Positions 1 through 64,000 of a stretch of DNA of 64,000 nucleotides are shown here, in pieces (positions within the stretch are counted from its first letter, which is position 1; each line of letters begins with the position of its first letter). Made by a program: the position numbers and the translations under genes. The stretch comes from Candidatus Omnitrophota bacterium. Lineage in GTDB: Bacteria; Omnitrophota; Gorgyraeia; Gygaellales; Profunditerraquicolaceae. The DNA lies in assembly GCA_029571225.1 (NCBI GenBank), contig JAKPTF010000009.1, positions 26,925 to 90,924 of the forward strand, written 5' to 3'. The notes beneath the pieces were generated by a model. The model did no database searches, was not told where the DNA came from, and saw nothing but the letters and a program-made list of their open reading frames with translations.

Positions 1-103
1 GCGGTCTATCTCGAGCTTCTTGGCATCAATGTCAAAGATAACCTCTGAGATTCTGAATACTGGTTCCGGCAGCGGCAAGCTTTTCCTTAATATCTGCAAG
101 CAT
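1..103 (-). CDS. prfB: peptide chain release factor 2, N-terminal part (continues beyond window edge), requires programmed +1 frameshift
   Basis: ATG at 103..101 preceded by GGAGAC. Translates MLADIKEKLAAAGTSIQNLRGYL, then an in-frame TGA (34..32). The +1 frame continues DIDAKKLEIDR, matching the RF2 N-terminus pattern LRGYL-D-x-DAKK. Confidence 0.85.
31..46 (-). promoter_or_regulatory. prfB +1 ribosomal frameshift site (CTT TGA C) with upstream SD-like AGAGGT
   Basis: Minus strand reads AGA GGT TAT CTT TGA C. Layout is the same as the E. coli prfB site AGG GGG TAT CTT TGA C. Confidence 0.8.
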
Positions 104-115
104 TATCGTGGTCTC

Positions 116-1192
116 CTATTTCTTGATGCCTTTGATGGCCAGGATCAATTCGTCCTTGCTGTCGGCGAATTCCATCGCCTCGCTCTCCGATATCAGGCCG
201 TCCTTGACGAGCCTGGAGAGCGATTGATTGAACGACATCATGCCGAACAGCTCGCTCTCTTCGAGGAACCTGGGGATTTCTCCGATCTTCCCTTCGCGGA
301 TCAACCTGCCCATCGTCGGGGTAAGGGTCATGACCTCGGCCGCTGGCACGCGGGCTGTTCCGTCCTTGACCGGAATCAGCCGCAGGGACACTATACCCTT
401 GAGAAGAAACGAGAGCTGAGTGCGTATCTGCTGATGCTGGTGCGGCGGGAAGAAATTAATCATGCGCTCTACGGTCTGGGAGGCGTTGACCGTGTGCAGG
501 GTGCTCAGGACCAGGACCCCGGTCTCGGCCACGGTCAATGCCGCCAGCATTGTCTCGTAGTCGCGGATATTGCCGATATAGATCACGTCAGGGCTCTGGA
601 GCGTGAACGCCCGCAACGCGACGGGATACGACACGACATCCTTGCCGATCTCGCGCTGGTTTATCAGAGATTTTTTGTCCGTGAACGTGAACTCGATCGG
701 CTCTTCTAGCGTGAATATATGTTTGTAGGCGTTGTTATTGATATATTCGACCATGCTGGCTATTGTCGTTGATTTGCCAGACCCCATGGTGCCGGTCAGA
801 AGCACGATGCCGCGGCGCTCCATTGCGAGTTTCTTCAGGATCTCGGCAGGGACCTTGAGTTCCTCCAAGGTCTTGCTGACCGGGGGAATGTTCCTGCACA
901 CGATCGAGGGCCAGTTTCGCTGCATGAAAATGCTGATACGGAACCGCCGCCTCAATCCCGGCTCGTAATAAGCAAAATCGATATCTTTGGCTTTGCGGAA
1001 CATCTCGCGCGCTTCCTCGGACAAAAGTTTCTGAAGCGCCATTTCGATATCGTCGATTGACACCTGGCTGTCGGTAACGGCAAGGACCTGCCCGTTCAGG
1101 CGCATCCTGACGGTCGAGCCGGCCCTGAAGAAAAGGTCCGAACCGTCCTTCTCAACAAGCATCTGCAGAAAATCAGATATATCCATCGCCAT
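116..1192 (-). CDS. pilT: type IV pilus retraction ATPase PilT/PilU family
   Basis: 358 aa. Walker A GTMGSGKST, Asp box SPDVIYIGNIRD, His box LSTLHTVNA. Length and layout are typical of PilT. Confidence 0.9.
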   Translation of the reverse strand: MAMDISDFLQMLVEKDGSDLFFRAGSTVRMRLNGQVLAVTDSQVSIDDIEMALQKLLSEEAREMFRKAKDIDFAYYEPGLRRRFRISIFMQRNWPSIVCRNIPPVSKTLEELKVPAEILKKLAMERRGIVLLTGTMGSGKSTTIASMVEYINNNAYKHIFTLEEPIEFTFTDKKSLINQREIGKDVVSYPVALRAFTLQSPDVIYIGNIRDYETMLAALTVAETGVLVLSTLHTVNASQTVERMINFFPPHQHQQIRTQLSFLLKGIVSLRLIPVKDGTARVPAAEVMTLTPTMGRLIREGKIGEIPRFLEESELFGMMSFNQSLSRLVKDGLISESEAMEFADSKDELILAIKGIKK

Positions 1193-1222
1193 GGCAACGC
1201 CCCTTTGTTTTTTCTTTAATGA

Positions 1223-2740
1223 TTATACCACTTTCCGCGATTTTTCAGTAGCAGAAAATTCCATATACCTGCCGAGCATCAGCCGCGTCTGAGCGTCAAG
1301 CGCGGGCGTGGACCCCAGAAGCAAGATGACTGCAGGGACGATAACCCATTCAGCCGCCATGGCCAGGTTCTTGACCCACGGGACGTCCCTGGGCCGCGGA
1401 GGGAGAATGGTCCAGGACAGGACTATCCACACAATGCTGGCGTACATTGTGAAATTGAACAGGAGGCCGGTTATGCGCGGAAGATTATAGCCGATCGCTG
1501 ACTGTGCGAAGAACCTGCCGCCCAGGAACACGGGCAGAGGGCCGATGATCCCGATGACAAACGCCCATATCGCCCATGTCACATGGCTTTCAAGCAGCTG
1601 GAATGACCTGCGCATTTTCACCGGTAGCGGAATCTGCCTGTTTTTCGCCAACCCTCTGACCAAAAACGGGAAGTTCTCCACGCCCCAGGCCCAACGGCGT
1701 TTCTGCCTGTATTGCACCCAGATCGTCTTGAAAAAATTGCTGCTGTATGCCGCGTCCATTGAAACGGTCGTATAGAGCGGAACGACGCGGTAATCGCCGT
1801 TGAAATGCAAAAAGGCCTTCCAGTAAACCACCGAATCGTCGGAGATCATGTCAACGGGCCAGTAGCCGATATCCACTAGCGTTTTGAATGACATGCTGTG
1901 GCTGGAAAACGTGACGAATTTCTCAAGGCGCATGCTTTCAATCATCTGGCAGAACGAGGCGCTCGTTTCTATGATGCGGGCGAACGCCGGCGCGTACCAG
2001 ATATTGTTGTTATATACAGGCACCGGCTGGTAACTTGCCTGGTGCGGCCGTTCCACTGTCAGGAAATGATAGGTGAGGCAGCCGAAATATTCCCGATCAA
2101 CGCAGGTGTCCGCGTCAAAACACGACACAATGACGCGTTCCTGGGCTATGCCACGGGCCTCGAAATATTCCCTGGAACGCTTTGCAGCCCACGTGGCGTT
2201 GGCGCCTTTGATCCGCTTTTCCCCGGGCAGATTGTCCGGATGGAACGTGACCAGCAGGCTGCCAAACGCGTCTTTATACTCCCGTTCCAGGACCCGTGCC
2301 GTTTCGGCGGACGGCTGATGACGCCCCTCAAAAGCAAGAACCACGACCATTTTATCCTGCGGATAATGCGTCTGCCGCAACGCTTCGAGCGAGGGCCGCA
2401 GGATATCGAGCCCTTCTTTATAAACGGGGAAAATAATTAAATGGCGCAATTGCTCCCATCCCGGAATCTTCTGGCAGGAGCGAAGCCATGCCCGCCTGCG
2501 CTGTTTTGCCAGCCGGCGGTTTGCCAGCAGCAGAAGCGTGGTCAGATAGATCGTCCTGATGATCCAGTAAAAATCAAAAACAATGATCATGACCGCGCAG
2601 TAAACGGGCCTCCAGACGGCAAGGAGGACGAAAAAGCCGATGATGCTCCAGGAAATGGCTCCCGGCATTATCTCGAGGGAACGCAGGAGCCGCCGACTAT
2701 GGTTTCTTGCCATCTTTCTTATCTTCAGGCCGCCAGTCAA
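1223..2740 (-). CDS. membrane-embedded family 2 glycosyltransferase (processive beta-glycan synthase-like)
   Basis: 505 aa. TM helices at both ends flank a GT2 core with FDADTCVD (DxD), ISDDS and QYRQKRRWAWG (QxxRW). Start is uncertain (M1, M10 or M25); the ORF overlaps the upstream gene by 44 nt. Confidence 0.75.
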   Translation of the reverse strand: MTGGLKIRKMARNHSRRLLRSLEIMPGAISWSIIGFFVLLAVWRPVYCAVMIIVFDFYWIIRTIYLTTLLLLANRRLAKQRRRAWLRSCQKIPGWEQLRHLIIFPVYKEGLDILRPSLEALRQTHYPQDKMVVVLAFEGRHQPSAETARVLEREYKDAFGSLLVTFHPDNLPGEKRIKGANATWAAKRSREYFEARGIAQERVIVSCFDADTCVDREYFGCLTYHFLTVERPHQASYQPVPVYNNNIWYAPAFARIIETSASFCQMIESMRLEKFVTFSSHSMSFKTLVDIGYWPVDMISDDSVVYWKAFLHFNGDYRVVPLYTTVSMDAAYSSNFFKTIWVQYRQKRRWAWGVENFPFLVRGLAKNRQIPLPVKMRRSFQLLESHVTWAIWAFVIGIIGPLPVFLGGRFFAQSAIGYNLPRITGLLFNFTMYASIVWIVLSWTILPPRPRDVPWVKNLAMAAEWVIVPAVILLLGSTPALDAQTRLMLGRYMEFSATEKSRKVV

Positions 2741-3698
2741 GCAAGTTCATCCGCTGCTCCAGCCCCTTCAGGTTGATGAAATCAGGCAGGGTAAAGGGAT
2801 AGACGCGATTTCGCATTTCCAGACGGTACAGGTTGTCGTAGACATTTCCGTCGAGGGCCTGCTGCGAATCCATGAAATACAGGCTGTCCGTGCGTGAGTC
2901 ATAGAAACCTGTGGAGTTCCGTTTAGCCAGGTTCACCAGGCCTACGGGGACCGCTCCGCTGCGCGCCTCGCAGATGAGGATGCGCTTCCTGCACATGAGT
3001 ATAATATGATAACTGTCCGCGTACCAGAACATGTCGTTGATGACGTCCGATGGAAAGTCAAGGATGACCGTCTCTGCAGCCGCGGGTCTTTTTTTGCCTT
3101 GCGGCAATTCCGTGATCCCTACCCGGTGCTGATTGAAATACGCCAGCCTCGACCTGTCCGGGGAAAACACCCATTTTCTGGGCGCCGGCGCGATCGGGAC
3201 GAACGTACAAACCTGCTCGAAACGCCCTCCGTCCATGTCCGACCTGAACAGCGTATTCTCGTCCCGGGTGATGAAGTATAAAGCGGAGCTTTGCTCATCG
3301 AGCCAGAAAAAGGATATTTTCTCTTTATTGACCTGCTGCGTATCGGACCGCAGGGGAAACAGAATGACCTTTTCCATGCGGGCGACTTTGCCGCCTTCCA
3401 CCTCGATCCGGCGTTCATAAGGATAATACCCGTCCAGTTCCAGGGCCACCGTATGCATGCCCGGCAGGAGGTCGGAAATAGACATAGGCGTTTTATCCGG
3501 CAGCTGTTGCCCGTCCAGGGTCACGGTTGCTCCCGGAGGCTGGCTTTTGACGGATATTATTCCGGTCCTGGTGAATTTGAAACTGCGACGGTCGAACTTA
3601 TAGCTCAAAGAAAATGCCAGAATAAACGGCAGGCCGATAAGAAAAACCGAAACGCTGGTGTAATACAAAAACGTCCTTATTTTCTGGTCAACAGACAT
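2697..3698 (-). CDS. PEGA-domain membrane-anchored protein
   Basis: 333 aa. N-terminal TM helix, then a PEGA-like segment SQPPGATVTLDGQQLPDKTPMSISDLLPGMHTVALELDGYYPYERRIEV. The rest is beta-rich. Confidence 0.6.
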   Translation of the reverse strand: MSVDQKIRTFLYYTSVSVFLIGLPFILAFSLSYKFDRRSFKFTRTGIISVKSQPPGATVTLDGQQLPDKTPMSISDLLPGMHTVALELDGYYPYERRIEVEGGKVARMEKVILFPLRSDTQQVNKEKISFFWLDEQSSALYFITRDENTLFRSDMDGGRFEQVCTFVPIAPAPRKWVFSPDRSRLAYFNQHRVGITELPQGKKRPAAAETVILDFPSDVINDMFWYADSYHIILMCRKRILICEARSGAVPVGLVNLAKRNSTGFYDSRTDSLYFMDSQQALDGNVYDNLYRLEMRNRVYPFTLPDFINLKGLEQRMNLLDWRPEDKKDGKKP

Positions 3699-3955
3699 TC
3701 CCTCACAGCCCTTTCAAGGTCCAGCAAAGCGCGCTTTCTCTTAAGCCCGAATACATATCCGCCGGGCGTCCCATCGCTGGCAATGACCCGGTGGCACGGG
3801 ATGATAATGGGCCACGGGTTATTCTTAAGGATCTGGCCTACAGCGCGGCATGCCCCCGGCCTGCCTGCTTTGCGCGCGACCCACCGGTACGACCGGGTTT
3901 CTCCTACCGGGATAGCGCTTACGATCCGGTAAACTTTCCTGGCAAAAGAGGTCAT
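3677..3955 (-). CDS. ogt: methylated-DNA-protein-cysteine methyltransferase family protein (short, C-terminal domain only)
   Basis: 92 aa. Active-site motif IIIPCHRVI plus the preceding helix-turn-helix segment RSYRWVARKAGRPGACRAVGQIL. Confidence 0.75.
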   Translation of the reverse strand: MTSFARKVYRIVSAIPVGETRSYRWVARKAGRPGACRAVGQILKNNPWPIIIPCHRVIASDGTPGGYVFGLKRKRALLDLERAVRECLLTRK

Positions 3956-5205
3956 AATCCAAAGGTCTTCTTTTTATGAAGGAGATGATGGTATTCCCTT
4001 GCGAACCGGTGCGCCTCGTCCCGCACGCGGCGGATCAGGTTCAAGGCAGGCGTATCGTACGCAAGCCTGACAGGTTTCTCCATGCCCTTAATATAAAGGT
4101 TTTCGCCCTCTTTGGCAATACTTAAAACCGGGCACGACACCCCGACACCCTCCAGGGTTTCCAGCGCTGCAGTAAGGTGCTGTCTGCCTCCGTCTATCAG
4201 GATTAGATCGGGCAGTTCTTTCTTTTCAGCCGCAAGGCGCGAGTATCTGCGCCGGACAACCTCCCTGATCATGGCATAATCGTCGATGCCTGAAACCGTT
4301 TTGATCCTGAACCTGCGGTAATTCTTTTTATCGGGAGCCCCTTTGTAAAAACTGACCATGGAACCCGTTGCCTCCTGACCGGAAATGTTCGAGATATCAA
4401 ACCCCTCGATGCGCAAAGGCATATCCTTGAGGCGGGCCAGGTTTTTGAGGTCTTCCAACTCGTCGGCGCTGGTAAAACGGACCTTGTCCTTGCCGATGGC
4501 GCACAGCGCGAAGACCCTGTCGCGCAGCGCTGCAGCATCCTCGAACCTGCGCTCCTCTGAAGCCCTGCGCATTTCGAATGAAAGCTTATCCACGAGTTCC
4601 TCGTATTTTGAATCAAGGAACAGCCTGATGTCCTGTATGATGCCGGCGTACTCGCGCCTGCTGATACGCCCGGCGCACGGCGCAGGGCAAAGCCTAAGGC
4701 GGTAATAAAGGCACGGTTTGCGGGGCATTGTCGCGCACGTGCGGAAGCCGAAGATCTTGCGTATCGCCTTGAGCGCCTGGCGCAGCATCCTGGAGTTGGC
4801 GTACGGCCCGTAATAGACCGCAGCATCCTTCCTGCGCTTGCCGGTATCCCTGTCCCGGCATATAGTGATCACCGGAAACTCATCGCCGGATATCCTTATC
4901 AAAGGGAAGGATTTGTCGTCCTTGAGGCTGATGTTATACACGGGCTGCTTTTCCTTGATGAGAGAGGCCTCCAGAAGTTGGGCCTGGAATTCGGTCGGGG
5001 TAAGGATATACTCAAGGTCGGTGATGCGGCTGACAAGCGCCTGCGTTTTTCCTGAGAGGAAGCGGTGAAAATACGACTGTACCCGTTTTTTGAGGATCTT
5101 CGCCTTCCCTATATATATAATATTGCCGCCGGCGTCCTTAAAGATATATACGCCCGGAGCCTCTGGCAGAGAGTCCACTTTCTTTTTCAACCCATGATTT
5201 ATCAT
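3952..5205 (-). CDS. uvrC: excinuclease ABC subunit C, short form lacking the C-terminal (HhH)2 domain
   Basis: GIY-YIG (GVYIFKDAGGNIIYIGKAKILKKRVQSYF), a UVR-like helix pair (RFEDAAALRDRVFAL), and an endonuclease region (IDGGRQHL, RDEAHRFA). Start set at the MINHGL codon (5205). The longer ORF to 5406 would overlap murJ. Confidence 0.85.
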   Translation of the reverse strand: MINHGLKKKVDSLPEAPGVYIFKDAGGNIIYIGKAKILKKRVQSYFHRFLSGKTQALVSRITDLEYILTPTEFQAQLLEASLIKEKQPVYNISLKDDKSFPLIRISGDEFPVITICRDRDTGKRRKDAAVYYGPYANSRMLRQALKAIRKIFGFRTCATMPRKPCLYYRLRLCPAPCAGRISRREYAGIIQDIRLFLDSKYEELVDKLSFEMRRASEERRFEDAAALRDRVFALCAIGKDKVRFTSADELEDLKNLARLKDMPLRIEGFDISNISGQEATGSMVSFYKGAPDKKNYRRFRIKTVSGIDDYAMIREVVRRRYSRLAAEKKELPDLILIDGGRQHLTAALETLEGVGVSCPVLSIAKEGENLYIKGMEKPVRLAYDTPALNLIRRVRDEAHRFAREYHHLLHKKKTFGL

Positions 5206-5207
5206 AT

Positions 5208-6782
5208 TCAAGGACGGATCCTGAAAATTTTTAAAAAGCCGTTGACCTGCTCGATCCGCAGCATCCGGCACATGGCAACGTACGCGGCGATGCCAGAGAC
5301 AATTGGAAACGCCAGGTCGAAAATGCGCGAAAGCAGGCGGCTCTGGAGCGCGGAATGATAGGACGAGGCGATATAACATACCTCTGCCATGACAATGCTG
5401 GCGCATAGCACCCGCGCCGAGAATTCAAGAAGGCCGCGGACTCCGAATCCTCCCAGTTTCCTGCGCAGGATCATAAACATCATCATAAAACTGCTGATGC
5501 CTGAAACGGATGTGGCAAGCGCAAGACCCGAGAGCTTGAGCGGGAACATAAATATCGCGTTCAGGCACACGTTGAGCACGAGCGCTGCGGCTGCGACCCT
5601 GGCAGGGGTAACCGTATCCTTGATAGCGAAATACCCGCACTGCAGGATCCTGTTTGCGCCGTATGCGAACAGTCCGATGCTGTAAAAAAAAAGCGCTCCG
5701 GATGTAATCCCCGTCGAATACGAATTAAACCTGCCTCCTTCGAACAAAGACGAGGTGATTGTCCTCGACAGCACCATGAAACCGAAGGACGCAGGTATCA
5801 TGACGAACAGGACTGACCTGAGACCGAAAAAAAGCGTCTCTTTCATCTGCAACAGCTCTCCTTCCGCTGCCCGGGAAGACAGCGCTGGCAGGATAGCCTG
5901 CGACAGGGAATTGCCGAACACCCCAAGCGGGAACTGGATCAGCCGGTATGCAAAATAGAGCGCAGCAACTCCGCCGTCGCCCACGATCCAGGATAGGGAT
6001 CCGAAGATGGAATCGGCAAAATTATTGAGCTGGTATATTGCCGAGCTAAACAGCCGCGGCGCCATCAGCGCGCCGATGCGCCTGATAGCAGGATGACCGA
6101 ACCTGCCGGCAAAGCGGAAACGGAAACCCTTTTTATAAAGCATAGGCAGCTGGACCCCAAGCTGCAGAACCCCGCCGATCAGAACACCTGATGCAAGACC
6201 CTTGATACCTTCTCCCCACGCGATCGCGCACACGATAATGGAAACGTTGAGCAAACACGGGCCAAAGGCCGGCAGCGTGAAATGGCGCAGGGAGTTCAAA
6301 AGAGCGGTGCTGTATGCGGTAAGCCCGATCAGCAGGATATAGGGAAAGACCAATCTGTTGAGGGTTACGGTTGCGGCAAGTTTTGCAGGGTCTGCCGTGA
6401 AGCCGGGCGCGATCAGCCTCACCAGGCAGGGAGATGCCGCGATCCCCGCGATCGTTATGGCAGAAAGCACCACCAAAAGAACGTTCATCAGCACATTGGC
6501 AAGTTCCCAGAACTCGTCTTTGCGGCCCCTTACCAGGTATTCGCTCATTACCGGCACGAATGCCGCGTTCGCAGCGCCTTCACCTGCCAGGTCCCTGAAC
6601 AGGTTTGGGATCTTGAACGCGATCACGAAAGCCTGGGCGTACAGGTATACGCCGAAAAGCTGAGCGATTATGATATCGCGGACAAACCCGAGCACCCGCG
6701 ACGCCAGGGTAGCTGCGGCGATCACGCCGGCAGAGCGCGCTATGCCGGGTTTCGAATCTTTTATGTTTTTATCTATTGACAT
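5208..6782 (-). CDS. murJ: lipid II flippase MurJ/MviN
   Basis: 524 aa polytopic membrane protein. N-terminus ATLASRVLGFVRDIIIAQLFG is typical of MurJ. Confidence 0.9.
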   Translation of the reverse strand: MSIDKNIKDSKPGIARSAGVIAAATLASRVLGFVRDIIIAQLFGVYLYAQAFVIAFKIPNLFRDLAGEGAANAAFVPVMSEYLVRGRKDEFWELANVLMNVLLVVLSAITIAGIAASPCLVRLIAPGFTADPAKLAATVTLNRLVFPYILLIGLTAYSTALLNSLRHFTLPAFGPCLLNVSIIVCAIAWGEGIKGLASGVLIGGVLQLGVQLPMLYKKGFRFRFAGRFGHPAIRRIGALMAPRLFSSAIYQLNNFADSIFGSLSWIVGDGGVAALYFAYRLIQFPLGVFGNSLSQAILPALSSRAAEGELLQMKETLFFGLRSVLFVMIPASFGFMVLSRTITSSLFEGGRFNSYSTGITSGALFFYSIGLFAYGANRILQCGYFAIKDTVTPARVAAAALVLNVCLNAIFMFPLKLSGLALATSVSGISSFMMMFMILRRKLGGFGVRGLLEFSARVLCASIVMAEVCYIASSYHSALQSRLLSRIFDLAFPIVSGIAAYVAMCRMLRIEQVNGFLKIFRIRP

Positions 6783-6848
6783 GTGGGTAAAATTATGTTA
6801 TTCTTTAAAACCTGACATTAAACTATTTTATTAAGAAGGAGTTACAGT

Positions 6849-7112
6849 ATGGCAAATCGTCGTGCTGCCGTAAAACGGATGCGCGTTGACGCAAAAAGGC
6901 ATTCTCGCAATCAGAAGATACGGCGCGAGCTTAAAAAGGCCGTAAAACAATACCTTGGTATGTTGGCCGAAAAGAATGCCGCTGAAGCAAAAAAACTTTT
7001 CCAGAAAGTATGTTCGCTTCTCGATAAGGCTGCGAAAAAACGCGTCATCCATTCGAACACGGCCAACCGCAACAAATCACGCCTCGCGAAACGCCTGCTT
7101 AAAACTGCATAA
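6849..7112 (+). CDS. rpsT: 30S ribosomal protein S20
   Basis: 87 aa. MANRRAAVKRMRVDAKRHSRNQKIRRELKKAVK. AGGAG Shine-Dalgarno 7 nt upstream. Confidence 0.95.
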   Translation: MANRRAAVKRMRVDAKRHSRNQKIRRELKKAVKQYLGMLAEKNAAEAKKLFQKVCSLLDKAAKKRVIHSNTANRNKSRLAKRLLKTA

Positions 7113-7748
7113 GCTCACGATCAGCCGTTCAAGGGCAACGGAGGGTTTCAGGCCGCTTGTCTTCACGGCCAGGTCACATTCCAGCAGTAATTTATTGAGC
7201 CTTCGCAACGCAACGATGTCAGTCTGATTCCTTGACAATCCGGCGCGCAATGCCCCGAGTATCATTTCAGGCTTCTGCCCTTTCTTGAGCAGCTGATGCA
7301 GGAGCTTGAGGCTGCTTGCCGCCCTGCCTGCGCGGATCTCATCGGCAAGGCCGAACGCGGAAGAATAAGCATCCTGCCTGAACTGCCTTACAGTGGAACA
7401 CGCTGCAATGGCGTTCGAAAAACGGTCTTTTCTGTCGAACTCCGCCATTTCCAGCACCAGAATCACCCCGGCGGACGAAGCACGTACGTATTTCTCCAGA
7501 AATTCCTTGCAGTCCTTCTTGAGCGCTTCTGCCTGTTTTATCACTACCACGCGGCGTACCGATGAGGCGGTGTGATACAGTAAATGCTCCTGGAGCTCTT
7601 TAAGGCAGATATCTTTCGCATATAGAGTATCCAGGTCGAATTGGGCGGTGGAGGCGGATAGGTACTTCGATTTGATCTCCTGGAGCACCTTGTCTTTGGC
7701 GGGGGCATCCTGGCCTGTGACCAGATATATGCTGTCTCTTTTTACCAT
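7077..7748 (-). CDS. holA: DNA polymerase III delta subunit-like protein (short)
   Basis: 223 aa. N-terminus IYLVTGQD and C-terminal LLLECDLAVKTSG pattern resemble HolA. Conserved lptE-holA adjacency. Shorter than the usual ~330 aa. Confidence 0.5.
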   Translation of the reverse strand: MVKRDSIYLVTGQDAPAKDKVLQEIKSKYLSASTAQFDLDTLYAKDICLKELQEHLLYHTASSVRRVVVIKQAEALKKDCKEFLEKYVRASSAGVILVLEMAEFDRKDRFSNAIAACSTVRQFRQDAYSSAFGLADEIRAGRAASSLKLLHQLLKKGQKPEMILGALRAGLSRNQTDIVALRRLNKLLLECDLAVKTSGLKPSVALERLIVSLCSFKQAFREA

Positions 7749-8290
7749 TCTTCCACGACGCGGGCGACTATCCTGCGCGCAAGGTCGTCGAGGGCTGACC
7801 TGATAGCTGCATCTTCCGATTTCTGCGCGGGGAAATACGAGGTATCTCCGGTGAAGCCTTTCTCTTCCCAGAGCATCTTGTTCTCTTTTTTGTCCCAGAG
7901 GCTGATATTGACCACAAGGTTGAGCCGGTATTCGTCTACTTCGTCGTTCTCCCGGTATCGCAGCGGATCCCGCCTGAACTCTACGAGCTCGCCCTTAAGC
8001 TCAAGATCGGCCCTGTCCATATCGGACGGCCGGACGTTGCCGTCGAAAAGGAATTTGTTCGTCAGCGTTTTGGTTATATCCGTCTCCAGCCCGGGACGGT
8101 ATATTTTATACTTGTTCCCCGTGTCTACCTCTCGGGTTATGTCTATCGCGCTGTAGAACGGCGGTATATATACCGTCCGATATTTGGCGGCGAGCATGGA
8201 GCGGGTAGTATATCCGCATCCGGCAGAAAACAGCAGCAACACCAGGACGGATATCCGCACAAATCTCTCCATTTTTTTAATGGCGGTCAA
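7742..8290 (-). CDS. lptE: LPS-assembly lipoprotein LptE-like
   Basis: 182 aa. Lipobox LLFSAGC followed by GYTTRS. Sits immediately upstream of holA as in E. coli. The start is TTG (8290) or ATG (8272). Confidence 0.55.
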   Translation of the reverse strand: MTAIKKMERFVRISVLVLLLFSAGCGYTTRSMLAAKYRTVYIPPFYSAIDITREVDTGNKYKIYRPGLETDITKTLTNKFLFDGNVRPSDMDRADLELKGELVEFRRDPLRYRENDEVDEYRLNLVVNISLWDKKENKMLWEEKGFTGDTSYFPAQKSEDAAIRSALDDLARRIVARVVEEW

Positions 8291-9231
8291 TGCCCCCTCT
8301 TTTCCATAGTCTCGAGCCGCCCGGCGGCTTTCGCCGCCCAGGAGGAATCGGGATAGTTGGCGATGATGTTGCGGTAATAGAGCCGCGCGGCATTCCAGGC
8401 CTTCTGTTTTTCATAAAACAGAGCCGCGCTATAAAGGCTCTCCGCTTCTTTTGCGTTCAAAGCCCTGATATTCCTCTCCGCCTCCGGAGCCAGGATCGCA
8501 TCAGGATGCTGGATCACAAATTCCTCGAATTTCTCTTTCGCCTCGCGGGTCGCGCCCTGGTCATAGGCAGCTGAACGGGATACGCTTGCCCGTGTCGAAG
8601 CAAGCTGAAACTTCGCCGGTTCCACCCACTCGCTTTCGGGATATGCCGTGATCACTTTGTTGAACGCTTCCTCTGCCTCGTAATAACGCTCCATGCTCTT
8701 GAGCACAAGGCCAAGCTTATACTGCGCTTTGGGTGCAAGCGGCCCGTATGTTGAGTTTTCGACGACCTTGGTAAATATTTCTATAGCAGGATTATCCACC
8801 GGCAGGGCCATTCCGAACGCCTTGCGTTTTGCGCCCGCCATGAACTGTTCGCCAATCTTGAATTCACGCTCGATGATCTCTCCGATGCGCTCGGAGAACG
8901 GATATTTCTCCACGACCTTCTGGTATGCAAGGAACGCTTCGTAGGGATTGCCCTGTGCCTCCTCGATCATCCCGAGATAATACTGGGACTCGGCAGCTTC
9001 GACAGCCTTGGGGTAATTCTTGATGAGCTTGCGAAATTCCTTTTTGGCTTCTTCGTAACTTTTGCTCTCGAACAGCCCGACAGCGAATTCAAGCTGGTCC
9101 CCGGGGGTCGGTTTGACTTCTGTTTTAGGATTGACGAATTTCCCCGTTTTCGGGGTCCAGATCCAATAGGCGTGAGCCGGCACGCAGCTAAAAACAAAGG
9201 CAATGAGCAATGCGATAATTAGCGATTTCAT
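8287..9231 (-). CDS. bamD: TPR outer-membrane lipoprotein, BamD/YfiO-like
   Basis: 314 aa. Signal/lipobox FVFSC. Repeated TPR pairs ending in YP..s motifs (KNYPKAVEAAESQYYLG, EKYPFSE, TAYPESEW, ANYPDSSW). Confidence 0.55.
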   Translation of the reverse strand: MKSLIIALLIAFVFSCVPAHAYWIWTPKTGKFVNPKTEVKPTPGDQLEFAVGLFESKSYEEAKKEFRKLIKNYPKAVEAAESQYYLGMIEEAQGNPYEAFLAYQKVVEKYPFSERIGEIIEREFKIGEQFMAGAKRKAFGMALPVDNPAIEIFTKVVENSTYGPLAPKAQYKLGLVLKSMERYYEAEEAFNKVITAYPESEWVEPAKFQLASTRASVSRSAAYDQGATREAKEKFEEFVIQHPDAILAPEAERNIRALNAKEAESLYSAALFYEKQKAWNAARLYYRNIIANYPDSSWAAKAAGRLETMEKRGH

Positions 9232-9274
9232 AGTATATCTACTCTAACATGCTGACGATATTTTGTCAAATGTA

Positions 9275-10729
9275 TTAAGGAAAGCTCCAATACGCTCCTG
9301 GGATATTGATGAGCAGGGTGTTGAAACGCAGCATCAACAGAATCAAGAACTCGGAAACAGACGCGAAACTGATTGCTGCATAAGGACATAGAAAACCAAA
9401 AATAACGAGCCCCGCGCCGCACAGCGTGATCAACGACGCTATAGCCGGTATCAGTATATTGGCGATCACCGTTACCGGAGATATAATCCTGAAATAATAC
9501 GCTATAAATCCGGCTGTTCCAAGCCAGGCTGACAGGGAAACAACTCCCATGGCCGCTACCCAGCGCAGGGGCCGCAGGGAGATCCGGTCAAGACGGACAA
9601 CTTTGCCTATTGCCGGGGATAACAAACTTATACCCGCCACGGCGGCGAATGACAGCTGGAAGCTCGCATTATAGAGCTGCCGCGGTGAAAATACGAGAAT
9701 ACTGAACGCTGACAGGCTCAATGCCTGCGGTATTGACGGGTCCCTGCGCACGTACCAGCTGGAGAAAAGAAAAATCCCCATGACCGTTGCCCTGACGACC
9801 GGAGGGGATGCGCCGGTCATGACGCAGTAAAACACCATCGCCGGAACAATGACCGCCAATCGTATCGTGCGGTTTAACCGCATGACCTTTAAAAGAAGGG
9901 CGCACGCTCCCGAGACGATTCCGACGTTGAAACCGCTGACTACGAGTATATGCACCGTGCCAGACCGTATCATATCTTTATAAACGGACCGGGGGACGCC
10001 GCTTTTATCTCCGAGAACCATAGCCTCCATGATGGCGGCAGCGACAGGTGGCAGTCGTCCGCGGATGATGCGCAGGAAACTCCGTTTCGCGGCCATGCAA
10101 GCACAGACTGGGCCCGGATAACGCGCGGCCTTAATGATACGAACGCGGCGCGCATGCGGGACACGCAGAACGGCTAAGATTCCCTTCTGACGCAAGCGTT
10201 CGCGTACGCTTGCGCCCCTGCCGTTGCAATACCCCTGAGGCAGCACCATGTTCCCTGATGCCTCGACCAAATCTCCGTATTCAGGACTGACCGCGCCGTT
10301 GACAGTAACCCGCAAAGCGCCGCTGCAGTTCCACCAGCAGGTATTGGCAGTAACGCGTTGCGCCTTTATGTCGAACATGGTGCGGCCTCCTTCACGTAAA
10401 GGCTCGCTTGCAACGCTGCCGGAAACAACGCACGATCTGTTCAGGATTCGTGGCAATATGTGGCTTAGATTGTCGCCGGCAAGCGTGTCGGCATTGATCA
10501 GGCACGCTGTTCCGCAGAAAAATACGGCGCAGAAGAAAAAAAAGGATCCGGCGTGCGCCATAAGCCCCTTATCTTCTGCCCGCGCGGACGCTGCGCAGAG
10601 AAAACAACAGGCAAGCGCAATGCCCCAGGCCGCAGGAAACGTTATGCGCATCCTGGAAGTGCATACAATGCCCAGGCTGAAACACAATGTTATCCAGGCA
10701 AATGGGTTTCTCATCGTCATTCGAGGCAC
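9275..10729 (-). CDS. comEC: ComEC/Rec2 family competence channel protein (no metallo-beta-lactamase domain)
   Basis: 484 aa polytopic. DUF4131-like N-terminus and competence core MVLGDKSGVPRSVYKDMIRSGTVHILVVSGFNVGIV. Confidence 0.8.
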   Translation of the reverse strand: MPRMTMRNPFAWITLCFSLGIVCTSRMRITFPAAWGIALACCFLCAASARAEDKGLMAHAGSFFFFCAVFFCGTACLINADTLAGDNLSHILPRILNRSCVVSGSVASEPLREGGRTMFDIKAQRVTANTCWWNCSGALRVTVNGAVSPEYGDLVEASGNMVLPQGYCNGRGASVRERLRQKGILAVLRVPHARRVRIIKAARYPGPVCACMAAKRSFLRIIRGRLPPVAAAIMEAMVLGDKSGVPRSVYKDMIRSGTVHILVVSGFNVGIVSGACALLLKVMRLNRTIRLAVIVPAMVFYCVMTGASPPVVRATVMGIFLFSSWYVRRDPSIPQALSLSAFSILVFSPRQLYNASFQLSFAAVAGISLLSPAIGKVVRLDRISLRPLRWVAAMGVVSLSAWLGTAGFIAYYFRIISPVTVIANILIPAIASLITLCGAGLVIFGFLCPYAAISFASVSEFLILLMLRFNTLLINIPGAYWSFP

Positions 10730-11058
10730 ACCGCGTCTTTAAGACGCTCGAACCTGGAGCCGTTCAGCCCCTTGACCCTGCGCAGCTCCTCAATATCCAT
10801 AAACGGTCCGTTAAGCATCCGGTGATCGATAATCCTTTGTGCGATCGCTCTTCCGACACCCGGGATCTCCCGGAGCATTTCTGCATCAGCGGTATTGATG
10901 TTGATTTTTCCGTATGACTGATCGAAACAAAAAACAGGCCGCAGCTGGCGCGACCGTTTCTGCGCATAGTTCATGGCTGCGCCTGCGAGTATGACGATAA
11001 ACAAAAAAACGGCCACGCGGCGTTCCTGTCGGGTCAATGGCAGCATATCGACCTCCAT
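10717..11058 (-). CDS. comEA: ComEA-type helix-hairpin-helix DNA-binding protein
   Basis: 113 aa. TM anchor plus KININTADAEMLREIPGVGRAIAQRIIDHR...FMDIEELRRVKGL. Confidence 0.8.
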   Translation of the reverse strand: MEVDMLPLTRQERRVAVFLFIVILAGAAMNYAQKRSRQLRPVFCFDQSYGKININTADAEMLREIPGVGRAIAQRIIDHRMLNGPFMDIEELRRVKGLNGSRFERLKDAVCLE

Positions 11059-11119
11059 TCTGCGCTATCGGGATGCTTGCACCCTCAATAGACGCAAAAT
11101 TTCGGATTTTCTCACAGGA

Positions 11120-11335
11120 TCATTTCAGCACGACAAAACAGAAGAGAAAAATTGCGGTGAGGTTGACGACAACAAAAAGTATTTCAGTAGTTCCGACCGG
11201 GCCTGACACTGTACGCAGGCGTCCGCTGCAGTACACGCAGGTATTCAGGATTGTTTTGTACCGAGCGCGGCAATGAGGACAGAATTTTGTTTCTTTATCG
11301 CCCATAAAAAAACCACCATCCTTAATGTGTTCCAT
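11120..11335 (-). CDS. zinc-ribbon plus C-terminal TM miniprotein (paralog 1)
   Basis: FCPHC...CVYC zinc ribbon, then hydrophobic ILFVVVNLTAIFLFCFVVL. The likelier start is M11 (11305), which is preceded by AAGGATGGTGG. Confidence 0.5.
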   Translation of the reverse strand: MEHIKDGGFFMGDKETKFCPHCRARYKTILNTCVYCSGRLRTVSGPVGTTEILFVVVNLTAIFLFCFVVLK

Positions 11336-11379
11336 TAAGAACCGTGGCTTTTCTTAATAACCCGGCGATCGTTTATTGC

Positions 11380-11568
11380 TTAATTCTGGCCGAACGCACG
11401 CATGGCTACGTTCAGGCAAAGGGAAACAAAAAGGATAATAATAAAACCGGTCAGGGTAGCGATAAGGTCTTTGCGGCCGAGTATCTCGTCTGCAGCCCGT
11501 AACGCAGAACCGCACTTCGTGCAGGTTTTATATATCGCCGCATGGTACGTGTCGCATTTCGGGCACAA
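11380..11568 (-). CDS. zinc-ribbon plus C-terminal TM miniprotein (paralog 2), TTG start or N-terminally interrupted
   Basis: CPKC...CTKC zinc ribbon, then LTGFIIILFVSLCLNV. An SD-preceded in-frame ATG at 11589 is separated from the ORF by TAA (11577..11575). Confidence 0.45.
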   Translation of the reverse strand: MCPKCDTYHAAIYKTCTKCGSALRAADEILGRKDLIATLTGFIIILFVSLCLNVAMRAFGQN

Positions 11569-11628
11569 CTGCGTTTATCGCTCTACCATGATCCCTCTTT
11601 CTCTTTTTGCAGACATACCTTCAATCTA

Positions 11629-11656
11629 AATATACCCCAGGGGCGGCTGTTATCAA
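11629..11656 (-). promoter_or_regulatory. sigma70-like promoter for zinc-ribbon gene 2
   Basis: Minus strand reads TTGATA, 16 nt, TATATT. Confidence 0.45.
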
Positions 11657-11791
11657 GGGCATTTCAACCTGTTTGTGAAAGCGATTTCATATTTGTCCGG
11701 GCGTCGCCGCGCATCAGACGGCTTTATATTGATTGTTTCCGGATCCAGCCGGGACTTGCGTTGTAGGGATGCTCGAGGATAACGGATATTC

Positions 11792-14188
11792 TCATACCAC
11801 GATATTGACGATCTTGCCGGGGACAAAGATGAATTTCTTGATCGGTTTACCCTGGATCCATTGCCGGGATTTTTCGTCTTTGTCAACGATCGCCCTGACC
11901 TCCTCGGAAGACGCCTGGGCGGGGATCGTGATCTGCGACCTGACCTTGCCGTTTATCTGTACGGGAATAACTATCGTGTCTTCGATCAAAAGCTTCTGGT
12001 CATACGCCGGCCAGGATGCTGCCGCGACCGGTTCTTTATTGCCCAGGATCTGCCAGAGCTCTTCGCAGAAATGCGGCGCGATCGGCGCAAGAAGAATGAC
12101 AAGCGTTGAGAATACGTTCCTGTCCGCCGCTCCCTGGTAGATTGCGTTCACCAGCTCCATCATGCTCGCAATGGCAGTATTGAATTTAAAACTCTCATAA
12201 TCCTCGGTGACTTTTTTGATCGTCTTATGGAGTGTCTTAAGCACATCCTGCGACGCCTCGCTTTTAAGGTTATCCTGGATGCGCCAGACGCGGTTCAGGA
12301 ACCTCAGCGCGCCTTCCATGCCGCGGTCATCCCATTCCAGCTCAGCTTCCGGAGGGGCGGCAAAAAGGATAAACAGCCGCAGTGAATCGGCGCCATAGCG
12401 CTGGATCATGGAATCAGGATCGACGATATTGCCGCGCGATTTGGACATAACCTCGCCGTCCTTCAGGACCATGCCCTGCGTCAGAAGCCGCATGAACGGT
12501 TCGTCGTAATCAACCATGCCAAGGTCTTTAAAAAATTTTGTGAAGAAGCGCGAATACAGCAAATGAAGGATCGCGTGCTCTATGCCGCCTATGTATTGAT
12601 CGACCTGCATCCAGTATTTCGCTTCTTTAACATCGAACGGCGCTTTTGTTTCCCGGGGAGAGCAATACCTCAGGAAATACCACGAGGAATCGAAGAATGT
12701 TGCCATGGTATCTGTTTCCCTGCGGGCAGGCCCCTGGCATTTCGGGCACGTGCAGTTTACAAACGAGGCGACTTTTCCCAGAGGGCTTCCTCCCTCCCCG
12801 GTAAAAGGCGCGTCAGCGGGAAGCTCGACAGGCAGGTCCTCATATGGAACAGGGACCATTCCACACTTCTGGCAATAGATGATCGGGATGGGCGTGCCCC
12901 AGTACCTCTGGCGGGAAATAAGCCAGTCGCGTAATCGCCAGTGCGTCTCGATCCTGCCAATGCCTTTTTTTTCCATCCACCCGGCGATCCTGATTTTGGC
13001 TTCTTCATTAGGGATTCCGTTAAATTCCCCGGAATTGACCTCAACGCCTGGCCCCTCGTATGCCTCAGACATGGTTTCGACGGAAAGCGAAGTTCCCGCA
13101 GGCTGGATCACAACACGCATGGGCAGACCGTGCTCTTTTGCAAAAAGAAAATCCCGCTGGTCATGCGTGGGCACTGCCATGATGGCTCCGGTGCCGTAAC
13201 CCATAAGAACGTAGTCTGCGATCCAGATCGGGATCGCTTCGTCATTGACAGGGTTGACCGCCCAGGCCCCGGTGAACACGCCTTCTTTTTTTATGTCGGA
13301 AGACGCACGCGCGACCGTGCTCTCTCTGGCGGCCTTGGCGATGAACTCGCGCGCCTCTTTTTCCTGGGGTTTTCCCTTAATAAGCTCTTCGACAAGCGGA
13401 TGCTCCGGAGCCAGGACCACATAGGTCGCTCCGAATATCGTGTCCACGCGGGTCGTAAACACCGGCAGCTGCGTGGCTGAACCCCGAACTTTGAAAAATA
13501 TCTCAACACCCTGGGATTTACCGATCCAGTTGGTCTGCATGGCGATGACGCGCTCGGGCCAATGCGTCAATTGTTTCAGGTCCTCAAGCAGCCGCTCTTT
13601 ATAGTCGGTGATTCGCAGATACCACTGCTCGAGTTCCTTCTGTGCGACAGGGCTGTGGCACCGCCAGCATCCCCCGTCAATAACTTCCTCGTTGGCAAGC
13701 GTGGTGGCGCACGACGGACACCAGTTAACCGCGGAGGCTTTTTTATACGCAAGCCCTTTTTCGAACATCTTAAGAAATATCCACTGATTCCATCGGTAAT
13801 AGTCAGCGTCGCAGGTCGAAATCTCGCGGCCCCAGTCATAGGAAAAACCCATGCGCTGGAGCTCTCGCTCCATTTCTTTGATACACTGATGGGTCCACAC
13901 GTCCGGCTTGGTCTTATTTTTGATAGCCGCGTTCTCGGCAGGCTGGCCGAACGCGTCGAAGCCCATGGGATGCAAAACCTGGAAACCGCGCGCCGCTTTA
14001 TACCTGCTGAACACATCGCCGATGGTATAATTGCGCACGTGGCCCATGTGGATCTTGCCAGACGGGTAAGGGAACATCTCAAGGCAGTAATACTTCGGCC
14101 TTCCGGCAAGAGCGCGGGCCTCGAAGCTTTTGCGGTCCTTCCAGACCCGCTGCCACTTTTCTTCGATATCCTTAAAAACGTATTCCAT
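11792..14188 (-). CDS. leuS: leucine-tRNA ligase
   Basis: 798 aa. HMGH (PSGKIHMGHVRNY) and KMSKS (VMSKSRGN) class I signatures, plus the CP1 editing domain. Confidence 0.97.
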   Translation of the reverse strand: MEYVFKDIEEKWQRVWKDRKSFEARALAGRPKYYCLEMFPYPSGKIHMGHVRNYTIGDVFSRYKAARGFQVLHPMGFDAFGQPAENAAIKNKTKPDVWTHQCIKEMERELQRMGFSYDWGREISTCDADYYRWNQWIFLKMFEKGLAYKKASAVNWCPSCATTLANEEVIDGGCWRCHSPVAQKELEQWYLRITDYKERLLEDLKQLTHWPERVIAMQTNWIGKSQGVEIFFKVRGSATQLPVFTTRVDTIFGATYVVLAPEHPLVEELIKGKPQEKEAREFIAKAARESTVARASSDIKKEGVFTGAWAVNPVNDEAIPIWIADYVLMGYGTGAIMAVPTHDQRDFLFAKEHGLPMRVVIQPAGTSLSVETMSEAYEGPGVEVNSGEFNGIPNEEAKIRIAGWMEKKGIGRIETHWRLRDWLISRQRYWGTPIPIIYCQKCGMVPVPYEDLPVELPADAPFTGEGGSPLGKVASFVNCTCPKCQGPARRETDTMATFFDSSWYFLRYCSPRETKAPFDVKEAKYWMQVDQYIGGIEHAILHLLYSRFFTKFFKDLGMVDYDEPFMRLLTQGMVLKDGEVMSKSRGNIVDPDSMIQRYGADSLRLFILFAAPPEAELEWDDRGMEGALRFLNRVWRIQDNLKSEASQDVLKTLHKTIKKVTEDYESFKFNTAIASMMELVNAIYQGAADRNVFSTLVILLAPIAPHFCEELWQILGNKEPVAAASWPAYDQKLLIEDTIVIPVQINGKVRSQITIPAQASSEEVRAIVDKDEKSRQWIQGKPIKKFIFVPGKIVNIVV

Positions 14189-14193
14189 CGATG

Positions 14194-14592
14194 TTATTGT
14201 TTAAGCCTCAGGGGGATGAGTGAACGCATGGTCTCGATGCCCCGCAGGATGACGTCCATGCCGCATGGTTTTGAAAGGTAATGATCGGCTTCCATGTCGT
14301 AGCTCTTGCGCAGGGTGTCGAGCTCGGTCTTGGCGCTGATGATGATTACCGGGCGCCACCGGTCCTTGTATTTTTCCCTGATCTGCTTGAGCACTTCAAA
14401 ACCGTTGAGCTTTGGCATGATCAGATCCAGCAAAACCAGATCCGGATCGAACGAGGAAAACTTCGCCATCGCCTCTTCCCCGTCGCCGGCGGTGGCGACT
14501 TCAAACCCTTCGCGGGTCAGGCGGTTTGATATGACCTGGACGATATCCGGCTCATCATCGACAACGAGTATTTTGAATCCCATGGCACTCAT
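14194..14592 (-). CDS. stand-alone response regulator receiver (CheY-like)
   Basis: 132 aa. ILVVDDEPD, the phospho-acceptor context LVLLDLIMPKLNG, and conserved K in IIISAK. Confidence 0.85.
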   Translation of the reverse strand: MSAMGFKILVVDDEPDIVQVISNRLTREGFEVATAGDGEEAMAKFSSFDPDLVLLDLIMPKLNGFEVLKQIREKYKDRWRPVIIISAKTELDTLRKSYDMEADHYLSKPCGMDVILRGIETMRSLIPLRLKQ

Positions 14593-15449
14593 CCTTTGCG
14601 CGCGGCGCGATGCATCAGCCGCCGCACTATGAGCAGATTCCGCTCATCTGCGGTCGCGCTATCCTTTGGCGTTTCCAGCACACATGCGGCATGTTCCAGC
14701 CGTCTGTCCCCGACGATCCGGCTGAACCCCGCTATCCCGATTTTCCCTTTTCCGATATGCTCGTGGCGGTCTCGATGGCTCCCCAGCGCGTCGCGGGTAT
14801 CATTAAGATGAATAAGCTCGAGCCGTTTCACGCCGACCATGCGGTCTATTTCATCCATAAGCCGGTCATACCCTGCCTTTGAGGCGAGGTCATATCCTGC
14901 CGCATACGCATGGCACGTATCAAGGCACACGCCCACGCGGTCTTTTTGTTCGACGCGGTCCAGGACCGCCGCATGGTGATCGAACGTATAACCGAGCCAG
15001 GAGCCGCTGCCGGCAGTGTTTTCCAGCAATATCCTGACTCCAGAGCCCGCGGTCAATTCAAGTATCCTGTTCAGGGCTGTCGCTAGCTTCTTCAGGCCGC
15101 GTTTCTCGCCCGAAAACTTATGGCTGCCCATATGGATAACCATACATTCTGCTCCCAGCGCCCGCGCTTCGCGCATGTCCTGGGCGCAGGCGGATATCGA
15201 GCCACGGAACAGACCGTGTTCGGGAGAAGCCAGATTTATGAGATACGGAATATGGATAAATACCTTCTTGATGCCGCTCGATTGCCGGCGCAGCCTGAAT
15301 TCGTCTATGTCGGATTTTTTCAGACTGGCTTTGCGCCACTGCCTGGGGTCCCTGGCGAATATCTGCATTGCCGTACAGCCAAGCGCCTGCGCGCGTGGTA
15401 TGGACTCGCAGATCCCGCCGGCTGTGGATACCTGTATGCCCAGAAGCAT
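14589..15449 (-). CDS. nfo: deoxyribonuclease IV (endonuclease IV)
   Basis: 286 aa TIM-barrel AP endonuclease pattern: FIHIPYLINLA, VIHMGS, ILLENTAG, CLDTCH, HLNDT. Confidence 0.9.
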   Translation of the reverse strand: MLLGIQVSTAGGICESIPRAQALGCTAMQIFARDPRQWRKASLKKSDIDEFRLRRQSSGIKKVFIHIPYLINLASPEHGLFRGSISACAQDMREARALGAECMVIHMGSHKFSGEKRGLKKLATALNRILELTAGSGVRILLENTAGSGSWLGYTFDHHAAVLDRVEQKDRVGVCLDTCHAYAAGYDLASKAGYDRLMDEIDRMVGVKRLELIHLNDTRDALGSHRDRHEHIGKGKIGIAGFSRIVGDRRLEHAACVLETPKDSATADERNLLIVRRLMHRAARKG

Positions 15450-15467
15450 AGGACCTTATTGTAGCAC

Positions 15468-15521
15468 AAAAAAAAGGCAGGTTCACCAAAAATCTCCCGT
15501 CGGGAAATGTGGCGGCCTGCC
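15468..15521 (-). terminator. hairpin plus U8 tract downstream of tRNA-Ala
   Basis: Minus strand has GGCAGG...CCTGCC arms enclosing an inner TCCC-gac-GGGA hairpin, followed by TTTTTTTT. Confidence 0.5.
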
Positions 15522-15526
15522 CTATA

Positions 15527-15602
15527 TGGTGGAGCTGAGGAGGATTGAACTCCTGACCCCTTGCATGCCATGCAAGTGCTCTCCCAGCTGAGCTACAGCC
15601 CC
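15527..15602 (-). tRNA. tRNA-Ala (anticodon GGC), CCA encoded
   Basis: The 76-nt cloverleaf folds by hand. Acceptor GGGGCUG/CAGCUCC with the G3:U70 alanine identity pair. Anticodon loop AUGGCAU. T-loop UUCAAUC. Confidence 0.95.
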
Positions 15603-15619
15603 GCGATTTGTTAGGTATT

Positions 15620-16036
15620 TTAACCGTTGACGTATTTGGAAAGCAGAGACCACGTCTTGCTTCCAACAACGCCGTCAGGCGTCATACCATTGGCTTCCTG
15701 GAATTTCCGTATCGCTTCTTTTGTCTCCGGCCCGATCTTGCCGTCAACAACGCCCTTGAAGAACCCGGCTTTTTTGAGCGCGGTTTGAATCTCTGTCGCG
15801 CTGGGCATGCGGACCTCGCGCTTGCTTGCGGCCTCTAACTGCTTGCGAAGTATATAATTCTCATCCTTGAGCCTGTTGCGCTCCATTTCAAGCGAATTGA
15901 TCTTTGCCTGGTATTCCTGCACCACTGACGCCGGTACTGCCTGCGAAGACGCGCCTCCACGCGACGACATGGTCGTAGCGCATCCGCAAAGTGTTAAAAT
16001 AAAGGCCCAACATATCATTCTATATGCCCGTGCCAT
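15620..16036 (-). CDS. lipoprotein with coiled-coil and peptidoglycan-binding (PG_binding_1-like) domain
   Basis: Start set at MARAYRM (16036), which has AAGGAGG 6 nt upstream. Lipobox LTLCGC. C-terminus LKKAGFFKGVVDGKIGPETKEAIRKFQEANGMTPDGVVGSKTW. Confidence 0.7.
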   Translation of the reverse strand: MARAYRMICWAFILTLCGCATTMSSRGGASSQAVPASVVQEYQAKINSLEMERNRLKDENYILRKQLEAASKREVRMPSATEIQTALKKAGFFKGVVDGKIGPETKEAIRKFQEANGMTPDGVVGSKTWSLLSKYVNG

Positions 16037-16060
16037 ATATACCTCCTTGTAAGTCATGGT

Positions 16061-16089
16061 ATTATACCCCAGATTTATGGAATTGACAA
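16061..16089 (-). promoter_or_regulatory. sigma70-like promoter for the PG-binding lipoprotein gene
   Basis: Minus strand reads TTGTCA, 17 nt, TATAAT. The -10 lies 25 nt upstream of the chosen ATG. Confidence 0.6.
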
Positions 16090-16111
16090 ATAAGATTTTA
16101 GACTGTATTAT
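16083..16111 (+). promoter_or_regulatory. sigma70-like promoter for tRNA-Leu
   Basis: TTGACA, 17 nt, TATTAT. The tRNA 5' end lies 19 nt after the -10. Confidence 0.6.
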
Positions 16112-16130
16112 TGATATACATCGCGGATTT

Positions 16131-16216
16131 GCCGAGGTGGCGAAATGGCAGACGCGTCGGTCTCAAAAACCGATAGGGTTACACCTATGAGGGTTCAACT
16201 CCCTCCCTCGGCACCA
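16131..16216 (+). tRNA. tRNA-Leu (anticodon CAA), class II long variable arm, CCA encoded
   Basis: Acceptor GCCGAGG/CCUCGGC. Anticodon stem-loop UCGGU-CUCAAAA-ACCGA. Variable arm UAGGGUUACACCUAUG. T-arm GAGGG-UUCAACU-CCCUC. Confidence 0.95.
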
Positions 16217-16269
16217 AATTGAACGGTTGACGTTGTCCGGGGAAATGGAGAAATTCCGGATCCATTCTC

Positions 16270-16950
16270 CTATTCCCGAAATCTGTTCAGCATGGCGTTC
16301 TGGTTCAGGTATGGCAGGATCGCGCGGTATACGCGCTGCGCGATAATCCGGTAGCCGTTCGCATTAGGATGGAAGTAATCGCTTTTCATGCTGGCGTTAT
16401 CGAAGATCCCGTTGAGCAGGTTCGGGATGTAAATCGTCTTGTGGATGCGGCTCAACTGCCGCAGCATCGGCCCGTATTCGCTCATTAGATGCGCGTTGCT
16501 GATGTCAATCAGGGCCACGATCGCCCCCTGTTTCTGGCATTGCAGTATGATCGATTCTATGTTCCGCCTGGTATCTGCAAGGGGAATCTTGGTAAGAAAA
16601 TCGTTAGCCCCGAACTCGACGACAACAAGCAGAGGGTCCCTGTCAAGCACATCTGGATAGATCCGTTTCAAGGCGCCTTCCGAAGTATCGCCTTCGATCC
16701 CGGAATTGACCACCGGGACGGACATCATCTGGGACAGATATGCCGGATAGGACGACCGCGGCCCGGCTCCAAAACCCTGCGTCAGGGAGTCGCCGAAACA
16801 CACGACATATTTGCCCCGCGAGTTGATATTGGCGATATCGCTTCTCATGCACCCGGCAATGCACAGGGCGGCAGCGCACGCGACAAGGATACGGATCAAG
16901 GATACCGGGCGGTAAGGCCTAATGTCTTTCATGATGATGCCTTCCTGCAT
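16270..16950 (-). CDS. SGNH/GDSL family lipoprotein hydrolase (arylesterase/TesA-like)
   Basis: Lipobox LCIAGC. Block I VVCFGDSLTQGFG, block III GANDF, and a C-terminal D..HP motif (DYFHPN). Confidence 0.8.
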   Translation of the reverse strand: MQEGIIMKDIRPYRPVSLIRILVACAAALCIAGCMRSDIANINSRGKYVVCFGDSLTQGFGAGPRSSYPAYLSQMMSVPVVNSGIEGDTSEGALKRIYPDVLDRDPLLVVVEFGANDFLTKIPLADTRRNIESIILQCQKQGAIVALIDISNAHLMSEYGPMLRQLSRIHKTIYIPNLLNGIFDNASMKSDYFHPNANGYRIIAQRVYRAILPYLNQNAMLNRFRE

Positions 16951-18013
16951 GGACGCGGCGCTCGTAACTGGAACGCAGCTGGCCGCAGGCAGCCTCTATA
17001 TCTTCCCCCCGCTGCTGCCTGATTGTCACGGGAACGCCGCTTTTTGCCACCTCTTGCCTGAAAGCCGCCGTCTCGCTCCTCTCCGGTGGCACAAGCCCCG
17101 GATCCGTCTGGGCATTGAGCGGAATCAGGTTAACTTTGCAATCAAACCCACGCAATATTTTACCTAATTTTCGCGCGTCTGCCAATGAAGAATTTATCCC
17201 CCGGATGAGCACGTATTCGAACGTCACCTGTCTGCCAGTCTTCTGCCGGTATTCACGGCAGGCAGGGACCAGGTCTTTCAAGGGATACCGTTTGTTTACC
17301 GGCATTAGCAAAGACCTCGTTCTGTCATCCGCCGCGTGGAGAGAAACAGATAACTCTATCTGAAGGCCTTCGCCGGCGAGACGCCGTATCTGCGGTATCA
17401 GCCCGTTGGTGGATATGGTGATCCTGCGCGCGCCTATGTTCAATCCGTCTTTAGCGTTCAACATGCGGACCGCGCGAAGGACATTATCGTAATTATCAAG
17501 CGGCTCACCGCTGCCCATGAAGACCGCGTGGGTCAACGATTTCGCCGCCGAACGGTGCCTTAAATACAGGGCCTCTTCTATCATCTCGCCCGCAGAGAGA
17601 TTTCTCCGGAAACCGAACGTGCCGCTCACGCAGAAGCGGCAGGCGAATTTGCAGCCGACCTGGCTGGAGATGCAGCCGGTGACCCTGCCTGACGCGGGAA
17701 TGCTCACTGTTTCGATCATACCGCCGTCCGCCAGCCTTAACAGGAATTTTTCCGTCCCGTCGGCAGACATGCGGGTTTCCTCAAGCCGGACGGCCCCCGC
17801 ACAAAATTCCTTATTTAACCTCTGCCGAAGGCCGGCAGGCAGATCGGACATGGCGCCAAAATCCATAACCCCGCGCTGATAGATCCAGGTGAATATCTGC
17901 CTGGCGTGAAATGCAGGCATTCCCCACGACGCAATGAGAGATGCAAGCTGGGCGGCATCACGGTCAAGGATATTGTTTTTTAAAGGGACTTTTTCAGTTT
18001 TTTCTTCAGGCAT
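16919..18013 (-). CDS. rlmN: 23S rRNA/tRNA adenine-C2 methyltransferase RlmN (radical SAM)
   Basis: 364 aa. CKFACRFCVSG radical-SAM cluster motif, MGSGEPLDN, and a C-terminal catalytic Cys context EAACGQL. Confidence 0.9.
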   Translation of the reverse strand: MPEEKTEKVPLKNNILDRDAAQLASLIASWGMPAFHARQIFTWIYQRGVMDFGAMSDLPAGLRQRLNKEFCAGAVRLEETRMSADGTEKFLLRLADGGMIETVSIPASGRVTGCISSQVGCKFACRFCVSGTFGFRRNLSAGEMIEEALYLRHRSAAKSLTHAVFMGSGEPLDNYDNVLRAVRMLNAKDGLNIGARRITISTNGLIPQIRRLAGEGLQIELSVSLHAADDRTRSLLMPVNKRYPLKDLVPACREYRQKTGRQVTFEYVLIRGINSSLADARKLGKILRGFDCKVNLIPLNAQTDPGLVPPERSETAAFRQEVAKSGVPVTIRQQRGEDIEAACGQLRSSYERRVHAGRHHHERH

Positions 18014-18609
18014 GTATCAATATCGTCCAGGATGTCGTTGTTGAAAAGGCGGGCAGCGGCGGCGACCTGGACCGCGGATTCCAGCGCCTCGATCCGGTAA
18101 AAACATTCGGAGAAATCGTCGTCGATGGAAACCACCCCGTGGTTCTTGAGAACCACGATCCTGTTTTTGCCAAGCGCGGCGATGACGGGCGCGGGCCTTG
18201 TCACCGTCACCGTAAACTGTTTGACCACGGGCACGTCGCCGATCGTATGGCGCGTTTCGAAGATCAGGTCAGCGAGTCGCGGGTAGACGGCAAAATACGC
18301 GTTGGTCAATGGCGGATGGCAATGGATGACGCGCGAACAGGCAAAATTCCGGTAGATCATGCTGTGAAGCGGGTATTCCGAGGATGGGCGAATGCCTGAT
18401 GCGCTGGGGCCGCGCCGGATATCCACCCGGACAATATCGCGCTCCTTGAGCGCCCCGAGGCACGTGCCGCTGGCAGTGATCAGCATGGTGTCGCGGTCAA
18501 GGCGGCAGCTCAAATTGCCGGACTTTGCCACGACGAGCGACCGGCCGTATAATTTCCCGCCTATGCGCCTGATCTCATCCTTGAGGCGTTGTTCCTTTGT
18601 CCTCATCAA
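17980..18609 (-). CDS. class II aldolase/adducin N-terminal domain family protein
   Basis: 209 aa. SGNLSCR, PSSEYPLH, IHCHP and LKNHGVV motifs of the fuculose-phosphate aldolase/MtnB superfamily. Confidence 0.75.
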   Translation of the reverse strand: MMRTKEQRLKDEIRRIGGKLYGRSLVVAKSGNLSCRLDRDTMLITASGTCLGALKERDIVRVDIRRGPSASGIRPSSEYPLHSMIYRNFACSRVIHCHPPLTNAYFAVYPRLADLIFETRHTIGDVPVVKQFTVTVTRPAPVIAALGKNRIVVLKNHGVVSIDDDFSECFYRIEALESAVQVAAAARLFNNDILDDIDTCLKKKLKKSL

Positions 18610-19037
18610 ACTCCCCGCCTTCTTTTTGCACCTCCGGATTTCTTCTCCTGCGCCTTGATCCTGTGCCAGTTCGCGATGATCTCTCTGGTGGAGCCCACGC
18701 GTTCGTTACCGAAAACGTGCGGGTGGCGGCGTTTGATCTTCCTGATAAGGCCGTCGATGACATCCTCGATATCAAATTTTTTTGACTTTGCCGCGATCTT
18801 GGCCTGGAACATCACATGTAAGAGAATATCGCCGATCTCCTCTCGCATATGAGGATAATCCTCCTGTTTGACCGCTTCGACGAACTCATCTACCTCTTCC
18901 TGCAGGTCCTTCAGAAGGGAGGCATGCGTCTGTTCTTTGTCCCACATGCAACCGCGCGGGCCGTGCAGCATGTCGTATATTTTTTTGAGCTCTGTGAATT
19001 TTGTTTTATTCCCGGTTTTTTTCGTCATTAATCTCAT
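18606..19037 (-). CDS. mazG: MazG-type nucleoside triphosphate pyrophosphohydrolase (single domain)
   Basis: 143 aa. CMWDKEQTHASLLKDLQEEVDEFVEA...EEIGDILLHV...RRHPHVF. Confidence 0.8.
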   Translation of the reverse strand: MRLMTKKTGNKTKFTELKKIYDMLHGPRGCMWDKEQTHASLLKDLQEEVDEFVEAVKQEDYPHMREEIGDILLHVMFQAKIAAKSKKFDIEDVIDGLIRKIKRRHPHVFGNERVGSTREIIANWHRIKAQEKKSGGAKRRRGV

Positions 19038-19866
19038 ATCCTTTCGCGATCAGATACCCTTTCGCGCGTTCCATATGCGGATATCGGGCAACGAGGCCCC
19101 AGAAATCCGCCCCGTGGCCGTGATGGACGAGATGCGCCAGCTCATGCACTATCACGTAATCCCGCACCCAGGCAGGCATGAACGCCACGTGGTGCGCTAT
19201 GCGGATCCTCCCGCGGCCGTAGTCGCAGCAGCCGAACTGGGCGTTCTGGTCAGTAACATATTCTATAGAATCGTACGCCAGTTTACCAGCAAAATATTTG
19301 CGGTTCAGCTCTGCGGCGCGGCGGGCAAGCGAATCGTCGCCGTTAAGCTGTTTTTTAAGGAGCTTCTTTTCGATCCGCGCTGTGAATTCTCTGACTATCG
19401 AGCGCAGATCCTGATCGGATATGCGTTGAGGGACACGCACATAAAGCGTGTCCCGGATCATTCTGGCGCTCGCGCTGCGGGACCTCCTTCGCGTTCGGAT
19501 CACTTTCACCTCCTTGATCCCCGGCTGTCTGCGCGGCGGGAAATGGAGCGCGAGCCACACGGTCCTCTCTGCAGGATCGGTCCATTCGACCCTGTGGCGG
19601 CACCCTGCGGGGATGATGATGTAGTCCCCGGGAATAAGCTCCGTATCGGACTTTTCGTCCGGAAACTTCAAACGGGCTTTGCCGGACAATAGCGCCACCC
19701 ACTCGTCATTGTCCTGCTGGAGCCACTGGCCTGCGGGGGTTGCCTGTCCCAGTGAAACGATCCTTTCTAATTTGACCCCGGGCGCGGAAATGAGCCGGCT
19801 GAATGATTCATTGATTGAACAATCGGCAGGATCGCTGAAAAGGTTATGCTTGGCGGGATATGACAT
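19006..19866 (-). CDS. cupin domain fused to DUF45/YgjP-like HExxH metallohydrolase
   Basis: The N-terminal ~110 aa is cupin-like (LIPGDYIIIPAGCRHRVEW). The C-terminal part has VRDYVIVHELAHLVHHGH and the DUF45 pattern. There is no stop codon between the halves. Confidence 0.65.
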   Translation of the reverse strand: MSYPAKHNLFSDPADCSINESFSRLISAPGVKLERIVSLGQATPAGQWLQQDNDEWVALLSGKARLKFPDEKSDTELIPGDYIIIPAGCRHRVEWTDPAERTVWLALHFPPRRQPGIKEVKVIRTRRRSRSASARMIRDTLYVRVPQRISDQDLRSIVREFTARIEKKLLKKQLNGDDSLARRAAELNRKYFAGKLAYDSIEYVTDQNAQFGCCDYGRGRIRIAHHVAFMPAWVRDYVIVHELAHLVHHGHGADFWGLVARYPHMERAKGYLIAKGYEINDEKNRE

Positions 19867-19872
19867 TGCGGG

Positions 19873-20175
19873 TCACTCTGTTTCTGCCTCTACGGCCAGG
19901 ACAAACGCCTTGATACCTTCTTTGCCCAGCGTCGCGTGCAGTTTTTGCACATGCTCCATCAACTTCTTTGCCTCCGAATCGGTACAACATACCATCAGCA
20001 GATTATTGCGTCCGGGCCATATATCGTCTCCGAGATGAGTCCCGGAAGTTTTGCCCTTGCCGAATACCGCAGGGATCTTTGTGTAAGAATCAAGCGCACA
20101 CGATGCTTCAAGCGCTTCCATAACCTCTGCGTCGATAGCCTCGTTATAAGCGATCATCACCATTTTGTTAGTCAT
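19873..20175 (-). CDS. small P-II-like (GlnB-fold) protein, last gene of the RND efflux operon
   Basis: 100 aa. Beta-alpha-beta pattern with a T-loop-like segment VFGKGKTSGTHLGDDIWPG. 4-nt overlap with the RND gene. Confidence 0.45.
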   Translation of the reverse strand: MTNKMVMIAYNEAIDAEVMEALEASCALDSYTKIPAVFGKGKTSGTHLGDDIWPGRNNLLMVCCTDSEAKKLMEHVQKLHATLGKEGIKAFVLAVEAETE

Positions 20176-23100
20176 GCCGCCGCCTCCCCGGGTTTATCGC
20201 ATATCCGCACCTTCACTTTGCCCGCCTCCTTGCGATGGAAAACCGCATACAGTGTCGGTACAAAAAGCATGGTGATAAATGTGGACACGGTAAGGCCTCC
20301 GACCATGCTGATGCCGATCGGCTGCCAGGTTTCCGATCCCTCCCCCCGGGATATCGCCATGGGAAGCAGGCCTACCAGCGTCGTGATGGTGGTCATTAAA
20401 ACAGGCCGCAGGCGATCCTTGCCGCCTTTGGTGACCGCGTCATACAGCGAGTTGCCCCGCGCGCGCAGGATATTGATGTAGCTTATCAGCACAATGGCGT
20501 TGTTAACGACGATGCCCATGAGCATTACCATACCCAGGAATGACAGCACGTTCAACGTCATTCCCGTTACCACAAACGCCCAGATGACGCCGGTGAACGT
20601 GAACGGGATGGAGAACATGATAATGAAAGGGTCCAGCAGCGACTCAAACTGAGCCGCGATGACCATGTATACAAGGATGATGCCCAATGACAGAAGGATG
20701 ATAAGGTCGGCAAAGGCCTTTTTCTGCTCTTCAGCTTCCCCGCCGTAATTGATGATGATATCTGAAGGTACGGCAAGCTTCGCCATTTCCTTCCGTATAT
20801 CCTCCATGATTTTGCCGCTCGAGCGGTTGAGCGTATTCGCTTCAACCTTAACGATGCGCTCGCGGTTTTTGCGGTCTACGGACAAGGGTCCGGTTGTTTC
20901 GTATACGCGTGCGAAACTGGAAAGTTTTATCTGTTTGCCGGTAACCGGTGATGTAAGCATCAGGTTCTCCACATCCTCCAGCCTTGTCCGGGATGATTCG
21001 GCGAGCCGGACATAAATATCGTACGTGCGGCCTTTTTCCCGGTATTTTGTCGCGCTCGACCCTTCGATATATGTCTTGACGCTGCGTGCGACGGACGCCA
21101 TGTTCAACCCCAGGCTTGCGGCCCGTTCGCGGTCCACAGCGATCCTGATCTCAGGCCTGTTGGCATCGCGCGAGATCGCCACATCCACTGCGCCCGGAAC
21201 GGCCTCGACTATCTTCTTGACCTTCTCGGCCAGCATGTTGGTATCTTCGAAGGAATTACCGATGATTTCTATCTGGATGGGCTTGCCTCCGCCGCCCAGG
21301 ATCATCCGGCTTACCATGCTGCCCGTCGAAACGTCCGCCTTATCGACTCCCGGGATTTTACGTATCTGCGAGCGGATATCCTGGCCCACCGCCTTGTCCG
21401 ATCGCGCGCGCTCCGTCTTGGGGACCAGTTTCAGCCCCGCGTAGATCACATGCGAGCCTGATGCCTGGCCCGTGACCCTTCCTATGCCCTGGACCTGGCC
21501 GCTGCGCACATAGCTGAATTTTCTTTCTTTGACCGTATCAAATATGTCTTCTATCTTCCTGGCCACCTTGTCAGACTCCTCCATCCGTGTGCCGATCGGC
21601 AGCTTTATAGAGATCTGGAGGTCGCCGGTGTCTTCCTGCGGGATAAACTCGTTGCCGACAAATCTCGTCAATATGAGCGTCGCGAAAAAAACTCCCGCAA
21701 AGATACCCACCACCGATTTCTTGTGGTTCAGGCACACGGCGAGCGCTTTTTCATATATATTTTCGAGGCTGACAATAATCTTCTCGATCGCGTTATAAAC
21801 GGCCGCCAGAATTTTGTTTTTTCTCCGTGCCGTTGACTGGGTGGAAGATTTAAGCCATTTGGAACAGAGCATGGGGCTGAACGTCGCGGCCGTGAATAAT
21901 GAGGCGATCAACGTCGCCGTGATGATAGCCGCCAGTTCCGAAAACATGACGCCCACCACCCCGCTAATAAAGAACATGGGCAGAAAAACAACTATCGTGG
22001 TCAACGTTGACGCCGCGATGGACAAAAACATTTCCGATGTGCCGAATATTGCCGCTTCGACCGGCCGCTGGCCTCGTTCCAGTTTACGGAACACGTTATC
22101 CACTACGACAATGGCGTTATCCACGACCATGCCAGATGCTATGGCCATGGAAGAAAGGCTTATAACGTTAATGGTCCTGCCGCTCAAAAACAGGTACAGG
22201 AACGTGATCAGAAGTGAAAACGGAATCGTCAATGCTATGATCATGCTCGGCAAGAATTGCCGCAGGAAGAACCATACGACGAGGATTACCAGGGCAATGG
22301 CGAGCCACAACGAATTGCCCAGTGTTTTTAAAGACAGGATGATATCCTCGGATGTGTCGAAAACGAGGTTCGCCTCCACGTCCGTCGGCATGGTCTTCAT
22401 CAATTCGTCGAACTTCTTCTGGACGCGCCTTGCGACCTCAACCGTATTGGTCCCGGTCTGCTTCTGCACCATCATGGTCAAACCCTGCTTCCGGTCGATG
22501 CGCACGATCGACGTAACCTCCTTGAAGGCGTCCTCGATACGGGCGACATCCCGCAGGTATATCACCTTGCCCTGGCGCGTTCCCAGTATCACGGAATTAA
22601 TCTCTTCGGGTGTCGCGAACTCGCCCGGCAACCGAAGCAGATAATCCGTCATGCCGGTTTTTAGATTTCCTACGGGCAGGGTAACATTCTCCCGTTCCAG
22701 CGCCGCCTGTATGTCCCCCGGGGAAAAGCCGTACCCCTCGAGTTTGTCGCGGTCCAGCCAGATATTGATCTGGCGTTCAAGGCCTCCGTTAAGCTGCACC
22801 GTGCCGACGCCGGCAAGCTGCTTCAATGGGTCGCATATCCTGCGGTCAACCAGATCGTAAAGCTGCGCATAACTCCGTCCGGCCTTGAAGCCGTACACGG
22901 CAATAGGCATATTCGCCGTATTGAATTTCCACAGGAACGGGGTCGATATTTCGTCAGGGATATCGGGCAGAGACGGCTTTGCCTGATCGATGCGGTCCCG
23001 AACGTCGTTCGATGCCTCGTCGACATTCGTGCCCCATTTGAAAATAAGCGTGACCATGGATATGCCTTCGGAGGAGGAGGAAGTGATCTTGTCGAGGCCG

Positions 23101-23324
23101 GGGGTGATAGCCAGCTGGTTTTCCAGCGGTTCGGTAACTTTGATCTCTACGTCCTCGGGGCTCGCGCCCGGATACGCGGTGATGACCGATATAGCCGGGG
23201 TTTCGATCGTCGGCATCATATCCACGCCCAGCCGCGACATGGCGTACAAGGACACGATGATCAGCGACAGAAAGATCATTAGATTTGTTATTGGCCTTCT
23301 AACGCCGAATTCCGCAAGGCTCAT
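20172..23324 (-). CDS. RND efflux transporter permease (AcrB/CzcA superfamily)
   Basis: 1050 aa. 12-TM/two large periplasmic loops architecture. The N-terminus MSLAEFGVRRPITNLMIFL is typical of the family. Confidence 0.9.
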   Translation of the reverse strand: MSLAEFGVRRPITNLMIFLSLIIVSLYAMSRLGVDMMPTIETPAISVITAYPGASPEDVEIKVTEPLENQLAITPGLDKITSSSSEGISMVTLIFKWGTNVDEASNDVRDRIDQAKPSLPDIPDEISTPFLWKFNTANMPIAVYGFKAGRSYAQLYDLVDRRICDPLKQLAGVGTVQLNGGLERQINIWLDRDKLEGYGFSPGDIQAALERENVTLPVGNLKTGMTDYLLRLPGEFATPEEINSVILGTRQGKVIYLRDVARIEDAFKEVTSIVRIDRKQGLTMMVQKQTGTNTVEVARRVQKKFDELMKTMPTDVEANLVFDTSEDIILSLKTLGNSLWLAIALVILVVWFFLRQFLPSMIIALTIPFSLLITFLYLFLSGRTINVISLSSMAIASGMVVDNAIVVVDNVFRKLERGQRPVEAAIFGTSEMFLSIAASTLTTIVVFLPMFFISGVVGVMFSELAAIITATLIASLFTAATFSPMLCSKWLKSSTQSTARRKNKILAAVYNAIEKIIVSLENIYEKALAVCLNHKKSVVGIFAGVFFATLILTRFVGNEFIPQEDTGDLQISIKLPIGTRMEESDKVARKIEDIFDTVKERKFSYVRSGQVQGIGRVTGQASGSHVIYAGLKLVPKTERARSDKAVGQDIRSQIRKIPGVDKADVSTGSMVSRMILGGGGKPIQIEIIGNSFEDTNMLAEKVKKIVEAVPGAVDVAISRDANRPEIRIAVDRERAASLGLNMASVARSVKTYIEGSSATKYREKGRTYDIYVRLAESSRTRLEDVENLMLTSPVTGKQIKLSSFARVYETTGPLSVDRKNRERIVKVEANTLNRSSGKIMEDIRKEMAKLAVPSDIIINYGGEAEEQKKAFADLIILLSLGIILVYMVIAAQFESLLDPFIIMFSIPFTFTGVIWAFVVTGMTLNVLSFLGMVMLMGIVVNNAIVLISYINILRARGNSLYDAVTKGGKDRLRPVLMTTITTLVGLLPMAISRGEGSETWQPIGISMVGGLTVSTFITMLFVPTLYAVFHRKEAGKVKVRICDKPGEAAA

Positions 23325-23335
23325 TTCATATCCTT

Positions 23336-24241
23336 TTAGTTCTGACCGTTCTCTTCAACAATGACAGATACGCCTTCACGCAAGCGCTGCTGGCCCATAA
23401 TAACCACTCTGTCCCCGGCAGCAAGGCCTTGCGTGACCTGCACGTAGGGGCCCTGACGCGCGCCTGTTTGTATCTCCCGCACAGCCGCCTTCTGATCTAT
23501 GACCACAAAGACGTAGCGCTGCGGCTCTTTGCCCATGATCGCCTCTTTTAAAACGACGAGCGCGTCCTTGTATGTGCGGATGACGATCTTTACCTTGGCA
23601 TACATGCCCGAGCGCAGTTTATGTTCCCTGTTATCGATGGCGATCTCGATCTGGCATGTGCGCGTGGCGGTATCCACGATCGGGCTAATGCGCGTGATAA
23701 CCCCGCGGAACATCTCGTCCGGATACGCCTCGACCCTCACGGCAGCTGGCATGTTGAGGGAAAGGCTGGGCAGATATTTTTCAGGCACATCAAGAAACAC
23801 CTTGACCCTGTCCATATTGACGACGAGTGCCACGGCAGACTGCGGGGATACATTCGTGCCGATGTCCACAAGAACCCTGCCCACGATACCGGATATGGGG
23901 CTTTCGACTGCGGCTTTTTCGAACGTCAGTCCGATTTCGTCCCTGTCGATAAAGGCAATGGCCTGTCCTTTTTCAACAGCATCGCCTTCCTGTTTGACCT
24001 TCTCAATGATCTTACCGGTCACCCTGGGATAAACAAGCGTCTCTTCCTGGGCTTTCACGTTGGCCACATAATCAAGATATTCCTCAACGTCCTGCGCTTT
24101 CACCGTAACGACCTTGACCGGAACCGCGTCGTCCCCGGCACGCCCTGGGATAGAGGCCTGTTTCTTCTGACAGCCGCACACAAGCATGACCGCAGCTGCA
24201 ATAACGATCAGCCCGAGCCTGTACAGACGGGACTTCTTCAT
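23336..24241 (-). CDS. RND efflux periplasmic adaptor (membrane fusion protein)
   Basis: 301 aa. Lipobox MLVCGC. Barrel-sandwich/lipoyl pattern PRVTGKIIEKVKQEGDAVEKGQAIAFID...SPISGIVG. Confidence 0.85.
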   Translation of the reverse strand: MKKSRLYRLGLIVIAAAVMLVCGCQKKQASIPGRAGDDAVPVKVVTVKAQDVEEYLDYVANVKAQEETLVYPRVTGKIIEKVKQEGDAVEKGQAIAFIDRDEIGLTFEKAAVESPISGIVGRVLVDIGTNVSPQSAVALVVNMDRVKVFLDVPEKYLPSLSLNMPAAVRVEAYPDEMFRGVITRISPIVDTATRTCQIEIAIDNREHKLRSGMYAKVKIVIRTYKDALVVLKEAIMGKEPQRYVFVVIDQKAAVREIQTGARQGPYVQVTQGLAAGDRVVIMGQQRLREGVSVIVEENGQN

Positions 24242-25503
24242 TATATACCTCCTGTCGCGTGATCAAAACGGGCCTGGGCGATCTTATAATCATAGATCGC
24301 CTGGCTCTGGTTAAAAAGCGAGACCGAATAGCTTAACAGCGCATCGCGCAGGTCCAGCAAGCTTGCGATGCCGCTTTCGAACTTTTTCCTAACAACCTCC
24401 GACGCATCCTTATATACCGCCGCTTCATCCGCGGCTGATTTCATCTTAGCTATGGAATCCTTCAGGTCCAGATACGCTGTCTTTACGTCAAGGGCGATAT
24501 CCTTGCCGGCCTTCTCACGCAAAATCTCAGCCTCTTTCAGGTCGATGACCGCTTTCTCGATTTTTGCCCTGGTAAGCCATCCGTCAAAAACCGGCCATGA
24601 TACGGTAATGCCTATAATATTATAATCATTCGGGTTTTTAGCCGTGCCGCTGAGCGCCGTGGAACGCGCATAATAATCCCATGAGGCGTAAATTGTCGGG
24701 CGAGTTCCCGCCTTTGCGGCTTCCATATTCTTGAGCGCCGCGGACCGCTGCGCTTCTATCTGTCTTATCTCAGGCCGCGACTCCATCGCCTTCAGGAAAG
24801 CCGTGTCGTACGCCAGCTCCCGGGGCTCGTAGATGAATTTCGCAGCGGGCGTTATTTTTATCTCATTATCGAGATAGAGAAGATTCCGAAGCATGGCCGC
24901 GGCTGCCTCCGCCTGCGACTGCGCTGCCGTATAGGCCCGGGTAACGCCGCTTAACGAAGACTCGATCCTCAGGATATCCGACTCTGAAGCCTGGCCGGCT
25001 TTATATCTTGCCCGGGCAGCGTCTATATGTTCCTTCGTATTGTCGAGTATGCCTTTGTTGAGCGAGACGAGTTCATTGCCCAGCATCAGCGCATAAAACG
25101 CCTGCTTCACGCTCAAGACGAGGTCCTGTTTAGCCTTATCGAGCGCGGCCTCGGATGCGGTATATGCGTACTCGCCTGCTTTGATCGCATTGATGATCTT
25201 CCCGCCCGCATACAGGGTTTGTTTTACCTGGGCCTGACCAGCAAACGCGGAAACATCTTTGGAATAGAGCCCCCGCGTATCAGACCAGCCGCCGGAAACA
25301 TTGAGCGCCGGGAAAAGAGACGCGCGCGCTTCCAAAATCGCGGCTTTCGCTTTCTTCGCCTCTTCGGCCTTCAGCATTACGTTGCGGTTATCTCGCAGCG
25401 CAAGCGATACCGCGTCATCCAGCGTTAAAGATAGCTCCTGCGCGCTGCATACAAACGGCACGGCCGAAAGGATGATTGCAAGAACAAAGGTTATTTTTTT
25501 CAT
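24241..25503 (-). CDS. TolC family outer-membrane efflux protein
   Basis: 420 aa. Signal peptide, LTLDDAVSLALRDNRNV, two repeated coiled-coil halves. Confidence 0.85.
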   Translation of the reverse strand: MKKITFVLAIILSAVPFVCSAQELSLTLDDAVSLALRDNRNVMLKAEEAKKAKAAILEARASLFPALNVSGGWSDTRGLYSKDVSAFAGQAQVKQTLYAGGKIINAIKAGEYAYTASEAALDKAKQDLVLSVKQAFYALMLGNELVSLNKGILDNTKEHIDAARARYKAGQASESDILRIESSLSGVTRAYTAAQSQAEAAAAMLRNLLYLDNEIKITPAAKFIYEPRELAYDTAFLKAMESRPEIRQIEAQRSAALKNMEAAKAGTRPTIYASWDYYARSTALSGTAKNPNDYNIIGITVSWPVFDGWLTRAKIEKAVIDLKEAEILREKAGKDIALDVKTAYLDLKDSIAKMKSAADEAAVYKDASEVVRKKFESGIASLLDLRDALLSYSVSLFNQSQAIYDYKIAQARFDHATGGI

Positions 25504-25970
25504 TATCCGCCCCCGGCTGCCGCTGACGATTCCTGCGCCAGGATATCCTTGAGGCGGGTCAATACCCGCAGATAATCTTCCCTGTCCTTCGCCGAAAGCT
25601 TACTGAAAACTTCCTTGATGCGAGCGACCTTGTGCACAAGGAGCTTCTTAACAAGCTCCAGCCCCTTATCGGTGAGCCGCACCCTGATGATCCTTCTATC
25701 CGCCGGATCATACATGCGCGACACGTAATCGGCCTTGACGAGCCTGTCCACGATGCCCGTTGCCGCTGCGGTCGTCACGCTTAAATAACATGCGACATCG
25801 GTCATACGCAGCTCCGTCATCTTATTCAGGTATATTAGTGTAAAGATCTGCGGAGGCGTCAACGTGCCTCTGGTCAGCTCATTGATCTCACGCTTCCAGA
25901 GTCCCCGGATCACCTCCGGCATGACCTCTATAAGATTTCTGGCATAATCGGTCAGGGATGCGCTCTCCAT
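25503..25970 (-). CDS. MarR family transcriptional regulator
   Basis: 155 aa. Winged-helix segment LTPPQIFTLIYLNKMTELRMTDVACYLSVTTAAATGIVDRLVKADYVSR...DRRIIRVRLTDKG. First gene of the efflux operon. Confidence 0.85.
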   Translation of the reverse strand: MESASLTDYARNLIEVMPEVIRGLWKREINELTRGTLTPPQIFTLIYLNKMTELRMTDVACYLSVTTAAATGIVDRLVKADYVSRMYDPADRRIIRVRLTDKGLELVKKLLVHKVARIKEVFSKLSAKDREDYLRVLTRLKDILAQESSAAAGGG

Positions 25971-26018
25971 GGCCCGCTCTCTTGATAATTAATTATATTA
26001 ACTATTATTACCATTAAA

Positions 26019-26047
26019 TATATAGCATATTAATAATATTCTGTCAA
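26019..26047 (-). promoter_or_regulatory. sigma70-like promoter of the marR-efflux operon with palindromic operator candidate in the spacer
   Basis: Minus strand reads TTGACA, 17 nt, TATATA. The spacer contains the perfect palindrome ATATTAATAATAT (26027..26039). A second inverted repeat TTAAT-TAT-ATTAA lies at 25989..26001. Confidence 0.55.
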
Positions 26048-26091
26048 GGGTTATTACGGGGGAGCTGAGGACGGTGGCGACTGAGAAAATG

Positions 26092-26376
26092 TCAGTAAAC
26101 CGCTTCCAGGGAAAATTCGCAGTGCTGGATCTTGGCCATAATGTCTTTATGCACGCCTTCAACAAGGACCTCGAACGGTTTGGTTGTCTTAGCGTTGAAA
26201 CCGTGCACTTTCAGGACACCGCCGCCAAGGCATTCCTGGCCGGCATACAGCTTGATACGGAAAACCGCGGTGTGGAAATTTTTGGCGCTCTCATTGCGCA
26301 TCTCCCCTGTCACGACAATCCATTGCTCAACCGGATGGGCCTTATATTTGATATTATAATAGGAATAGCTGATCAT
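26092..26376 (-). CDS. small beta-rich hypothetical protein (FxLYD-domain-like pattern)
   Basis: 94 aa. ATGA overlap with the dusB stop supports translation. VVTGEMRNESAKNFHTAVFRIKLYAGQECLGGG...KPFEVLVEG resembles FxLYD-type small beta-sandwich proteins. The antisense 116-aa ORF was rejected. Confidence 0.5.
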   Translation of the reverse strand: MISYSYYNIKYKAHPVEQWIVVTGEMRNESAKNFHTAVFRIKLYAGQECLGGGVLKVHGFNAKTTKPFEVLVEGVHKDIMAKIQHCEFSLEAVY

Positions 26377-27428
26377 GCTGCATCCCTAGCAAGGGCATCT
26401 GCCAGGCGCATGCCGATCTGCTGACCGTCCTTTGACTTGGAATCGGGCCTGGCAGTGCTCCTGAATTCCTCTATGACCTTCTGCATCTGCTCGACCGTCC
26501 TGGCGCTTGTCGCGTGCTGGCGCAGATGGCGCACGCTGTGATGGCCCCAGGTGTACCAGATGAAGAACTTGCGGAACGATACCACCCCGGTCCTTTCGCC
26601 GTGGAAGCCGACGCATAAACGAAGATGTTCATGCATGACGTCCGAGATGTCGCCGACGGCCGGCCGAGGAGGCAGGCTGCCGTGCTCGAAATATTCCTCC
26701 ATCTCCCGGAATATCCAGGGATTGCCCAGGGCGCCGCGGGCTACAAGCACGGCATCGCACCCGGTGTCGTCGATCATTGCGCGGGCACGCCGCGGCGTGA
26801 AGATATCGCCGCTTGCGATCACGGGTATCGAAACGGACTTTTTTACCGAGGCAATGGCGCAATGGTCAACGGCCCCGCCGTATCCCTGCTGTTTGGTCCT
26901 GCCATGCACGAACACCGCGCACGCGCCGGCGTCCTGAATGCGTTGTGCAACTTCGGATGCATTGATCGACTGGCTGTCCCAGCCAGTGCGAATCTTGACC
27001 GTAACCGGGACTTTTGAGAGTTTGACCACGAGCGCTACAAGTTTCTGCAGTTTGACGGGATCCTTTAAAAGGCTTGCTCCTTCGCCGCGGCGCGTGACCT
27101 TGCGCTCGGGGCAAGCGGCATTGAAATCTAGGATATCAAAAACATGCGCGGACAGGATATCCATGCCCCTGCGGATAAAGTCCGGTTCGCATCCGAGCAG
27201 CTGCACGCCCAAAGGCCTGTCCTCCGGCCCGCTTGCAAGCATCTGCCCGGTCTTGACGCTTTTATAGCCGAGGCACCGGGCGTTAATCATCTCTACGAAC
27301 GCACATTCGCACCCGAATGAGCGGTTGAGCATCCGGAAAGGCAGATCGCTGATGCCGGCCATGGGAGCAAGTATCCAGCGTGAGGATAGTCTGACAGTGC
27401 CGATCTTCAATATCACAGGTTTTTTCAA
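26373..27428 (-). CDS. dusB: tRNA-dihydrouridine synthase
   Basis: 351 aa. LAPMAGISDLPFR, catalytic Cys context FNAACP, FVHGRT, and a C-terminal helical domain. Confidence 0.85.
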   Translation of the reverse strand: MKKPVILKIGTVRLSSRWILAPMAGISDLPFRMLNRSFGCECAFVEMINARCLGYKSVKTGQMLASGPEDRPLGVQLLGCEPDFIRRGMDILSAHVFDILDFNAACPERKVTRRGEGASLLKDPVKLQKLVALVVKLSKVPVTVKIRTGWDSQSINASEVAQRIQDAGACAVFVHGRTKQQGYGGAVDHCAIASVKKSVSIPVIASGDIFTPRRARAMIDDTGCDAVLVARGALGNPWIFREMEEYFEHGSLPPRPAVGDISDVMHEHLRLCVGFHGERTGVVSFRKFFIWYTWGHHSVRHLRQHATSARTVEQMQKVIEEFRSTARPDSKSKDGQQIGMRLADALARDAA

Positions 27429-27454
27429 GGGGGCAATGGTGAGACGGGTGAGTG

Positions 27455-28402
27455 TTAAGAAAAACTTCCGATGCTCCGGTACTTCCGGTATCGCATTTTC
27501 AAAAGGTCTTCTTTGTTAAGCGCCATCAATTGAGAAAGGTTGCGCGCCACAGTCTCTTTCAGGTTCCTGAACATCTGCTGATAGTCGCGATGGGCTCCGC
27601 CCAGAGGCTCGGGGACCACCTCGTCGATGATGCCCAGTTTAAGCAATTGATGGGCGTTGAGCTTCAGGACCTCTGCCGCCTCAGGGGCTTTTGCGGAGCT
27701 CTTCCAGAGTATAGCTGCGCAGCCTTCCGGCGAGATGACCGAATAATACGCGTTCTCCAATACGCATACCCGGTCAGCCACGCCGATACCCAGAGCCCCT
27801 CCCGAGCCTCCCTCGCCGATGACCGTGGCAACGATCGGGACGCCGATCGTTGTCATTTCGCGCAGGTTCAACGCGATCGCCTGGGCCTGGCCGCGTTCTT
27901 CGGCCCCGATGCCCGGATACGCGCCCGGCGTATCTATGAAGATCACGATGGGAATATCGAACTTCTCGGCCATCTGCATAAGCCGCAGCGCCTTGCGGTA
28001 TCCTTCGGGATGAGCGCAGCCGAAATTGCGCTTGAGATTCTCCTTAATATCCCGCCCTTTCTGGTGGCCCATGACCATGACCTTGACGCCGTCGAGCCGG
28101 GCGAGCCCTCCGATGAGCGCCTTATCGTCGGAAAATGCCCGGTCGCCGTGCAATTCGACAAAATCCGTCATGAGGGCCCCGATATAATCGCTTGTGTACG
28201 GGCGCTGTGGATGTCGGGCGATGAGCACACGCTGCCACGGCGTGAGGTTGGAGTAAATCTCCTTTTCCTGCGCCGCGCGCTTCTCCTCCAGGTTCCTGAT
28301 CTCAGCGGACAGATCGACCTTCTTTTCCGCGGAGTATTTTTTATGTTCCTGGATCAGCTTATCGAGCTCGATAAGAGGTTTTTCGAAATCGAATCCTGCC
28401 AT
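27455..28402 (-). CDS. accA: acetyl-CoA carboxylase carboxyltransferase subunit alpha
   Basis: Start set at MAGFDFEKP (28402). FIDTPGAYPGIGAEERGQAQAIA and GEGGSGGALG motifs. Confidence 0.92.
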   Translation of the reverse strand: MAGFDFEKPLIELDKLIQEHKKYSAEKKVDLSAEIRNLEEKRAAQEKEIYSNLTPWQRVLIARHPQRPYTSDYIGALMTDFVELHGDRAFSDDKALIGGLARLDGVKVMVMGHQKGRDIKENLKRNFGCAHPEGYRKALRLMQMAEKFDIPIVIFIDTPGAYPGIGAEERGQAQAIALNLREMTTIGVPIVATVIGEGGSGGALGIGVADRVCVLENAYYSVISPEGCAAILWKSSAKAPEAAEVLKLNAHQLLKLGIIDEVVPEPLGGAHRDYQQMFRNLKETVARNLSQLMALNKEDLLKMRYRKYRSIGSFS

Positions 28403-28413
28403 GGCCGCTCCTC

Positions 28414-29223
28414 TCAATCTACTATGGTAACCTCGACCCCCAGAGGGACGATACTGTACAGTTCCTCTACGTCCCTGTTGGCCATGCGGATACATCCCGC
28501 AGTGGCCTGGGTGCCGAGGCTCTTCGGGTCGGTCGTGCCGTGGATGCCGTATCCCTGCTTCGTCAGCCCGAGCCAGCGCGTGCCAAGGATATTTTCGGGG
28601 CTGCCGGCCGGAATAACCGCGCCCGGTTTATACCACGGCGGATCCGTAATCTTCTCTATGATCCTGAACGTGCCTACCGGGGTCGAATTGTTTGTTCCGG
28701 TAGCGACCGTATAACTTTTAAACACCGTGTCGTCCGTCTTGAGCAAAAGGGTGTTCTGCGATTTATCCACTACTATGTTGAACGGCACGGTCCAGACCTT
28801 CAGTTTTTTGCCAGGAAAGATGCTATCGCCTGTCAGGCCGTTGCTTTTCTTGATCAATTCAACCGTCGTTCTGTGGTCGCGGGCGATCTTCTCAAGGGAA
28901 TCGCCCGGTTTGATCTCATACTCGATGCTGCCGGGCGTCAATGTGGGAGAAAACAAAAGTGCGATGTTCAAGGCCTCGACTTTCTGCTGCCACAGCAGAA
29001 CCTCGCGGGAATTCGGCATTTCATTAATCAGGCGCTGGTATTCCCGGCGCGCAGCTATGAGATCCCCTCTGGCTTCAAGATCCCTGGCCTGGGCCGATTC
29101 CGCTGATACAATCGCCCTTGAACGTAATGCCAGCGGGCAGGACTGCTTGAGCGTCTTCAGCCCGGCCAGCAGCCCGACCGCAAATACCGCGATCCCTATA
29201 ATCAAAATCCGTTTCCTGTCCAC
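28414..29223 (-). CDS. L,D-transpeptidase (YkuD) with LysM domain
   Basis: N-terminal TM. LysM YEIKPGDSLEKIARDHRTTVELIKKSN. YkuD catalytic HG...C motif GIHGTTDPKSLGTQATAGCIRM. Confidence 0.85.
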   Translation of the reverse strand: MDRKRILIIGIAVFAVGLLAGLKTLKQSCPLALRSRAIVSAESAQARDLEARGDLIAARREYQRLINEMPNSREVLLWQQKVEALNIALLFSPTLTPGSIEYEIKPGDSLEKIARDHRTTVELIKKSNGLTGDSIFPGKKLKVWTVPFNIVVDKSQNTLLLKTDDTVFKSYTVATGTNNSTPVGTFRIIEKITDPPWYKPGAVIPAGSPENILGTRWLGLTKQGYGIHGTTDPKSLGTQATAGCIRMANRDVEELYSIVPLGVEVTIVD

Positions 29224-29247
29224 AAGACCCTCCTCGCACCCGCGGCG

Positions 29248-29694
29248 TCAATGGGCGACACACGCGATGATCACGCCCAGCATGAATCCCGCAATGACCT
29301 CTATCGGCGTGTGCCCAATGAGTTCCCTCAACCGGCCTTCCCTGATCTTCCCCTGCCAGTATATATCTTCCATGATTTTGTTCAGGATGCGCGCCTGGCT
29401 GCCTGTTGCGCGGCGCACCCCCTGGGCGTCGAACATGACTACGAGCGCGAACGACGCGGCAAGGGCGAAATGCACGCTGTCAAAGCCGTATGAAAGGCCG
29501 ATTGCCGTTGCCAGGCATGACGCGCCTGCGGTATGGCTCGACGGCATTCCTCCGGTGCCGACAAACCAGCGGAAATCTATCTTTTTCTGGATGAAATACC
29601 CGATGATGACCTTGAGCGATTGAGCGATCACCCAGCTGGAAAACACCGTCAGCAGGATTTTATTATGCACGAATTGAGATAGAAAATCCTTCAT
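29248..29694 (-). CDS. divergent PAP2 family membrane protein (DUF212)
   Basis: 148 aa. GGMPSSHTA, VVMFDAQGVRR and LIGHTPIEV motifs. Confidence 0.75.
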   Translation of the reverse strand: MKDFLSQFVHNKILLTVFSSWVIAQSLKVIIGYFIQKKIDFRWFVGTGGMPSSHTAGASCLATAIGLSYGFDSVHFALAASFALVVMFDAQGVRRATGSQARILNKIMEDIYWQGKIREGRLRELIGHTPIEVIAGFMLGVIIACVAH

Positions 29695-30344
29695 TGGCCT
29701 TCTCCAGCAGACGGCTGCACTTCGATCTTCACCCTTTCAGGCTTTACCATCTTCCCGTCCCTTATGATATATCCTTTATTCCCCAGGATGATCTGGCGGA
29801 CTTGTTTTTTCTCATCAACCACGACGGTTATCGACGACGCCTTGCGCGCAAGGCGTGTTTTGCGCCTCAAATCTTTGATCGCCCGCTTTAATGCGTCAAC
29901 GGAGCTCAGTGTCGCCTGCATGCTCTCCTTTTCCCGGGAGGCATTGAGCAGTTGGGCCTTCATGCCGTCGAGCTGGACGACAAGAGCCGCATTTTCCTGC
30001 CGCGCGACAGAGATCTGCTCTGCCAGGGCGTCAACCTGGCCCTGGGCTTCTGCGATGGCAGCCTCCAGCATCGAGAATTTTACCTGATCGTCCTTTATCT
30101 GGCTCTTTAACCCAGTATTTTCAAGAACCAGCCTCTGTTCATATTCGCGGGCAAGGACAAGATCATTTTTGAGATTATCGCGCACCTGTTCAATGCGGGA
30201 TATCTCCTGCCTGACCTGTTCAAGTTCCGTTTGCAAACCGGCCTTTTCCTGCATGGAAACGGCATATTTGTACACGCTGAATCCGGTTATGCCTGTCAGG
30301 ATCAGCAAAATAACCGTGACAGGCGGCATGATTTTTTTAATCAT
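29691..30344 (-). CDS. membrane-anchored coiled-coil protein, unknown function
   Basis: 217 aa. N-terminal TM VTVILLILTGITGFSV, then ~130 aa of heptad-rich Q/E/L sequence. GAGGTGG SD. Confidence 0.5.
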   Translation of the reverse strand: MIKKIMPPVTVILLILTGITGFSVYKYAVSMQEKAGLQTELEQVRQEISRIEQVRDNLKNDLVLAREYEQRLVLENTGLKSQIKDDQVKFSMLEAAIAEAQGQVDALAEQISVARQENAALVVQLDGMKAQLLNASREKESMQATLSSVDALKRAIKDLRRKTRLARKASSITVVVDEKKQVRQIILGNKGYIIRDGKMVKPERVKIEVQPSAGEGQ

Positions 30345-30367
30345 ATACCACCTCGTCTTAAAGTTTT

Positions 30368-30396
30368 ATTATATGATGCGTGCCTTTAAAATGCAA
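30368..30396 (-). promoter_or_regulatory. sigma70-like promoter for the coiled-coil/PAP2/ldt/accA gene string
   Basis: Minus strand reads TTGCAT, 17 nt, TATAAT. Confidence 0.5.
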
Positions 30397-30493
30397 GGTA
30401 TTTCCTGTTGCTGTTTCAGGGGAAAAAGTGAGATTTCCCGCAGTCACGCGTCTATTGTACTGACAGGCAACGGCCTTAAAAAGGAGGTATTCC

Positions 30494-32026
30494 GTGATCG
30501 TTAAGATATTGAGTTACGGCATTCTTGGAATAGACGCATATCCCATTGAAGTAGAAGTGGATGTATCAAGCGGAGGCTTGCCGGCTGTCAACCTTGTCGG
30601 ATCAGCCGATACAGCCATCAGGGAAAGCAAGGTCAGGGTAAAGACTGCCATAAAGAATTCGGGCTTTGAATGGCCCGGCTCGCGTATCACCGTCAGCCTG
30701 GCGCCTTCTCATATAAAGAAAGAAGGCTCAGGCTATGACCTGGCAATCGCTCTGGGCGTCCTTGCGGCAAGCGGCCAATGCAGCGCCGAGCTTCTGGGGG
30801 ACCATTATTTCCTTGGCGAGCTGTCGCTGGACGGCACCCTGCGCCCGACCCGGGGAATCCTGCCTGTCAGCATGGCAATAGCCAAAGCAGGGGGAGCCAA
30901 TATAGTACTGCCCAGTCATAATGCAAAAGAAGCCGCGCTCGTTTCCGAGATAAAGGCGTGGCCGGTTGAGACCCTACGCCAGGCAGTCGATTTACTGAAC
31001 GGCCTGGGCGAGAGATCGCCGTTTACGATTGACAGGTCCCATCTTTTTTCTGAGCACGCAAAATACACGGTTGACTTTTCAGACGTAACCGGCCAGTGCG
31101 CGGCAAAACGCAGCCTTGAGGTTGCCGTCGCCGGAGGCCACAACCTCCTGATGATCGGGCCCCCGGGAAGCGGAAAAACCATGCTGGCTCAGCGCATCCC
31201 CACGATCATGCCCGACGTGACGTTCGAGGAAGCCCTGGAGATCACCACAATCCATTCAGTGGCAGGGATATTGCCGGCCCGGGACGGGATAATGGCAATC
31301 CATCCTTTTCGCCTTCCCCATCACACGATATCGTACGCGGCGCTTGTCGGCGGAGGACCCGTGCCGGGTCCCGGGGAAATCAGCCTTGCCCATCAGGGAG
31401 TCCTTTTCCTTGACGAACTGCCCGAATTCAAGCGGGACTGCCTCGAGGTCCTGCGCCAGCCGCTTGAGGACGGGTTTATCCGCATAGCGCGTGCCGCGCG
31501 TTCATTCGTATTCCCGGCGCGTTTCATGCTAGTGTGCTCCTGTAATCCGTGCCCCTGCGGGTATTTTTCAGACCCCCGCGGGAAATGCACGTGCAACACC
31601 ACAAAGATCCAGTCGTATATCGGCAAAATATCTGGGCCGCTTCTCGACCGTATCGATATACATATCTCGGTTCCGGCGGTAAAATACAGGGATCTGAATG
31701 AGCCGGCTCCGGCAGAATCCTCCGTTGATATAAAGCGCCGGGTCGAGGCGGCGCGCGCCGTCCAGCGCGACCGGCTGCGGCCCGAGGGCATTTTCTATAA
31801 CGCCGCGATGAGCCCCAGGCAGGTGAAGCGGTTCTGCGTCCTCTCGGATGATGCCAGGAGCCTGTTGAAAATGGCAATGTCAGAATTAGGGCTGTCGGCG
31901 CGGGGATACACAAAAATCCTGAAGGTGTCGCGGACGATCGCCGATCTGGCGGGCGCAGAATTGATAGGCCCGGGGCATATCGCCGAGGCCATACAATACC
32001 GAAGCCTGAATGGTCCCGGGGAATAG
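30494..32026 (+). CDS. comM: YifB/ComM family Mg-chelatase-like AAA+ ATPase
   Basis: 510 aa. GTG start with AAGGAGGT SD. Lon-protease-like N-domain, Walker A GPPGSGKTM, Walker B VLFLDELPEF, and a Cys-rich insert CSCNPCPCG. Confidence 0.9.
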   Translation: MIVKILSYGILGIDAYPIEVEVDVSSGGLPAVNLVGSADTAIRESKVRVKTAIKNSGFEWPGSRITVSLAPSHIKKEGSGYDLAIALGVLAASGQCSAELLGDHYFLGELSLDGTLRPTRGILPVSMAIAKAGGANIVLPSHNAKEAALVSEIKAWPVETLRQAVDLLNGLGERSPFTIDRSHLFSEHAKYTVDFSDVTGQCAAKRSLEVAVAGGHNLLMIGPPGSGKTMLAQRIPTIMPDVTFEEALEITTIHSVAGILPARDGIMAIHPFRLPHHTISYAALVGGGPVPGPGEISLAHQGVLFLDELPEFKRDCLEVLRQPLEDGFIRIARAARSFVFPARFMLVCSCNPCPCGYFSDPRGKCTCNTTKIQSYIGKISGPLLDRIDIHISVPAVKYRDLNEPAPAESSVDIKRRVEAARAVQRDRLRPEGIFYNAAMSPRQVKRFCVLSDDARSLLKMAMSELGLSARGYTKILKVSRTIADLAGAELIGPGHIAEAIQYRSLNGPGE

Positions 32027-32067
32027 CGGCATCACCGGACATGCGCTGGCAGCCGAACATAAAATAC

Positions 32068-32110
32068 TTGAGCAAAGATTATCCGCGGGTTATAATGACT
32101 TTGTAACCCG
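32068..32110 (+). promoter_or_regulatory. sigma70-like promoter plus inverted-repeat operator candidate
   Basis: TTGAGC, 17 nt, TATAAT (32068..32096). Inverted repeat CGGGTTA-N11-TAACCCG (32086..32110) overlaps the -10. Confidence 0.55.
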
Positions 32111-32128
32111 TAACATAAGGAGACGAGC

Positions 32129-32683
32129 ATGTCAGAAAAGCTAAAAGCCATTGCGGAACGAATCAAGGAGTTGCGCCAGATATCCGGTATCCCGGTCGAA
32201 CAGCTTGCGGCGGAGTTCAGGATTGAGCCGGACCTGTATCAGAAGTATGAAGCGGGATCGGCCGATATCCCGGTCAGCCTGCTCTATGAACTGTCGCAGA
32301 AGTTCCATGTCGAGCTGACGACGCTCTTGACCGGAGGAGAGCCGCGCCTCCACGGTTATTGCCTGGTCAGGAACCAGACCGGGCCGTCGGCGGACAGGCG
32401 CAAAGATTACAAATACCAGGACCTGGCTTTCAACTTCGCAAATAAGAAAGCCGAAGTCTTTCTCGTCACGGTCGATCCTAAGCCGGCCGGGGCCGAGGTC
32501 CATTATAACGCCCACCCCGGGCAGGAATTCACGTATATGCTCGAGGGTGACATGAAGATCGTCCTTGACGGCCATGAGCTGGAGCTGCACCAGGGGGATT
32601 CCCTTTATTTCAATTCCGGCATGAAGCATGCCATGATCGCATTGCACGGAAAACCTGCGCGGTTTCTGGCATTCATACTATAA
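32129..32683 (+). CDS. XRE-family HTH plus cupin domain transcriptional regulator
   Basis: 184 aa. N-terminal HTH_3 ([19 protein letters not shown]...YQKYEAG). C-terminal cupin ([33 protein letters not shown]). Confidence 0.8.
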
Positions 32684-32711
32684 ACAGGAGCCGCGCGACA
32701 AAGGATATCAT

Positions 32712-34373
32712 ATGCTAGAAAAATTCGCCAAAAGCAAGTTCGATTCATATGAGGAGTTCGTGAAGGGCTTCAAAATAAAGGTCCCTCATAATTTCAATTT
32801 TGCATACGACGTCGCAGCGGAGTTCGCCCGCACCGAACCGGGCAAGACCGCGCTGGTCTGGTGCAACGATAAAGGCAAAGAGGCGTCTTTCACTTTCGGC
32901 CAGCTCGAGGAACGCGTGAACCGGACGGCGAACCTACTGGCGGAGTTGGGCATTTCCAAAGGCGACCCGGTAATGCTCATGCTAAAACGCCGTTATGAAT
33001 ACTGGTTCTGCCTCCTGGCGCTTCATAAACTGGGAGCGATCGCCATCCCCGCGACGCACCTGCTCAAGACAAAGGACATCATATACCGCAATAATGCCGC
33101 CGATATCAAAATGATCATCTGCGTCAATGAGCCGGAAATCCTCGACCAGGTTGACCTTGCCCGCAAAGAATCCCGGACTCTGGCCCACCGTATGGTCGTC
33201 GGCGGCGCATACAGGGACTGGATCAACTATGATGAACGGGAGGCGCGGCAGCCCGCACGTTTCGATCGGCTGACCGGCGCAAAGGCGGCAAAGAATTCTG
33301 ACATCATGCTTCTGTATTTCACCTCCGGAACCACCGGCATGCCCAAGATGGTCCAGCACAACTTCACCTATCCGCTCGGCCACATCATCACCGCGAAATT
33401 CTGGCAGAACGTCAGGGACAACGGCCTGCATCTGACCGTTGCGGACACGGGCTGGGCAAAGGCCGCCTGGGGCAAGATCTACGGCCAGTGGCTTGCCGGC
33501 ACTGCGGTATTCGTGTACGACTACGATAAGTTCGTGCCCAGGAACCTGCTCGAGGTGATCTCGCGCCACGGCGTCACATCCTTCTGCGCGCCTCCGACCA
33601 TATTCAGATACCTCATCAAGGAGGATCTGACAAAATACGATTTCAGCAAGCTCGAGTATTGCGCCGTGGCCGGCGAGCCGTTGAACCCCGAAGTGTATAA
33701 TCAGTGGCTCAAGATGACCGGGCTGAGGCTCATGGAAGGATACGGCCAGACCGAAACGGTCGTCCAGATCGCCACGTATCCGTGGATCGAGCCGCGCCCG
33801 GGCTCTATGGGAAAACCATCCCCCACGTACGATATCGACCTCATCAACGACAAAGGCGATTCCTGCCAGGCCGGAGAAGAGGGACAGATTGTCATCAGGA
33901 CGGGAAAGAAAAAACCCGCCGGAATGTTCGACGGGTATTACCGCGACGCGGCGCTGACCAGAAGCGTCTGGCGCGACGGGCTTTACTATACCGGGGATAT
34001 GGCCTGGCGCGATGAAGACGGTTATTTCTGGTTCGTCGGCAGGGCTGACGACGTCATCAAGAGTTCCGGCTACCGTATCGGCCCGTTCGAGGTCGAATCG
34101 GCGCTCCTGGAACATCCGGCTGTGCTTGAATGCGCGATCACCGCAGTGCCGGACCCTGACCGGGGACAGATCGTGAAAGCGACGGTTGTCCTCACCAAAA
34201 ATTATTCCGCGTCTGACGCGCTCGTGACGGAGTTACAGGAACACGTCAAGAAGGTTACCGCGCCCTATAAATATCCCAGGATTATTGAGTTTGTAAAGGA
34301 ATTGCCCAAGACCATCAGCGGAAAGATCCGCCGGGTAGAGATCAGGGAAAGCGATAAAAACAGCCTGCAGTAA
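32712..34373 (+). CDS. AMP-forming acyl-CoA synthetase (medium-chain/ACSM-like)
   Basis: 553 aa. AMP-binding signature [22 protein letters not shown], and a C-terminal [10 protein letters not shown]. Confidence 0.85.
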
Positions 34374-34380
34374 ACCTTCC

Positions 34381-34677
34381 TCACCAAAGGTTTTCTTCGA
34401 GCCACGCGTCAACGGCTGCAGCCCGCGGAGCCGGTTTTGAAACCATACCCTCAGGCTCCTCATAAGCCGAAGACGGTTCATCCGGATTGATGCTGTCAAC
34501 ATTGACGGGCGCCGCCTTCCTGCCGAGCGTACCGGCGTGCGCGATGTATGCGACGTCGGAGCCGGTCATCCTGCCCGTGCCGAACGCCCCAGCGGTTTCG
34601 CATCCGCAAAGAAAAACCCCAGTTGCTATAATCATGTAGATTGCATCACGCACCCTCACGCGTCCTCCTTGCATCAA
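34381..34677 (-). CDS. small putative lipoprotein
   Basis: Lipobox VFLCGC. No recognisable domain. Start uncertain. Confidence 0.4.
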   Translation of the reverse strand: MMQGGRVRVRDAIYMIIATGVFLCGCETAGAFGTGRMTGSDVAYIAHAGTLGRKAAPVNVDSINPDEPSSAYEEPEGMVSKPAPRAAAVDAWLEENLW

Positions 34678-34683
34678 GATATA

Positions 34684-35004
34684 TCATGCGGCCGGAAAAA
34701 GCAGCATGTTGTCGAGGCCGAAATCCAGCCCCGTTTCCCACACGCCTTCCCGGACTTGAGCGCACCAGGCGACATGTGCCTGTTTGCGTATCCGCCGCTT
34801 CGGGGAAAAAGGCAGGTCAAAAAGGAGGGTCAGCGTGTCGTTGACGCCGAATGGCTCATACCCAATAATGGCGGCGCCCCGCGCGGAAAGATTCTCCATG
34901 AGGACCTCGACCGGCTGCTCCAGAACTCGCCGCACCCATGCGGTCGAATTTGTTTCATACCGGTTGTACATGCGTCTGCCTGCAGGTATGTTCGCCATAT
35001 GCAT
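34684..35004 (-). CDS. stand-alone PilZ domain protein
   Basis: 106 aa. RxxxR (GRRMYNRYE) and (D/N)xSxxG (ENLSARGAAI) c-di-GMP binding motifs. Confidence 0.7.
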   Translation of the reverse strand: MHMANIPAGRRMYNRYETNSTAWVRRVLEQPVEVLMENLSARGAAIIGYEPFGVNDTLTLLFDLPFSPKRRIRKQAHVAWCAQVREGVWETGLDFGLDNMLLFPAA

Positions 35005-35045
35005 GCCGCGGCCGCCTGGCTGTCAAAGGATCTCCAGCGCAAAGG

Positions 35046-35438
35046 CTATGCGGAGTTCCCGATAAAATTTGCGATCTCTCCCCGGTCCTGCGTATCGACT
35101 TTCTTGAACACGATCCCCAGGCGGTATTCGTTGTTGGACAGGGCGTGATGGTACTTGACCTCTCCGATGATATCCATCGGGCCGTAAAAACTCACGTCTT
35201 CGCTGTCAACCTTAAACAGCGTGAACTTCATGGTCAAAAGCGAGCCTTCTGGGATGTCGTGGTTGGTGAGAATCGAAAGCCCCCCTTCGCTCAGGTCAAT
35301 CATGGTAGCCCTAATCTCCTGGTTTTCAATCTGCATGCGCGTCTTCGAGGTTTTATCGACGCGGAACACGATTGCAAGATTCACCCGGAGTCGCTTGAAC
35401 GCGCGCCGCTCCTGGCCAGGCCCCGCATTCATTGACAT
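35046..35438 (-). CDS. stand-alone PilZ domain protein
   Basis: 130 aa. RRAFKRLRV (RxxxR) and DLSEGGLSI (DxSxxG). Confidence 0.75.
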   Translation of the reverse strand: MSMNAGPGQERRAFKRLRVNLAIVFRVDKTSKTRMQIENQEIRATMIDLSEGGLSILTNHDIPEGSLLTMKFTLFKVDSEDVSFYGPMDIIGEVKYHHALSNNEYRLGIVFKKVDTQDRGEIANFIGNSA

Positions 35439-35453
35439 GTTCCCCTCCCTGCC

Positions 35454-35843
35454 TTAATCTTTAAGAAGCTTCTCCAATAATTTTTTCGACGTGGTTGAAA
35501 CGTTCTTTTCAAGCTGGATGACTGCCGCTTCCCGCTGCTCCAGATCCCGGCGCGCCTGCTGCAGCTGGCGTTCAGCCGCTTCGAGCTTATGTGACAGGTT
35601 CTGCACCTGCGTTTCTAGTATTTCTATATCGTTCCTGCTTCCAGCCATCCTGCGGGCATAATCCAGATATCCTACCGAAGCCGCGACGCCCAGAAGAAAC
35701 ACGATAAGCCCTAGCCAGATGACGCAGGTCTTCCAGAACGTGACCTGGCGGACCATCTGCGCGTATTTGCTCTTATACGCCACGACGAGCTGCTTGTAAT
35801 CAGCCAGGGCGTAGATGATATCCGACTTGTCTTTCTGCCTCAT
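35454..35843 (-). CDS. TM plus coiled-coil protein, unknown function
   Basis: 129 aa. Central TM CVIWLGLIVFLLGVAASVG followed by a heptad-rich tail. Confidence 0.45.
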   Translation of the reverse strand: MRQKDKSDIIYALADYKQLVVAYKSKYAQMVRQVTFWKTCVIWLGLIVFLLGVAASVGYLDYARRMAGSRNDIEILETQVQNLSHKLEAAERQLQQARRDLEQREAAVIQLEKNVSTTSKKLLEKLLKD

Positions 35844-35897
35844 AGGTCAATTATACTATAATTTGGCGGTTTTGAGCGCTTTTTTTGTCGGCTACGC

Positions 35898-36452
35898 CTA
35901 TTTCATGAGAGCCAGCGTTTCGGCCCTCGTCTTCTCGTTCTTCTGGAACACCCCGCGCACCGCCGAGGTAACGGTCATGGTCCCTGGTTTTTTCACGCCC
36001 CGCATTGACATGCATAAATGCTCGGCCTCAATGACGACCATGCATCCCCGAGGGGCAAGCTTTGACATGATGATATCCGCGATCTGGGTAGTCAGCCGTT
36101 CCTGGACCTGCGGGCGGCGGGAGAGTATGTCAACGACGCGCGCCAGCTTGCTCAATCCCGTGACCCTGCCGTTCCTGGGGATATAGGCAATGTTCGCCTT
36201 GCCGATGAACGGCAGTAGATGGTGCTCGCAAACGCTGTACAAAGGGATGCCCTTCAACAGGACGATCTCCTCGTGTTTCTGGTCCAGGACCACCTCGAGC
36301 TCCCGCGCCGGGTCCCTGCCGATCCCCTCGAATATCTCCTCGTACATCTCCGCCACCCGGCGCGGGGTAGCGCGCAGGTCCTTCTGGTCAGGGTCGGCAC
36401 CGATCGCCTTTAGGATATCCCTGACGGCCTTTTCGATCTTTCTGGTGTCCAT
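35898..36452 (-). CDS. folE: GTP cyclohydrolase I (FolE type 1)
   Basis: 184 aa. VCEHHLLPF, and HLCMSMRGV with the zinc-ligand Cys/His pattern. Confidence 0.92.
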
Positions 36453-36461
36453 GATATGCTC

Positions 36462-37874
36462 CTATTTTCCGATACAGAAACGGCTGAATATAGAATCAAG
36501 CAGGTCTTCGGAGAACCTCCTGCCTAATAGCCCGTCGAACGAGCCCAGAGCTTCCTTGATATGCTGGGCAGTCAATTCTGCCGACACGCCATTATCCAGC
36601 GAAATCCGCAACCGGGCAATACTTTTCTGCGCATCCCTGAGCGCCCTTATATGGCGCATATTGCTGACCAGAAGCGGTTCCCTGAAATCCGCGTTTCCTC
36701 CGAGAACGAATGAAGCGATCTCGTCTTCGAGCTTATCGATGTTCTTCATCCTGCGGGCGCTTACCTCGACCACGGAAGAAAACAGGGCGGCTATGTCATC
36801 GCACCGGAGGCGCCGCGCAAGGTCAATCTTGTTGATCACAGCGATCGTCTTTGCCTTGCCGGCAAGACGGAACAGGCCCCGCGTACCGCTGTCCAGGGGC
36901 CTGGTTCCGTCGAGCACGAGCAGGATAAGGTCCGCCTGGCGCATGCATTCCCTGGCCCTGGCAACGGCCTTGCGCTCGACGAGGTCCCTGGGTTCAAGCA
37001 GCCCGGCGGTATCCATAATGCGGATCGGGATACCCTTGATATCTATAAAATCCTCGATCACGTCGCGGGTCGTCCCGGCCACAGGGGTGACAATGGAACG
37101 CTCCTTTTGGAGCAGGGCGTTCAAAAGCGAGGATTTGCCTACGTTCGGCCTGCCACAGATAACCGTCCGGACGCCTTCGCGCATGATACTGCCGTGCCTG
37201 GCCCGCGCCAGTATACTGCCCAGCTCGGCATCCAGGGAATCCGCCTCTTTTTTCAGACGGGCCGTGTCAGCCGGTTCGAGATCCTCATCCGGGAAATCAA
37301 TGTTCGCTTCTAACACCGCAAGCATTTCTAACAAACGCTTCCGCATAACGGATATGCGGCGGGATAGCATGCCCCGCAGCTGCCCGACCCCGGCGGCCAG
37401 GGCAGCATCGGTCTTGGCGCTGATGACATCAAGAACCGCTTCTGCCTGAGCAAGGTCTATCCGCCCGTTCAAAAAAGCCCTGCGGGTGAATTCGCCCGGT
37501 TCGGCGATGCGGCAACCCGCCTCAAGCAGCAGTTCAAGCACCCTGCGCATGGCCACGATGCCTCCGTGGCAATTTATCTCGACAACGTCTTCGCGCGTGA
37601 ACGTGCGTGGAGCGCGCATCACAGTCACGAGGACTTCGTCGACGATTCTCCCTTGCGGACCCGGATCAGCCTGTGACGCCGGCTTCGGCTGGACGATCCA
37701 GCCGTACCGGATCGTATGAGTTGGTTGGTTCTCAAGCCTTGTTTTGTCCGCGGCACGGAATACCGACTCCGCGATCTCGATCGCCCGATTGCCGCTCATG
37801 CGCACGATGCCGATCCCGGCTTCTCCGGGAGCAGTGGCAATAGCCGCTATAGTTTCTTCGTCATGATGTTTCAT
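36462..37874 (-). CDS. mnmE: tRNA modification GTPase MnmE
   Basis: 470 aa. DTIAAIATAPGEAGIGIVR, G-domain GRPNVGKSS / DTAG / NKID, and the C-terminal CIGK. Confidence 0.92.
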   Translation of the reverse strand: MKHHDEETIAAIATAPGEAGIGIVRMSGNRAIEIAESVFRAADKTRLENQPTHTIRYGWIVQPKPASQADPGPQGRIVDEVLVTVMRAPRTFTREDVVEINCHGGIVAMRRVLELLLEAGCRIAEPGEFTRRAFLNGRIDLAQAEAVLDVISAKTDAALAAGVGQLRGMLSRRISVMRKRLLEMLAVLEANIDFPDEDLEPADTARLKKEADSLDAELGSILARARHGSIMREGVRTVICGRPNVGKSSLLNALLQKERSIVTPVAGTTRDVIEDFIDIKGIPIRIMDTAGLLEPRDLVERKAVARARECMRQADLILLVLDGTRPLDSGTRGLFRLAGKAKTIAVINKIDLARRLRCDDIAALFSSVVEVSARRMKNIDKLEDEIASFVLGGNADFREPLLVSNMRHIRALRDAQKSIARLRISLDNGVSAELTAQHIKEALGSFDGLLGRRFSEDLLDSIFSRFCIGK

Positions 37875-39268
37875 TTTGAACAGAACCTGCCTGAGAACAA
37901 AAGCTTCCTGGCCTCTCCGACAATGAATAATGACCCGGCAATAACTATCGTGTCGTCCGCGCCGGCGCAGGCAAAGGCCTTCACGACCGCCGACGGCACG
38001 CTCCGGATCTCGATGATCTCCACGGACGATCCCTGTTGCCTGACACGCTCCGCGATATCCGACGTACTGCGCGCGCGGGGGTTATCTGCCCGGGTGACGA
38101 TGCACCGTTGCGCAAGGGGAGCGAGATGCCTGCATATATTTGTCGCGTCTTTATCTTTTGAGATGCCCAGGACAAGGATGATCTTTTTCCCTGGGATAAA
38201 ATCCCGTATTGTCTTGGCAAGCGCCGCAGCCGATGCTTCATTATGCGCTCCGTCAAGGATCACGCACGGGCGGCGGCGGACGATCTCGAAGCGTCCCGGC
38301 CAGCGCGCCCGGTGCAATCCGCGTTGAACTGCCGCGTGCATGCGCCCCGGAGCCGAATCCTGCGCGGCCCCGGCAACGAGCCCCACGGCAACAGCCGCAT
38401 TGATCAACTGATGTTCTCCGAGCAAAGGCAGACGGATGTGTTCCCATGAGCCGGACATGCCCGAGATATTGAAGATCTGCGTTTCGTTGCGCACAGTTTC
38501 AAGCTGATACCGTATGTCAATGCCTACCTGAACCAGGCGGCATCCGTTTGCCTCGCACTTCGAACGCAGGACCTGCTCGACAACGTGCTCCTGCGGAGCG
38601 CTGACGACCAGCCCTGTCGCAGTCCCTGCCTTGATGATGCCTGCCTTCTCGTGGGCGATCTCACAAAGCGTCTCGCCCAGTTTGTCCATGTGGTCGAAGC
38701 TGATCGACGTGATTCCTACGATATGCGGCTTGACGGCGTTGGTCGCATCAAGCCTGCCTCCTAGCCCTGTTTCCAGGACCGCGAAATCAACAGCCCGATC
38801 CTTAAAATACTGAAATGCGAACGCCGTATATACCTCAAAGAAAGACAGAGGGCCGTAAGGATTCTGCCGGCCGTACGCGGTTATCTCGGGCCGCAGCCTG
38901 TCGGCGAGCCGCGAGAGCTCTTGCCGGCTTATCATTCCTTCAAAATCAGCGTTACCTGCCCTGCGGACAGCCCTGCCCGCAGGCTCCAAGACCCGCAGCC
39001 GCTCGCGTACGTCGGAGAGGTGTGGCGAGGTATACAGACCGACGCGATAACCCATATGGCGCAGTATCGAGGCGCAGAACGCGCACACGGAACCCTTGCC
39101 CTTGGTCCCGGCGACGTGGATAAACCTGGTCTTCGCGTGAGGATCTCCGATGCGCGACAGGAAACTCTCGATACGCGCCAACTTAAAGGAGTCTTTATAG
39201 CGGAATCGCGGTTTTCGCTCGTAATTGATGAACGATCCGAGGTATGTGAGCGTATCCTGGTAGGGCAT
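37871..39268 (-). CDS. folC: folylpolyglutamate synthase/dihydrofolate synthase
   Basis: 465 aa. Mur-ligase P-loop HVAGTKGKGS, VLETGLGGRLDATN, DGAHN. Confidence 0.88.
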   Translation of the reverse strand: MPYQDTLTYLGSFINYERKPRFRYKDSFKLARIESFLSRIGDPHAKTRFIHVAGTKGKGSVCAFCASILRHMGYRVGLYTSPHLSDVRERLRVLEPAGRAVRRAGNADFEGMISRQELSRLADRLRPEITAYGRQNPYGPLSFFEVYTAFAFQYFKDRAVDFAVLETGLGGRLDATNAVKPHIVGITSISFDHMDKLGETLCEIAHEKAGIIKAGTATGLVVSAPQEHVVEQVLRSKCEANGCRLVQVGIDIRYQLETVRNETQIFNISGMSGSWEHIRLPLLGEHQLINAAVAVGLVAGAAQDSAPGRMHAAVQRGLHRARWPGRFEIVRRRPCVILDGAHNEASAAALAKTIRDFIPGKKIILVLGISKDKDATNICRHLAPLAQRCIVTRADNPRARSTSDIAERVRQQGSSVEIIEIRSVPSAVVKAFACAGADDTIVIAGSLFIVGEARKLLFSGRFCSK

Positions 39269-39292
39269 AGGAACCAGCAGGGTCTTCAGGGC

Positions 39293-40852
39293 TCAATGGC
39301 GGAAATGGCGGATCCCGGTGAATACCATGGCGATCCTGTGCTTATCACAGGCCTTGATGATATCCTCGTCGGCGATCGAACCGCCGGGCTGTATGATCGC
39401 CTTGACCCCTATCTTCGCTGCCTGTTCGATCGCGTCCTCTTTCGGGAAAAACGCGTCGGAGGCAAGGCATGAGTTCTTCGCGAGCCTTCCGGCCTTGCGC
39501 TGGGTGATGAAAACCGAATCGACCCGCGACATCTGGCCCGCTCCGATGCCGACGGTGCGCGTGCCGCGGACCAGAATGATGGCGTTCGATTTGACATGCT
39601 TGGCGACCTTCCAGGCAAAAAGTAGCGAAGCCATGTCTTTTGCGGAAGGTTTCTTTTTAGTCACAACCTTGAGTTTTGACTCGTCAAGCGTAAGGCTGTC
39701 GTCATCCTGGACCAGCAGGCCGCCCGAGACCCGTTTGTAATCCAGCTGCTCGACTTTGCGCGTCAACTGCGCCAATTCCAGAAGCCTGACGTTCTTTTTT
39801 TCCTTTAACAGTGCCAGCGCCTCCGGCGCGAATGACGGCGTAACTATACATTCAAGAAAACCGCATTTAGCGATGGCGGCTGCCAGTTTCCCGTCAACGG
39901 GCCGGTTTATGCTGACGATTCCGCCGAACGCCGACAGTTTGTCGCAGCTCCAGGCCTGAGTGAAGGCCTTCATGATATCGTCGTTCTGAGCTACGCCGCA
40001 CGGGTTGTTGTGCTTCACGAACACGGTGGCCGGTTTTTCGAATTCCCTGACAATGTTGACCGCGGCGTTAACGTCAAGGATATTGTTGAAAGACAGTTCT
40101 TTGCCCCAGAGCTGCTTCAACGCCGCCACTCCGGCAATGTCCCTGGCATCGCGGTAGAACGCCGCTGCCTGATGAGGGTTCTCTCCGTAACGGAGATCCT
40201 GCACCTTGATAAACTGCATGGACATCTCGGATCCGAATTTTTCCCCGTGAGAAGCGGTTCCGTGCTGGCCGCTCAGATACCGGTATATCGCCTGGTCATA
40301 ATGGCTTGTGGTCCTGAAAACCTCCTGGCCCAGAATACGCGCGGTCTCCTCGGAGATTGAGCCTTTGTTCCGCTTCAATTCCTCTATGACGCCGTGATAC
40401 TGATTGGGATTACAGAGGACCACGACCGACTGATGGTTTTTCGCCGCGGAACGCAGCATTGACGGCCCACCTATATCGATGTTCTCGATCGCCTGCTCCC
40501 GCGTCACTGCTGGGTTGGCAACCGTCTTCTCGAACGGATAGAGGTTCACGACGACCATATCGATCATCCCGATCCGATGCTCCTTGAGGGTCGCCATATG
40601 CTGTTTGTTCTGCCGCAAGGCGAGCAGCCCTGCGTGTATCTTCGGATGCAGGGTCTTGACGCGCCCGTCTAGCATTTCGGGAAAACCCGTATAATCCGAC
40701 ACCTCGGTAACCATGATGCCCTGTTCCTTGAGCGCCCTGGCGGTGCCGCCCGTGGATAATATTTCTACCCCGAATTCGGCCAATTCCCGGCAGAGCTCAA
40801 CAATCCCGGTTTTATCGGATACACTTACCAGCGCGCGTTTGATTGTAATCAT
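39293..40852 (-). CDS. purH: bifunctional AICAR transformylase/IMP cyclohydrolase
   Basis: 519 aa. ALVSVSDKTG, GRVKTLHPKIHAGLL, and a C-terminal FTGIRHFRH. Confidence 0.95.
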   Translation of the reverse strand: MITIKRALVSVSDKTGIVELCRELAEFGVEILSTGGTARALKEQGIMVTEVSDYTGFPEMLDGRVKTLHPKIHAGLLALRQNKQHMATLKEHRIGMIDMVVVNLYPFEKTVANPAVTREQAIENIDIGGPSMLRSAAKNHQSVVVLCNPNQYHGVIEELKRNKGSISEETARILGQEVFRTTSHYDQAIYRYLSGQHGTASHGEKFGSEMSMQFIKVQDLRYGENPHQAAAFYRDARDIAGVAALKQLWGKELSFNNILDVNAAVNIVREFEKPATVFVKHNNPCGVAQNDDIMKAFTQAWSCDKLSAFGGIVSINRPVDGKLAAAIAKCGFLECIVTPSFAPEALALLKEKKNVRLLELAQLTRKVEQLDYKRVSGGLLVQDDDSLTLDESKLKVVTKKKPSAKDMASLLFAWKVAKHVKSNAIILVRGTRTVGIGAGQMSRVDSVFITQRKAGRLAKNSCLASDAFFPKEDAIEQAAKIGVKAIIQPGGSIADEDIIKACDKHRIAMVFTGIRHFRH

Positions 40853-40887
40853 CGGATCTCCCTTTCAGGTATGAATGCGTTCTGCGG

Positions 40888-41592
40888 TCATTTATTGGTC
40901 CGGATGACGAGATAATCCCCGTCCTGAACGGGGTAGTCCTTCATTTCAAGCCGGACATGGTTGTTTGATTTCGCCTTCGAAAGGCTACCGTCTGCGATCA
41001 GGTCCTTAAAAGACACGACCTCCGCGCGGATAAAACCTTTCTGTATGTCCGTATGGATCGCGCCCGCGGCGTCCCAGGCGGTGGAACCCTTTTTCAGGGA
41101 CCAGGCGTGCGAATCCTTGTCTCCGGCGGTAAAAAAACTGATGTACCCGAAATGCGCATATGCCTCTGACAACAGCTTATCCTTGTTTTCCAGGTCCGCT
41201 GCCTGCGCCAGGTATACAGGCCGCATCGACAGAAGCGAATATCCAGAAACCAGCTCGCGCTCTTCCGCGGTCAGGGCCACGTCGCACACGAGCTCCTCAC
41301 GGTCGAGCTGATCCTTGAATCTTAGAAGAACCGCCCTTTCCGCGTCGAGCGGATTGCGCGACAGCCGCGTTTCGACGAATTCCATATCCGCCACCACCAG
41401 ATCCAGTTTCCTGTCAGCTGGGCATATGATGCCGTCGCATTCAAAAAGCTTGCCTTCGTCGGACACGATATCAATCTGGATATACACTTCTTTGGCGGAA
41501 TTGAACATGGCCTTCAATTGCCTGATCCTTGGATCAGGGAGATTGGCCTTGCCCTGCGTCAACGCATTGATTCCTACGATGCCTATCTTCAC
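40888..41592 (-). CDS. YchF-like protein lacking the P-loop (retains the DUF933/TGS-like C-terminal domain)
   Basis: 234 aa. MKIGIVG is followed directly by INALTQGKA, so the GxxGxGKS segment is absent. The G3 position reads DIVS, not DxxG. The C-terminus HAWSLKKGSTAWDAAGAIHTDIQKGFIRAEVVSF...KDYPVQDGDYL closely follows YchF. Confidence 0.75.
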   Translation of the reverse strand: MKIGIVGINALTQGKANLPDPRIRQLKAMFNSAKEVYIQIDIVSDEGKLFECDGIICPADRKLDLVVADMEFVETRLSRNPLDAERAVLLRFKDQLDREELVCDVALTAEERELVSGYSLLSMRPVYLAQAADLENKDKLLSEAYAHFGYISFFTAGDKDSHAWSLKKGSTAWDAAGAIHTDIQKGFIRAEVVSFKDLIADGSLSKAKSNNHVRLEMKDYPVQDGDYLVIRTNK

Positions 41593-41594
41593 GT

Positions 41595-43529
41595 TTACTC
41601 CTCTTCCTCTTTATGATGCTCCTGGAATGCCTGGATGATCGGAGCGGCGATCTTATTGGGCACGGTCTCGTAATGCGAAAACTTCATGGTATAGCTGCCC
41701 TTGCCCTGCGTCATGGACCGAAGATCGCTGGCGTAGGTGAACATCTCCGAAAGCGGCACGCTCGCTTTGAGAGCCTGCACCCTGCCCTTCTGCTCCATAC
41801 CAATGGTCCTGCCGCGGCGCGAGTTCAGGTCGCCGGATACCGCTCCCATGTATTCCTCGGGTATATAAACCTCGATCTCCATGATCGGCTCAAGCAAAAC
41901 CGGGCCCGCCGCAAGCACCGCCTTGCGCAGCGCAATGCCGCCTGCACGCTGGAAGGCCGCGTCGGACGAATCAACGTCGTGGTATGAACCGTCGAACAAT
42001 ATCGCCTGGACATCCACGACAGGGAAACCCGCGATCACGCCTTGCGCCATCGCGGCGCGGATGCCCTTTTCCACCGAAGGGATGAAATTGCGAGGGATGG
42101 CTCCTCCGACGATCTTGTCCACGAATTCAAATCCCTTGCCGTGCTCTAGCGGCCTGAGCTCAATCCAGGCGTCGCCGTACTGCCCGCGCCCTCCTGATTG
42201 GCGCTTGAATTTGCCCTGGACCTTAGCAGTCTTCGTGATGGACTCCTTATACGGGACCTTCGGTTTCCCCAGCTCCACGTCCACGTTGAACCGCTTCTTG
42301 AGCCTGCCGATCATGACATGCAGGTGCAGGTCGCCCATGCCGGAAATTATCATTTCCTTTGTTTCCGGATCGACCTTTTCGTGGAACGTCGGGTCTTCGG
42401 CGACGAGCTTTGCGAGCGCCTGAGAGATCTTTTCTTCGTCCTGGCGCGTCTTGGGCTTCACGGATGCGGACATCATGGCCTCGGGGAATTCCATGGGCTT
42501 GAACAGCACGGGATGGGCCTGTTCCGCCAGGGTATCGTTGGTCCAGGTGTTCTTAAGTTTAGGGATGGCGACGATATCCCCGGGCCCGGCGCTCTCGACC
42601 GCGCGCTGCTCCTTGCCCTGAAGCAGATAGAGATGGCCGAACCGTTCTGTATTCTTCTGCGTTACGTTATAGAAAGTCGTGTTTGCCTGGAGTTTCCCGG
42701 AAAAAACCCGGGCGATGCTTAACTGGCCGACGTACGGATCAAATATGCTTTTGAAAACAAATGCGCTGAATGGTTTGTTTTCGAAAGGTTCCACTGTGCC
42801 TTCCTCGATCAGCATATGCGGATGCTCCGCCGGAGAGGAAAGGTCCTCTTTGATCGCCTTTAGCAATTCGTCAATACCGTCGTCGGTCAGGGCCGAGCCG
42901 AATATGATAGGGAACACCTTGGCATTGTTCACCGCCTGATGAAGCCCCGCCTTGATCTCATCGATCGTGAGCTTCCCATTGGCGAGATACTTCTCAAGCA
43001 AAGAATCGTCGCTCTCGGCCACTTCTTCCATCAACGACTCAAGCGAGGTCGTATCGAGAATAACGGCGCTGCGGGAGAGTGCCGAACGTATCTCGGCGAC
43101 TATTTTATCTTTATCAATGCCTTCCTTATCCGCTTTATTGACGAAAATAAGGCGGGGCATGCCGATCTCTTCAAGCATCTGCCAGACGCGTTCGGTGCCG
43201 ACTTCGACCCCGGAGCTGGCGTCAATCACTACCACCGCGTTATCGACTGCCCGCAGGGCCGCGATCACCTCTCCGTGAAAATCGGCAAAACCGGGCGTAT
43301 CCACCATCTGTATCCTGATATCCTGGTAATCGCAAAACATGAAGCCGGCATTAATCGATGATTTGCGCTCGATCTCGTCCCAATTATAATCGCTGACGGT
43401 ATTGCCTTCCGCGGTCGTGCCTTTGCGGGTAGTTGCCTTGCAGCGAAAGAGGATCGCTTCGGTCAGGCTGGTTTTGCCTGACTGGGCGTGCCCAAGGAAA
43501 ACTATGCTCCTTTTATTGGTGGCTTCCAT
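41595..43529 (-). CDS. elongation factor G family GTPase (short paralog)
   Basis: 644 aa. G1 GHAQSGKTS, G3 DTPGFADF, G4 NKADK. Domains II-V are recognisable (RVFSGKL, GDLHLHV, GGRGQYG, PVLLEPIM). Shorter than the ~700-aa canonical EF-G. Confidence 0.85.
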   Translation of the reverse strand: MEATNKRSIVFLGHAQSGKTSLTEAILFRCKATTRKGTTAEGNTVSDYNWDEIERKSSINAGFMFCDYQDIRIQMVDTPGFADFHGEVIAALRAVDNAVVVIDASSGVEVGTERVWQMLEEIGMPRLIFVNKADKEGIDKDKIVAEIRSALSRSAVILDTTSLESLMEEVAESDDSLLEKYLANGKLTIDEIKAGLHQAVNNAKVFPIIFGSALTDDGIDELLKAIKEDLSSPAEHPHMLIEEGTVEPFENKPFSAFVFKSIFDPYVGQLSIARVFSGKLQANTTFYNVTQKNTERFGHLYLLQGKEQRAVESAGPGDIVAIPKLKNTWTNDTLAEQAHPVLFKPMEFPEAMMSASVKPKTRQDEEKISQALAKLVAEDPTFHEKVDPETKEMIISGMGDLHLHVMIGRLKKRFNVDVELGKPKVPYKESITKTAKVQGKFKRQSGGRGQYGDAWIELRPLEHGKGFEFVDKIVGGAIPRNFIPSVEKGIRAAMAQGVIAGFPVVDVQAILFDGSYHDVDSSDAAFQRAGGIALRKAVLAAGPVLLEPIMEIEVYIPEEYMGAVSGDLNSRRGRTIGMEQKGRVQALKASVPLSEMFTYASDLRSMTQGKGSYTMKFSHYETVPNKIAAPIIQAFQEHHKEEEE

Positions 43530-43610
43530 GATAATGCTCCTTTTGTGGGGAAAAACGGGATTTTATCAGGGCTCAATCATGAAGATCGAGAGCCGGTTAG
43601 GCGTATATTC

Positions 43611-43639
43611 ATTATAAAAGACAAGCCGGGCAAGGTCAA
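43611..43639 (-). promoter_or_regulatory. sigma70-like promoter upstream of the EF-G paralog
   Basis: Minus strand reads TTGACC, 17 nt, TATAAT, about 80 nt upstream of the ATG. Confidence 0.6.
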
Positions 43640-43640
43640 G

Positions 43641-43677
43641 AAAAACATGGGGACGGCCTCTTTTCTAGAACCGTCCC
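43641..43677 (-). terminator. intrinsic terminator after kamA
   Basis: Minus strand has GGGACGG-N14-CCGTCCC followed by CATGTTTTTCTT, starting 23 nt after the kamA stop. Confidence 0.6.
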
Positions 43678-43699
43678 AATGTTTTTAGTCAGGGGCTGG

Positions 43700-44884
43700 T
43701 TATTCGAGGTAGGTAAAAACTTTATTTTCGTAATTACGCAGGACATATTTGCCCTTTGCCTGCGATAATATATAATTGGGAGCGACCGGGATCTTGCCGC
43801 CTCCGCCCGGAGCGTCGATTACATACGTCGGCACGCCGTAACCCGTAGTGTGGCCGCGCATTTTTTCCATAATATTGATGCCCACGCTGACAGGGGTGCG
43901 GAAATGCTGGGTGCCGCGTGCCGGGTCGCATTGATAAATATAATAAGGCCGGACCCTCATTTTTAGCAACTCATGCATTAGCCTGCGCATGGTCGAAGGC
44001 CGGTCATTGATGCCTTTTAAAAGGACCGTCTGGCTCCCAAGCGGGATCCCCGCGTCAACCAACATGTCGCAGGCATTGCGCGTGCGGCGCGTGATCTCCT
44101 TGGGATGGTTGAAATGAAGGCTCATCCAGATGGGCGCATGTTTCTTGAGCATCGCAACGAGCCCTTCGGTGATGCGTTGCGGCAGCGTCACGGGAACGCG
44201 GGTTCCAATCCTCAGGAACTCCAGATGGGAAATGGCGCGCAGCCTCCCCAGGAGCATGTCCAGGACGTCGTCTTCGAGCGTCAGCGGATCGCCGCCCGAT
44301 ATCAGGACATCCCTTATCTTCTTGTTCGACTGGATGTATTCGATCGCCTTGTCCCAGCGGTTGACGGAATTATCGTGTTTTTCCTCCTGCCCCACCATGC
44401 GGCGCCTCGTGCAATGGCGGCAGTACATGGCGCACGATTCGGTGGCAAGAAGCAAAACCCTGTCCGGATACCGGTGAACCAGGTGCGGAGCCGGGGAATG
44501 GCTGTCCTCCCCGCAGGGATCCGCCATCTCATAGGGGCTGACCTTGAATTCGTCGGCGGTCGGAATTGCCTGGCGCCTGATTGGGCACATCGGATCTTCG
44601 GGATCCAGCAGCGTTGCCCAGTACGGAGTAACGGCCATTGCCATGCGGCCGCGGGCGCTTTTCAACCCATCCTCTTCTGCCTGGGTCAGCGAGACGACCT
44701 GGCTGATCTGGTCGAGCTTGGTGATACGGTTCCGCATCTGCCAACGCCAGTCTTCCCAGTCCAGAGGGTTGACGTCCCTGTAAAGGCTGATCTGCTGATA
44801 ATCCCTGATGCGTTTCGCGGAACGGGCCGTTGCCAGAGATTCGCTAAGCGTCTTTTGCTGCTCGGTCGCAAGCGTATTAGCCAT
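43700..44884 (-). CDS. kamA: lysine 2,3-aminomutase (radical SAM, KamA family)
   Basis: 394 aa, collinear with Clostridium KamA. WEDWRWQMRNRI, CAMYCRHCTRRR, YIYQCD and VIDAPGGGGK. Both Asp positions that bind the lysine epsilon-amine in LAM are retained, with the same 37-residue spacing. Confidence 0.9.
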   Translation of the reverse strand: MANTLATEQQKTLSESLATARSAKRIRDYQQISLYRDVNPLDWEDWRWQMRNRITKLDQISQVVSLTQAEEDGLKSARGRMAMAVTPYWATLLDPEDPMCPIRRQAIPTADEFKVSPYEMADPCGEDSHSPAPHLVHRYPDRVLLLATESCAMYCRHCTRRRMVGQEEKHDNSVNRWDKAIEYIQSNKKIRDVLISGGDPLTLEDDVLDMLLGRLRAISHLEFLRIGTRVPVTLPQRITEGLVAMLKKHAPIWMSLHFNHPKEITRRTRNACDMLVDAGIPLGSQTVLLKGINDRPSTMRRLMHELLKMRVRPYYIYQCDPARGTQHFRTPVSVGINIMEKMRGHTTGYGVPTYVIDAPGGGGKIPVAPNYILSQAKGKYVLRNYENKVFTYLE

Positions 44885-45884
44885 GATTTATCTTCCTCCT
44901 TTGGAAGGCGCTCAACAATACAGACTCGATCAGGTCGTCGTATTGCATTCCCGCGGCATAAGCCATTTTCGGGAAGTTAGATTCCTTCGGGTCCAGGCCG
45001 GGAAGCGGATTAATCTCCAAGACATAGGGGACATTATGCGCGTCAAGCCTGATGTCCGTCCGCGATATATCATAACATCCAATGGCGCGATGCGTACGCA
45101 GCGCCGTATCCTTCACGAGCCGTTCCGTCGAACTGTCAAGGCGCGCCGGGCAATAAAAAGTCGGCGTCAACCCCTGGGCGCGGTCGCCCTGAAATTCCTT
45201 CATGCGCCAGGAATAAAAAAATTCTCCGCTGTCCCTCGCGGTCGAAAAATCTATCTCCAGCACCGGCAGGACCGTCGCCTTGCCGTTCTCGAGGATGCCG
45301 ACCGTAAGCTCCTTCCCCTCGATGAACTCTTCGACTAGGACTTCCTGCCTGTAGAGCCGGATGAGCTCCTTCACCCTTGAGCGTAATTCCTGCGGCCCTG
45401 TTATGAAGTTCTCGCGCCTGATTCCCTTCGCAGACCCTTCCAGATTCGGTTTCACTATGAGGGGAAACCGGAGCTGAGGATCTAATGCCTCGTCCCCTGT
45501 TTCAAAAACCTGGAACGCCGGGGTCGGGATATTCTCCGCTCTTAATATCCTCTTGGTCATGGCCTTGTTCAAGGCAAGAGCCAGAGCGAACGCGTTCGAT
45601 CCGGTGTACGGAATATCAAGGCACTCCAGAAGAGCCGGGACCTCTGATTCCCTGAAGCGGCTCCGGTGACCTTCGGCGATATTGAACACCATGTCAACCC
45701 TGTTCTTTGTAAAATAAGACACCAGGGCTGGCTGGTCAGCATCCACCGAATGCACGGTATGGCCGCGGCGGCCGAGCGCCGCGGCGATGGCGTCGATGGT
45801 CTTTGCCGAATCGCATTCCGAGAAATAGTCCTCGGGCTTTGTCGCGTCTTCTTTTTTCAGGTTATATGTCAGGGCCACGTTCAT
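44877..45884 (-). CDS. ATP-grasp ligase, D-Ala-D-Ala ligase-like family (paralog B)
   Basis: Start set at MNVALTYNLKK (ATGA overlap with the upstream stop). ATP-grasp pattern FPLIVKPNLEGSAKGI, VLVEEFIEGKELTV, DIRLD...PYVLEINPLPGL. Confidence 0.8.
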   Translation of the reverse strand: MNVALTYNLKKEDATKPEDYFSECDSAKTIDAIAAALGRRGHTVHSVDADQPALVSYFTKNRVDMVFNIAEGHRSRFRESEVPALLECLDIPYTGSNAFALALALNKAMTKRILRAENIPTPAFQVFETGDEALDPQLRFPLIVKPNLEGSAKGIRRENFITGPQELRSRVKELIRLYRQEVLVEEFIEGKELTVGILENGKATVLPVLEIDFSTARDSGEFFYSWRMKEFQGDRAQGLTPTFYCPARLDSSTERLVKDTALRTHRAIGCYDISRTDIRLDAHNVPYVLEINPLPGLDPKESNFPKMAYAAGMQYDDLIESVLLSAFQRRKINHG

Positions 45885-46873
45885 TTCAGGCCGTACCTTT
45901 TGATCGCGCACTCCAGGATCCGGGTGATCATCCGCGGATACGGGATGCCTTGATACCGGGAAATGACGGAAAACACGTCCTCGGTCGATAACGACGGAAG
46001 GGGGTTTATCTCCAGCACATACGGCATCCCTTTCTCGTCGACGCGAATATCAACCCTGCCGAAATCCCGGCATTCGATCGCCCTGTATGCCGCGGCGGAC
46101 ACGTCAATGATGCGTTTTAAAAGTTCGGGCTTGACCGGCGCGGGAACGATGTATTCCACCGCGTCCGGCCGGTTGATATGGCCGAACGTGTAAAATTTAT
46201 CCTTAAGGTCGAGCGCGCCGTCGATCTTGATCTGGACGACCGGCAGGACTTCGGGCTCATCCGTGCCGAGGATCGCGACGGTGAACTCCGTGCCCCTGAT
46301 AAACTCCTCGACAAGGGCCGGCTGGCGGTATTTCGTCACGATCAGCTCGACCTGCCTTTTCAGCTCAGCCGCCGTGGTAACGCGCGACGCATTTGATAAG
46401 CCTTTTGAGGACCCTTCGCAGCGAGGTTTCACAAACAAAGGGAACTTCATTGAAGACGGGATTGTGTCTATCCGGTCTGGAGATCCTATCTCTACGAATT
46501 TCGGGGTGGGGATGCCTTCGGAAACGAAGATTTTTTTAGCGATGATCTTATCCAGGGAAACCGCTAGGGTGAGAGCGTCGGATCCGACGCACGGGATGCC
46601 AGCCATCTCCAGGAGGATCGGGACCTGAGATTCGCGGTTCCTTCCGGACAGGCCCTCGGAGATATTGAAAACGATATCGACCTTCAGGTCATTGAGCCTG
46701 GATAACAGAGAGGAAACATTGCCGATCCTTTCGACCTCATAACCGCTTTGGGCAAAGGCATCGGCGATAACATCGATGGTCTCGGGGTGGTCGAATTCGG
46801 CATTCGCATCGAGCGGATCGTTCGGTTTGAACGCGTAGTCGGTCTTCAGGTCGTATGTCAGGCCAACTTTCAT
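45881..46873 (-). CDS. ATP-grasp ligase, D-Ala-D-Ala ligase-like family (paralog A)
   Basis: 330 aa. MKVGLTYDLK, FPLFVKPRCEGSSKGL, ALVEEFIRGTEFTV, DIRVD...PYVLEINPLPSL. Clear tandem paralog of the next gene. Confidence 0.8.
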   Translation of the reverse strand: MKVGLTYDLKTDYAFKPNDPLDANAEFDHPETIDVIADAFAQSGYEVERIGNVSSLLSRLNDLKVDIVFNISEGLSGRNRESQVPILLEMAGIPCVGSDALTLAVSLDKIIAKKIFVSEGIPTPKFVEIGSPDRIDTIPSSMKFPLFVKPRCEGSSKGLSNASRVTTAAELKRQVELIVTKYRQPALVEEFIRGTEFTVAILGTDEPEVLPVVQIKIDGALDLKDKFYTFGHINRPDAVEYIVPAPVKPELLKRIIDVSAAAYRAIECRDFGRVDIRVDEKGMPYVLEINPLPSLSTEDVFSVISRYQGIPYPRMITRILECAIKRYGLK

Positions 46874-46890
46874 TCTATGATACCTCGGGC

Positions 46891-46924
46891 AAAAAATAAA
46901 AGGCCCTGAACACGCCCAGAGCCT
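46891..46924 (-). terminator. terminator-like hairpin plus U tract 17 nt upstream of the ATP-grasp start codon (possible attenuator)
   Basis: Minus strand has AGGCTCTG-N8-CAGGGCCT (8 bp including one G-U) followed by TTTATTTTTT. Confidence 0.5.
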
Positions 46925-46964
46925 TCATTGCATGCCTGTTCTTCCAACGGTTATGCGTCCCTCC

Positions 46965-46978
46965 TGAAAAATTTTTCA
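46965..46978. promoter_or_regulatory. perfect 14-bp palindrome TGAAAAATTTTTCA (operator candidate)
   Basis: Self-complementary sequence read directly. It lies in the leader of the ATP-grasp/kamA operon. Confidence 0.3.
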
Positions 46979-47067
46979 TTTTTTTACAGGTACAGTATCT
47001 TTTTTATCATACCTGCGGCATTTGTCAAGCCTTTTCTCTCGTCGGAAAACGGGACTCCAGGATTATT

Positions 47068-47811
47068 TTACGCAGCAGGATTATCCAACGTTACCGCTCC
47101 CCAGGATGCCATGGTATCCTTGATGACGAAAAGCGCGCCCCGCACGCCGCGGACCGACCGCGCAAACCGCACGGCGCGCTCCAGGTCTTTTGCGCCGGCA
47201 ATGCGGTTGCCCGCTGCGGTCGCCACCGCATCCGCGAGCGCCGCGTTCCCGGCTATGATGACCGCCGCATCCGCTTTGCCGAACGACAGCGAATGGCCTA
47301 CGGTGCCGGATGACGTACAAACGCCGCACGGCATGAATTCCGGCTCAAGCCTCAATTTAAGCCGGCCGCTCAAGACCGAGGAGCCGGCAAACAGGCCGAC
47401 GGTCACCGCGGTACGGGTGTTCAGATATATGTCCCCGCCGTTCTCAATGATGATATCGCGGCAGCCCCGGCCAATCAGGTCCTCGCCCAGCCTCTGGGCG
47501 ATCGCGCCGGCGACCGCTGCCATCGGGCCCACATCCGCCTTACGGCCCGCGGCGGCCATATCCCTGACGATAGGAGCAGCGCGGCTCTCGACCGTAACAG
47601 GCTCCAGACTGTTCAGGAATCTCTCATCTCTGGCTATGTATGCCTTGATCTGGTTCCGGTATGACCGTATGCGTTCCATGCAATAGTCCCGTTCGACCGG
47701 CTGGTCCGAATAGATAAGAATATCCGTTTCCTCGATAATAACCCTTCTTTTCAGCAGCCTGCCGGTTATCCAGCTACGGTAAAACCGCCTCTGATAGCGA
47801 GGTGTCTTCAT
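47068..47811 (-). CDS. UPF0280 family protein (ApbE-like superfamily)
   Basis: 247 aa. ETDILI, GPMAAVAGAIAQ, IENGGDIY and SSGTVGHSLSFGKADA patterns. Confidence 0.7.
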   Translation of the reverse strand: MKTPRYQRRFYRSWITGRLLKRRVIIEETDILIYSDQPVERDYCMERIRSYRNQIKAYIARDERFLNSLEPVTVESRAAPIVRDMAAAGRKADVGPMAAVAGAIAQRLGEDLIGRGCRDIIIENGGDIYLNTRTAVTVGLFAGSSVLSGRLKLRLEPEFMPCGVCTSSGTVGHSLSFGKADAAVIIAGNAALADAVATAAGNRIAGAKDLERAVRFARSVRGVRGALFVIKDTMASWGAVTLDNPAA

Positions 47812-48435
47812 CTAAGCTCCTGTTTCGACGCCGCAGCCGGCAAGATCGCGTTTTAACTGCCCGATGCCTGCAAAGACGAATCCCTCGATGCCCAGCGCCC
47901 TGGCGGCGGCGACCATGTCGGGCCGATCGTCCGTATAGAACGTTTCACAGGCAGGGACACCGAGCCTGTCAAGGACAGTCCGGTAGATCCTCTCATCAGG
48001 TTTTACAAGGCCCATCTCGCATGAGGCAAAAAGATGGTGGAACCTGTCGAATACCGGAAGGCGCTCTTTCAGATAGGCGTAATGAAGCGCGTTTATATTT
48101 GAAAGCATCGCCAGTGTGTACTTCGGCCGCAGGACCGCTAAAAGATCATACACGGCGGCATTGGACTCGGTCATGTAAAAAATATTGTTCCATATCGCAA
48201 CGAACTGATCGAAGGGGATGTCGAGGTCAATACGCTGCTGCACATCCGCGAAAAAAACCTCGGGGGAAATATCGCCCTGTTCGAACGAACGGATTAGGGG
48301 GGAATTAAAAAAAAGCTCGTAGATCTGTTCGGGGGACTTGCCTGTGAGAAGCGCGATTTTGCGGCCGGCGGTCATATGGTCGAAATCAACCAGCACCTTG
48401 CCGAGGTCAAAGATAATCGCGTGAATGGCCGCCAC
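47812..48435 (-). CDS. HAD-IA family hydrolase
   Basis: 207 aa. Motif I IIFDLGKVLV, motif II LSNIN, motif III/IV TFYTDDRPD. Confidence 0.8.
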   Translation of the reverse strand: MAAIHAIIFDLGKVLVDFDHMTAGRKIALLTGKSPEQIYELFFNSPLIRSFEQGDISPEVFFADVQQRIDLDIPFDQFVAIWNNIFYMTESNAAVYDLLAVLRPKYTLAMLSNINALHYAYLKERLPVFDRFHHLFASCEMGLVKPDERIYRTVLDRLGVPACETFYTDDRPDMVAAARALGIEGFVFAGIGQLKRDLAGCGVETGA

Positions 48436-49401
48436 TTAGTTATTGCTTTCCTTGTTCTTCTTGAACAGGTCCAGGAACCGGTCTTCGTAATCCTTGTAAA
48501 CGTTCCATTTGTCCAGTTCCGTCTTCAGTTCATGCGCCCTGGAGATGTCCGTTTTGGCGCGCGAAAAAAGCTCTTCGATCTTCTGCTGGACGGATAACGG
48601 CAGTTTCGTCAACTGGCTGAGCGATTTGCGGATCTTGTCTATCTCGTCCTCGCCGATAGGGCCGGGCGCCGGGCCGAGCTTCAGGTATTCCAGGAGGTTG
48701 TTGATCTGGATCTCCAGCTGCGCCGCCTGCGCTCGCAGATCGGACAGATCCGCGGTGAGGCCCGTGATGCGACCGAGCGCCTCCAGGACCGCGCACGACG
48801 CCTTCGGATTCTCGATCTGGATCGTGTACAGCGGAATCTCTCCGAGCAGGCAGAACCCGTCGAGCCCTGCGCGTTTTGCCATGCCGAGAAACAGGCCGTT
48901 CAACCCGCTGATATGTCCGTCATTGAGCGTCTGCACGTTATATTTAACCAACTCCTTCTTGATCGTTTCCGAAGTAGCGGTAAACCAGACATTCGGCGGC
49001 TGGTTATGATCGATGGCCTGAGGCATGGCGGCAAAGCTGATGACCCGGTCGGCCTTATACCTTTTGGCGACCGTAATGATCAATCTGCAATATTCATCCG
49101 CCCTTGCAAGATCGGGCTGCGCGTCCGCGATGAAAATGATAACGTCCTGCGACCCGCCCTTGCCTTTATGGAAATAGAATCGATTGCCGGGCCATTCGGG
49201 AAGACTGATGATGCCGTCGCGGACATGGCTTTCCATCAGATAAAAAAATTCCTGCGCGGGGATGCGGGCGAACACTTCGGCCTTAAGCTTCTCCGCCAGG
49301 TAACCCGCCGCCTTGTACGCAACCTCTCCCATGCCCGGCCAGGCGACGACGAACAGAGGGTTCTTGAGTTTAGGGTTTTTGTTGAATTTTATCCGGTCCA
49401 T
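48436..49401 (-). CDS. PAC2 (proteasome assembly chaperone 2-like) family protein with coiled-coil tail
   Basis: Start set at MDRIKF (49401). The longer ORF would overlap the upstream gene. LKNPLFVVAWPGMGEVAYKAAGYL and GLNGLFLGMA patterns. Confidence 0.6.
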   Translation of the reverse strand: MDRIKFNKNPKLKNPLFVVAWPGMGEVAYKAAGYLAEKLKAEVFARIPAQEFFYLMESHVRDGIISLPEWPGNRFYFHKGKGGSQDVIIFIADAQPDLARADEYCRLIITVAKRYKADRVISFAAMPQAIDHNQPPNVWFTATSETIKKELVKYNVQTLNDGHISGLNGLFLGMAKRAGLDGFCLLGEIPLYTIQIENPKASCAVLEALGRITGLTADLSDLRAQAAQLEIQINNLLEYLKLGPAPGPIGEDEIDKIRKSLSQLTKLPLSVQQKIEELFSRAKTDISRAHELKTELDKWNVYKDYEDRFLDLFKKNKESNN

Positions 49402-49450
49402 ATATTCCTTCGTCTTATGCTGTATATTATATAGCGGATATACGTTTTGG

Positions 49451-50602
49451 TTAACTAAATTTATAATCGGCGAGGAACCGTTCCAGCACAGCGGCGCCCC
49501 TGCATAATCCGCTGATCTGTACATATTCATCGGCCATATGCGCAGTTCCCCCGCATCCGAACCCCGTCGCGACAGCGGGTACGCCTTTGTCTTGGAAGAA
49601 CGTGATCACGGTCGCGCCTTCAGAACCGGCGATGCGGGCACGCAGGCCGCAGGCCTTCATGGCTTTTGCCAGGCCGGCAACAAGGGCATGGTTCGCGGGC
49701 AGACGATATGGCTTCTGCATATCGTCGATATGCACCTTGAACGAACGGCTGTGCCGGGCAGCGATCCGTTTCAATGCGGATACGATGCACCGCGGGTCCA
49801 TGCCGGGAAGGAATCTGAAATCGAGCTCAAAAACGCATCTGCCAGCGACGACATTCACCTTGTCGCCGCCCCGGATGGTCCCGATGTTCATGGTCGGAGG
49901 GCGCAAATACCTGTCTTTCCCGGCATAGGCGCGGGACAACCGGTCCATGAAGGCCCGCATCTCCGTCAGCATGACAATCGAGCGGTCTATGGCGTTGATA
50001 CCTCGCCACGGATATGCGCCATGGGCTTTTTTACCCTCGATAGTGACGGTAACATGAATCAGCCCTTTCTGGGTGATGATGACATCGAAATCGTCCGCGT
50101 CAAGGACTACAGCCGCATCGACCTTGAGCAGGCCTGTGCGCACAAGCGGCAGAAGGCCGCATACAGAACCGCTTTCCTCGTCTGCCGTGGCAGCGAACAC
50201 AAGGTCATAATACAAAGGCACGCGGTCCTCTCGCAGGCTGTGCATCGCCTCAAGAGCAACCGCGAGATTGCCTTTGCAATCGGTCGCGCCCAAACCGTAT
50301 ATCCTGTCCCCCCGGACCTCGGCCCCGAAAGGATCATGGCGCCAACCCTGACCCGCGGGCACCGTGTCAAGATGCGGAGTGATAAGCAATGACTTCCGTC
50401 CCCGGCCTGCCGGAACGCCTTTTATGCTGGCAATGACGTTCGGGCGGCCCTTCCGGAATGAATGCATCCGCGCGGGAATATCCGCCTCTCTAAGATAATC
50501 GCGGACCCACAGCGCAATCCTCTGTTCGTTTCCCGACGGGTTCTCGGAGTTGATCCTGATCAGGGAACGAAGCGTTTTAATGAGGCGGTCTCTTCTTATC
50601 AT
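49451..50602 (-). CDS. M20 family metallopeptidase (ArgE/DapE-type deacylase)
   Basis: 383 aa. ITPHLDTVP, GATDCKG, ADEESG, and a dimerisation-domain insert. Confidence 0.85.
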   Translation of the reverse strand: MIRRDRLIKTLRSLIRINSENPSGNEQRIALWVRDYLREADIPARMHSFRKGRPNVIASIKGVPAGRGRKSLLITPHLDTVPAGQGWRHDPFGAEVRGDRIYGLGATDCKGNLAVALEAMHSLREDRVPLYYDLVFAATADEESGSVCGLLPLVRTGLLKVDAAVVLDADDFDVIITQKGLIHVTVTIEGKKAHGAYPWRGINAIDRSIVMLTEMRAFMDRLSRAYAGKDRYLRPPTMNIGTIRGGDKVNVVAGRCVFELDFRFLPGMDPRCIVSALKRIAARHSRSFKVHIDDMQKPYRLPANHALVAGLAKAMKACGLRARIAGSEGATVITFFQDKGVPAVATGFGCGGTAHMADEYVQISGLCRGAAVLERFLADYKFS

Positions 50603-50622
50603 ATTCGTGGATGCGGAACGCG

Positions 50623-52245
50623 TCAGGATTCGTACCGGATCGCGGCGGTGAACGTCACGCTTGTCTGCTTCAGTTCTGCGGGGAACGGGGGCAGCGGGGA
50701 AAGATCTTCGATGGACCTGACGGCATTCTCGTCAAGGAATGAGTTTCCGGAACCGGCGACGACCGTCACGCCGGATATCATGCCGTCGGAGAAAACCGTG
50801 AACTCGACGACAACCTCCTTGGATTCTCCCCTGCGCGTTCCCGTTATGAACTCCGGGAATTTTTTATGCGACTCGATCAGCCTGCCGATATCGTAATAAT
50901 ATTTCTGCACAGGGTCCTGCGGCGGCAGGGCATCCGTTTTTTTCGGGTCACGGTCGAGGCTCACCGCCATCTTCTGCAAACGGTCAAACGCGGAATCCTG
51001 CAGGATGCGCGGAGTGATAAGGATAATGACTTCCTTATTTTGGACGCTGGTTACCTTGTGTTGGAACAGTGCCGGGCCGATCAAGGGGATATGGCCGAGA
51101 ATGGGCCACTTGTTCGTCGATTCGCTTTTCTGCTCCTGAATGAGGCCGCCGATCGCGATCGTCTGGCCGTCGTCAACCCGCAGCGTGGTCAATGCGGTGC
51201 GCTTGGTAATGACGGGTAATCCTTCGGCGCTTTGAGCCGTCACTTCGCTGACTTCCGGAGCGATCTTGACCGTGATCTGTTTTTTATCGTCAAGGTACGG
51301 CGTAATCCGCAATATAACTCCGGACGAAATGGACTGCAGCGTGCTGTATCTGTTGCCCTGGGAGCCGACTTCGATGGTCGCGTATTCTTCTGTGCCTACG
51401 CTCAACTCCGCCTGTTTGCCCTCCAGCGTAGCCACACGGGGATTGGCCTTGACCTTGGCCTTGCCTCTGGCGACCATGGTATTGATACGCGCGATCACAT
51501 CATTGCTCAAGGTGCCTGATATGGTCGTCGTTTTAGCCGCCGACGTGCCGGAAACTTTCGAATATGTGGCTTCGTTCGCCGGCATATTAATATTAAAACC
51601 TGTCGAATACATGGGCCCCCACGCGATGCCCAGGGCGGTAGAGTCGATTTCGGAAATCTCAATAACAAGGGCCTCGATCATGACCTGCCGCGGCGGCCGA
51701 TCCAGCGTCGCCAGATCTTTTTTCAAGCGGGCGACTACTTCAGGCGCGGCAGTTATGGTAATGGTATTAATGTCCTCGTTGACATGGATGTAGGGCGAGT
51801 AAAATTCCGAGATAAGGCTTTGAAGCTCTTTTGCCTTTAAATAGCTGGGCTGAAAAAAGTCCGTGACCGAGAGCTTATTGAACGACGGGCTGTTGGGCGT
51901 GCACAGGCCAACCAGGTAATACCCTTCTGGCATCTCCCTGAAGGAATAGTTGCCCGACGAAAGCACCAGCCGCAGCGCATCTTCCAGCGGGACCCCCCAC
52001 AGTTCGATGGAAATGGAGCCCTGCACGGTTTCATCAGGGACTATCTTGACGCCGGTCTGAGCCGAGATATCCCTTAGCACTTCGCGGATATCGGTCTCAA
52101 AAAATGAGTTGTTGACCGTTGGCACCGGGCGCTTGAACTCATCCTCTTCCATGAGAAATGCGTCAAGCTCGCCGGCAAAAACAGGCGCGCGAAGGATCAG
52201 CAAAACACCGCATAAAGCAATAAGGTTAAGTTTTAGGGATTTCAA
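50623..52245 (-). CDS. secretin (GspD/PilQ superfamily) with C-terminal TonB_C domain
   Basis: 540 aa. Signal peptide, N0-like and N1-like domains, and a secretin core (ANPRVATLEGKQAELSVG...PILGHIPLIGPALF...VIILITPRIL). The C-terminus KEVVVEFTVFSDGMISGVTVVAGSGNSFLDENAVRSIEDLSPLPPFP fits the TonB_C pattern. Confidence 0.8.
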   Translation of the reverse strand: MKSLKLNLIALCGVLLILRAPVFAGELDAFLMEEDEFKRPVPTVNNSFFETDIREVLRDISAQTGVKIVPDETVQGSISIELWGVPLEDALRLVLSSGNYSFREMPEGYYLVGLCTPNSPSFNKLSVTDFFQPSYLKAKELQSLISEFYSPYIHVNEDINTITITAAPEVVARLKKDLATLDRPPRQVMIEALVIEISEIDSTALGIAWGPMYSTGFNINMPANEATYSKVSGTSAAKTTTISGTLSNDVIARINTMVARGKAKVKANPRVATLEGKQAELSVGTEEYATIEVGSQGNRYSTLQSISSGVILRITPYLDDKKQITVKIAPEVSEVTAQSAEGLPVITKRTALTTLRVDDGQTIAIGGLIQEQKSESTNKWPILGHIPLIGPALFQHKVTSVQNKEVIILITPRILQDSAFDRLQKMAVSLDRDPKKTDALPPQDPVQKYYYDIGRLIESHKKFPEFITGTRRGESKEVVVEFTVFSDGMISGVTVVAGSGNSFLDENAVRSIEDLSPLPPFPAELKQTSVTFTAAIRYES

Positions 52246-53461
52246 TGTTTATTCCTACCTGAACGGGGTCCAGGGACTCGACAGCTCCGTCCCCGGACAC
52301 GCATGTCGGCACCATGATTATCGAGATCTGCAACGTCTCTTCCGGGGCATCCGACGGAACTGTCGCGGTCAGCACTATCTTGGATTCTGCGCCGCTGGGG
52401 ATTTGTATCTGCTCCGGCGCAAGAGAAAACCATTCTTTAATCGGATTCCCCCGGTCGAATGCCGCGGTTATTCTAACCTCCGCAGCGCTCTGGTTCCGCA
52501 CGGCAAAGGCCGCAGTGCGAAAACCTCCGCGCGGAATCTTAAGATTCAACGATGCGGGCACCGCCTCTATCGCCGCAACGCTGACAGCCGGCTTTTCGGG
52601 CAACGCAGACTGCGATTTCGAGCTAGTCACTATGAAGGGCATTTCGGTTTCAAGCGTTGCCATGCCTCCGTACCGGAACGTTGCGCGGGCGATATACTCG
52701 CCTGCGGGAAGGGCACGGTCATATAAGGCGATGAATTCGCGAGTGTGGCCGGGCAAGACCGTACCGGTACCGACGTTGAAATCGACCTCTCCTTTTCTCC
52801 TGCGGTCCGGTGTAAGAATGACCAGTTTTCCGGTCGCGGCGATATGGATATTGCCGAGATTATGGATCGAAGCCAGGAAGGTCAGGCCTCTGGGCACGGA
52901 TTCCATGTCCTCAAAGAGCGTTTGCAAAAAAAAATCGTCTATGCGGGCAGTTCTCTCGATTCTGCCGCCGGTCACCGTGGCCTTGACGAGGGATGCGATG
53001 CGCCACCGGATATTCCCGCCCGGCTGATGCGGCGCATCCTCAGCGCTCAATTCGCAGGCGACCGCGCTGTAGTATCCACCGGCAGTTGCCTGCGCCGGTA
53101 TTGTGATCTTGCCGATGATTTTTTTCGTCTGCCCCGGTTCGACGACGACGGTCTTCGGCTCGACAGAGATCCATTTACTGCAGGAATAAGGGGTCGTTGC
53201 AGGATCGCGGAACTCGGTCGTGCCGTCCCTGGTCATATCCACATCAACGGGACTGATCGTGAAGCTCAGCGAACGCTCACGATTCTCGTTGATCAGTTCG
53301 AACCAAAACAACTTGGTCCCGCCGCGGCTGAGGCTTATCTCAGACACCGGCGGGCTGATCTTGAAATTCACCTGGGCATAACACGGCAAATCACAGAACG
53401 GGAAAAGAAAGATGCCTGCGGCTGCAAGAATCTTCAGCCTGATAATGATCTTAACTCGCAT
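52226..53461 (-). CDS. secreted multi-beta-sandwich protein (PapD/DUF916-like pattern), candidate assembly factor
   Basis: 411 aa. Signal peptide ending CYAQ. Repeated Ig-like segments (FKISPPVSEISLSRGGTKLFWFELINEN, SVEPKTVVVEPGQTKKIIGKITIP, LNLKIPRGGFRTAAFAVRNQS, IQIPSGAESKIVLTATVP). 20-nt overlap with the secretin gene. Confidence 0.5.
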   Translation of the reverse strand: MRVKIIIRLKILAAAGIFLFPFCDLPCYAQVNFKISPPVSEISLSRGGTKLFWFELINENRERSLSFTISPVDVDMTRDGTTEFRDPATTPYSCSKWISVEPKTVVVEPGQTKKIIGKITIPAQATAGGYYSAVACELSAEDAPHQPGGNIRWRIASLVKATVTGGRIERTARIDDFFLQTLFEDMESVPRGLTFLASIHNLGNIHIAATGKLVILTPDRRRKGEVDFNVGTGTVLPGHTREFIALYDRALPAGEYIARATFRYGGMATLETEMPFIVTSSKSQSALPEKPAVSVAAIEAVPASLNLKIPRGGFRTAAFAVRNQSAAEVRITAAFDRGNPIKEWFSLAPEQIQIPSGAESKIVLTATVPSDAPEETLQISIIMVPTCVSGDGAVESLDPVQVGINIEIPKT

Positions 53462-53469
53462 TGGTTGTT

Positions 53470-53498
53470 ATTCTTACATAAAACGATTTGTTTGTCAA
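53470..53498 (-). promoter_or_regulatory. possible internal promoter upstream of the 411-aa gene
   Basis: Minus strand reads TTGACA, 17 nt, AAGAAT. There are only 8 nt between the -10 and the ATG, and no SD, so the mRNA would be near-leaderless. Confidence 0.3.
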
Positions 53499-53500
53499 TA

Positions 53501-53539
53501 CATAAACAAAGGCCCCCGTGATTTTTAATCCGGGGGCCT
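53501..53539 (-). terminator. intrinsic terminator after the subunit gene
   Basis: Minus strand has AGGCCCCCG-N12-CGGGGGCCT (perfect 9 bp) followed by TTGTTTATG, 28 nt after the stop. Confidence 0.65.
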
Positions 53540-53567
53540 CGAATGCATTGCGCTTGCTGACAGGATA

Positions 53568-54160
53568 TTACAGCTGTTCGGAAAATGTCACGGTGAACTG
53601 ATCGGCGTAGTCGCCGGTCGGCAGCTGGTCGTCAACAACAATCTTGTTCCACAATGTGCTAATCGTTCTTGATGCAAGTTTGTGGCTGCCGTTAAAATCA
53701 GCCGCCCTTTTATATTGCGGCTCAAGGGCGATCGGACATACCTGGCTTAAAGCGTTTGCGTCATACACGGCAGTCTTCCAGTCAGCGGCTATGCCGTAGT
53801 AGGTATTGATTTTTTCCCGCCTCCGCTCGCAAGATCGGCTGCGCCGGCGACGCTCATGATCACATCATGGCCGTTCTGACTGCCGACATAAATGTTGATG
53901 CAGGGATGCTTATACGTCCCGGCGCTGGTGACTTTCCAGTCGATTTTTGTAGCCGACAACTTGACCGATACCGTTGACAACACCTTTGCGGAAACGCTTA
54001 TCGTCTGAGCTTTGCCCATCGCGGGTTCCGCAGGGTCTGATGTCGTGCATGTGGCGCCCGGTCCAGGAACCGGCAGGACCTTCATTTCCAGCGCGTACGC
54101 ACACGCAGCCGTACCCGCGGCAATAAAAGCCGTTGCGATAATCATAATTGCCCTGTTCAT
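53568..54160 (-). CDS. secreted fimbrial-subunit-like protein (SCPU/DUF4402-like C-terminus), interrupted by a frameshift at an A6 run
   Basis: ORF 53789..54160 has GAGGAGG SD and signal peptide AACAYA. It stops shortly after GGGKK. The frame shifted by one base continues INTYYGIAADWKT...LPTGDYADQFTVTFSEQL to 53568. One extra A in the run at 53810..53815 would fuse them into ~196 aa. Confidence 0.6.
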
Positions 54161-54282
54161 TTCTTACCTCCTCTGATATTGACCCCCTATTCCCTTCTTC
54201 GGCAGCCGCGTTATCTGCGCGGCATTGCATTTTCGACCCCGAAAACGCCCTTTCGGAAGGATGTTCCATCTATGTGCATGGG

Positions 54283-54334
54283 TAAAACAAAACCCGGTTT
54301 GCCGTAAGTCATTCCTTAATTTCGGCAACCCGGG
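54283..54334 (-). terminator. terminator-like hairpin inside the subunit-gene leader (possible attenuator or riboswitch expression platform)
   Basis: Minus strand has CCCGGGTTGCCG-N18-CGGCAAACCGGG (11 of 12 bp) followed by TTTTGTTTT. It lies ~120 nt upstream of the ATG and ~125 nt downstream of the predicted TSS. Confidence 0.5.
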
Positions 54335-54461
54335 TATTCTTGCTCGATAATCCCGACCCCGCGGCTTTCCCGCCGTTAAAACGGCAAGCTTTTCGCTTTA
54401 AGGAAGCTATCATCCACCTGGGGGTTGGATTTTCGCTGCGAATCAACCTGATTGTACTTAT

Positions 54462-54490
54462 ATTTTAACTGATGAATATGTGTTTTTCAA
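54462..54490 (-). promoter_or_regulatory. sigma70-like promoter of the subunit/secretin cassette
   Basis: Minus strand reads TTGAAA, 17 nt, TAAAAT. Confidence 0.6.
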
Positions 54491-54559
54491 GTCCGGGAGG
54501 GAGCATTTCTGAAAACGGTTTCATTGCGCGATACAAAAACGGGGAAAGGGCTGCGGGGG

Positions 54560-54787
54560 CTAATGGGAGCAGTGAGAACAATCGCCTCCGGAACAACCGC
54601 TGCACCCCTGCGGCGACAATGCCCTCACGGATCCGGACCCACCCCGAGAGGAAAACGCAAATGCCGACATCAGGCGCGTGAGTTTTTCACCTCCGCATTT
54701 CGGGCAGACCAAAGGAGTCGCGCCGGAACGGATAAGCAGTTCGAATTTTTCCCTGCATTTATTGCATTCAAATTCATATATGGGCAT
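54560..54787 (-). CDS. FmdB-family zinc-ribbon protein
   Basis: 75 aa. MPIYEFECNKC...CPKCG zinc ribbon, and a Gly/Ser/Cys-rich tail. Confidence 0.8.
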   Translation of the reverse strand: MPIYEFECNKCREKFELLIRSGATPLVCPKCGGEKLTRLMSAFAFSSRGGSGSVRALSPQGCSGCSGGDCSHCSH

Positions 54788-54807
54788 TGTCCCTCCGTCT
54801 GCAATTG

Positions 54808-57639
54808 TTAAAACGCCTGGTTGATGCCGAGCCAGTAATGGGCCTTTTGCTTCGGGTCATTGAGCGGGTGTGCCGCGTCAATCCTGACCACGACACGTTC
54901 AAGGATGCCGCAGATGTTGAAATGGAACCGCAATCCGACGCCGGCGTTTTTCCTGAAATCCGCGTCATTATAAGACGAAAACCACGCTCTGCCCGCATCA
55001 AAAAACCCGACGCCCTGGATCGCGTTCAGACAAAGGATATTGTCGATCAGATACAACCGCATGTCCCTGATCAGTGGAAGGCGGTATTCGACGCCGGCAA
55101 GAACACAGCGGCTGCCCCGCACGTCAGTGCGGCCGTAACCTCGCAGGCTGTCGGCTCCGCCGAGCTCAAAAAGCCCCTTGTCAGAATGTTCTCCCCATCC
55201 GGCCTTTAGCCGCGCTGCGATCTTATGCTGGTGGCGCTCTGACACAGAGAAATATCTCTGCAATTCCATGCTCGTGCGCCAGAACGCCTGGTCCCCGCCA
55301 AGAATATGCCCGGCAAGCTCCTGGGTGGGTATCAAGCGCCAGCCAAAACCTGGGTCCCCGTAGGGACCGTACCTGCCCAGGGATCCGGTTATGCCGAAAA
55401 CAGCTTCGTTCTTTCTGCGATAGCACAAATTGCGCATATCTTCGCGGCCGTTCAAACCATCAACGGAATCGAGGCGCCTGTCCCTCAGGAAATACAGGGT
55501 CGCATGGTCATTGACGTCGAACATGCCGTAATTTGCCGGCCACAATTCGCGCCGCCAATATACCCTGCCCCCTGCCACGTCGTTTTTCTCCCTGCTGGAA
55601 TCATAGTTGAAGACTTCGAATCCCAGCGCGTTCTGCCTGCCCGCAACGCCGTTTACCTGGTACCCCAGGCGAGAATCAAAGGCCTTGCCGTTGAAATCAT
55701 ACATGGAACTCGCCCGCACGATACTGTCGTACGGCTTCTGGACTGAGGATGATATACCGAGCGAAGAGCCGCCGGCAGAAGGGCCTGCAGCGGCATTGTA
55801 CGAATCACGGCCGTAAAAAAACGGCATTTCATACGCAAAGAAGTAAAGCGGCGCAAGCCGCAGCGAAGTGCGGCGCGGCCAGTGGTTATTGGTCCGGTCC
55901 CGGTCGAGCGGAATGGCTTCATCGGGATCTATATCAACGCGGCAGGCGTCCCTGTTCGGATCCGTGGCAATCACGTGGCAGTCTCCTTGCCCGTCCCATG
56001 TGTCGCGTTGCCGCGTGCCGTCCCGGTACGACACGACGGTTTCGACCGGCATGCGCAACGCCCCCCTGTTCTCGATCGTGACAGATCCCGCGGATACGGA
56101 TCTTACCGCGAAATCGCACTGTTTGCCTGTCAAAAGCCACTGATCGAAGAATGCGTTCAGGTCAGAGCCCGATTCTTCGCCGAAGACCCGGCGCAGATCC
56201 CGCACGCTGAAATTCCTGAAGGCAAATTCTCTCGTATACCGGGCAACGGCATGGTCGAACACGTCCCTGCCGACCTGCGCCTCAAGCATGATCAGAACCG
56301 CAGCGCCCTTGCCGTAAGCCAGGGAAAAGATCGATGAAGGTTCGCGGAAACTCGACAGTTCGCCCAGGACCGGCCTGTCATATCCCGCTTTGGCCAGATA
56401 CGAATACCGGGACAGGGTAACGTTACGGAAAGAAAAGTTCGGGACAAGCCAGGCAAGCCACGGCGGAAGGTCCATGACATATGCGTTATACCCGTAACGG
56501 TCCTCGAGGTACCGGAGGATCCAGTAGGAATTCATCGCCTCGTCCAGGAACATCTCCTTGTATTCATCCGATCCGACGATGTTGTAGAACCATTGATGTC
56601 CGGTCTCATGCGACACCAGAAAATCGAAATACCTCGACAGGAACCCCGGCAGCCGGTAGAGCCTCGTATCTATAAACACGAGGCCCGACGACTGGTCTCC
56701 GCCGAAACCTAGATACGCCGGAACGATCGAGAATTCCTTATACGGATACGGCCCGAATCTCGCGGAGTAGAAACGCATCAACGCGGCTGCGTTTTCTGCG
56801 GCTTCCCGCGCAGCGGCACGGTTGCCGTGAATATAATAGGATCTGATGGTGTATCCGTCTTGCTCGAGAGAAACGGACGCGAAATCAGGAGAAATCCCCA
56901 CTCCCAGGTCACGCAAGGGGATCTCGCAACGGAAGGCCACGGTCCTGGTGCCGTCGGCATTTAGCGAGGACTCCCCCGCTACGCCGCCGCTGACGACCTG
57001 ATGGTTTTGCGGCACTGTCATGGCCAGGGAGTAATACGCGGCATCGCTGAAAAACGGCTGATGGTAAACGTAGAACGGGTATTTATGCCAGCCGGCATCG
57101 TCAAGGACGCACAGGATCGGATACCAGCGTGTCAGGGTGATGACGTTCCGGTGCCAGCCGAACCTGCCGTACGAATGAGGTATGACGACCGAATATGACA
57201 TTTCGATCGTGACGGATCCGCCGGGTTCGAGCGATGAGGGAAGGGTGACGTTAAGGATCGTTTCGTCCGCGCCCTCTATAATATAGGAAAGCCGCGCGCC
57301 ACCGCAACGGATATCCCTGATGCTCAGGTCCCCTGATTGAAAGCCCGCGGGAAACGGATCGACCTTGAAATACCCAGCATACCTGCTCATCATGCGAGCC
57401 TCGGCTCTGGTATAACGCCGGTGCGGATAGATATGAAAATACAGGTTCTCGACGGGTTTTGAAGAATTATTTGTGAACGTAACCGATTGTGTTGCCTCAA
57501 GCGAACGCCGGGCCGGGTCAAGCGCGGCTTTGATGTCGTAGCGCGGCGGCTGGGCAAAAGCGCCGCATGAGTAGCACAAAATTACGCCAACAGAACACAC
57601 CCAGATTGACAGGATTTCAGGGACGCGGCTATTTTTCAT
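54808..57639 (-). CDS. M1-family zinc metallopeptidase fused to Omp85/surface-antigen-type beta-barrel
   Basis: 943 aa. Signal peptide. HETGHQWFYNIVGSDEYKEMFLDEAMNSYW (HExxH-x18-E). The C-terminal ~330 aa has alternating beta-strand sequence (GGADSLRGYG, GVGFFDAGRAW, AGVGLRFHF) ending in ...WLGINQAF. Confidence 0.8.
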   Translation of the reverse strand: MKNSRVPEILSIWVCSVGVILCYSCGAFAQPPRYDIKAALDPARRSLEATQSVTFTNNSSKPVENLYFHIYPHRRYTRAEARMMSRYAGYFKVDPFPAGFQSGDLSIRDIRCGGARLSYIIEGADETILNVTLPSSLEPGGSVTIEMSYSVVIPHSYGRFGWHRNVITLTRWYPILCVLDDAGWHKYPFYVYHQPFFSDAAYYSLAMTVPQNHQVVSGGVAGESSLNADGTRTVAFRCEIPLRDLGVGISPDFASVSLEQDGYTIRSYYIHGNRAAAREAAENAAALMRFYSARFGPYPYKEFSIVPAYLGFGGDQSSGLVFIDTRLYRLPGFLSRYFDFLVSHETGHQWFYNIVGSDEYKEMFLDEAMNSYWILRYLEDRYGYNAYVMDLPPWLAWLVPNFSFRNVTLSRYSYLAKAGYDRPVLGELSSFREPSSIFSLAYGKGAAVLIMLEAQVGRDVFDHAVARYTREFAFRNFSVRDLRRVFGEESGSDLNAFFDQWLLTGKQCDFAVRSVSAGSVTIENRGALRMPVETVVSYRDGTRQRDTWDGQGDCHVIATDPNRDACRVDIDPDEAIPLDRDRTNNHWPRRTSLRLAPLYFFAYEMPFFYGRDSYNAAAGPSAGGSSLGISSSVQKPYDSIVRASSMYDFNGKAFDSRLGYQVNGVAGRQNALGFEVFNYDSSREKNDVAGGRVYWRRELWPANYGMFDVNDHATLYFLRDRRLDSVDGLNGREDMRNLCYRRKNEAVFGITGSLGRYGPYGDPGFGWRLIPTQELAGHILGGDQAFWRTSMELQRYFSVSERHQHKIAARLKAGWGEHSDKGLFELGGADSLRGYGRTDVRGSRCVLAGVEYRLPLIRDMRLYLIDNILCLNAIQGVGFFDAGRAWFSSYNDADFRKNAGVGLRFHFNICGILERVVVRIDAAHPLNDPKQKAHYWLGINQAF

Positions 57640-58273
57640 ATTTAAGAGGGCACGATCCGCATCGCGGCTTTGTCTTCAGGCAGTATTCCTTGCCCAGGCG
57701 GACGATGAGCGCATGGAACTCGTTGAACACGCCGGAGCCACCGGCGAGATTGCGCATGCAATACGCCTGTATGTCGCCGTAGGACGCGTCTGCCGGAACC
57801 AGACCATGGCGCGAAAAAATGCGCCTTGTGTACGCGTCAACCACAAAAACAGGCTTATTGAACGCGTATAATAGGATAGAATCTGCGGTTTCCGGGCCGA
57901 TGCCGTTCACGGACAAAAGCTGCTGCCGGAGCGCCGCAAGCGGAGCCCTGCGCATCCGCGCAAGGCTGCCCCCGTATGAGCTGTGCAGGACATCAAGAAA
58001 ATTCTTAAGCCGTTTTGTCTTTAATCGGTAATACCCCGACGGTCTGATCAAACGGGCCACCGCGCTGTTATTCATGCGGCGCAGCTTCCCGGCTGACAGG
58101 GCGCTTGCCCGCTTCAGGTTCTCGACCGCCCTGGCGACGTTTTGCCAGTTCGTATTCTGCGTCAGGATGGCACCGACGATGATCTCGAAAGCCGAATCGC
58201 CCGGCCACCAGTGCTGCGGGCCGAAATGTTCCAAGAGGATCCCATATACTCTCTGCAACCTATGCCGTTTCAC
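57629..58273 (-). CDS. endonuclease III-related HhH-GPD family protein
   Basis: 214 aa. ILTQNTNW, HhH VNGIGPETADSILLYAF (Glu where Nth has the catalytic Lys), VVDAYTRRI. C-terminus CLKTKPRCGSCPL has only three Cys before the stop. Confidence 0.8.
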   Translation of the reverse strand: MKRHRLQRVYGILLEHFGPQHWWPGDSAFEIIVGAILTQNTNWQNVARAVENLKRASALSAGKLRRMNNSAVARLIRPSGYYRLKTKRLKNFLDVLHSSYGGSLARMRRAPLAALRQQLLSVNGIGPETADSILLYAFNKPVFVVDAYTRRIFSRHGLVPADASYGDIQAYCMRNLAGGSGVFNEFHALIVRLGKEYCLKTKPRCGSCPLKYEK

Positions 58274-60273
58274 CGGCCGTCCCCCGGATCGAGAGGATTA
58301 TAATTATAGTAGGCGAATATCGTGTACGCGGTGCCTGCGACGGAACCAGTGGTCATACCGTTGGGCGTCACCCATCCGTGGCCTGTGTCGACCGATTCGG
58401 CACTGGCATACGGCAGGCACCCTTCCCCCTGCCCCGTCGGCGACGGGCTTGATATAATCATGGTGCATAACGATGCAAGATACTCGTCAGCGGTCCTCTC
58501 GTATGCAAGAGCCTTTGTCTCGACGTTTTGGCTGCGGTAATAATCGGCCATGATGCGGTATGAGATGATCATCTGTGCGGTCCATTCCGTGGATATGACT
58601 CCGCCCCGCGCCATGTGCCGGGCTGGCGCGAAATCAAATCCCCTGACGAGCGACTTCTTTCCGTCCGCGGCCGTGTATTCGACCTCAACGGCGCAATTCT
58701 CCTGGGCGAATTCCAGGATCTTGTCCGGGTTCATGCCCAGCTCAATCAGTTTTTTCGGGCCGAGCGCGGCAATGGACCATGCGTAGGTATCGGTCGCGAT
58801 CGTTGAATCACCCTTGCCGCGTTTGATGGGAATCTCCGGCCTGTCGTAACTGTGTGCCGAGAGCCACCGGAGCACTTTATCGCGGCTTGCGAGGTAGGAT
58901 TCGTTATTAGTTGCGGCATAAAGCATGTTGAAGAACGCGTAGGCGTCTAGGTTATGCTCGGTGGAATACCATGAGACCGACGGGCCGCCGACGATCCCGC
59001 CCTCCCCGTCCTGGGCCTGAAGCCTCATGATGTTCCGCGCTATATCCTCTGCAAGCGGCATGAAACGCTTATCCTGGGTTTTCTGCGAATACCGCACTGC
59101 CGCAATCCCGAGCCAGATATTCGGTCCGCTGTGGACGATATATTCGACCGGAGAACCGTCATTGACGTAGTATGCGTTGACAAACAGGCCGCTGGTGCGT
59201 TTGGCGCGCCGGCTGAAGAAATCGAGAACCTTCGCAGCCCGTTCAAAATCAGAGAAGTTTACGTATGTCTGCACCACGAGCGCCTGGTCGTACATGAACG
59301 CCATGTCCTTCAGGGCGCGGTCGCCCTCATACGACATAACAAGGCCGGTGCGCGGATTTTGATGCACAACGAGCCACCGGTACATTTTGTCAAAATTGGC
59401 CTTCTCGAGGTAGGCCTTCTTCCGGTCAAGCCGCAGCAATTCCTGCGTAACCGTATTCTCCTTCTCCTGCAGGACAATCAGCCTGTCCTGGAAACCAGTC
59501 TTGTCTTTTGTAAGCCGGGCTATCATGTCGTTAAGTTTCCGGATCCTTTCCTCCGCCTTTGCAAGCTCGCCCTGCGCCTGCTCTTCCATGGTCGCCTTTT
59601 CCTTCTCTGCCGCCTCAGCTGCCAGCTCCTGGGTCCTGCGCTCTTCTTCAAGAGCCTGAATCCTGACCTGAAGCGTCTGCAATGAACGCTGCGCGTCTTC
59701 CTTATCCCTGCTGATTTCCTTGATCTTTTGTTTTGCGCTCGTAGATTCGCGCAGGATCTCCACTAGCTGCGAGACGAGGGCCTTATTCCCCTGTATCAGC
59801 CTGTAATTAAGATACGTATCGAAGCCGAGTGCCACGGCGAACACGCAAGCCAGGGCCAGGGCCGATGGCAGGGCGATTTTTTTGATAAACGCATATTTGA
59901 CGAGCCTTGACCGATGCGTGCTATCGATCTGCACATATGACAGGCCTATTCCGAATTTGCCCGACTCCCCTGTTTTCTCCTGCATCCATGCGACGGTTGC
60001 ATGGGCAGCAACGGCAGGCCGGTTGAGCGGCATTTCGATCTTAAGCTCGATCCTGGCCTGCTGCGTCCTGACCAGCAGCAGCAGATCGGAGCTCAACTCG
60101 TGCACATGCAGCAGTATGCCGCCTTTGCCGATATTGGAGGTATATCCCTGGAGCCATTCGGAAAGAGGGGCGGATCCGTCAAAAGAATAAAGCCTGAACT
60201 GCACGGGGAATACCGAGTCCAGTCTGATATAGCGCCTGCGTTCTTCACGGAAATCAGGCTGGTGTGACATCAT
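58270..60273 (-). CDS. PilZ - TM - coiled coil - alpha-helical toroid-like domain protein
   Basis: 667 aa. N-terminal PilZ (ERRRYIRLD, SNIGKGGILL), TM LPSALALACVFAVALGF, ~130 aa coiled coil, and a ~370-aa helix-repeat C-terminus with Trp/Tyr-rich loops resembling six-hairpin glycosidase folds. Confidence 0.6.
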   Translation of the reverse strand: MMSHQPDFREERRRYIRLDSVFPVQFRLYSFDGSAPLSEWLQGYTSNIGKGGILLHVHELSSDLLLLVRTQQARIELKIEMPLNRPAVAAHATVAWMQEKTGESGKFGIGLSYVQIDSTHRSRLVKYAFIKKIALPSALALACVFAVALGFDTYLNYRLIQGNKALVSQLVEILRESTSAKQKIKEISRDKEDAQRSLQTLQVRIQALEEERRTQELAAEAAEKEKATMEEQAQGELAKAEERIRKLNDMIARLTKDKTGFQDRLIVLQEKENTVTQELLRLDRKKAYLEKANFDKMYRWLVVHQNPRTGLVMSYEGDRALKDMAFMYDQALVVQTYVNFSDFERAAKVLDFFSRRAKRTSGLFVNAYYVNDGSPVEYIVHSGPNIWLGIAAVRYSQKTQDKRFMPLAEDIARNIMRLQAQDGEGGIVGGPSVSWYSTEHNLDAYAFFNMLYAATNNESYLASRDKVLRWLSAHSYDRPEIPIKRGKGDSTIATDTYAWSIAALGPKKLIELGMNPDKILEFAQENCAVEVEYTAADGKKSLVRGFDFAPARHMARGGVISTEWTAQMIISYRIMADYYRSQNVETKALAYERTADEYLASLCTMIISSPSPTGQGEGCLPYASAESVDTGHGWVTPNGMTTGSVAGTAYTIFAYYNYNPLDPGDGR

Positions 60274-62636
60274 TTTTTCCTTTCAAGCACTACCCGCTGT
60301 TTAAGTCGCAGGCCCAGCTGTTCCATAAACGCCTTGTAAGCGGGATATTCTTCCTGGGTGACACTGCGGGCGCGCAATTCGATCGACTGGCGGAACAAAA
60401 GCGTCCGTGCCTCCAGGTCATATCGAGCGCTGAATTTCATCCATTGATTTTCTTCCTCAATCGGCCCCGGGACGTACCTGGCGTCATATCCCGGCGGCAG
60501 GTATATCGCGGTCTCGATATTCCTGGAGTCAAGCACGGGGTAGAGGATCGGATAAACCCGCGCCTTTTTTGACACCGATGACATATCGATGCTGGCCAGT
60601 GAGGGCAATATCCGTAGCCTGCCTGCGGGAATCATAAACTCTGGCCCGGCGAACGAATAACGCAGCATAAGGGGCTTGTTCAAGTCGTTCAGATTGTCAA
60701 CGGAATATCCTTCAAGGCGCGCGCCGATGGAAATCTCCTGGATCTTAGACGTAATCGTATCTTTGACGGTATCCGGAAGGGTGTACAGGAGCCAGTACCG
60801 CTGCGTCTGGTCATAGATCCCTTTGCTCGATACTGCCCGTTCGCCTGTAACGCCCTCATCGGGGCCGATCGACAGGGACAGCCGCTGGCTGACCGTATTA
60901 TGGCCGGCCGGATACAGCGGCGTGCGCGCAATCTCAAACCCGTTTTCCTTGATGACCAGAACCGTCCGATCCTGGTCGCCTGCGGGCAGGTCCCCGAACG
61001 AACAGGTCTCTGCGGTCGGGTCCATAAACGCAAGTTTCCCGTTCAGGGAGACCGCGGCGATGCAATGGTTGAACAGCATCGCGGGAAACTCCCCGTCCAT
61101 CGCGAATGAATCGCTCGTAGGGATCAGCACCGGCCAGGCTTCAAACCCCGCCTCCCTGAGCATGGCCACCAGCAAAATCGCCTGGTCCTTGCAGTCGCCG
61201 TATTTATTCTGGAATATATCGCCGGCTTGATGGGGCTCATAGCCGGCCTGCCCGTACTCAACAGCGACATACCTGATCTTCTGTGCGCAGAAATTATGGA
61301 TGGAGGCGATGCGCGCCTCGTCGGAAGATATCCCCGCAGTCAATTCTCCCACCTTCTGGCTGATTGCCGCAGTCGTTTTGATTTTATCCTTTGCAAGGGA
61401 CCACCACCAATCATAGATCTCCTGCCAGCTGTCGAACGAGGATATAAGGACTGCCGGGTTGATCTCCTCAAAAGGAGGCATCTGAGGCTCTGGTATGATC
61501 TGAGGGATATTCCCGCATTGCCAGCGGTATGTAATGCGGCCATTGTCACGCATGACAGCCGGTGAGAGACCGGCGCCGAACGAATTATACCGCTCGTTGA
61601 CGGTCCTGATGTTGACTTTCCGGGATGAAGGGATCGTGAGCTCAAACCTGCTGTCGATGACCGGTTCGGGCGCCTGCAGACTCAAAGGGATCACAAAGTC
61701 CTTCTTGTTTATGAGCTGCGACCGGTGAACGGCAACCTTATATTCTATCACCGCTCCCTCGGTTATCTCCGGGAACGAGATGATGAAAACGCGCGCGTTG
61801 CTGTAAAGCGGGAAATTCAGATACTTCGATACGTCGCGTATGTGGCGGCTGCCGACGTCGACCACCGTGCCGTCCGGACGGATCGTCCGCGCATACTCAA
61901 GTATCACTTTCTCGTCGGTCGAATCGTATTCGATCGGCGCCTCCGCGAACCGCTCTTTGCCTCGTTCGTTGACGATGCGCACGATATAATGCAGCAGATA
62001 CACCATAGTGTTGCCGGCCGTTATCTGAACCTTCTCGTCGCTTAAAAGTATGAGCGCCCCTGCCTGCGGATACTGTGCGGGTTCCGGGCTGCCTGCCAGG
62101 ATCGCCGCGACGCCGGGATCGATATCCCCTATCCTGCGGGTATTGACGGCCTTTTCAATTGCCGCGATGCGTTCGGCCGCTTTTCCGGCGAAAGCCTTAC
62201 CGCCTATGCCCCGGTAGGCAGCCAGCGCACGGTCAAACAGGTTCAGTTTTTCGCAGATCAGGCCGTGATAATACTGAAATTCGTCGTCCTTGCGCTCCTG
62301 GCGGCTGCATATCTCCAGGGCTGAGGTATAATCGCCTGACCGATACAGCGCTATGGCCTGATACTTGGCTGCATCGGGCTCTTTAGACCTGCGCAGATGG
62401 CCGATCGCGCGGTCAAGGTCGCCGTGGCTGAAGTACAGCATGCCTGCCGCTAACCGAATCCGGGACGAATCGGGCGCGGCCGCAAGTATTCGTTCATAGA
62501 GGCGTGCTGCCGCTTCGTAACGCTCCTGCGCCTCCCGGGCGTAATGCCGTGCGCGCGCGGCAGGGTCTTGAGCAAAACACCCGCATAGCGACAGAAACAA
62601 ACACCCTATCAGGAAGACGCCTCGTATCTTTTTCAA
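60270..62636 (-). CDS. TPR plus DUF3857 / transglutaminase-like / DUF3858 protein
   Basis: 788 aa. Lipobox/signal LSLCGC, N-terminal TPRs, transglutaminase core FQNKYGDCKDQAILLVAMLREAGFEAWPVLI. Confidence 0.75.
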   Translation of the reverse strand: MKKIRGVFLIGCLFLSLCGCFAQDPAARARHYAREAQERYEAAARLYERILAAAPDSSRIRLAAGMLYFSHGDLDRAIGHLRRSKEPDAAKYQAIALYRSGDYTSALEICSRQERKDDEFQYYHGLICEKLNLFDRALAAYRGIGGKAFAGKAAERIAAIEKAVNTRRIGDIDPGVAAILAGSPEPAQYPQAGALILLSDEKVQITAGNTMVYLLHYIVRIVNERGKERFAEAPIEYDSTDEKVILEYARTIRPDGTVVDVGSRHIRDVSKYLNFPLYSNARVFIISFPEITEGAVIEYKVAVHRSQLINKKDFVIPLSLQAPEPVIDSRFELTIPSSRKVNIRTVNERYNSFGAGLSPAVMRDNGRITYRWQCGNIPQIIPEPQMPPFEEINPAVLISSFDSWQEIYDWWWSLAKDKIKTTAAISQKVGELTAGISSDEARIASIHNFCAQKIRYVAVEYGQAGYEPHQAGDIFQNKYGDCKDQAILLVAMLREAGFEAWPVLIPTSDSFAMDGEFPAMLFNHCIAAVSLNGKLAFMDPTAETCSFGDLPAGDQDRTVLVIKENGFEIARTPLYPAGHNTVSQRLSLSIGPDEGVTGERAVSSKGIYDQTQRYWLLYTLPDTVKDTITSKIQEISIGARLEGYSVDNLNDLNKPLMLRYSFAGPEFMIPAGRLRILPSLASIDMSSVSKKARVYPILYPVLDSRNIETAIYLPPGYDARYVPGPIEEENQWMKFSARYDLEARTLLFRQSIELRARSVTQEEYPAYKAFMEQLGLRLKQRVVLERKK

Positions 62637-63457
62637 GAAACCGCCTCCATCTCAAGAATGCTGTCAACCCGGAAAATACGCTCCTCGTTTTTCAGAAAAC
62701 AAAATCCGATCATATAGGAATGACGCCTGTCCTGCCGGATCTCCCTGGGCAAGACTATGCGTTCCGTGACCGTGCCGTCTTCTCTGGACATATACCTGAT
62801 CTTAAGCCGCATAGCGTCATCCACGGCCTCCTGGATCTTTGACAGCTTCTGCCTGGTCAGGTCACGCAGCACCTTCTGGTCCACGCCGAACAGGCTGATG
62901 CAATGACCCAGATCCGAGATCCCTTTACTGCGCAACGCGGCCTTTAATTTCCCGAATACCTGCCAGGTAATATACACGTCGGACAGCGCCCGGTGTTCCT
63001 GCCGCTGTTCGACCCCCAGCGAATACGCGACAAAGGAGAGCGAATGGCTCTCCAGGCCGGGAAGAAGCCTGCGGGCCATCGCTAGGATGTCTATCAACGG
63101 GATTTCGTCGAAAAACCCGGTTCCGCTTGACGCCATCTCGTTTTTTAGAAAACCAAGGTCAAACGGCAAATTGTACGAACACAGGCAGGACCCTTTGATG
63201 AAATCGAAGAAACGCGGCAGCACGTCTTTGATGAGGGGGGCGTCGCGGACCATATCGGCAGAGATATTGTTCACCGCGAACGCGCCGGGAGAAACCGGCC
63301 GCTGCGGATTAACCAGGGTCTCAAACCTGCCGGACACGTTCGTCCCCCGCACGCGCAGTGCCGCAATCTCAACGATTTTGTCCCCGCATCTGGGGTCCAG
63401 GCCTGTTGTCTCCGTATCGAATATCGTCAGTTCAACGTCCTCAATATCCCTATGCAT
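62633..63457 (-). CDS. DEDDh 3'-5' exonuclease (DnaQ/epsilon-like) with C-terminal WYL-like domain
   Basis: 274 aa. ExoI IFDTETTGLD, ExoII YNLPFDLGFL, ExoIII HRALSDVYIT. C-terminus IRYMSREDGTVTERIVLPREI...YMIGFCFLKNEERIFRVDSI. Confidence 0.8.
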   Translation of the reverse strand: MHRDIEDVELTIFDTETTGLDPRCGDKIVEIAALRVRGTNVSGRFETLVNPQRPVSPGAFAVNNISADMVRDAPLIKDVLPRFFDFIKGSCLCSYNLPFDLGFLKNEMASSGTGFFDEIPLIDILAMARRLLPGLESHSLSFVAYSLGVEQRQEHRALSDVYITWQVFGKLKAALRSKGISDLGHCISLFGVDQKVLRDLTRQKLSKIQEAVDDAMRLKIRYMSREDGTVTERIVLPREIRQDRRHSYMIGFCFLKNEERIFRVDSILEMEAVS

Positions 63458-64000
63458 GAGGCCTCTGTATGATGTACGAAGGCACGATCATGGCCGGCCG
63501 GTACGACCGCTTGACAGCCTGCAGGCGCGCGAGCCCGGAATCGTCCATCGTGTTGATATAGCGGTATTGAGACATCTCTTGGCAGAACTGCCGGAATATA
63601 TACTGGCTGATACCCTTGAACGATAGGTCAGCGATCTCATACAGGATACAGAACGTGTCAGAGGACAGTTTATAGCCGAACGTGAACGCACAGACTCGTC
63701 CCTGAACGGTCACGACCCGCCCTTCCAGGCCGAGCGCCCCGGGTCTGCGCAGGGCAATCTGTATGCACGAACGGCTGTCCTTTAGCATGCCGGTATATAT
63801 CCTGTCGCGTGAAGTAGCAGCCCGTTCGTCGGCCCATCGGTCATACAGATCAAGGCATTGCTTACGGCGCGAGGGCGTATATCGTTCATACGCGGCAGAA
63901 TACGTCCTGGAAAAATAATTGCAGGCGGCCCGTTTTGATTTATACGCGTCGCCGGCCAGCCGCGCCAGGCGGACACGCTCATAGACGTACTCGCCCCCCT
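63450..64000 (-). CDS. DUF2156 (phosphatidylglycerol lysyltransferase C-terminal-like, GNAT fold) protein, 5' end outside window
   Basis: By hand translation the frame stays open from the window edge: ...GGEYVYERVRLARLAGDAYKSKRAACNYFSRTYSAAYERY...RIYTGMLKDS.... It ends FCILYEIADLSFKGISQYIFRQFC...YINTMDDSGLARLQAVKRSYRP. Confidence 0.7.
   Translation of the reverse strand, partial: GGEYVYERVRLARLAGDAYKSKRAACNYFSRTYSAAYERYTPSRRKQCLDLYDRWADERAATSRDRIYTGMLKDSRSCIQIALRRPGALGLEGRVVTVQGRVCAFTFGYKLSSDTFCILYEIADLSFKGISQYIFRQFCQEMSQYRYINTMDDSGLARLQAVKRSYRPAMIVPSYIIQRPHA

What the first reader, a model, noticed from the sequence alone, without database searches (positions are those of the whole stretch)
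43700..46873. Lysine 2,3-aminomutase operon with two tandem Ddl-like ATP-grasp ligases: candidate beta-lysine peptide or conjugate pathway
Three genes are chained by overlapping stops and starts (an ATGA overlap and an 8-nt overlap). They are bounded by a leader hairpin upstream and an intrinsic terminator downstream, so this is a discrete operon.

The last gene is collinear with Clostridium KamA. It keeps the CxxxCxxC cluster and both Asp residues (in YQCD and IDAPGGGGK, 37 residues apart) that contact the lysine epsilon-amine in LAM. In glutamate 2,3-aminomutase these positions are replaced. The product should therefore be beta-lysine.

Known fates of beta-lysine use different partner enzymes:
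- an acetyltransferase (N-epsilon-acetyl-beta-lysine osmolyte);
- EpmA (EF-P modification);
- fermentation enzymes;
- NRPS (streptothricin-type).

Here the partners are two paralogous D-Ala-D-Ala-ligase-family ATP-grasp enzymes. That predicts ATP-dependent amide-bond formation on or with beta-lysine, giving a dipeptide, oligomer, or cell-wall/solute conjugate.
Basis: partly seen in the sequence, partly recalled or inferred. Interest (0 to 1): 0.65.

Follow-up and report, generated by a model that had tools for sequence, protein, structure and literature searches.

The report
Beta-lysine plus two-ligase operon
An Omnitrophota bacterium carries a compact three-gene operon (a lysine 2,3-aminomutase plus two D-Ala-D-Ala-ligase-like enzymes) that recurs in at least eleven bacterial phyla and probably makes a beta-lysine-containing peptide or conjugate that I could not find described.

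Summary
On the minus strand, ATP-grasp G1 (46873..45881), ATP-grasp G2 (45884..44877) and a KamA-type aminomutase (44884..43700) are linked by ATGA and 8-nt overlaps, with a terminator-like leader hairpin upstream and a strong terminator downstream.

The aminomutase is a true lysine type. It scores 479 bits against Clostridium LAM (2A5H) and keeps CxxxCxxC, Arg134, Asp293, Asp330 and Lys337. It is only about 31% identical to E. coli EpmB.

G1 and G2 have a Ddl fold and keep all ATP-grasp catalytic residues. They have lost the Ddl specificity residues and score below every Ddl cutoff.

The linkage is not local chance:
- 72 of 80 related loci from at least 11 phyla have kamA adjacent.
- 38 of 150 family representatives are tandem ATP-grasp fusions.
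- KamA/ATP-grasp fusions exist.

Outside Omnitrophota the module is KamA, ligase A, divergent ligase B, often followed by a GNAT acetyltransferase and sometimes a GNAT-deacetylase fusion.

The Omnitrophota loci carry a conserved ~105-nt leader found only in front of this operon.

No efp or canonical ddl lies nearby. I found no paper describing the module.

Most likely function: L-lysine is converted to beta-lysine, followed by two ATP-dependent amide ligations. The product is unknown.

The parts
47001..47028 (-). Candidate sigma-70 promoter of the operon: TTGACA (47028..47023), 16-nt spacer, TAAAAA (47006..47001)
   Evidence: Read. The same TTGACA / (T)GTGATAAAAAAT arrangement aligns across Omnitrophota loci. 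Not experimentally mapped.
46892..46994 (-). Conserved ~105-nt leader specific to this operon: GGAGG (46963..46959), 11 nt here (11-13 nt across loci), then TTGGAAGAAC (consensus TTG[G/A]AAAA, from 46947), then the terminator hairpin
   Evidence: Alignment. Covariance model R1 hits once per Omnitrophota locus: 23 hits in 994 kb on both strands, all immediately upstream of G1, four of them outside the training set. No Rfam match.
46891..46926 (-). Terminator-like stem-loop plus U-run ending 17 nt before the G1 start; candidate transcription attenuator
   Evidence: It is the only consensus structure in the leader: 6 pairs, one with compensatory changes in 7 sequences. In many loci there is no room for a promoter between it and the ATG.
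45881..46873 (-). G1: Ddl-fold ATP-grasp ligase, 330 aa (clade O1)
   Evidence: Pfam Dala_Dala_lig_C 1e-36; NCBIfam Ddl 182.7 bits, below the 243 cutoff. AF2 model pLDDT 88; best PDB matches are all Ddl, TM 0.77-0.84. Catalytic K97/K144/E180/E187/R255/D257/E270/N272 equivalents are kept, while H63E, E68R, Y216I and S281D are changed.
44877..45884 (-). G2: paralogous Ddl-fold ATP-grasp ligase, 335 aa (clade O2), start overlapping the G1 stop (ATGA)
   Evidence: 39% identical to G1. NCBIfam Ddl 196.2 bits, below 243. Catalytic residues kept; H63E, E68R, Y216E and L282N changed.
43700..44884 (-). KamA-type lysine 2,3-aminomutase, 394 aa, start overlapping the G2 stop by 8 nt
   Evidence: 479 bits to 2A5H over residues 32-394. 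The cluster, Arg134, Asp293, Asp330 and Lys337 equivalents are kept. It lacks the C-terminal ~50 residues with the Zn cysteines, and Cys268 is Arg. TIGR03820 518.4 against a 525.4 cutoff; TIGR00238 355 against 199.
43641..43686 (-). Intrinsic terminator closing the operon (A-tract, GC-rich stem, U-tract)
   Evidence: -23.6 kcal/mol, z = -3.44; 1 of 200 shuffles folds as well. The promoter-like site for the downstream EF-G gene follows at 43639..43611.

Best explanation
This is a self-contained three-enzyme biosynthetic operon.

1. The KamA-type radical-SAM/PLP enzyme converts free L-lysine to beta-lysine. This is inferred from complete conservation of the LAM active site.
2. The two Ddl-fold ATP-grasp enzymes each form one amide bond through an acyl-phosphate intermediate (ATP to ADP + Pi). 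One bond probably uses the beta-lysine carboxylate and the other one of its amino groups. They probably work as a heteromeric pair.
3. The result would be a small cytoplasmic beta-lysine-containing di- or tripeptide-like compound or conjugate.

In most other phyla the equivalent module adds a GNAT acetyltransferase, and sometimes an HDAC-type deacetylase. This suggests a cationic product whose free amine is acetylated and de-acetylated, as for an osmolyte or a protected intermediate.

In Omnitrophota, expression appears to depend on read-through of a terminator in a conserved, operon-specific leader.

What is shown: gene structure, residue conservation, fold, synteny, fusions and leader conservation. 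What is inferred: substrate order, number and type of bonds, product identity and the regulatory signal.
For: **Operon structure.** Overlapping genes between a promoter/leader and a terminator.

**Aminomutase.**
- 479 bits to 2A5H with all lysine-, PLP- and cluster-binding residues.
- The same residues are invariant in all 68 module-linked KamAs from many phyla.
- Clusters with C. subterminale LAM, not EpmB.

**Ligases.**
- Both G1 and G2, and the clades A and B found elsewhere, keep all ATP- and Mg-binding residues.
- G1 models as a complete Ddl fold.

**Functional linkage.**
- kamA is adjacent in 72 of 80 loci from at least 11 phyla. Five of the eight exceptions are cut by contig ends, and the flanks are otherwise unconserved.
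- 38 of 150 family representatives are tandem two-ligase fusions.
- A KamA-ligase fusion (P0369) keeps YQCD and IDGP.

**Accessory genes and regulation.**
- A GNAT is present in 26 non-Omnitrophota loci and a GNAT-HDAC fusion in about 10.
- The leader is found only upstream of G1.
Against: - No biochemical data exist. The co-substrate(s) cannot be read from sequence.
- No transporter, peptidase or other gene hints at the product's fate.
- The high conservation within Omnitrophota (KamA 70-81% identical) would also fit a housekeeping macromolecular modification.
- Omnitrophota lack the GNAT and the divergent B ligase, so their product may differ from that of other phyla.
- The order 'aminomutase first' rests only on conservation of Arg134, Asp293 and Asp330.
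Confidence: 0.6

Rival explanations
1. Beta-lysylation of a macromolecule. The ligases would attach beta-lysine to a protein (for example a translation factor, as an EpmA-independent route to a beta-lysyl-lysine-type modification) or to a peptidoglycan precursor or cell-wall polymer, rather than making a free metabolite.
For: - ATP-grasp enzymes include protein and cell-wall modifiers such as RimK, LysX and D-aspartate ligase (established knowledge).
- Sequence conservation is very high across Omnitrophota.
- In Omnitrophota the operon sits directly upstream of an EF-G paralogue and a YchF-C-terminal protein in conserved synteny.
- The GNAT's best, sub-threshold match is RimI.
Against: - No efp, epmA, mur or carrier-protein gene is found in the window or in any of 85 loci.
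- The flanks of the module are unconserved outside Omnitrophota.
- The EF-G gene has its own promoter, after the operon terminator.
- The closest fold relatives are small-molecule dipeptide ligases.
Confidence: 0.18
2. Ligases act first. G1 and G2 build a lysine-containing peptide, and the KamA homologue then shifts the amino group of the peptide-bound N-terminal lysine (a 'lysyl-peptide 2,3-aminomutase').
For: - Gene order in Omnitrophota is ligase, ligase, aminomutase.
- The KamA homologue lacks the C-terminal Zn/oligomerisation region of canonical LAM, so its quaternary structure, and perhaps its substrate access, differ.
Against: - Arg134, which binds the lysine alpha-carboxylate in LAM, and both epsilon-amine aspartates are invariant in all 69 module KamAs examined (the window's plus 68 others). 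That fits free lysine.
- Gene order is reversed (KamA first) in most other phyla.
Confidence: 0.1
3. Polymer synthesis. The two ligases alternate or iterate to build an oligo- or poly-beta-lysine (or mixed) polyamide used as a nitrogen store or polycation, analogous to cyanophycin or the RizB-type oligomerising ligases.
For: - There are two active ligases, frequently fused.
- Beta-lysine has both a carboxylate and a distal amine.
- Acetylation and deacetylation genes in relatives would suit a polycation.
Against: - There is no primer-binding or Mur-ligase-like domain as in cyanophycin synthetase.
- The enzymes are the size of simple dipeptide ligases (330-335 aa).
- No depolymerase is conserved nearby.
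Confidence: 0.08
4. Coincidental neighbours. G1 and G2 are the cell's ordinary D-Ala-D-Ala ligases for peptidoglycan, and kamA merely lies next to them.
For: Sources often annotate these proteins as 'D-alanine-D-alanine ligase'. No other ddl lies in the 64-kb window.
Against: - They score below every NCBIfam Ddl cutoff.
- The Ddl specificity residues Tyr216, His63 and Leu282 are replaced in both, and Ser281 in G1 only.
- The family is a distinct clade: 200-400 bits among its members against about 100 bits to any solved Ddl.
- kamA linkage holds across at least 11 phyla, and gene fusions exist.
- The module also occurs in a genus (Prolixibacter) and a cyanobacterium (Dolichospermum) that are expected to have canonical Ddl (inference).
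Confidence: 0.02

Closest known systems
AblA/AblB (and B. subtilis KamA/YodP): N-epsilon-acetyl-beta-lysine osmolyte pathway
   Same: A KamA-type lysine 2,3-aminomutase supplies beta-lysine to a dedicated small operon. In other phyla the module described here also carries a GNAT acetyltransferase.
   Different: - Two ATP-grasp ligases are present here; AblAB has none.
- The window operon has no GNAT.
- The GNAT in relatives is about 165 aa and does not match the AblB model at E <= 1e-5.
- The aminomutase falls 7 bits under the AblA cutoff and lacks the C-terminal region.
PylB/PylC/PylD (pyrrolysine biosynthesis)
   Same: The logic is the same: a radical-SAM enzyme rearranges lysine, and a Ddl-related ATP-grasp enzyme then ligates the product through an amide bond. 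In Pyl the bond is to the epsilon-amine of a second lysine (established knowledge).
   Different: - PylB is not a KamA-family, PLP-dependent aminomutase.
- PylC did not appear among the PDB sequence hits for G1 or G2.
- There are two ligases here and no PylD-like dehydrogenase. This is an analogy only, not membership.
EpmB/EpmA (EF-P beta-lysylation)
   Same: A KamA-family enzyme makes beta-lysine, which is then attached through an ATP-dependent amide bond.
   Different: - The aminomutase is only about 31% identical to E. coli EpmB and scores 253 against a 369 cutoff.
- The ligases are ATP-grasp enzymes, not LysRS paralogues.
- No efp lies nearby in any of 85 loci.
D-alanine--D-alanine ligase (Ddl) and VanA-type ligases
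   Same: Same three-domain fold (TM 0.77-0.84) and identical ATP/Mg catalytic residues.
   Different: - Identity is 22-30%, and every family cutoff is missed.
- The substrate-site residues His63, Glu68, Tyr216 and Leu282 are replaced (Ser281 in G1 only).
- A family-specific FNxxEGxxGRxRE motif is present.
Stand-alone ATP-grasp peptide ligase pairs (MysC/MysD in mycosporine-like amino acids; RizA/RizB; the Ngg enzyme of the NAGGN dipeptide osmolyte)
   Same: Two successive ATP-grasp ligations, or ATP-grasp plus GNAT, build a small N-acylated peptide-like metabolite without NRPS or ribosome (established knowledge).
   Different: None of these uses a beta-amino acid made by an aminomutase. No sequence membership was tested beyond the PDB hit to L-amino-acid ligase BL00235 at E about 1e-5 to 1e-6.

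Membership tests
Lysine 2,3-aminomutase (KamA/LAM, EC 5.4.3.2) | CxxxCxxC radical-SAM [4Fe-4S] motif | tested here: met
   CAMYCRHC at residues 151-158, aligned to Cys125/129/132 of 2A5H.
Lysine 2,3-aminomutase (KamA/LAM, EC 5.4.3.2) | PLP-binding lysine (Lys337), carboxylate-binding Arg134, and the epsilon-ammonium-binding Asp293 and Asp330 | tested here: met
   All four align identically with 2A5H and are invariant in the module-linked KamAs. Their roles are taken from the published LAM structure, recalled from memory.
Lysine 2,3-aminomutase (KamA/LAM, EC 5.4.3.2) | Score above the curated family cutoffs | tested here: inconclusive
   TIGR00238 (KamA family) 355.2 against 199.2: met. TIGR03820 (AblA equivalog) 518.4 against 525.4: missed by 7 bits, because the match ends at profile position 360 of 417.
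Lysine 2,3-aminomutase (KamA/LAM, EC 5.4.3.2) | C-terminal Zn site (Cys268 plus Cys375/377/380 of the neighbouring subunit) | tested here: not met
   The protein ends at the equivalent of residue 367, and Cys268 is Arg. C-terminal extensions in relatives range from 0 to 78 residues.
Lysine 2,3-aminomutase (KamA/LAM, EC 5.4.3.2) | Conversion of L-lysine to beta-lysine | not testable with these tools
   Needs an anaerobic enzyme assay.
EpmB (EF-P beta-lysylation aminomutase) | Family score, and genomic association with efp/epmA | tested here: not met
   TIGR03821 253.5 against 369.3. About 31% identity to E. coli EpmB. No efp in the window or in 85 loci.
Glutamate 2,3-aminomutase | Family score, and replacement of the two lysine-binding aspartates | tested here: not met
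   TIGR04368 473.2 against 650. Both aspartates are retained.
D-alanine--D-alanine ligase (Ddl, EC 6.3.2.4) | ATP-grasp fold with catalytic Lys97, Lys144, Glu180, Glu187, Arg255, Asp257, Glu270 and Asn272 | tested here: met
   All are conserved in G1 and G2 and in clades O1, O2, A and B. The G1 model matches Ddl structures at TM 0.77-0.84.
D-alanine--D-alanine ligase (Ddl, EC 6.3.2.4) | Substrate-site residues (Glu15-Ser150-Tyr216 triad, His63, Ser281, Leu282) | tested here: not met
   Tyr216 becomes Ile in G1 and Glu in G2. His63 becomes Glu in both. Ser281 becomes Asp in G1. Leu282 becomes Val in G1 and Asn in G2. Ser150 is kept, and an acidic residue is kept next to position 15.
D-alanine--D-alanine ligase (Ddl, EC 6.3.2.4) | Score above the curated cutoffs | tested here: not met
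   The best model, NF002378, gives 182.7 for G1 and 196.2 for G2 against a cutoff of 243. All equivalog models score far below their cutoffs.
AblA/AblB N-epsilon-acetyl-beta-lysine pathway | A beta-lysine acetyltransferase (AblB-type GNAT) encoded with the aminomutase | tested here: not met
   There is no GNAT in the window operon. Relatives in other phyla have a ~165-aa GNAT that does not match the AblB model at E <= 1e-5.
Conserved KamA + two ATP-grasp module (defined here) | Lysine-type KamA adjacent, on the same strand, to two ligases of the FNxxEGxxGRxRE-type ATP-grasp family | tested here: met
   The window and 19 or more Omnitrophota-type loci have the order G1-G2-KamA. Twenty-nine other loci have the order KamA-A-B.

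The most novel reading that the evidence does not exclude
The ligases might not make a free metabolite. Instead they would use ATP-grasp chemistry to beta-lysylate a macromolecule, for example a translation factor. That would be a widespread, EpmA-independent route to a beta-lysyl modification, controlled in Omnitrophota by a new class of cis-regulatory leader. A less radical but still new reading is the main hypothesis: a previously unknown beta-lysine peptide or conjugate made in at least 11 phyla.
Probability: 0.1. Interest if true: 0.85.

Novelty: new variant of a known kind. Interest (0 to 1): 0.62.

Why it matters
Beta-lysine has only a few known fates in primary metabolism: the acetyl-beta-lysine osmolyte, EF-P modification and lysine fermentation. 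This module would add another, made by stand-alone ATP-grasp ligases.

It is not a curiosity of one uncultured genome. At least 594 loci in species-representative genomes matched the ligase family, spread over at least 11 phyla.

Several members are cultured or belong to cultured genera, for example Prolixibacter denitrificans DSM 27267. The prediction can therefore be tested directly.

Many of these genes are currently labelled 'D-alanine-D-alanine ligase'. That label can mislead surveys of peptidoglycan synthesis in Omnitrophota, Planctomycetota and relatives.

The operon-specific leader is also a candidate new regulatory RNA element.

Tried and rejected
**Known RNA elements.** Rfam at gathering threshold over the window, and at E <= 10 over the leader, found no riboswitch or known leader.

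**Leader peptide.**
- The GGAGG-N11-13-TTG arrangement suggests a mini-ORF, often starting MEK, MKK or MKN.
- Its length (1-27 codons) and frame are not conserved, and indels shift the frame.
- The window copy has no Lys codon (MEEQ...).
- I therefore do not claim a Lys-codon attenuator.

**Leader structure.** RNAalifold found no conserved structure beyond the terminator stem.

**EF-P link.** No efp was found in the window or in any locus.

**ATP-grasp-KamA fusion family as a Rosetta stone.**
- The P0298 family (11 clusters) is a different variant.
- Asp293 is replaced by Gln, and the neighbours are a GntC/VioD-like PLP enzyme and a RaSEA-like radical-SAM protein.
- It supports a general ligase-aminomutase partnership, but not lysine specifically. 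P0369 is the lysine-type fusion.

**Technical dead ends.**
- The first locus scan, with a 50-sequence alignment, failed for lack of a conserved stretch.
- The afdb50 fold library was unavailable.

**Literature.** Nine searches were counted (a tenth query was rejected over a comma in a search term), including aminomutase + ATP-grasp, beta-lysine + ATP-grasp, kamA/aminomutase + ddl, and Omnitrophota + aminomutase. None found a description of the module. Subscription-only papers are not covered.


Full report
**Source.** The window comes from a Candidatus Omnitrophota genome. The aminomutase and the first ligase are 100% identical to proteins from an Omnitrophota MAG.

**Anatomy.**
- Three genes lie on the minus strand: G1 (46873..45881, 330 aa), G2 (45884..44877, 335 aa) and a KamA homologue (44884..43700, 394 aa).
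- The G1 stop and G2 start share ATGA. G2 and kamA overlap by 8 nt, ATGGCTAA.
- Downstream of kamA is a strong terminator (43686..43641, -23.6 kcal/mol, z = -3.4). A TTGACC-17-TATAAT site for the next gene, an EF-G paralogue, follows it.
- Upstream of G1 there is a terminator-like hairpin with a U-run at 46926..46891, ending 17 nt before the ATG.
- Composition is unremarkable.

**The aminomutase.**
- It aligns over residues 32-394 with C. subterminale lysine 2,3-aminomutase (2A5H) at 479 bits.
- It keeps the cluster cysteines, Arg134, Asp293 (YQCD), Asp330 (IDAPGGGGK) and the PLP lysine Lys337.
- It stops at the equivalent of residue 367, so it lacks the C-terminal Zn cysteines. Cys268 is Arg.
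- NCBIfam places it nearest AblA-type LAM, at 518.4 bits, which is 7 bits under the cutoff because of the short C-terminus. It is well below the EpmB, glutamate and arginine aminomutase cutoffs.
- In a distance tree rooted on E. coli EpmB, the characterised Clostridium enzyme nests next to the Omnitrophota clade. Identity is about 56% to LAM and about 31% to EpmB.
- The residue roles, and the statement that glutamate 2,3-aminomutase replaces the two aspartates, come from my knowledge of the LAM structure and glutamate aminomutase papers. I could not retrieve those papers here.

**The ligases.**
- G1 and G2 are 39% identical paralogues.
- Their best solved relatives are Ddl enzymes, at only about 100 bits. 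They miss every NCBIfam Ddl cutoff.
- A confident AlphaFold model of G1 (pLDDT 88.4) superposes on Ddl structures over its full length (TM 0.77-0.84). Only the omega-loop region (residues 219-237) is uncertain.
- I aligned them to E. coli DdlB. That sequence was recalled from memory and checked by the numbering of 16 known residues.
  - All ATP, Mg and transition-state residues are kept.
  - The residues that define Ddl substrate sites are changed: His63 to Glu; Glu68 to Arg; Tyr216 to Ile in G1 and Glu in G2; Ser281 to Asp in G1; Leu282 to Val in G1 and Asn in G2.
- The family has its own invariant N-domain motif, FNxxEGxxGRxRE.
- They are therefore active ATP-grasp amide ligases, but not D-Ala-D-Ala ligases.

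**Is the linkage real?**
- An exhaustive profile-free search found 1,079 family representatives at E < 1e-30. Of the best 150, 38 are tandem two-ligase fusions and 2 are fused to a KamA domain.
- A scan of species-representative genomes found at least 594 loci. The best 80 come from Omnitrophota, Planctomycetota, Lentisphaerota, Desulfobacterota, Nitrospirota, Spirochaetota, Bacteroidota (including cultured Prolixibacter denitrificans), Acidobacteriota, Alpha- and Gammaproteobacteria, Melainabacteria, Cyanobacteria (Dolichospermum) and Cloacimonadota.
- kamA is adjacent in 72 of the 80 loci. Five of the eight exceptions are truncated by contig ends.
- All 68 linked KamAs keep the lysine-type residues.

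**Architectures.**
- Outside Omnitrophota the order is KamA, ligase A, ligase B. B is divergent (about 26% identity and no N-domain motif) but catalytically intact.
- A ~165-aa GNAT follows in 26 loci. A GNAT-HDAC fusion is present in about 10 loci. The flanks are otherwise unconserved.
- The Omnitrophota type (G1-G2-KamA) has two A-like ligases and no GNAT.
- One Omnitrophota genome carries the general type, with an A-B fusion (L013).

**A separate fusion lineage.**
- In the P0298 family (11 clusters, 690-718 aa) a ligase is fused to the N-terminus of a KamA domain.
- Asp293 is replaced by Gln, and the neighbours are a GntC/VioD-like PLP enzyme and a RaSEA-like radical-SAM protein.
- This is probably a pathway for a different beta-amino acid. 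It shows that the ligase family partners with KamA-family enzymes more generally.
- The KamA-ligase fusion P0369 is of the lysine type.

**The leader.**
- Aligning the sequence upstream of G1 in 24 Omnitrophota-type loci shows a common layout. It runs: a TTGACA / extended -10 (GTGATAAAAAAT) promoter, GGAGG, 11-13 nt, TTG(G/A)AAAA, and then a hairpin with an unusually conserved stem (AAGGGCTC...GAGCCCTT) and a U-run.
- In the window these elements lie at 47028..47001 (promoter), 46963..46959 (GGAGG), 46947 onward (TTG motif) and 46926..46891 (hairpin and U-run).
- A covariance model finds the element once per locus, always just upstream of G1. There were 23 hits in 994 kb, four of them outside the training set, and none in loci from other phyla.
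- In many loci only 10-25 nt separate the U-run from the ATG. G1 must therefore be transcribed by read-through, so this is a candidate attenuator.
- The signal is unknown. No alternative structure is conserved, the mini-ORF is not conserved, and Rfam has nothing.

**Interpretation.**
- The best reading is a dedicated pathway: L-lysine is converted to beta-lysine, followed by two ATP-dependent amide ligations by a ligase pair. The product would be a small beta-lysine-containing peptide or conjugate. Confidence is about 0.6 for a small-molecule product; the functional linkage itself is much more secure.
- The GNAT and deacetylase genes in other phyla point to a cationic product whose amine is masked and unmasked.
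- The closest analogies are:
  - AblA/AblB (KamA plus GNAT);
  - PylB/PylC (radical-SAM lysine rearrangement plus a Ddl-like ligase);
  - ATP-grasp pairs such as MysC/MysD.
- Rivals are macromolecule beta-lysylation, ligation before mutation, polymer formation, and coincidental ordinary Ddl. The last is effectively excluded.
- No paper in the searchable library describes this module.

**Verdict.**
  1. An acetyltransferase is part of the wider module in other phyla.
  2. The upstream hairpin belongs to a conserved, operon-specific leader.
- I rate this a new variant of known kinds of system, of moderate to high interest, and experimentally tractable.

Noticed in passing
window 46892-47028 (minus strand); also L001 7895-7994, L084 9737-9841, and others: A conserved promoter plus ~105-nt leader (GGAGG, TTGGAAAAA, sequence-conserved terminator stem) is found only upstream of the G1-G2-kamA operon in Omnitrophota-type loci. 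It has no Rfam match and no conserved alternative structure or leader peptide. It is a candidate new attenuator or riboregulator with an unknown signal.
   Followed up: partly
window 41595-43529 and 40888-41592 (minus strand): Directly downstream, with its own promoter, lie a short EF-G paralogue (644 aa) and a 234-aa protein. Only residues 138-232 of that protein match the YchF C-terminal/TGS region. This pair, followed by purH, folC, mnmE and folE, is syntenic with the operon in many Omnitrophota contigs (L001, L003). The function of the YchF-C-only protein is unexplained.
   Followed up: no
L086 5959-10157; L087 5022-9258: A separate lineage encodes an ATP-grasp-KamA fusion protein (690-718 aa, 11 clusters) in which the Asp293 equivalent is Gln. 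It is preceded by a GntC/VioD-like PLP enzyme and a RaSEA-like radical-SAM protein. This is probably a pathway for a different (arginine-derived?) beta-amino acid.
   Followed up: partly
L022 257-2044; L019, L050, L076, L008, L013, L042, L068: A GNAT-histone-deacetylase (HDAC family) fusion protein of 577-853 aa accompanies the KamA-ligase-ligase-GNAT module in about 10 loci from several phyla. It has no NCBIfam match.
   Followed up: partly
L051 8770-14730: One alphaproteobacterial locus has kamA followed by four ATP-grasp genes of this family, an expanded version of the module.
   Followed up: no
window 47068-50602 (minus strand): Upstream of the operon lie an M20 ArgE/DapE-family deacylase, a PAC2-family protein, a HAD phosphatase and an ApbE-like/UPF0280 protein. 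They are syntenic in about 9-11 Omnitrophota loci but absent from L003. I did not test whether the deacylase substitutes for the HDAC-type deacetylase of other phyla.
   Followed up: no
L018, L023, L024, L025, L039, L057: Six MAGs labelled 'uncultured Planctomycetales' carry the Omnitrophota-type ligases at 60-64% identity to G1, with the G1-G2-KamA order wherever the contig extends far enough (L018, L039 and L057 are cut by contig ends). All six carry the Omnitrophota-specific leader. This suggests taxonomic mislabelling or mis-binning of these records.
   Followed up: no

Follow-up and report, generated by a model that had tools for sequence, protein, structure and literature searches.

Gene order and elements of the leader

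The window, i.e., the whole stretch of 64,000 nt that was analyzed, is derived from a contig of a Candidatus Omnitrophota bacterium. It contains an intergenic region of 399 nt between a gene for an FmdB-type protein and the ORF of a secreted fibre subunit, which is the first gene of an uncharacterised three-gene operon. The genes and the elements of the leader are listed in the order of transcription:

57639-54808, minus strand: gene for an M1-peptidase/Omp85 fusion protein
54787-54560, minus strand: gene for an FmdB-type zinc-ribbon protein
54506..54522, minus strand: near-palindromic box GAAACCGTTTTCAGAAA (also written GAAAnCGTTTTC), 13 nt upstream of the -35 element
54462..54490, minus strand: sigma-70-type promoter TTGAAA-17-TAAAAT
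54412..54430, minus strand: 5' hairpin AUCCA-ACCCCCAGG-UGGAU with a C-rich loop, directly 5' of aptamer 1
54312..54405, minus strand: predicted aptamer 1, GEMM-I type
54284..54334, minus strand: intrinsic terminator, consisting of a hairpin (54334-54293) and a U-tract (54292-54284)
54191..54262, minus strand: predicted aptamer 2, minimal GEMM-I type, ending about 20 nt 5' of the ribosome-binding site
54180..54187, minus strand: GGGGGUCA motif with the third GGGGUC copy, between aptamer 2 and the ribosome-binding site
54167..54173, minus strand: Shine-Dalgarno (SD) motif GAGGAGG, read from the sequence, 6 nt 5' of the ATG at 54160
53568..54160, minus strand: regulated first gene, encoding a signal-peptide-bearing secreted fibre subunit of about 195 aa with the C-terminus ...GDYADQFTVTFSEQL
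52226..53461, minus strand: second gene, encoding a secreted protein of 411 aa with three Ig-like domains (Pfam fn3_5 and WxLIP_PGBD)
50623..52245, minus strand: third gene, encoding a secretin fused to a TonB C-terminal domain (Pfam Secretin 3e-41, TonB_C 6e-10), with conserved synteny

The subunit ORF, which starts at 54160, has 123 codons up to a stop, and its remainder, which extends to 53568, lies in a different frame. The truncated product of 123 aa has a database entry as a hypothetical protein from a Candidatus Omnitrophota MAG. As judged from locus L001, which is 86% related, the frameshift is due to a 1-nt deletion in the A-run 53815-53810. The orthologues of the subunit are intact and have lengths of 165–225 aa, and the family is characterized by an invariant FTVTFS motif at the C-terminal end. 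For one family member, a weak match to SCPU was obtained (E 0.0038).

The AF2 model of the 411-aa protein comprises three Ig-like domains (pLDDT 82.5). Its compact matches in the PDB were WxLIP (9i1y) and CfaA (6k73_B and 4y2o_A), the chaperone of the CFA/I pilus, with TM values of about 0.5. As modelled, the protein appears to resemble PapD-type chaperones and WxLIP. Searches of the PDB sequences with the profiles of the subunit and of the 411-aa protein yielded no match. Together, the subunit, the 411-aa protein, and the secretin-TonB_C protein look like a fibre-assembly system of a pilus-like kind.

The operon was found in only a few genomes, which belong to uncultured Omnitrophota and Planctomycetia-like bacteria. 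When the subunit was used as the query, a homologue search resulted in two matches only, and just 16 relatives of the 411-aa protein were found. Scanning of genome contigs with the 411-aa protein as a single query gave no match, and the alignment-based contig scans retrieved only 6 metagenome and 3 genome loci.

The leader has a length of about 295 nt, and the fold of the whole leader is more stable than expected from its composition (z = -3.3, with none of 100 shuffles as good). The elements that had been noticed in the initial annotation were all recovered. The promoter is located on the minus strand at 54490-54462 and agrees with the consensus at 10 of 12 positions in a promoter scan. A hairpin with 11 of 12 paired positions, followed by UUUUGUUUU, lies at 54334-54284. 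The further hairpins CGUUUUCG-GGGU-CGAAAAUG and GCCGCG-N7-CGCGGC both form in the minimum-energy fold. Three copies of GGGGUC are present within 175 nt, at 54360, 54240, and 54186, and the total for both strands of the window is 25 copies. Attenuation via a leader peptide was dropped as an explanation, because the leader contains only short ORFs with a TTG start and the conservation is found in helices and not in a coding frame.

Homologous leaders and Rfam scores

At the gathering thresholds of Rfam (35 bits for RF01051 and 59 bits for RF03167), only two tRNAs were found in the whole window. A permissive scan of the minus strand with cmscan, which had been proposed in the initial annotation, yielded a match to c-di-GMP-I-GGC (RF03167) at 54320-54405 that had a score of 17.6 bits, below the threshold of 59, and an E value of 0.47. 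A lone match of this weakness could be due to chance, and therefore, homologous operons were collected. The resulting loci, L001 to L024, are contigs with relatives of the 411-aa protein and contigs from alignment-guided scans, and some of them belong to Omnitrophota and "Planctomycetia" MAGs. In every locus with enough upstream DNA, a match to the GEMM-I clan was present directly 5' of the orthologous subunit gene. The scores were as follows:

L004: RF03167, 70.8 bits (threshold 59)
L011 (5' end cut): RF03167, 40.5 bits (threshold 59)
L007: RF03167, 33.8 bits (threshold 59)
L002: RF03167, 28.4 bits (threshold 59)
L001: RF03167, 18.8 bits (threshold 59)
L021: RF03167, 14.6 bits (threshold 59)
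L013: RF01051, 41.5 bits (threshold 35)
L015: RF01051, 27.5 bits (threshold 35)
L021: RF01051, 24.3 bits (threshold 35)

Two orthologous leaders exceeded the respective threshold, that of L004 with RF03167 and that of L013 with RF01051. Both aptamers occur in tandem in the window, L001, L021, and L015. Only the first type is found in L004, L007, and L011, and only the second type in L002 and L013. Judged by this homology, the leader of the window is a predicted tandem of two diverged GEMM-I (c-di-GMP-I clan) aptamers. The suspicion of a riboswitch-type leader in the initial annotation is therefore supported, and a class can now be named, based on the sub-threshold Rfam match in the window, the scores above the thresholds in orthologous leaders, and the top two matches of the model R2 described below.

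Tests of the three-helix fold

When unpadded sequence sets were aligned with MAFFT and folded with RNAalifold, misalignment of the variable loops left P1a as the only helix recovered, joined by P1b in the case of type 1. Therefore, a structural alignment of 11 aptamers was generated that was padded with N and fitted by hand. With the three-helix fold, 98.4% of the cells in this alignment were paired, compared to 70.9% in shuffles and 30–47% in slid-partner controls, and 18 of the 24 pairs showed double changes; as the alignment was hand-fitted and includes related and paralogous sequences, the pairing and covariation figures lean towards the structure. The covariation check on homologous leaders that had been suggested at the outset thus favored a conserved fold. 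G20, A47, A48, the GC of J3, and the P1b linker are invariant in all 11 aptamers. The inner pair of P1 is CG/CG in 10 of the aptamers and CG/CA in that of L004.

For an independent search of the window, the model R2 was built exclusively from five relatives (L004, L007, L015, L002, and L013), without window sequences, and it was run with filters off on the whole window. The best match in the 64 kb was aptamer 1 (38.3 bits, E 2.6e-10), and the second was aptamer 2 (21.0 bits, E 3e-4). The match at rank 3 reached 17.3 bits and is situated within the rpsT (S20) coding sequence. The third match of both R1 and R2 (6883-6979) was treated as noise because it lies inside the gene for this ribosomal protein.

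Aptamer 1 and its terminator

In aptamer 1, P1 is formed by UUCCUUAA..CG and CG..UUAAGGAA, and J1 has the sequence AAAAG, ending with G20. P1a has the composition CUUGCCGU-UUUA-ACGGCGGG, and the linker AA contains A47 and A48. P1b consists of AGCC-G-CGG paired with CCGGGUU, and it is followed by the GC of J3, which includes C92. The cmscan alignment of this aptamer was one element out, as the inner CG of P1 was taken as the base of P1a, and it was rejected after comparison with L004 and L007.

The stem of the terminator is formed by CCCGGGUUGCCG (54334-54323) and CGGCAAACCGGG (54304-54293), with 11 of 12 positions paired, and UUUUGUUUU follows at 54292-54284. The hairpin has a predicted free energy of -21.4 kcal/mol (z = -3.7), and none of 200 shuffles folds as well. 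It had been missed by the terminator scan only because its loop is larger than the 8-nt limit of the scan. The nucleotides of the terminator's 5' arm also belong to aptamer 1, in which they make up the 3' strand of P1b together with J3 and the inner P1 pair. The outer 3' strand of P1 is located in the terminator loop. Because the 3' strand of the aptamer and the 5' arm of the terminator are the same nucleotides, the two structures are mutually exclusive.

The same arrangement was found throughout the family. A terminator with a stability of -17 to -24 kcal/mol and a U-run follows seven of seven type-1 aptamers, and in each case, its 5' arm is the 3' strand of the aptamer. These seven are the six type-1 aptamers of the structural alignments (window, L001, L021, L007, L004, and L011) and a 3' fragment from L015. 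Competition between a terminator and the 3' strand of P1b has been described for 78 of 322 GEMM RNAs (Weinberg 2007, PMC1950547).

The layout of terminator and antiterminator that had been proposed in the initial annotation thus holds, but the antiterminator is the P1b/P1 3' strand of the aptamer itself and not a separate upstream hairpin. Similarly, the alternative pairing CGGGAUU...AAUACCCG indeed overlaps the 5' arm of the terminator, but the conserved competitor is the base of P1b in aptamer 1, i.e., AGCC-G-CGG with CCGGGUU.

When the whole leader was folded without constraints, the terminator prevailed over the aptamer. The default state should therefore be OFF, and ligand binding should switch transcription ON. 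From these predictions, we infer that aptamer 1 acts as a transcriptional ON switch and that it has this polarity also in vivo.

Aptamer 2 and translation initiation

In aptamer 2, P1 is formed by UCCUUC-CG and CG-AA-GAAGGG, J1 is AAAGG (with G20), P1a is GCGUUUUCG-GGGU-CGAAAAUGC, the linker is AA(U), P1b is GCCGCG-CAGAUAA-CGCGGC with 6 bp, and J3 is GC (with C92). The further hairpins of the initial annotation do exist, but instead of accessory stems, they represent the helices P1a and P1b of another complete aptamer. Folded on its own, the segment has the three-helix junction as the structure of lowest predicted energy. A cmscan of 54165-54285 (121 nt) with E ≤ 10 did not report aptamer 2, and as the next match of R2 had 17.3 bits, the score of 21.0 bits alone is modestly above noise. 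The matches to RF01051 listed above for L013, L015, and L021 fall on the orthologous copies of aptamer 2. The case for a second aptamer also rests on its position, on its homology to the copies of L021 and L015, and on compensatory changes. Examples of such changes in P1a are U-A to C-G and G-C to A-U, and the GGGU loop is constant while the stem varies.

There is no terminator 3' of aptamer 2. In the unconstrained folds of L001, L021, L015, L002, and L013, the SD motif is paired with pyrimidine-rich strands of the aptamer, namely the 5' strand of P1 (CCUUCC) or, in L013, UCCUCC of P1a. When formation of P1 was enforced, the predicted accessibility of the SD motif in these five relatives increased from 0.19–0.52 to 0.59–0.92. 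In the window, the SD motif was predicted to be open without as well as with enforced P1 (0.82 before and 0.81 after). Concerning two expression platforms, the window has two aptamers and a terminator after the first one, and sequestration of the SD motif is predicted in the five relatives, but not in the window itself. Because the SD motif is predicted to be accessible already without ligand, a translational role of aptamer 2 is weakly supported here. Translational ON control by aptamer 2 would be reasonable for the family, and the case for the window copy is weak.

It is conceivable, albeit rather unlikely, that only aptamer 1 works as a switch and that aptamer 2 is a structural or stabilising element of the 5'-UTR or a decaying duplicate. 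The SD motif of the window that is predicted to be open irrespective of P1 and the lack of a 3' terminator would fit such a role, as would the U-U mismatch at the base of P1b, the AAU linker, and the lack of a consistent anti-aptamer pairing across the relatives. However, the second type is the sole aptamer in L002 and L013, one of these copies exceeds the Rfam threshold, and sequestration of the SD motif is predicted for them. In addition, covariation is seen in the helices of aptamer 2, and the window, L001, L021, and L015 all have an intact junction.

Departures from canonical GEMM-I and the ligand

The aptamers share with GEMM-I (RF01051, e.g., Vc2 of Vibrio cholerae) the P1/P1a/P1b junction, a J1 that ends with G20, an AA(A) linker with A47, and the GC-CG after P1b with C92. 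Further common features are the conserved strings AAAGCC and GG(C/U)UGCCGAA, a terminator whose formation competes with pairing of the P1b 3' strand, and the association with surface or motility genes. G20, A47, and C92 are the bases that contact c-di-GMP in Vc2 (PMC5888326, PMC4744006), and they are present in both copies of the window. From these positions, we infer that the ligand is c-di-GMP. The window encodes two PilZ-domain proteins, at 58270-60273 and 35049-35453, which both score above the Pfam threshold; thus, the organism very probably uses c-di-GMP. Induction of a surface fibre at high c-di-GMP would fit the usual role of this messenger.

In contrast to canonical GEMM-I, P1a of the window aptamers (CUUGCCGU/ACGGCGGG and GCGUUUUCG/CGAAAAUGC) is continuous, without the 3-nt internal loop that contains C44 and is conserved in GEMM-I. 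Also missing are the GNRA tetraloop and its receptor, and the loops of P1a are UUUA and GGGU. A C44:G83 pair cannot form, as a bulged C is missing from the 3' side of P1a. The sequence before the 3' strand of P1b is AC instead of AG in aptamer 1, and it is absent in aptamer 2. Aptamer 2 furthermore has a P1b of 6 bp and an AAU linker in place of AAA. In GEMM-I, the GNRA tetraloop, the internal loop of P1a, and the bulged AG of P1b have been described as near-universal, and the linker is "virtually always AAA" (PMC1950547, PMC4744006). The interhelical C44:G83 Watson-Crick pair has been described as universally conserved (PMC4744006). The canonical features are absent also in L001, L021, L015, and partly in L007, and they are kept in L004, L011, and L013. 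Without these tertiary features, the affinity or even the ligand of the window aptamers could differ.

Two known variants of the fold were considered. The best-scoring Rfam model for the type-1 aptamers is RF03167, c-di-GMP-I-GGC, with the 70.8 bits of L004 and the 17.6 bits of the window. According to the printed Rfam consensus lines, from which the defining base was read, this variant has a G at position 47 (ACGC-G-AAGCC), in contrast to the A of RF01051 (ACGC-A-AAGCC). As all aptamers of this study have an A at position 47, i.e., the canonical pocket, they are not GGC variants. The c-AMP-GMP riboswitches of Geobacter (GEMM-Ib) have the same fold and also control genes for pili and extracellular structures. 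In this class, the base at position 20 is an A. Assignment to GEMM-Ib was rejected because position 20 is a G in 11 of 11 aptamers, and it is this pocket base that is changed in the c-AMP-GMP class (PMC9481103).

The 5' hairpin AUCCA-ACCCCCAGG-UGGAU is identical in the window, L001, and L021. A GGGUCAG motif is located 9–17 nt 5' of the SD motif in L001, L021, L015, L002, and L013, and the variant GGGUCAA is found at the same place in the window. The potential partners of GGGGUCAG, CUGCC in the aptamer core and ACCCC in the 5' hairpin, do not vary at all and hence give no covariation support. A 7-bp pairing of GUAGCUG with CAGUUAC is confined to L021 and L015.

These elements bear on the possibility that the aptamers derive from GEMM-I by reduction and have acquired a new ligand, such as a different cyclic dinucleotide or a similar nucleotide, or a new tertiary architecture. 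In this case, the tetraloop-receptor interaction and C44:G83 would be replaced by other contacts, in which, e.g., the C-rich loop of the 5' hairpin, the GGGGU motifs, and the conserved GGGU loop could take part. We regard this as decidedly improbable. It would account for the observation that the window, L001, L021, and L015 have neither the internal loop of P1a nor GNRA nor G83 and yet their helices covary, for the constant GGGU loop on the variable stem of aptamer 2, and for the complementarity of the ACCCC loop to the GGGGU motifs, and variants of the fold with altered specificity are known, e.g., for c-AMP-GMP (PMC7266159). However, 11 of 11 aptamers have the canonical G, A, and C at the contact positions, whereas the switch to c-AMP-GMP alters position 20, and the invariance of the proposed replacement contacts means that they are devoid of covariation support. 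Moreover, canonical and minimal forms swap at the same site 5' of orthologous genes, which suggests that they have the same function.

A related and bolder proposal is that the window, L001, L021, and L015 represent a stripped-down GEMM-I sub-architecture under selection, with new tertiary contacts or a different nucleotide signal, that forms a two-step gate of transcription and then translation for an undescribed fibre system of the chaperone-like/secretin type in Omnitrophota. This proposal is tentative, and we consider it improbable.

Conservation of the promoter region

The -35 element CTTGA and a TA-rich -10 element TAnnnT are kept with the same spacing in the window, L001, L021, L002, L004, and L007. 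Further upstream, a GAAAnCGTTTkC box is near-invariant in six leaders at a fixed distance from the -35 element. Its version in L002 is the perfect palindrome GAAAACGTTTTC. The near-palindromic box occurs a single time in the window, and it is probably the site of a transcription factor. Promoter and box are kept also in L004 and L007, where the upstream genes differ. Because promoter, aptamer, and terminator accompany the subunit gene despite these other upstream genes, it is unlikely that the hairpin is nothing but the terminator of the FmdB operon, an explanation that had been raised in the initial annotation.

Very unlikely, therefore, is the broader view that the hairpin is a plain terminator of the peptidase/FmdB operon or an attenuator controlled by a protein or an sRNA, with the aptamers as decayed relics or coincidence: the sub-threshold Rfam scores and the frameshifted subunit gene of the window, the lack of a terminator-like site between the FmdB stop codon and the promoter, due to which upstream read-through would also end here, and the repeated GGGGUC motifs as possible protein-binding sites would be compatible with it, but compensatory changes preserve all helices, including those among the window, L021, and L015, the same minimal aptamers accompany intact subunit genes in L001 and L021, and the frameshift is a single-base homopolymer difference of a type that is produced by assembly errors.

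Proposed mechanism

Taken together, the results are best explained by two consecutive c-di-GMP class I riboswitches, with a separate expression platform proposed for each, that control the fibre-subunit operon, and we assign a probability of roughly 0.78 to this interpretation. The conserved promoter (54490-54462) would initiate transcription. In the nascent RNA, CCGGGUUGCCG would serve both as the 3' strand of aptamer 1 (54405-54312) and as the 5' arm of the terminator. If no ligand is bound, the terminator would fold, and transcription would end near 54284. Binding of c-di-GMP at the G20/A47/C92 junction would enable P1 and P1b to retain CCGGGUUGCCG, so that the terminator would be blocked and RNA polymerase would read through.

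Aptamer 2 (54262-54191) would be present on the read-through RNA, and this second switch is probably translational. In the relatives, the 5' strands of aptamer 2 (CCUUCC, or UCCUCC in L013) are predicted to pair with the SD motif, which would be released when P1 is stabilised by the ligand. Two ON switches in series for the same ligand would be expected to result in a steeper and more switch-like induction at high c-di-GMP. The induced products would be the secreted fibre subunit, the Ig-fold chaperone-like protein, and the secretin.

Implications and comparison with known tandem riboswitches

This interpretation would assign c-di-GMP as the signal to an uncharacterised three-gene surface-fibre operon that encodes an SCPU-like subunit, an Ig-fold chaperone-like protein, and a secretin-TonB_C protein. 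It offers a testable handle on the function of the operon and on c-di-GMP signalling in a phylum without a genetic system. The results also indicate that the Rfam thresholds miss minimised GEMM-I aptamers without the tetraloop-receptor and C44:G83 contacts. This is of use for the annotation of riboswitches and helps to address which of the tertiary contacts are really required by the fold.

The riboswitch class, the competition with a terminator, and the logic of tandem arrangements are all already known. What is new, in a modest sense, is a diverged and minimised pair of aptamers that is not called by Rfam, occurs in a candidate phylum, and is located 5' of an uncharacterised operon. In the literature, no report was found that links Omnitrophota to riboswitches.

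Tandem c-di-GMP-I riboswitches are the most frequent tandems of the same class, with 347 doublets and 12 triplets, and a triplet of Bacillus thuringiensis has been validated (PMC9481103). The leader described here has in common with them that two aptamers of the same class reside in one 5'-UTR, an arrangement that is expected to sharpen the response in the known cases (PMC9481103). In contrast to the known tandems, the leader combines a terminator as the first platform with an apparently translational second one, the two aptamers belong to distinct sub-types, and relatives exist that have either of them alone. It differs also in its host, an Omnitrophota MAG, and in the uncharacterised operon that it precedes.

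Short motifs and a 5′ hairpin in the leader

Apart from the two tandem GEMM-I type aptamers, the leader contains a hairpin and two kinds of short motif, which are located as follows:

54412-54430, minus strand: hairpin AUCCA-ACCCCCAGG-UGGAU, directly 5′ of aptamer 1
54360, 54240 and 54186, minus strand: three copies of the motif GGGGUC
54266-54273, minus strand: short motif AUAGA(U/C)GG

The C-rich loop of the hairpin is complementary to the downstream GGGGU motifs. The hairpin has the same sequence in the window and in the homologous loci L001 and L021. No covariation is available to support any pairing. Of the three GGGGUC copies, aptamer 1 holds one in P1b and aptamer 2 holds one in the loop of P1a; the third stands 5′ of the Shine-Dalgarno motif. 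At the last of these places, the sequence GGGUCAG is found 9-17 nt 5′ of the Shine-Dalgarno motif in five homologous loci (L001, L021, L015, L002 and L013); the window version reads GGGUCAA. The leaders of L007 and L011 carry GGGGUAGG or GGGGCAGG repeats in place of the GGGGUC motif. GGGGUC might serve as a standby site, bind a protein or act as an alternative partner for base pairing. AUAGA(U/C)GG is present in most leaders (the window, L001, L002, L004, L007, L011 and L013), where it is placed ahead of aptamer 2 or 3′ of the final aptamer.

A conserved box upstream of the promoter

One further element precedes the promoter of the leader:

54506-54522, minus strand: near-palindromic box GAAACCGTTTTCAGAAA, 13 nt 5′ of the -35 element

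The box is nearly invariant across six homologous leaders, and the L002 version is a perfect palindrome (GAAAACGTTTTC). It is probably a binding site for a transcription factor, which would add an extra protein layer to the control of the operon.

Probable structured RNAs at two homologous loci

At L004, a match to the PyrR-binding site was found at 1814-1917 (minus strand) that scored below the threshold (38.2 bits versus 54). It lies 5′ of two genes, for a phosphoribosyltransferase and an aspartate carbamoyltransferase, that diverge from the riboswitch locus, and is probably a genuine pyr attenuator. The L019 sequence, from an Omnitrophota MAG, begins (1-60) with ...AGCCGGGGCUUCC...CCCGGCUUUUUUU, 5′ of the L019 subunit gene. 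The sequence resembles the final part of a type-1 aptamer together with its terminator, the rest having been lost at the contig end.

Other genes in the window

PilZ-domain proteins are c-di-GMP receptors, and the window encodes two of them. They are listed here with a third gene, which adjoins the operon:

58270-60273, minus strand: 667-aa coiled-coil protein with an N-terminal PilZ domain, 4 kb upstream of the riboswitch
35049-35453, minus strand: stand-alone PilZ protein of 135 aa
54808-57639, minus strand: 943-aa protein with a Peptidase_M1 domain and a C-terminal Omp85 domain

The combination of Peptidase_M1 and Omp85 in one protein is unusual. Its position beside the operon is conserved at L001 and L002 and on the P0003 contig.

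The regulated operon

In comparison with L001, the subunit gene (54160-53568, minus strand) has a deletion of one nucleotide in the A-run at 53810-53815 (GGGA-AAAAATC versus GGGAGAAAGATC), which splits the reading frame; the public MAG annotation contains a truncated ORF of 123 aa. The split frame could reflect an assembly error at the homopolymer, a true pseudogene or slippage.

The operon (50623-54160, minus strand; loci L001-L024) appears to represent an undescribed fibre system, with an SCPU-like subunit, a protein of three Ig domains and a secretin fused to TonB_C. A search of 5.8 billion clusters found only 16 homologues of its 411-aa protein, originating from Omnitrophota and Planctomycetia-like MAGs. 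The three-Ig-domain protein resembles PapD-type chaperones and WxLIP, and the secretin-TonB_C fusion takes the place of an usher.

Follow-up and report, generated by a model that had tools for sequence, protein, structure and literature searches.

An M1 peptidase-Omp85 barrel fusion gene of Omnitrophota and its putative role as a tethered periplasmic peptidase

Introduction

Omp85 proteins are known as insertases and translocases. One gene of a Candidatus Omnitrophota bacterium joins a zinc peptidase of the M1 type and a barrel of the Omp85 type in one chain, and it raises the question what the barrel does with the enzyme: does it hold the peptidase under the outer membrane, bring it to the cell surface, or use it in the handling of clients? 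The gene lies on contig JAKPTF010000009.1 in a stretch of 64,000 nucleotides, which is the whole DNA analysed here and is called the window; all coordinates are positions in it. An earlier note, made from the letters of this DNA, had proposed a protease anchored in, or exported through, its own barrel, which in function would resemble an autotransporter although its parts are different. We analyzed the domains, predicted structure, homologues and neighboring genes of the protein and compared it with known systems.

The fusion gene and its homologues

The reading frame runs from ATG to stop without interruption and encodes 943 aa; the stop codon (54808-54810) is included in the gene coordinates.

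54808..57639 (-), whole gene, M1 peptidase-Omp85 barrel fusion, 943 aa (ORF list; PF01433 and PF01103 above their gathering scores; full-length homologues)
57553..57639 (-), predicted Sec signal peptide, aa 1-29, MKNSRVPEILSIWVCSVGVILCYSCGAFA, then QP (sequence read by eye)

Pfam found Peptidase_M1 (PF01433, aa 281-501, E 4.8e-22, 79.1 bits against a cut-off of 27.7) and Omp85 (PF01103, aa 762-906, E 1e-12, 48.6 bits against a cut-off of 24) and no other domain in the 943-aa protein, so that both domains expected by the earlier note are above cut-off. The single ORF with a signal peptide that it described is also seen: the N-terminus looks Sec-type by eye, and hydrophobic N-termini are present in the homologues too, directly ahead of the conserved PRYEI at which the mature protein starts. 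In the full-length AlphaFold2 model (pLDDT 87.4, pTM 0.87), M1 domains I-III are followed by a linker of 43 aa, which is conserved, and then by a barrel of 16 strands.

More than 120 full-length homologues were detected. The best 120 span 92% down to 45% identity, and since all of them are ~900-1000 aa long and carry both Pfam domains, a frameshift or false fusion is excluded. The same fusion protein was present at 77 loci in species-representative genomes, mostly labelled Omnitrophota, and more distant fusion clades occur in MAGs labelled Planctomycetota and Nitrospirota. The hidden stop or frameshift that the earlier note had thought of as a danger to its reading was therefore not there. The chance is negligible that a sequencing or assembly error made one frame out of neighboring genes for an M1 peptidase and a POTRA-less Omp85: nothing was found in favor of this, and it is ruled out by the continuous frame, by homologues that are independent and come from many assemblies and sources, by the 77 loci and by the highly conserved linker between the two halves. 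The fusion gene is real and conserved in Omnitrophota bacteria.

Residue conservation is given below as column counts over 42 homologous sequences, and it was about equal in the M1 half and the barrel half. The M1-Omp85 architecture is already visible in databases; no published description of the fusion was found in literature searches for Omp85 or BamA together with Peptidase_M1, M1 family, aminopeptidase, Omnitrophota or Omnitrophica.

M1 peptidase module

Six features were assigned to the N-terminal module.

56830..57543 (-), N-terminal beta domain of M1 (domain I), aa 33-270 (all-beta in the AlphaFold2 model, pLDDT mostly >90; Foldseek)
56125..56820 (-), thermolysin-like catalytic domain (domain II), aa 274-505 (Pfam Peptidase_M1 at aa 281-501; PDB sequence and profile matches to M1 aminopeptidases)
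56689..56703 (-), GGDQS, aa 313-317, position equivalent to the GxMEN exopeptidase motif (GGDQS opposite GAMEN in HMMER alignments)
56539..56610 (-), zinc site HETGH-x18-E, aa 344-367 (HETGH 344-348 and E367, that is HExxH-x18-E)
56314..56316 (-), catalytic Tyr442 (aligned to the Tyr of Y-x-K-G in M1 structures)
55930..56112 (-), small all-beta sandwich, M1 domain III-like, aa 510-570 (six strands and no helices in the model; inside the Foldseek alignment to IRAP/ERAP)

Foldseek aligned ~585 columns to IRAP, ERAP1 and ERAP2 with E ~1e-28. The gluzincin core reported earlier was located at the zinc site, where H344, E345, H348 and E367 are invariant (42/42), as is Y442 (42/42). Compared with the definition of peptidase family M1, the 943-aa protein has the HExxH-x18-E motif, the Tyr, the fold and the PF01433 match, and it does not have GxMEN. 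The Glu of GxMEN is the exopeptidase residue that binds the alpha-amino group of the substrate. This position had been noted before as altered, which was borne out: GFGGDQ is aa 311-316, Q316 stands where GxMEN has Glu, and the column is Q in 37/42 sequences, E in 4/42 and N in 1/42. Deeper fusion clades retain the Glu, as G-N-E. With Gln in place of this Glu, strict aminopeptidase specificity may be relaxed in the 943-aa protein. For the acidic residue of domain I that helps to anchor the N-terminus of M1 substrates, phmmer with aa 90-300 left the relevant segment unaligned. By an alignment made by eye, which is ambiguous, this anchor would fall in the conserved segment GWH[NK]YPFYxYHQP (aa 183-195), where no acidic residue occurs.

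The all-beta sandwich at aa 510-570 is not a POTRA domain, whose order would be beta-alpha-alpha-beta-beta.

HExxH is lost in a clade of ~841-896 aa, two of whose clusters are labelled Nitrospirota, and in P0188. The HExxH-less clade retains the M1 fold, the linker region, the L6 motif of the barrel and the terminal Phe, which implies that the M1 module also has a non-catalytic role. Such a role is more easily reconciled with binding in a POTRA-like position than with secretion of the enzyme.

Omp85 barrel and linker

54811..55800 (-), 16-stranded Omp85 barrel, aa 614-943 (16 long strands by DSSP on the model)
55135..55146 (-), LRGY signature at the tip of loop L6, aa 832-835 (between strands 11 and 12 in the model, BamA-like)
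54991..55005 (-), FFDAG inner-wall motif of strand 13, aa 879-883, lid-lock partner of L6 (on the 13th strand in the model)
54811..54834 (-), beta-signal-like C-terminal end WLGINQAF, aa 936-943 (conservation)
55801..55929 (-), conserved linker, aa 571-613, family consensus DRTNNxWPR...VPLYFFAYEIPVF (conservation and model)

The C-terminal barrel of ~330 aa suggested from the letters corresponds to aa 614-943, and the question whether it is 16-stranded is answered by the predicted structures, since 16 long strands are seen in the full-length and in the barrel-only AlphaFold2 models. With the barrel-only model, the best 50 PDB matches of Foldseek were all BamA or TamA (probability 1.00, E 1e-12 to 1e-9). 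The Omp85 motifs listed in the earlier note were all located: SLRGYG (831-836), GVGFFDAGRAW (876-886) and AGVGLRFHF (899-907). The chain ends in ...GINQAF with the aromatic residue it had pointed out; F943 and W936 are invariant and G938 is present in 38/42 sequences. The L6 motif of Omp85 proteins is defined as (V/I)RG(Y/F) (PMC4490367). In this family L832, R833 and G834 are invariant, with Y or F following at 835; Leu stands in the place of the consensus Val/Ile. In the strand-13 motif F879 and D881 do not vary, and at least 90% of the sequences have G883. The FxDxG form of this motif is the BamA/TamA type, and GxDxG is the FhaC type. The position of L6 between strands 11 and 12, LRG[YF] and the FxDxG of strand 13 imply a canonical topology and a lumen closed as in BamA/TamA. 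Judged from these motifs, the barrel is of the narrow BamA/TamA type and not of the wider FhaC translocase type.

No POTRA family was found in the 943-aa protein by Pfam with E up to 1, and there is no beta-alpha-alpha-beta-beta unit at aa 505-613 in the AlphaFold2 model. In being POTRA-less the barrel resembles the 'noNterm', 'Metallo' and 'WD40-like' Omp85 groups. The 'Metallo' group of Heinz and Lithgow is PF00149, in Pfam's naming a metallophosphoesterase, and not a peptidase.

In the linker N584, N585 and Y599 are invariant, and at least 90% of the sequences share W587, P588 and P597. Its modelled secondary structure consists of two 4-residue helices and one 5-residue strand, with no long pore-spanning helix. 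The pLDDT of the linker was 84-95 in the full-length model and 38-75 in the barrel-only model. This drop of confidence when the M1 module is absent suggests that the linker packs on the M1 module rather than in the barrel interior.

The N-terminal segment of FhaC runs through its Omp85 pore. Residues 596-613 could in principle do likewise, and this is a point against a periplasmic M1 module.

Comparison with known systems

To our knowledge, PlpD is the only characterized enzyme-Omp85 fusion. Fusions of this class, PlpD and FplA, are already named type Vd or PL-Omp85, and the enzyme domain of PlpD was shown experimentally in 2024 to stay periplasmic; its authors argued that a folded domain cannot cross a closed Omp85 barrel (PMC11116518). 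PlpD/FplA and the 943-aa protein are alike in being single chains with a Sec signal, in which a hydrolytic enzyme comes first and a 16-stranded Omp85 barrel last; in both, the barrel is of the BamA/TamA kind and not of the TpsB kind. They differ in the enzyme, which is an M1 zinc peptidase here and a patatin phospholipase there (Pfam found no patatin-like domain in our protein). The enzyme module is here about twice as large, and no POTRA stands between it and the barrel. The earlier analogy to an autotransporter made of different parts is not supported as it was stated: fusions of an enzyme to an Omp85 barrel are a class that already has a name, and the barrel here is of BamA/TamA form.

The 'WD40-like' Omp85 subfamily (Heinz and Lithgow 2014) consists of Peptidase_MA_2, a PD40 propeller and Omp85, and in Table S3 of that paper the Phyre2 matches for this group include the M1 aminopeptidase structures 1z5h, 4kxd and 3qnf. 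Its members are among the nearest barrels outside the M1-Omp85 family. Like the 943-aa protein they have an N-terminal M1-like zinc peptidase of the MA clan and a POTRA-less barrel in ~900-1000 aa. Unlike in it, their MA_2 domain is short, with HExxH near residue 135, and is separated from the barrel by a TolB-like PD40 propeller, whereas the 943-aa protein has complete M1 domains I-III and no propeller. A PD40 match was found in P0159, P0167, P0169, P0183, P0205 and P0224 and none in the 943-aa protein. A common origin of the two families was considered but not established, since the hhalign alignment was confined to the C-terminal half of the barrel.

With BamA/TamA, its best structural matches, the barrel shares 16 strands, RG[YF] in L6, the strand-13 FxDxG lid-lock and the C-terminal aromatic residue. 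These insertases carry 3-5 POTRA domains; the 943-aa protein has none and carries an enzyme instead. It also does not reach the equivalog cut-offs of NCBIfam (TIGR03303, 25.5 bits against 297; NF047779 Omp85_fam, 41.5 against 200). M1 aminopeptidases (PepN, ERAP1/2, IRAP, tricorn factor F3 and the two-domain M1dr) share with it HExxH-x18-E, the catalytic Tyr and the domain I-II-III fold. In contrast to them, the fusion protein is predicted to be exported and membrane-anchored, has an outer-membrane barrel in place of the helical domain IV, and has Gln for the GxMEN Glu in this subclade.

BepA is similar as a functional analogy only: it is a zinc metallopeptidase placed next to an Omp85 barrel in the periplasm and has roles both with and without proteolysis (PMC8423444), but it belongs to family M48 and is a separate soluble protein with TPR repeats, without covalent fusion.

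We take AaaA to be a classical autotransporter whose barrel has 12 strands and whose peptidase is of an unrelated family. Like the 943-aa protein, AaaA of Pseudomonas aeruginosa (type Va) has an aminopeptidase and an outer-membrane barrel in one chain; globular aminopeptidase passengers do exist on classical autotransporters, which is an observation against the periplasmic model (PMC3426542). Type Va autotransporters have 12 strands and an alpha-helical linker in the pore, whereas 16 strands and no such helix were found here.

Gene neighborhood

Two types of synteny were observed. Type A has a TPR/DUF3857/transglutaminase protein, a PilZ protein, an EndoIII-like glycosylase, M1-Omp85 and M20. 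Type B has AsnC, an aminotransferase, a small TPR protein, an M48 peptidase, sometimes a PilZ protein, M1-Omp85, YjbQ and PfkB. The commonest neighbors were a PilZ/GH76-like protein (36 of 77 loci) and an M48 peptidase (27 of 77), and no universal partner gene was present among the neighbors of the 77 loci. Because of this, and because a DNA glycosylase lies inside the operon, the mechanism proposed below is not built on gene context. The neighborhood is conserved yet functionally mixed and points to no clear pathway, which also counts against the periplasmic model. A second Omp85 or canonical BamA was found neither in the window nor in the flanks of 82 loci, a sample too small to speak for whole genomes, and the taxon labels of the BamA-like matches contained no Omnitrophota entry.

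Possible function

From the anatomy of the protein and established knowledge of the two families, we consider that the gene probably encodes an outer-membrane-tethered periplasmic zinc metallopeptidase. The precursor would be exported by Sec and its signal peptide cut after AFA29. Omp85 barrels have the start of strand 1 on the periplasmic face, and their loop L6 connects strands 11 and 12. As this layout is retained, the 580-aa M1 module (domains I-III) and the linker should be periplasmic. By these topology rules they would be held against the barrel rim, in place of the POTRA domains of BamA, and the barrel would occupy the chain position where M1 domain IV would come next. The confident full-length model likewise implies a defined arrangement of M1 module and barrel. 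The chemistry would be the standard one of M1, with zinc on H344, H348 and E367, E345 as general base and Y442 stabilizing the transition state. Because the closed lid-lock of the BamA/TamA type is retained, the barrel is read as an anchor, possibly also a substrate-docking platform, and not as an export pore. The peptidase would then process polypeptides close to the inner face of the outer membrane. Of the two fates given earlier to the protease, anchored in its barrel or exported through it, the first is the one we favor, and export as it was stated does not agree with the periplasmic enzyme of PlpD, the closed lid-lock and the lack of a pore helix.

It is less likely that the barrel is the working part, as a specialized Omp85 insertase or translocase that handles a client as BamA, TamA or TpsB do. 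The M1 module would then chiefly replace POTRA domains in the binding of unfolded clients, with proteolysis as a secondary quality control, like BamA and BepA in one chain. The barrel does retain all Omp85 functional signatures, and the ~841-896 aa clade and P0188 have the M1 fold while lacking its catalytic residues. BepA is a precedent for a zinc peptidase both chaperone-like and degradative at BAM (PMC8423444), and there is another family that combines a peptidase-like domain, PD40 and Omp85. However, no conserved client gene adjoins, the commonest neighbors are not universal, and the protein lacks the POTRA domains with which known insertases and translocases work. With a similarly low chance, the protein might be a one-chain 'dock and cut' machine with the M1 module in the POTRA position under a BamA-type barrel. 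Unfolded polypeptides of the envelope would be caught by the barrel, or by its rim and linker, for processing in the M1 cleft, which would amount to a covalent BamA and BepA. If it is so, the dead clade labelled Nitrospirota kept only the binding or chaperone half, and Omp85 would be used in a mode not yet described.

We regard as still more doubtful a self-export like type V secretion, in which the Omp85 barrel moves the M1 module to the cell surface for display or release and the enzyme digests peptides outside the cell, for instance so that host-dependent Omnitrophota can scavenge nutrients. The order of enzyme and then barrel is the same as in PlpD/FplA, which were first classed as type Vd secretion, autotransporters with aminopeptidase passengers such as AaaA are known (PMC3426542), and both topologies were weighed by Heinz and Lithgow for enzyme-Omp85 fusions. 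But besides the periplasmic enzyme of PlpD, FplA was not detected on the surface, and the passenger here would be a 580-aa, three-domain, zinc-dependent alpha/beta enzyme and not a vectorially folding beta-helix. The lid-lock is invariant and in the narrow FxDxG form, there is neither a POTRA domain nor a long pore-spanning helix, and the catalytically dead clades are hard to reconcile with a secreted enzyme.

Significance

The gain is moderate, as the architecture could be seen in databases, the related peptidase-propeller-Omp85 family was catalogued in 2014, and the function here is predicted. PlpD showed that the Omp85 scaffold can also hold an enzyme beneath the outer membrane, and the M1-Omp85 family adds a second, unrelated enzyme class. 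It is a natural test of whether Omp85 barrels serve periplasmic enzymes in general as an anchor or platform in the outer membrane, and it also probes what the M1 fold does when a membrane barrel replaces domain IV. For Omnitrophota, a phylum with almost no experimental biology, it offers a concrete and testable envelope protein.

Gene, domains and reality of the fusion

The M1-Omp85 gene (54808-57639, minus strand) is an open reading frame of 943 codons without interruption, and its ATG lies in an 11-nt overlap with the end of the upstream gene. The motifs quoted in the earlier note were all found in place, and both domains that it had recognized scored above the cut-offs in the Pfam search: Peptidase_M1 at aa 281-501 (E 4.8e-22, 79.1 bits, cut-off 27.7) and Omp85 at aa 762-906 (E 1e-12, 48.6 bits, cut-off 24). 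The NCBIfam models PepN, Omp85_fam and BamA gave sub-threshold matches only, and the PDB sequence matches were exclusively M1 aminopeptidases, over aa ~100-530.

A full-length homologue search of 5.8 billion proteins gave 335 matches. The best 120 of these (92% to 45% identity) were all ~900-1000 aa long with both Pfam domains in each, and the named ones among them belonged to Candidatus Omnitrophota, with the automatic annotation 'M1 family aminopeptidase' or 'BamA/TamA family outer membrane protein'. Scanning species-representative genomes revealed 77 distinct loci; the majority were labelled Omnitrophota, and the remaining labels, for example 'uncultured Planctomycetales', may be generic MAG labels. 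The linker that joins the M1 and barrel halves is itself strongly conserved. Because of the full-length homologues, the 77 loci and the conserved linker, a frameshift or assembly artefact is excluded, and the proposed fusion is a real single gene, with no frameshift or stop separating two genes.

Modelled anatomy

A 42-sequence alignment was used for the full-length AlphaFold2 model, which was confident (mean pLDDT 87.4, pTM 0.87).

Regions of M1-Omp85 (AlphaFold2 model, except the signal peptide, which was judged by eye)
aa 1-29: predicted signal peptide
aa 33-270: domain of beta strands only
aa 274-505: catalytic domain, helical and thermolysin-like
aa 510-570: beta sandwich with six strands
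aa 571-613: linker (a single short strand plus two helices of 4 residues each)
aa 614-943: barrel of sixteen long strands

The C-terminal part, assigned before to an outer-membrane barrel, was modelled as a 16-stranded one. With Foldseek, the aminopeptidases IRAP, ERAP1 and ERAP2 aligned to the model over ~585 columns (E about 1e-28). We read the model as M1 domains I-III without the helical domain IV, whose place in the chain is taken by the barrel. When barrel and linker (aa 575-943) were modelled alone (pLDDT 80.8), the top 50 PDB matches were BamA and TamA barrels only (probability 1.00, E 1e-12 to 1e-9, query-normalised TM-score 0.48-0.59). M1-Omp85 lacks a POTRA domain: Pfam detected none at E up to 1, and the model has no beta-alpha-alpha-beta-beta unit ahead of the barrel.

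Conserved residues

H344, E345, H348, E367 and Y442 were invariant in 42 of 42 homologues, and judging from this conservation the enzyme should be active. The HMMER alignment placed GGDQS (aa 313-317) opposite GAMEN of M1 aminopeptidases. The column of the GxMEN Glu, which binds the free amino group of the substrate, held Gln in 37, Glu in four and Asn in one of the 42 sequences, so the altered position reported earlier is correct for the subclade of this protein.

Omp85 proteins are defined by two barrel signature motifs, at the tip of loop L6 and on strand 13 (PMC4490367). Both were present and invariant: LRG[YF] at the L6 tip between strands 11 and 12 (aa 832-835), and FxDxG on strand 13 as FFDAG (aa 879-883). 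W936 and the last residue, F943, were also invariant. FxDxG is the form of BamA and TamA and goes with a narrow, kidney-shaped barrel; in FhaC translocases the motif is GxDxG, and their pore is wider and admits a plug helix (PMC4490367).

Genomic context

M1-Omp85 ends a string of four co-directional genes, which runs from 62636 to 54808 with overlaps of 4, 4 and 11 nt.

Genes upstream of M1-Omp85 in the four-gene string
60270-62636, minus strand: TPR/DUF3857/transglutaminase-like protein, 788 aa (first)
58270-60273, minus strand: PilZ protein, 667 aa (second)
between the PilZ gene and M1-Omp85, minus strand: EndoIII-like DNA glycosylase (third)

The 788-aa protein combines a lipobox-like N-terminus with TPR repeats, DUF3857 and a transglutaminase-like core; its match to DUF3858 was weak and sub-threshold. 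The second protein has a PilZ domain at its N-terminus, a transmembrane helix by prediction, a long coiled coil and, at the C-terminus, a conserved domain. For this last domain the GH76 matches were weak only (in 18 of 28 members, with a best E of 7.7e-4), and no sequence in the PDB matched it.

The PilZ protein was the commonest upstream neighbour (36 of 77 loci), and the transglutaminase-like protein was upstream in 28. In 44 loci a homologue of the HhH-GPD glycosylase was no more than about 6 kb away: on the upstream side in 26, and on the downstream side in 18, where it is a distant relative (23-27% identity). An M20 peptidase was downstream in 21 loci. In a second synteny type, found in 27 loci, M1-Omp85 is preceded at a distance of about 150 nt by an M48 peptidase; the order there is AsnC regulator, aminotransferase, small TPR protein, M48 peptidase (~370 aa) and M1-Omp85. 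The M48 peptidase contains Peptidase_M48_N and M48 at locus L003 (6869-7990), and M48 only at L005 (7233-8027). Since no neighbour was universal across the 77 loci and unrelated housekeeping genes were interspersed, the gene context is weak evidence, at most suggestive of envelope proteolysis.

Between M1-Omp85 and the M20 peptidase of the window there is a block of three genes: a 540-aa secretin (50623-52245, minus strand) with Secretin, Secretin_N and N0 domains and a C-terminal TonB_C, a seemingly uncommon combination; a 411-aa Fn3-like protein (52226-53461, minus strand); and a 123-aa protein that is hydrophobic at its N-terminus (53789-54160, minus strand). Syntenic loci, L001 and L007 among them, lacked the block, and the secretin was present in L006. 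On an unlabelled metagenome contig (L083), a canonical BamA of 915 aa (3001-5748) with several POTRA domains and Omp85 has four successive OmpH/Skp-like genes after it, and an M20 peptidase and pilN/pilO-like genes before it.

Sidedness and comparison with known systems

M1-Omp85 combines an intact M1 active site and a conserved linker with the closed-state lid-lock of an Omp85 barrel, and the M1 module is confidently modelled in a fixed arrangement relative to the barrel. In Omp85 barrels, strand 1 begins at the periplasmic face. As L6 has the canonical Omp85 position, the chain ahead of strand 1, that is the M1 module and linker, should be periplasmic unless it is threaded through the lumen.

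The earlier note had proposed a protease either anchored in its own barrel or exported through it. Four points count against threading. The modelled linker has no long helix. Its pLDDT was 84-95 with the M1 module in the prediction and dropped to 38-75 without it, which suggests that the linker packs on M1 and not inside the barrel. The barrel belongs to the narrow BamA/TamA type. Finally, PlpD, the one enzyme-Omp85 fusion that has been characterised, has its enzyme in the periplasm, and the authors of that study argue that no folded domain can pass through a closed Omp85 barrel in an ATP-less compartment (PMC11116518). From the canonical topology and these points, we favour the anchored form: M1-Omp85 is probably a periplasmic peptidase tethered to the outer membrane. 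The M1 module might instead be a POTRA-like unit for client binding and quality control, by analogy with BepA, a periplasmic M48 peptidase acting at BAM (PMC8423444), which seems unlikely. Ranked after this, self-export of the M1 module to the cell surface is improbable on the same four points.

PlpD is functionally closest, as both are enzymes on an Omp85 barrel; M1-Omp85 is not a member of its family, which has patatin and POTRA domains. The protein belongs to the M1 family apart from the GxMEN Glu, and to the Omp85 barrels apart from POTRA. It is neither a BamA/TamA orthologue (sub-threshold NCBIfam BamA match) nor a classical autotransporter, its barrel having 16 strands, not 12.

Relation to described Omp85 families

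The next-best barrel matches included a separate family with Peptidase_MA_2, a PD40 propeller and an Omp85 barrel (P0159, P0167, P0169, P0183, P0205, P0224; about 930-1010 aa), with HExxH near residue 135 and one member labelled Elusimicrobiota. In profile comparison, M1-Omp85 aligned with it over the C-terminal half of the barrel alone. Its domain content is that of the 'WD40-like' Omp85 group (Heinz and Lithgow 2014). The peptidase part of that group receives its only mention in a supplementary table: Table S3 gives M1 aminopeptidase structures as Phyre2 matches. That classification has ten subfamilies and no M1-Omp85 group; in the part of its supplementary files available, PF01433 was not found and the 'Metallo' group corresponds to PF00149. 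In the literature searched, the M1-Omp85 fusion was not described. Already known are M1-Omp85 proteins in public databases with both domains detected, the peptidase-like, propeller and Omp85 family, and the general idea of an Omp85 scaffold bearing an enzyme.

Wider family and catalytically dead forms

Searching 1.84 billion cluster representatives with barrel and linker (aa 575-943) gave 538 matches at E up to 1e-3, 20 of them at E up to 1e-30. The M1 part was also matched by 47 of the best 150, and every full-length protein matching the whole barrel carried an M1 module, down to 25% barrel identity. The fusion family falls into three clades. The Omnitrophota type (about 910-985 aa) has an intact active site. 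In the second clade (~980-1058 aa), some clusters are labelled Planctomycetota or Gemmataceae, the GxMEN equivalent is G-N-E with the Glu retained, and the active site is intact in all representatives but one, P0188, which has lost HExxH. In the third (841-896 aa; P0152, P0164, P0172, P0173, P0184, P0186, P0190, P0197, P0202, P0214, P0229, P0231), in which two clusters bear the label Nitrospirota, other residues, for example KGLYY, take the place of HExxH, and the motif occurs nowhere in the sequence of any of the 12 representatives. They keep the x18-Glu context, the L6 RG[YF] in 11 of 12 and the terminal Phe in all 12. By sequence, this clade is a pseudo-peptidase on an Omp85 barrel, and a dead M1 fold kept on the barrel shows that the M1 module has a role beyond catalysis.
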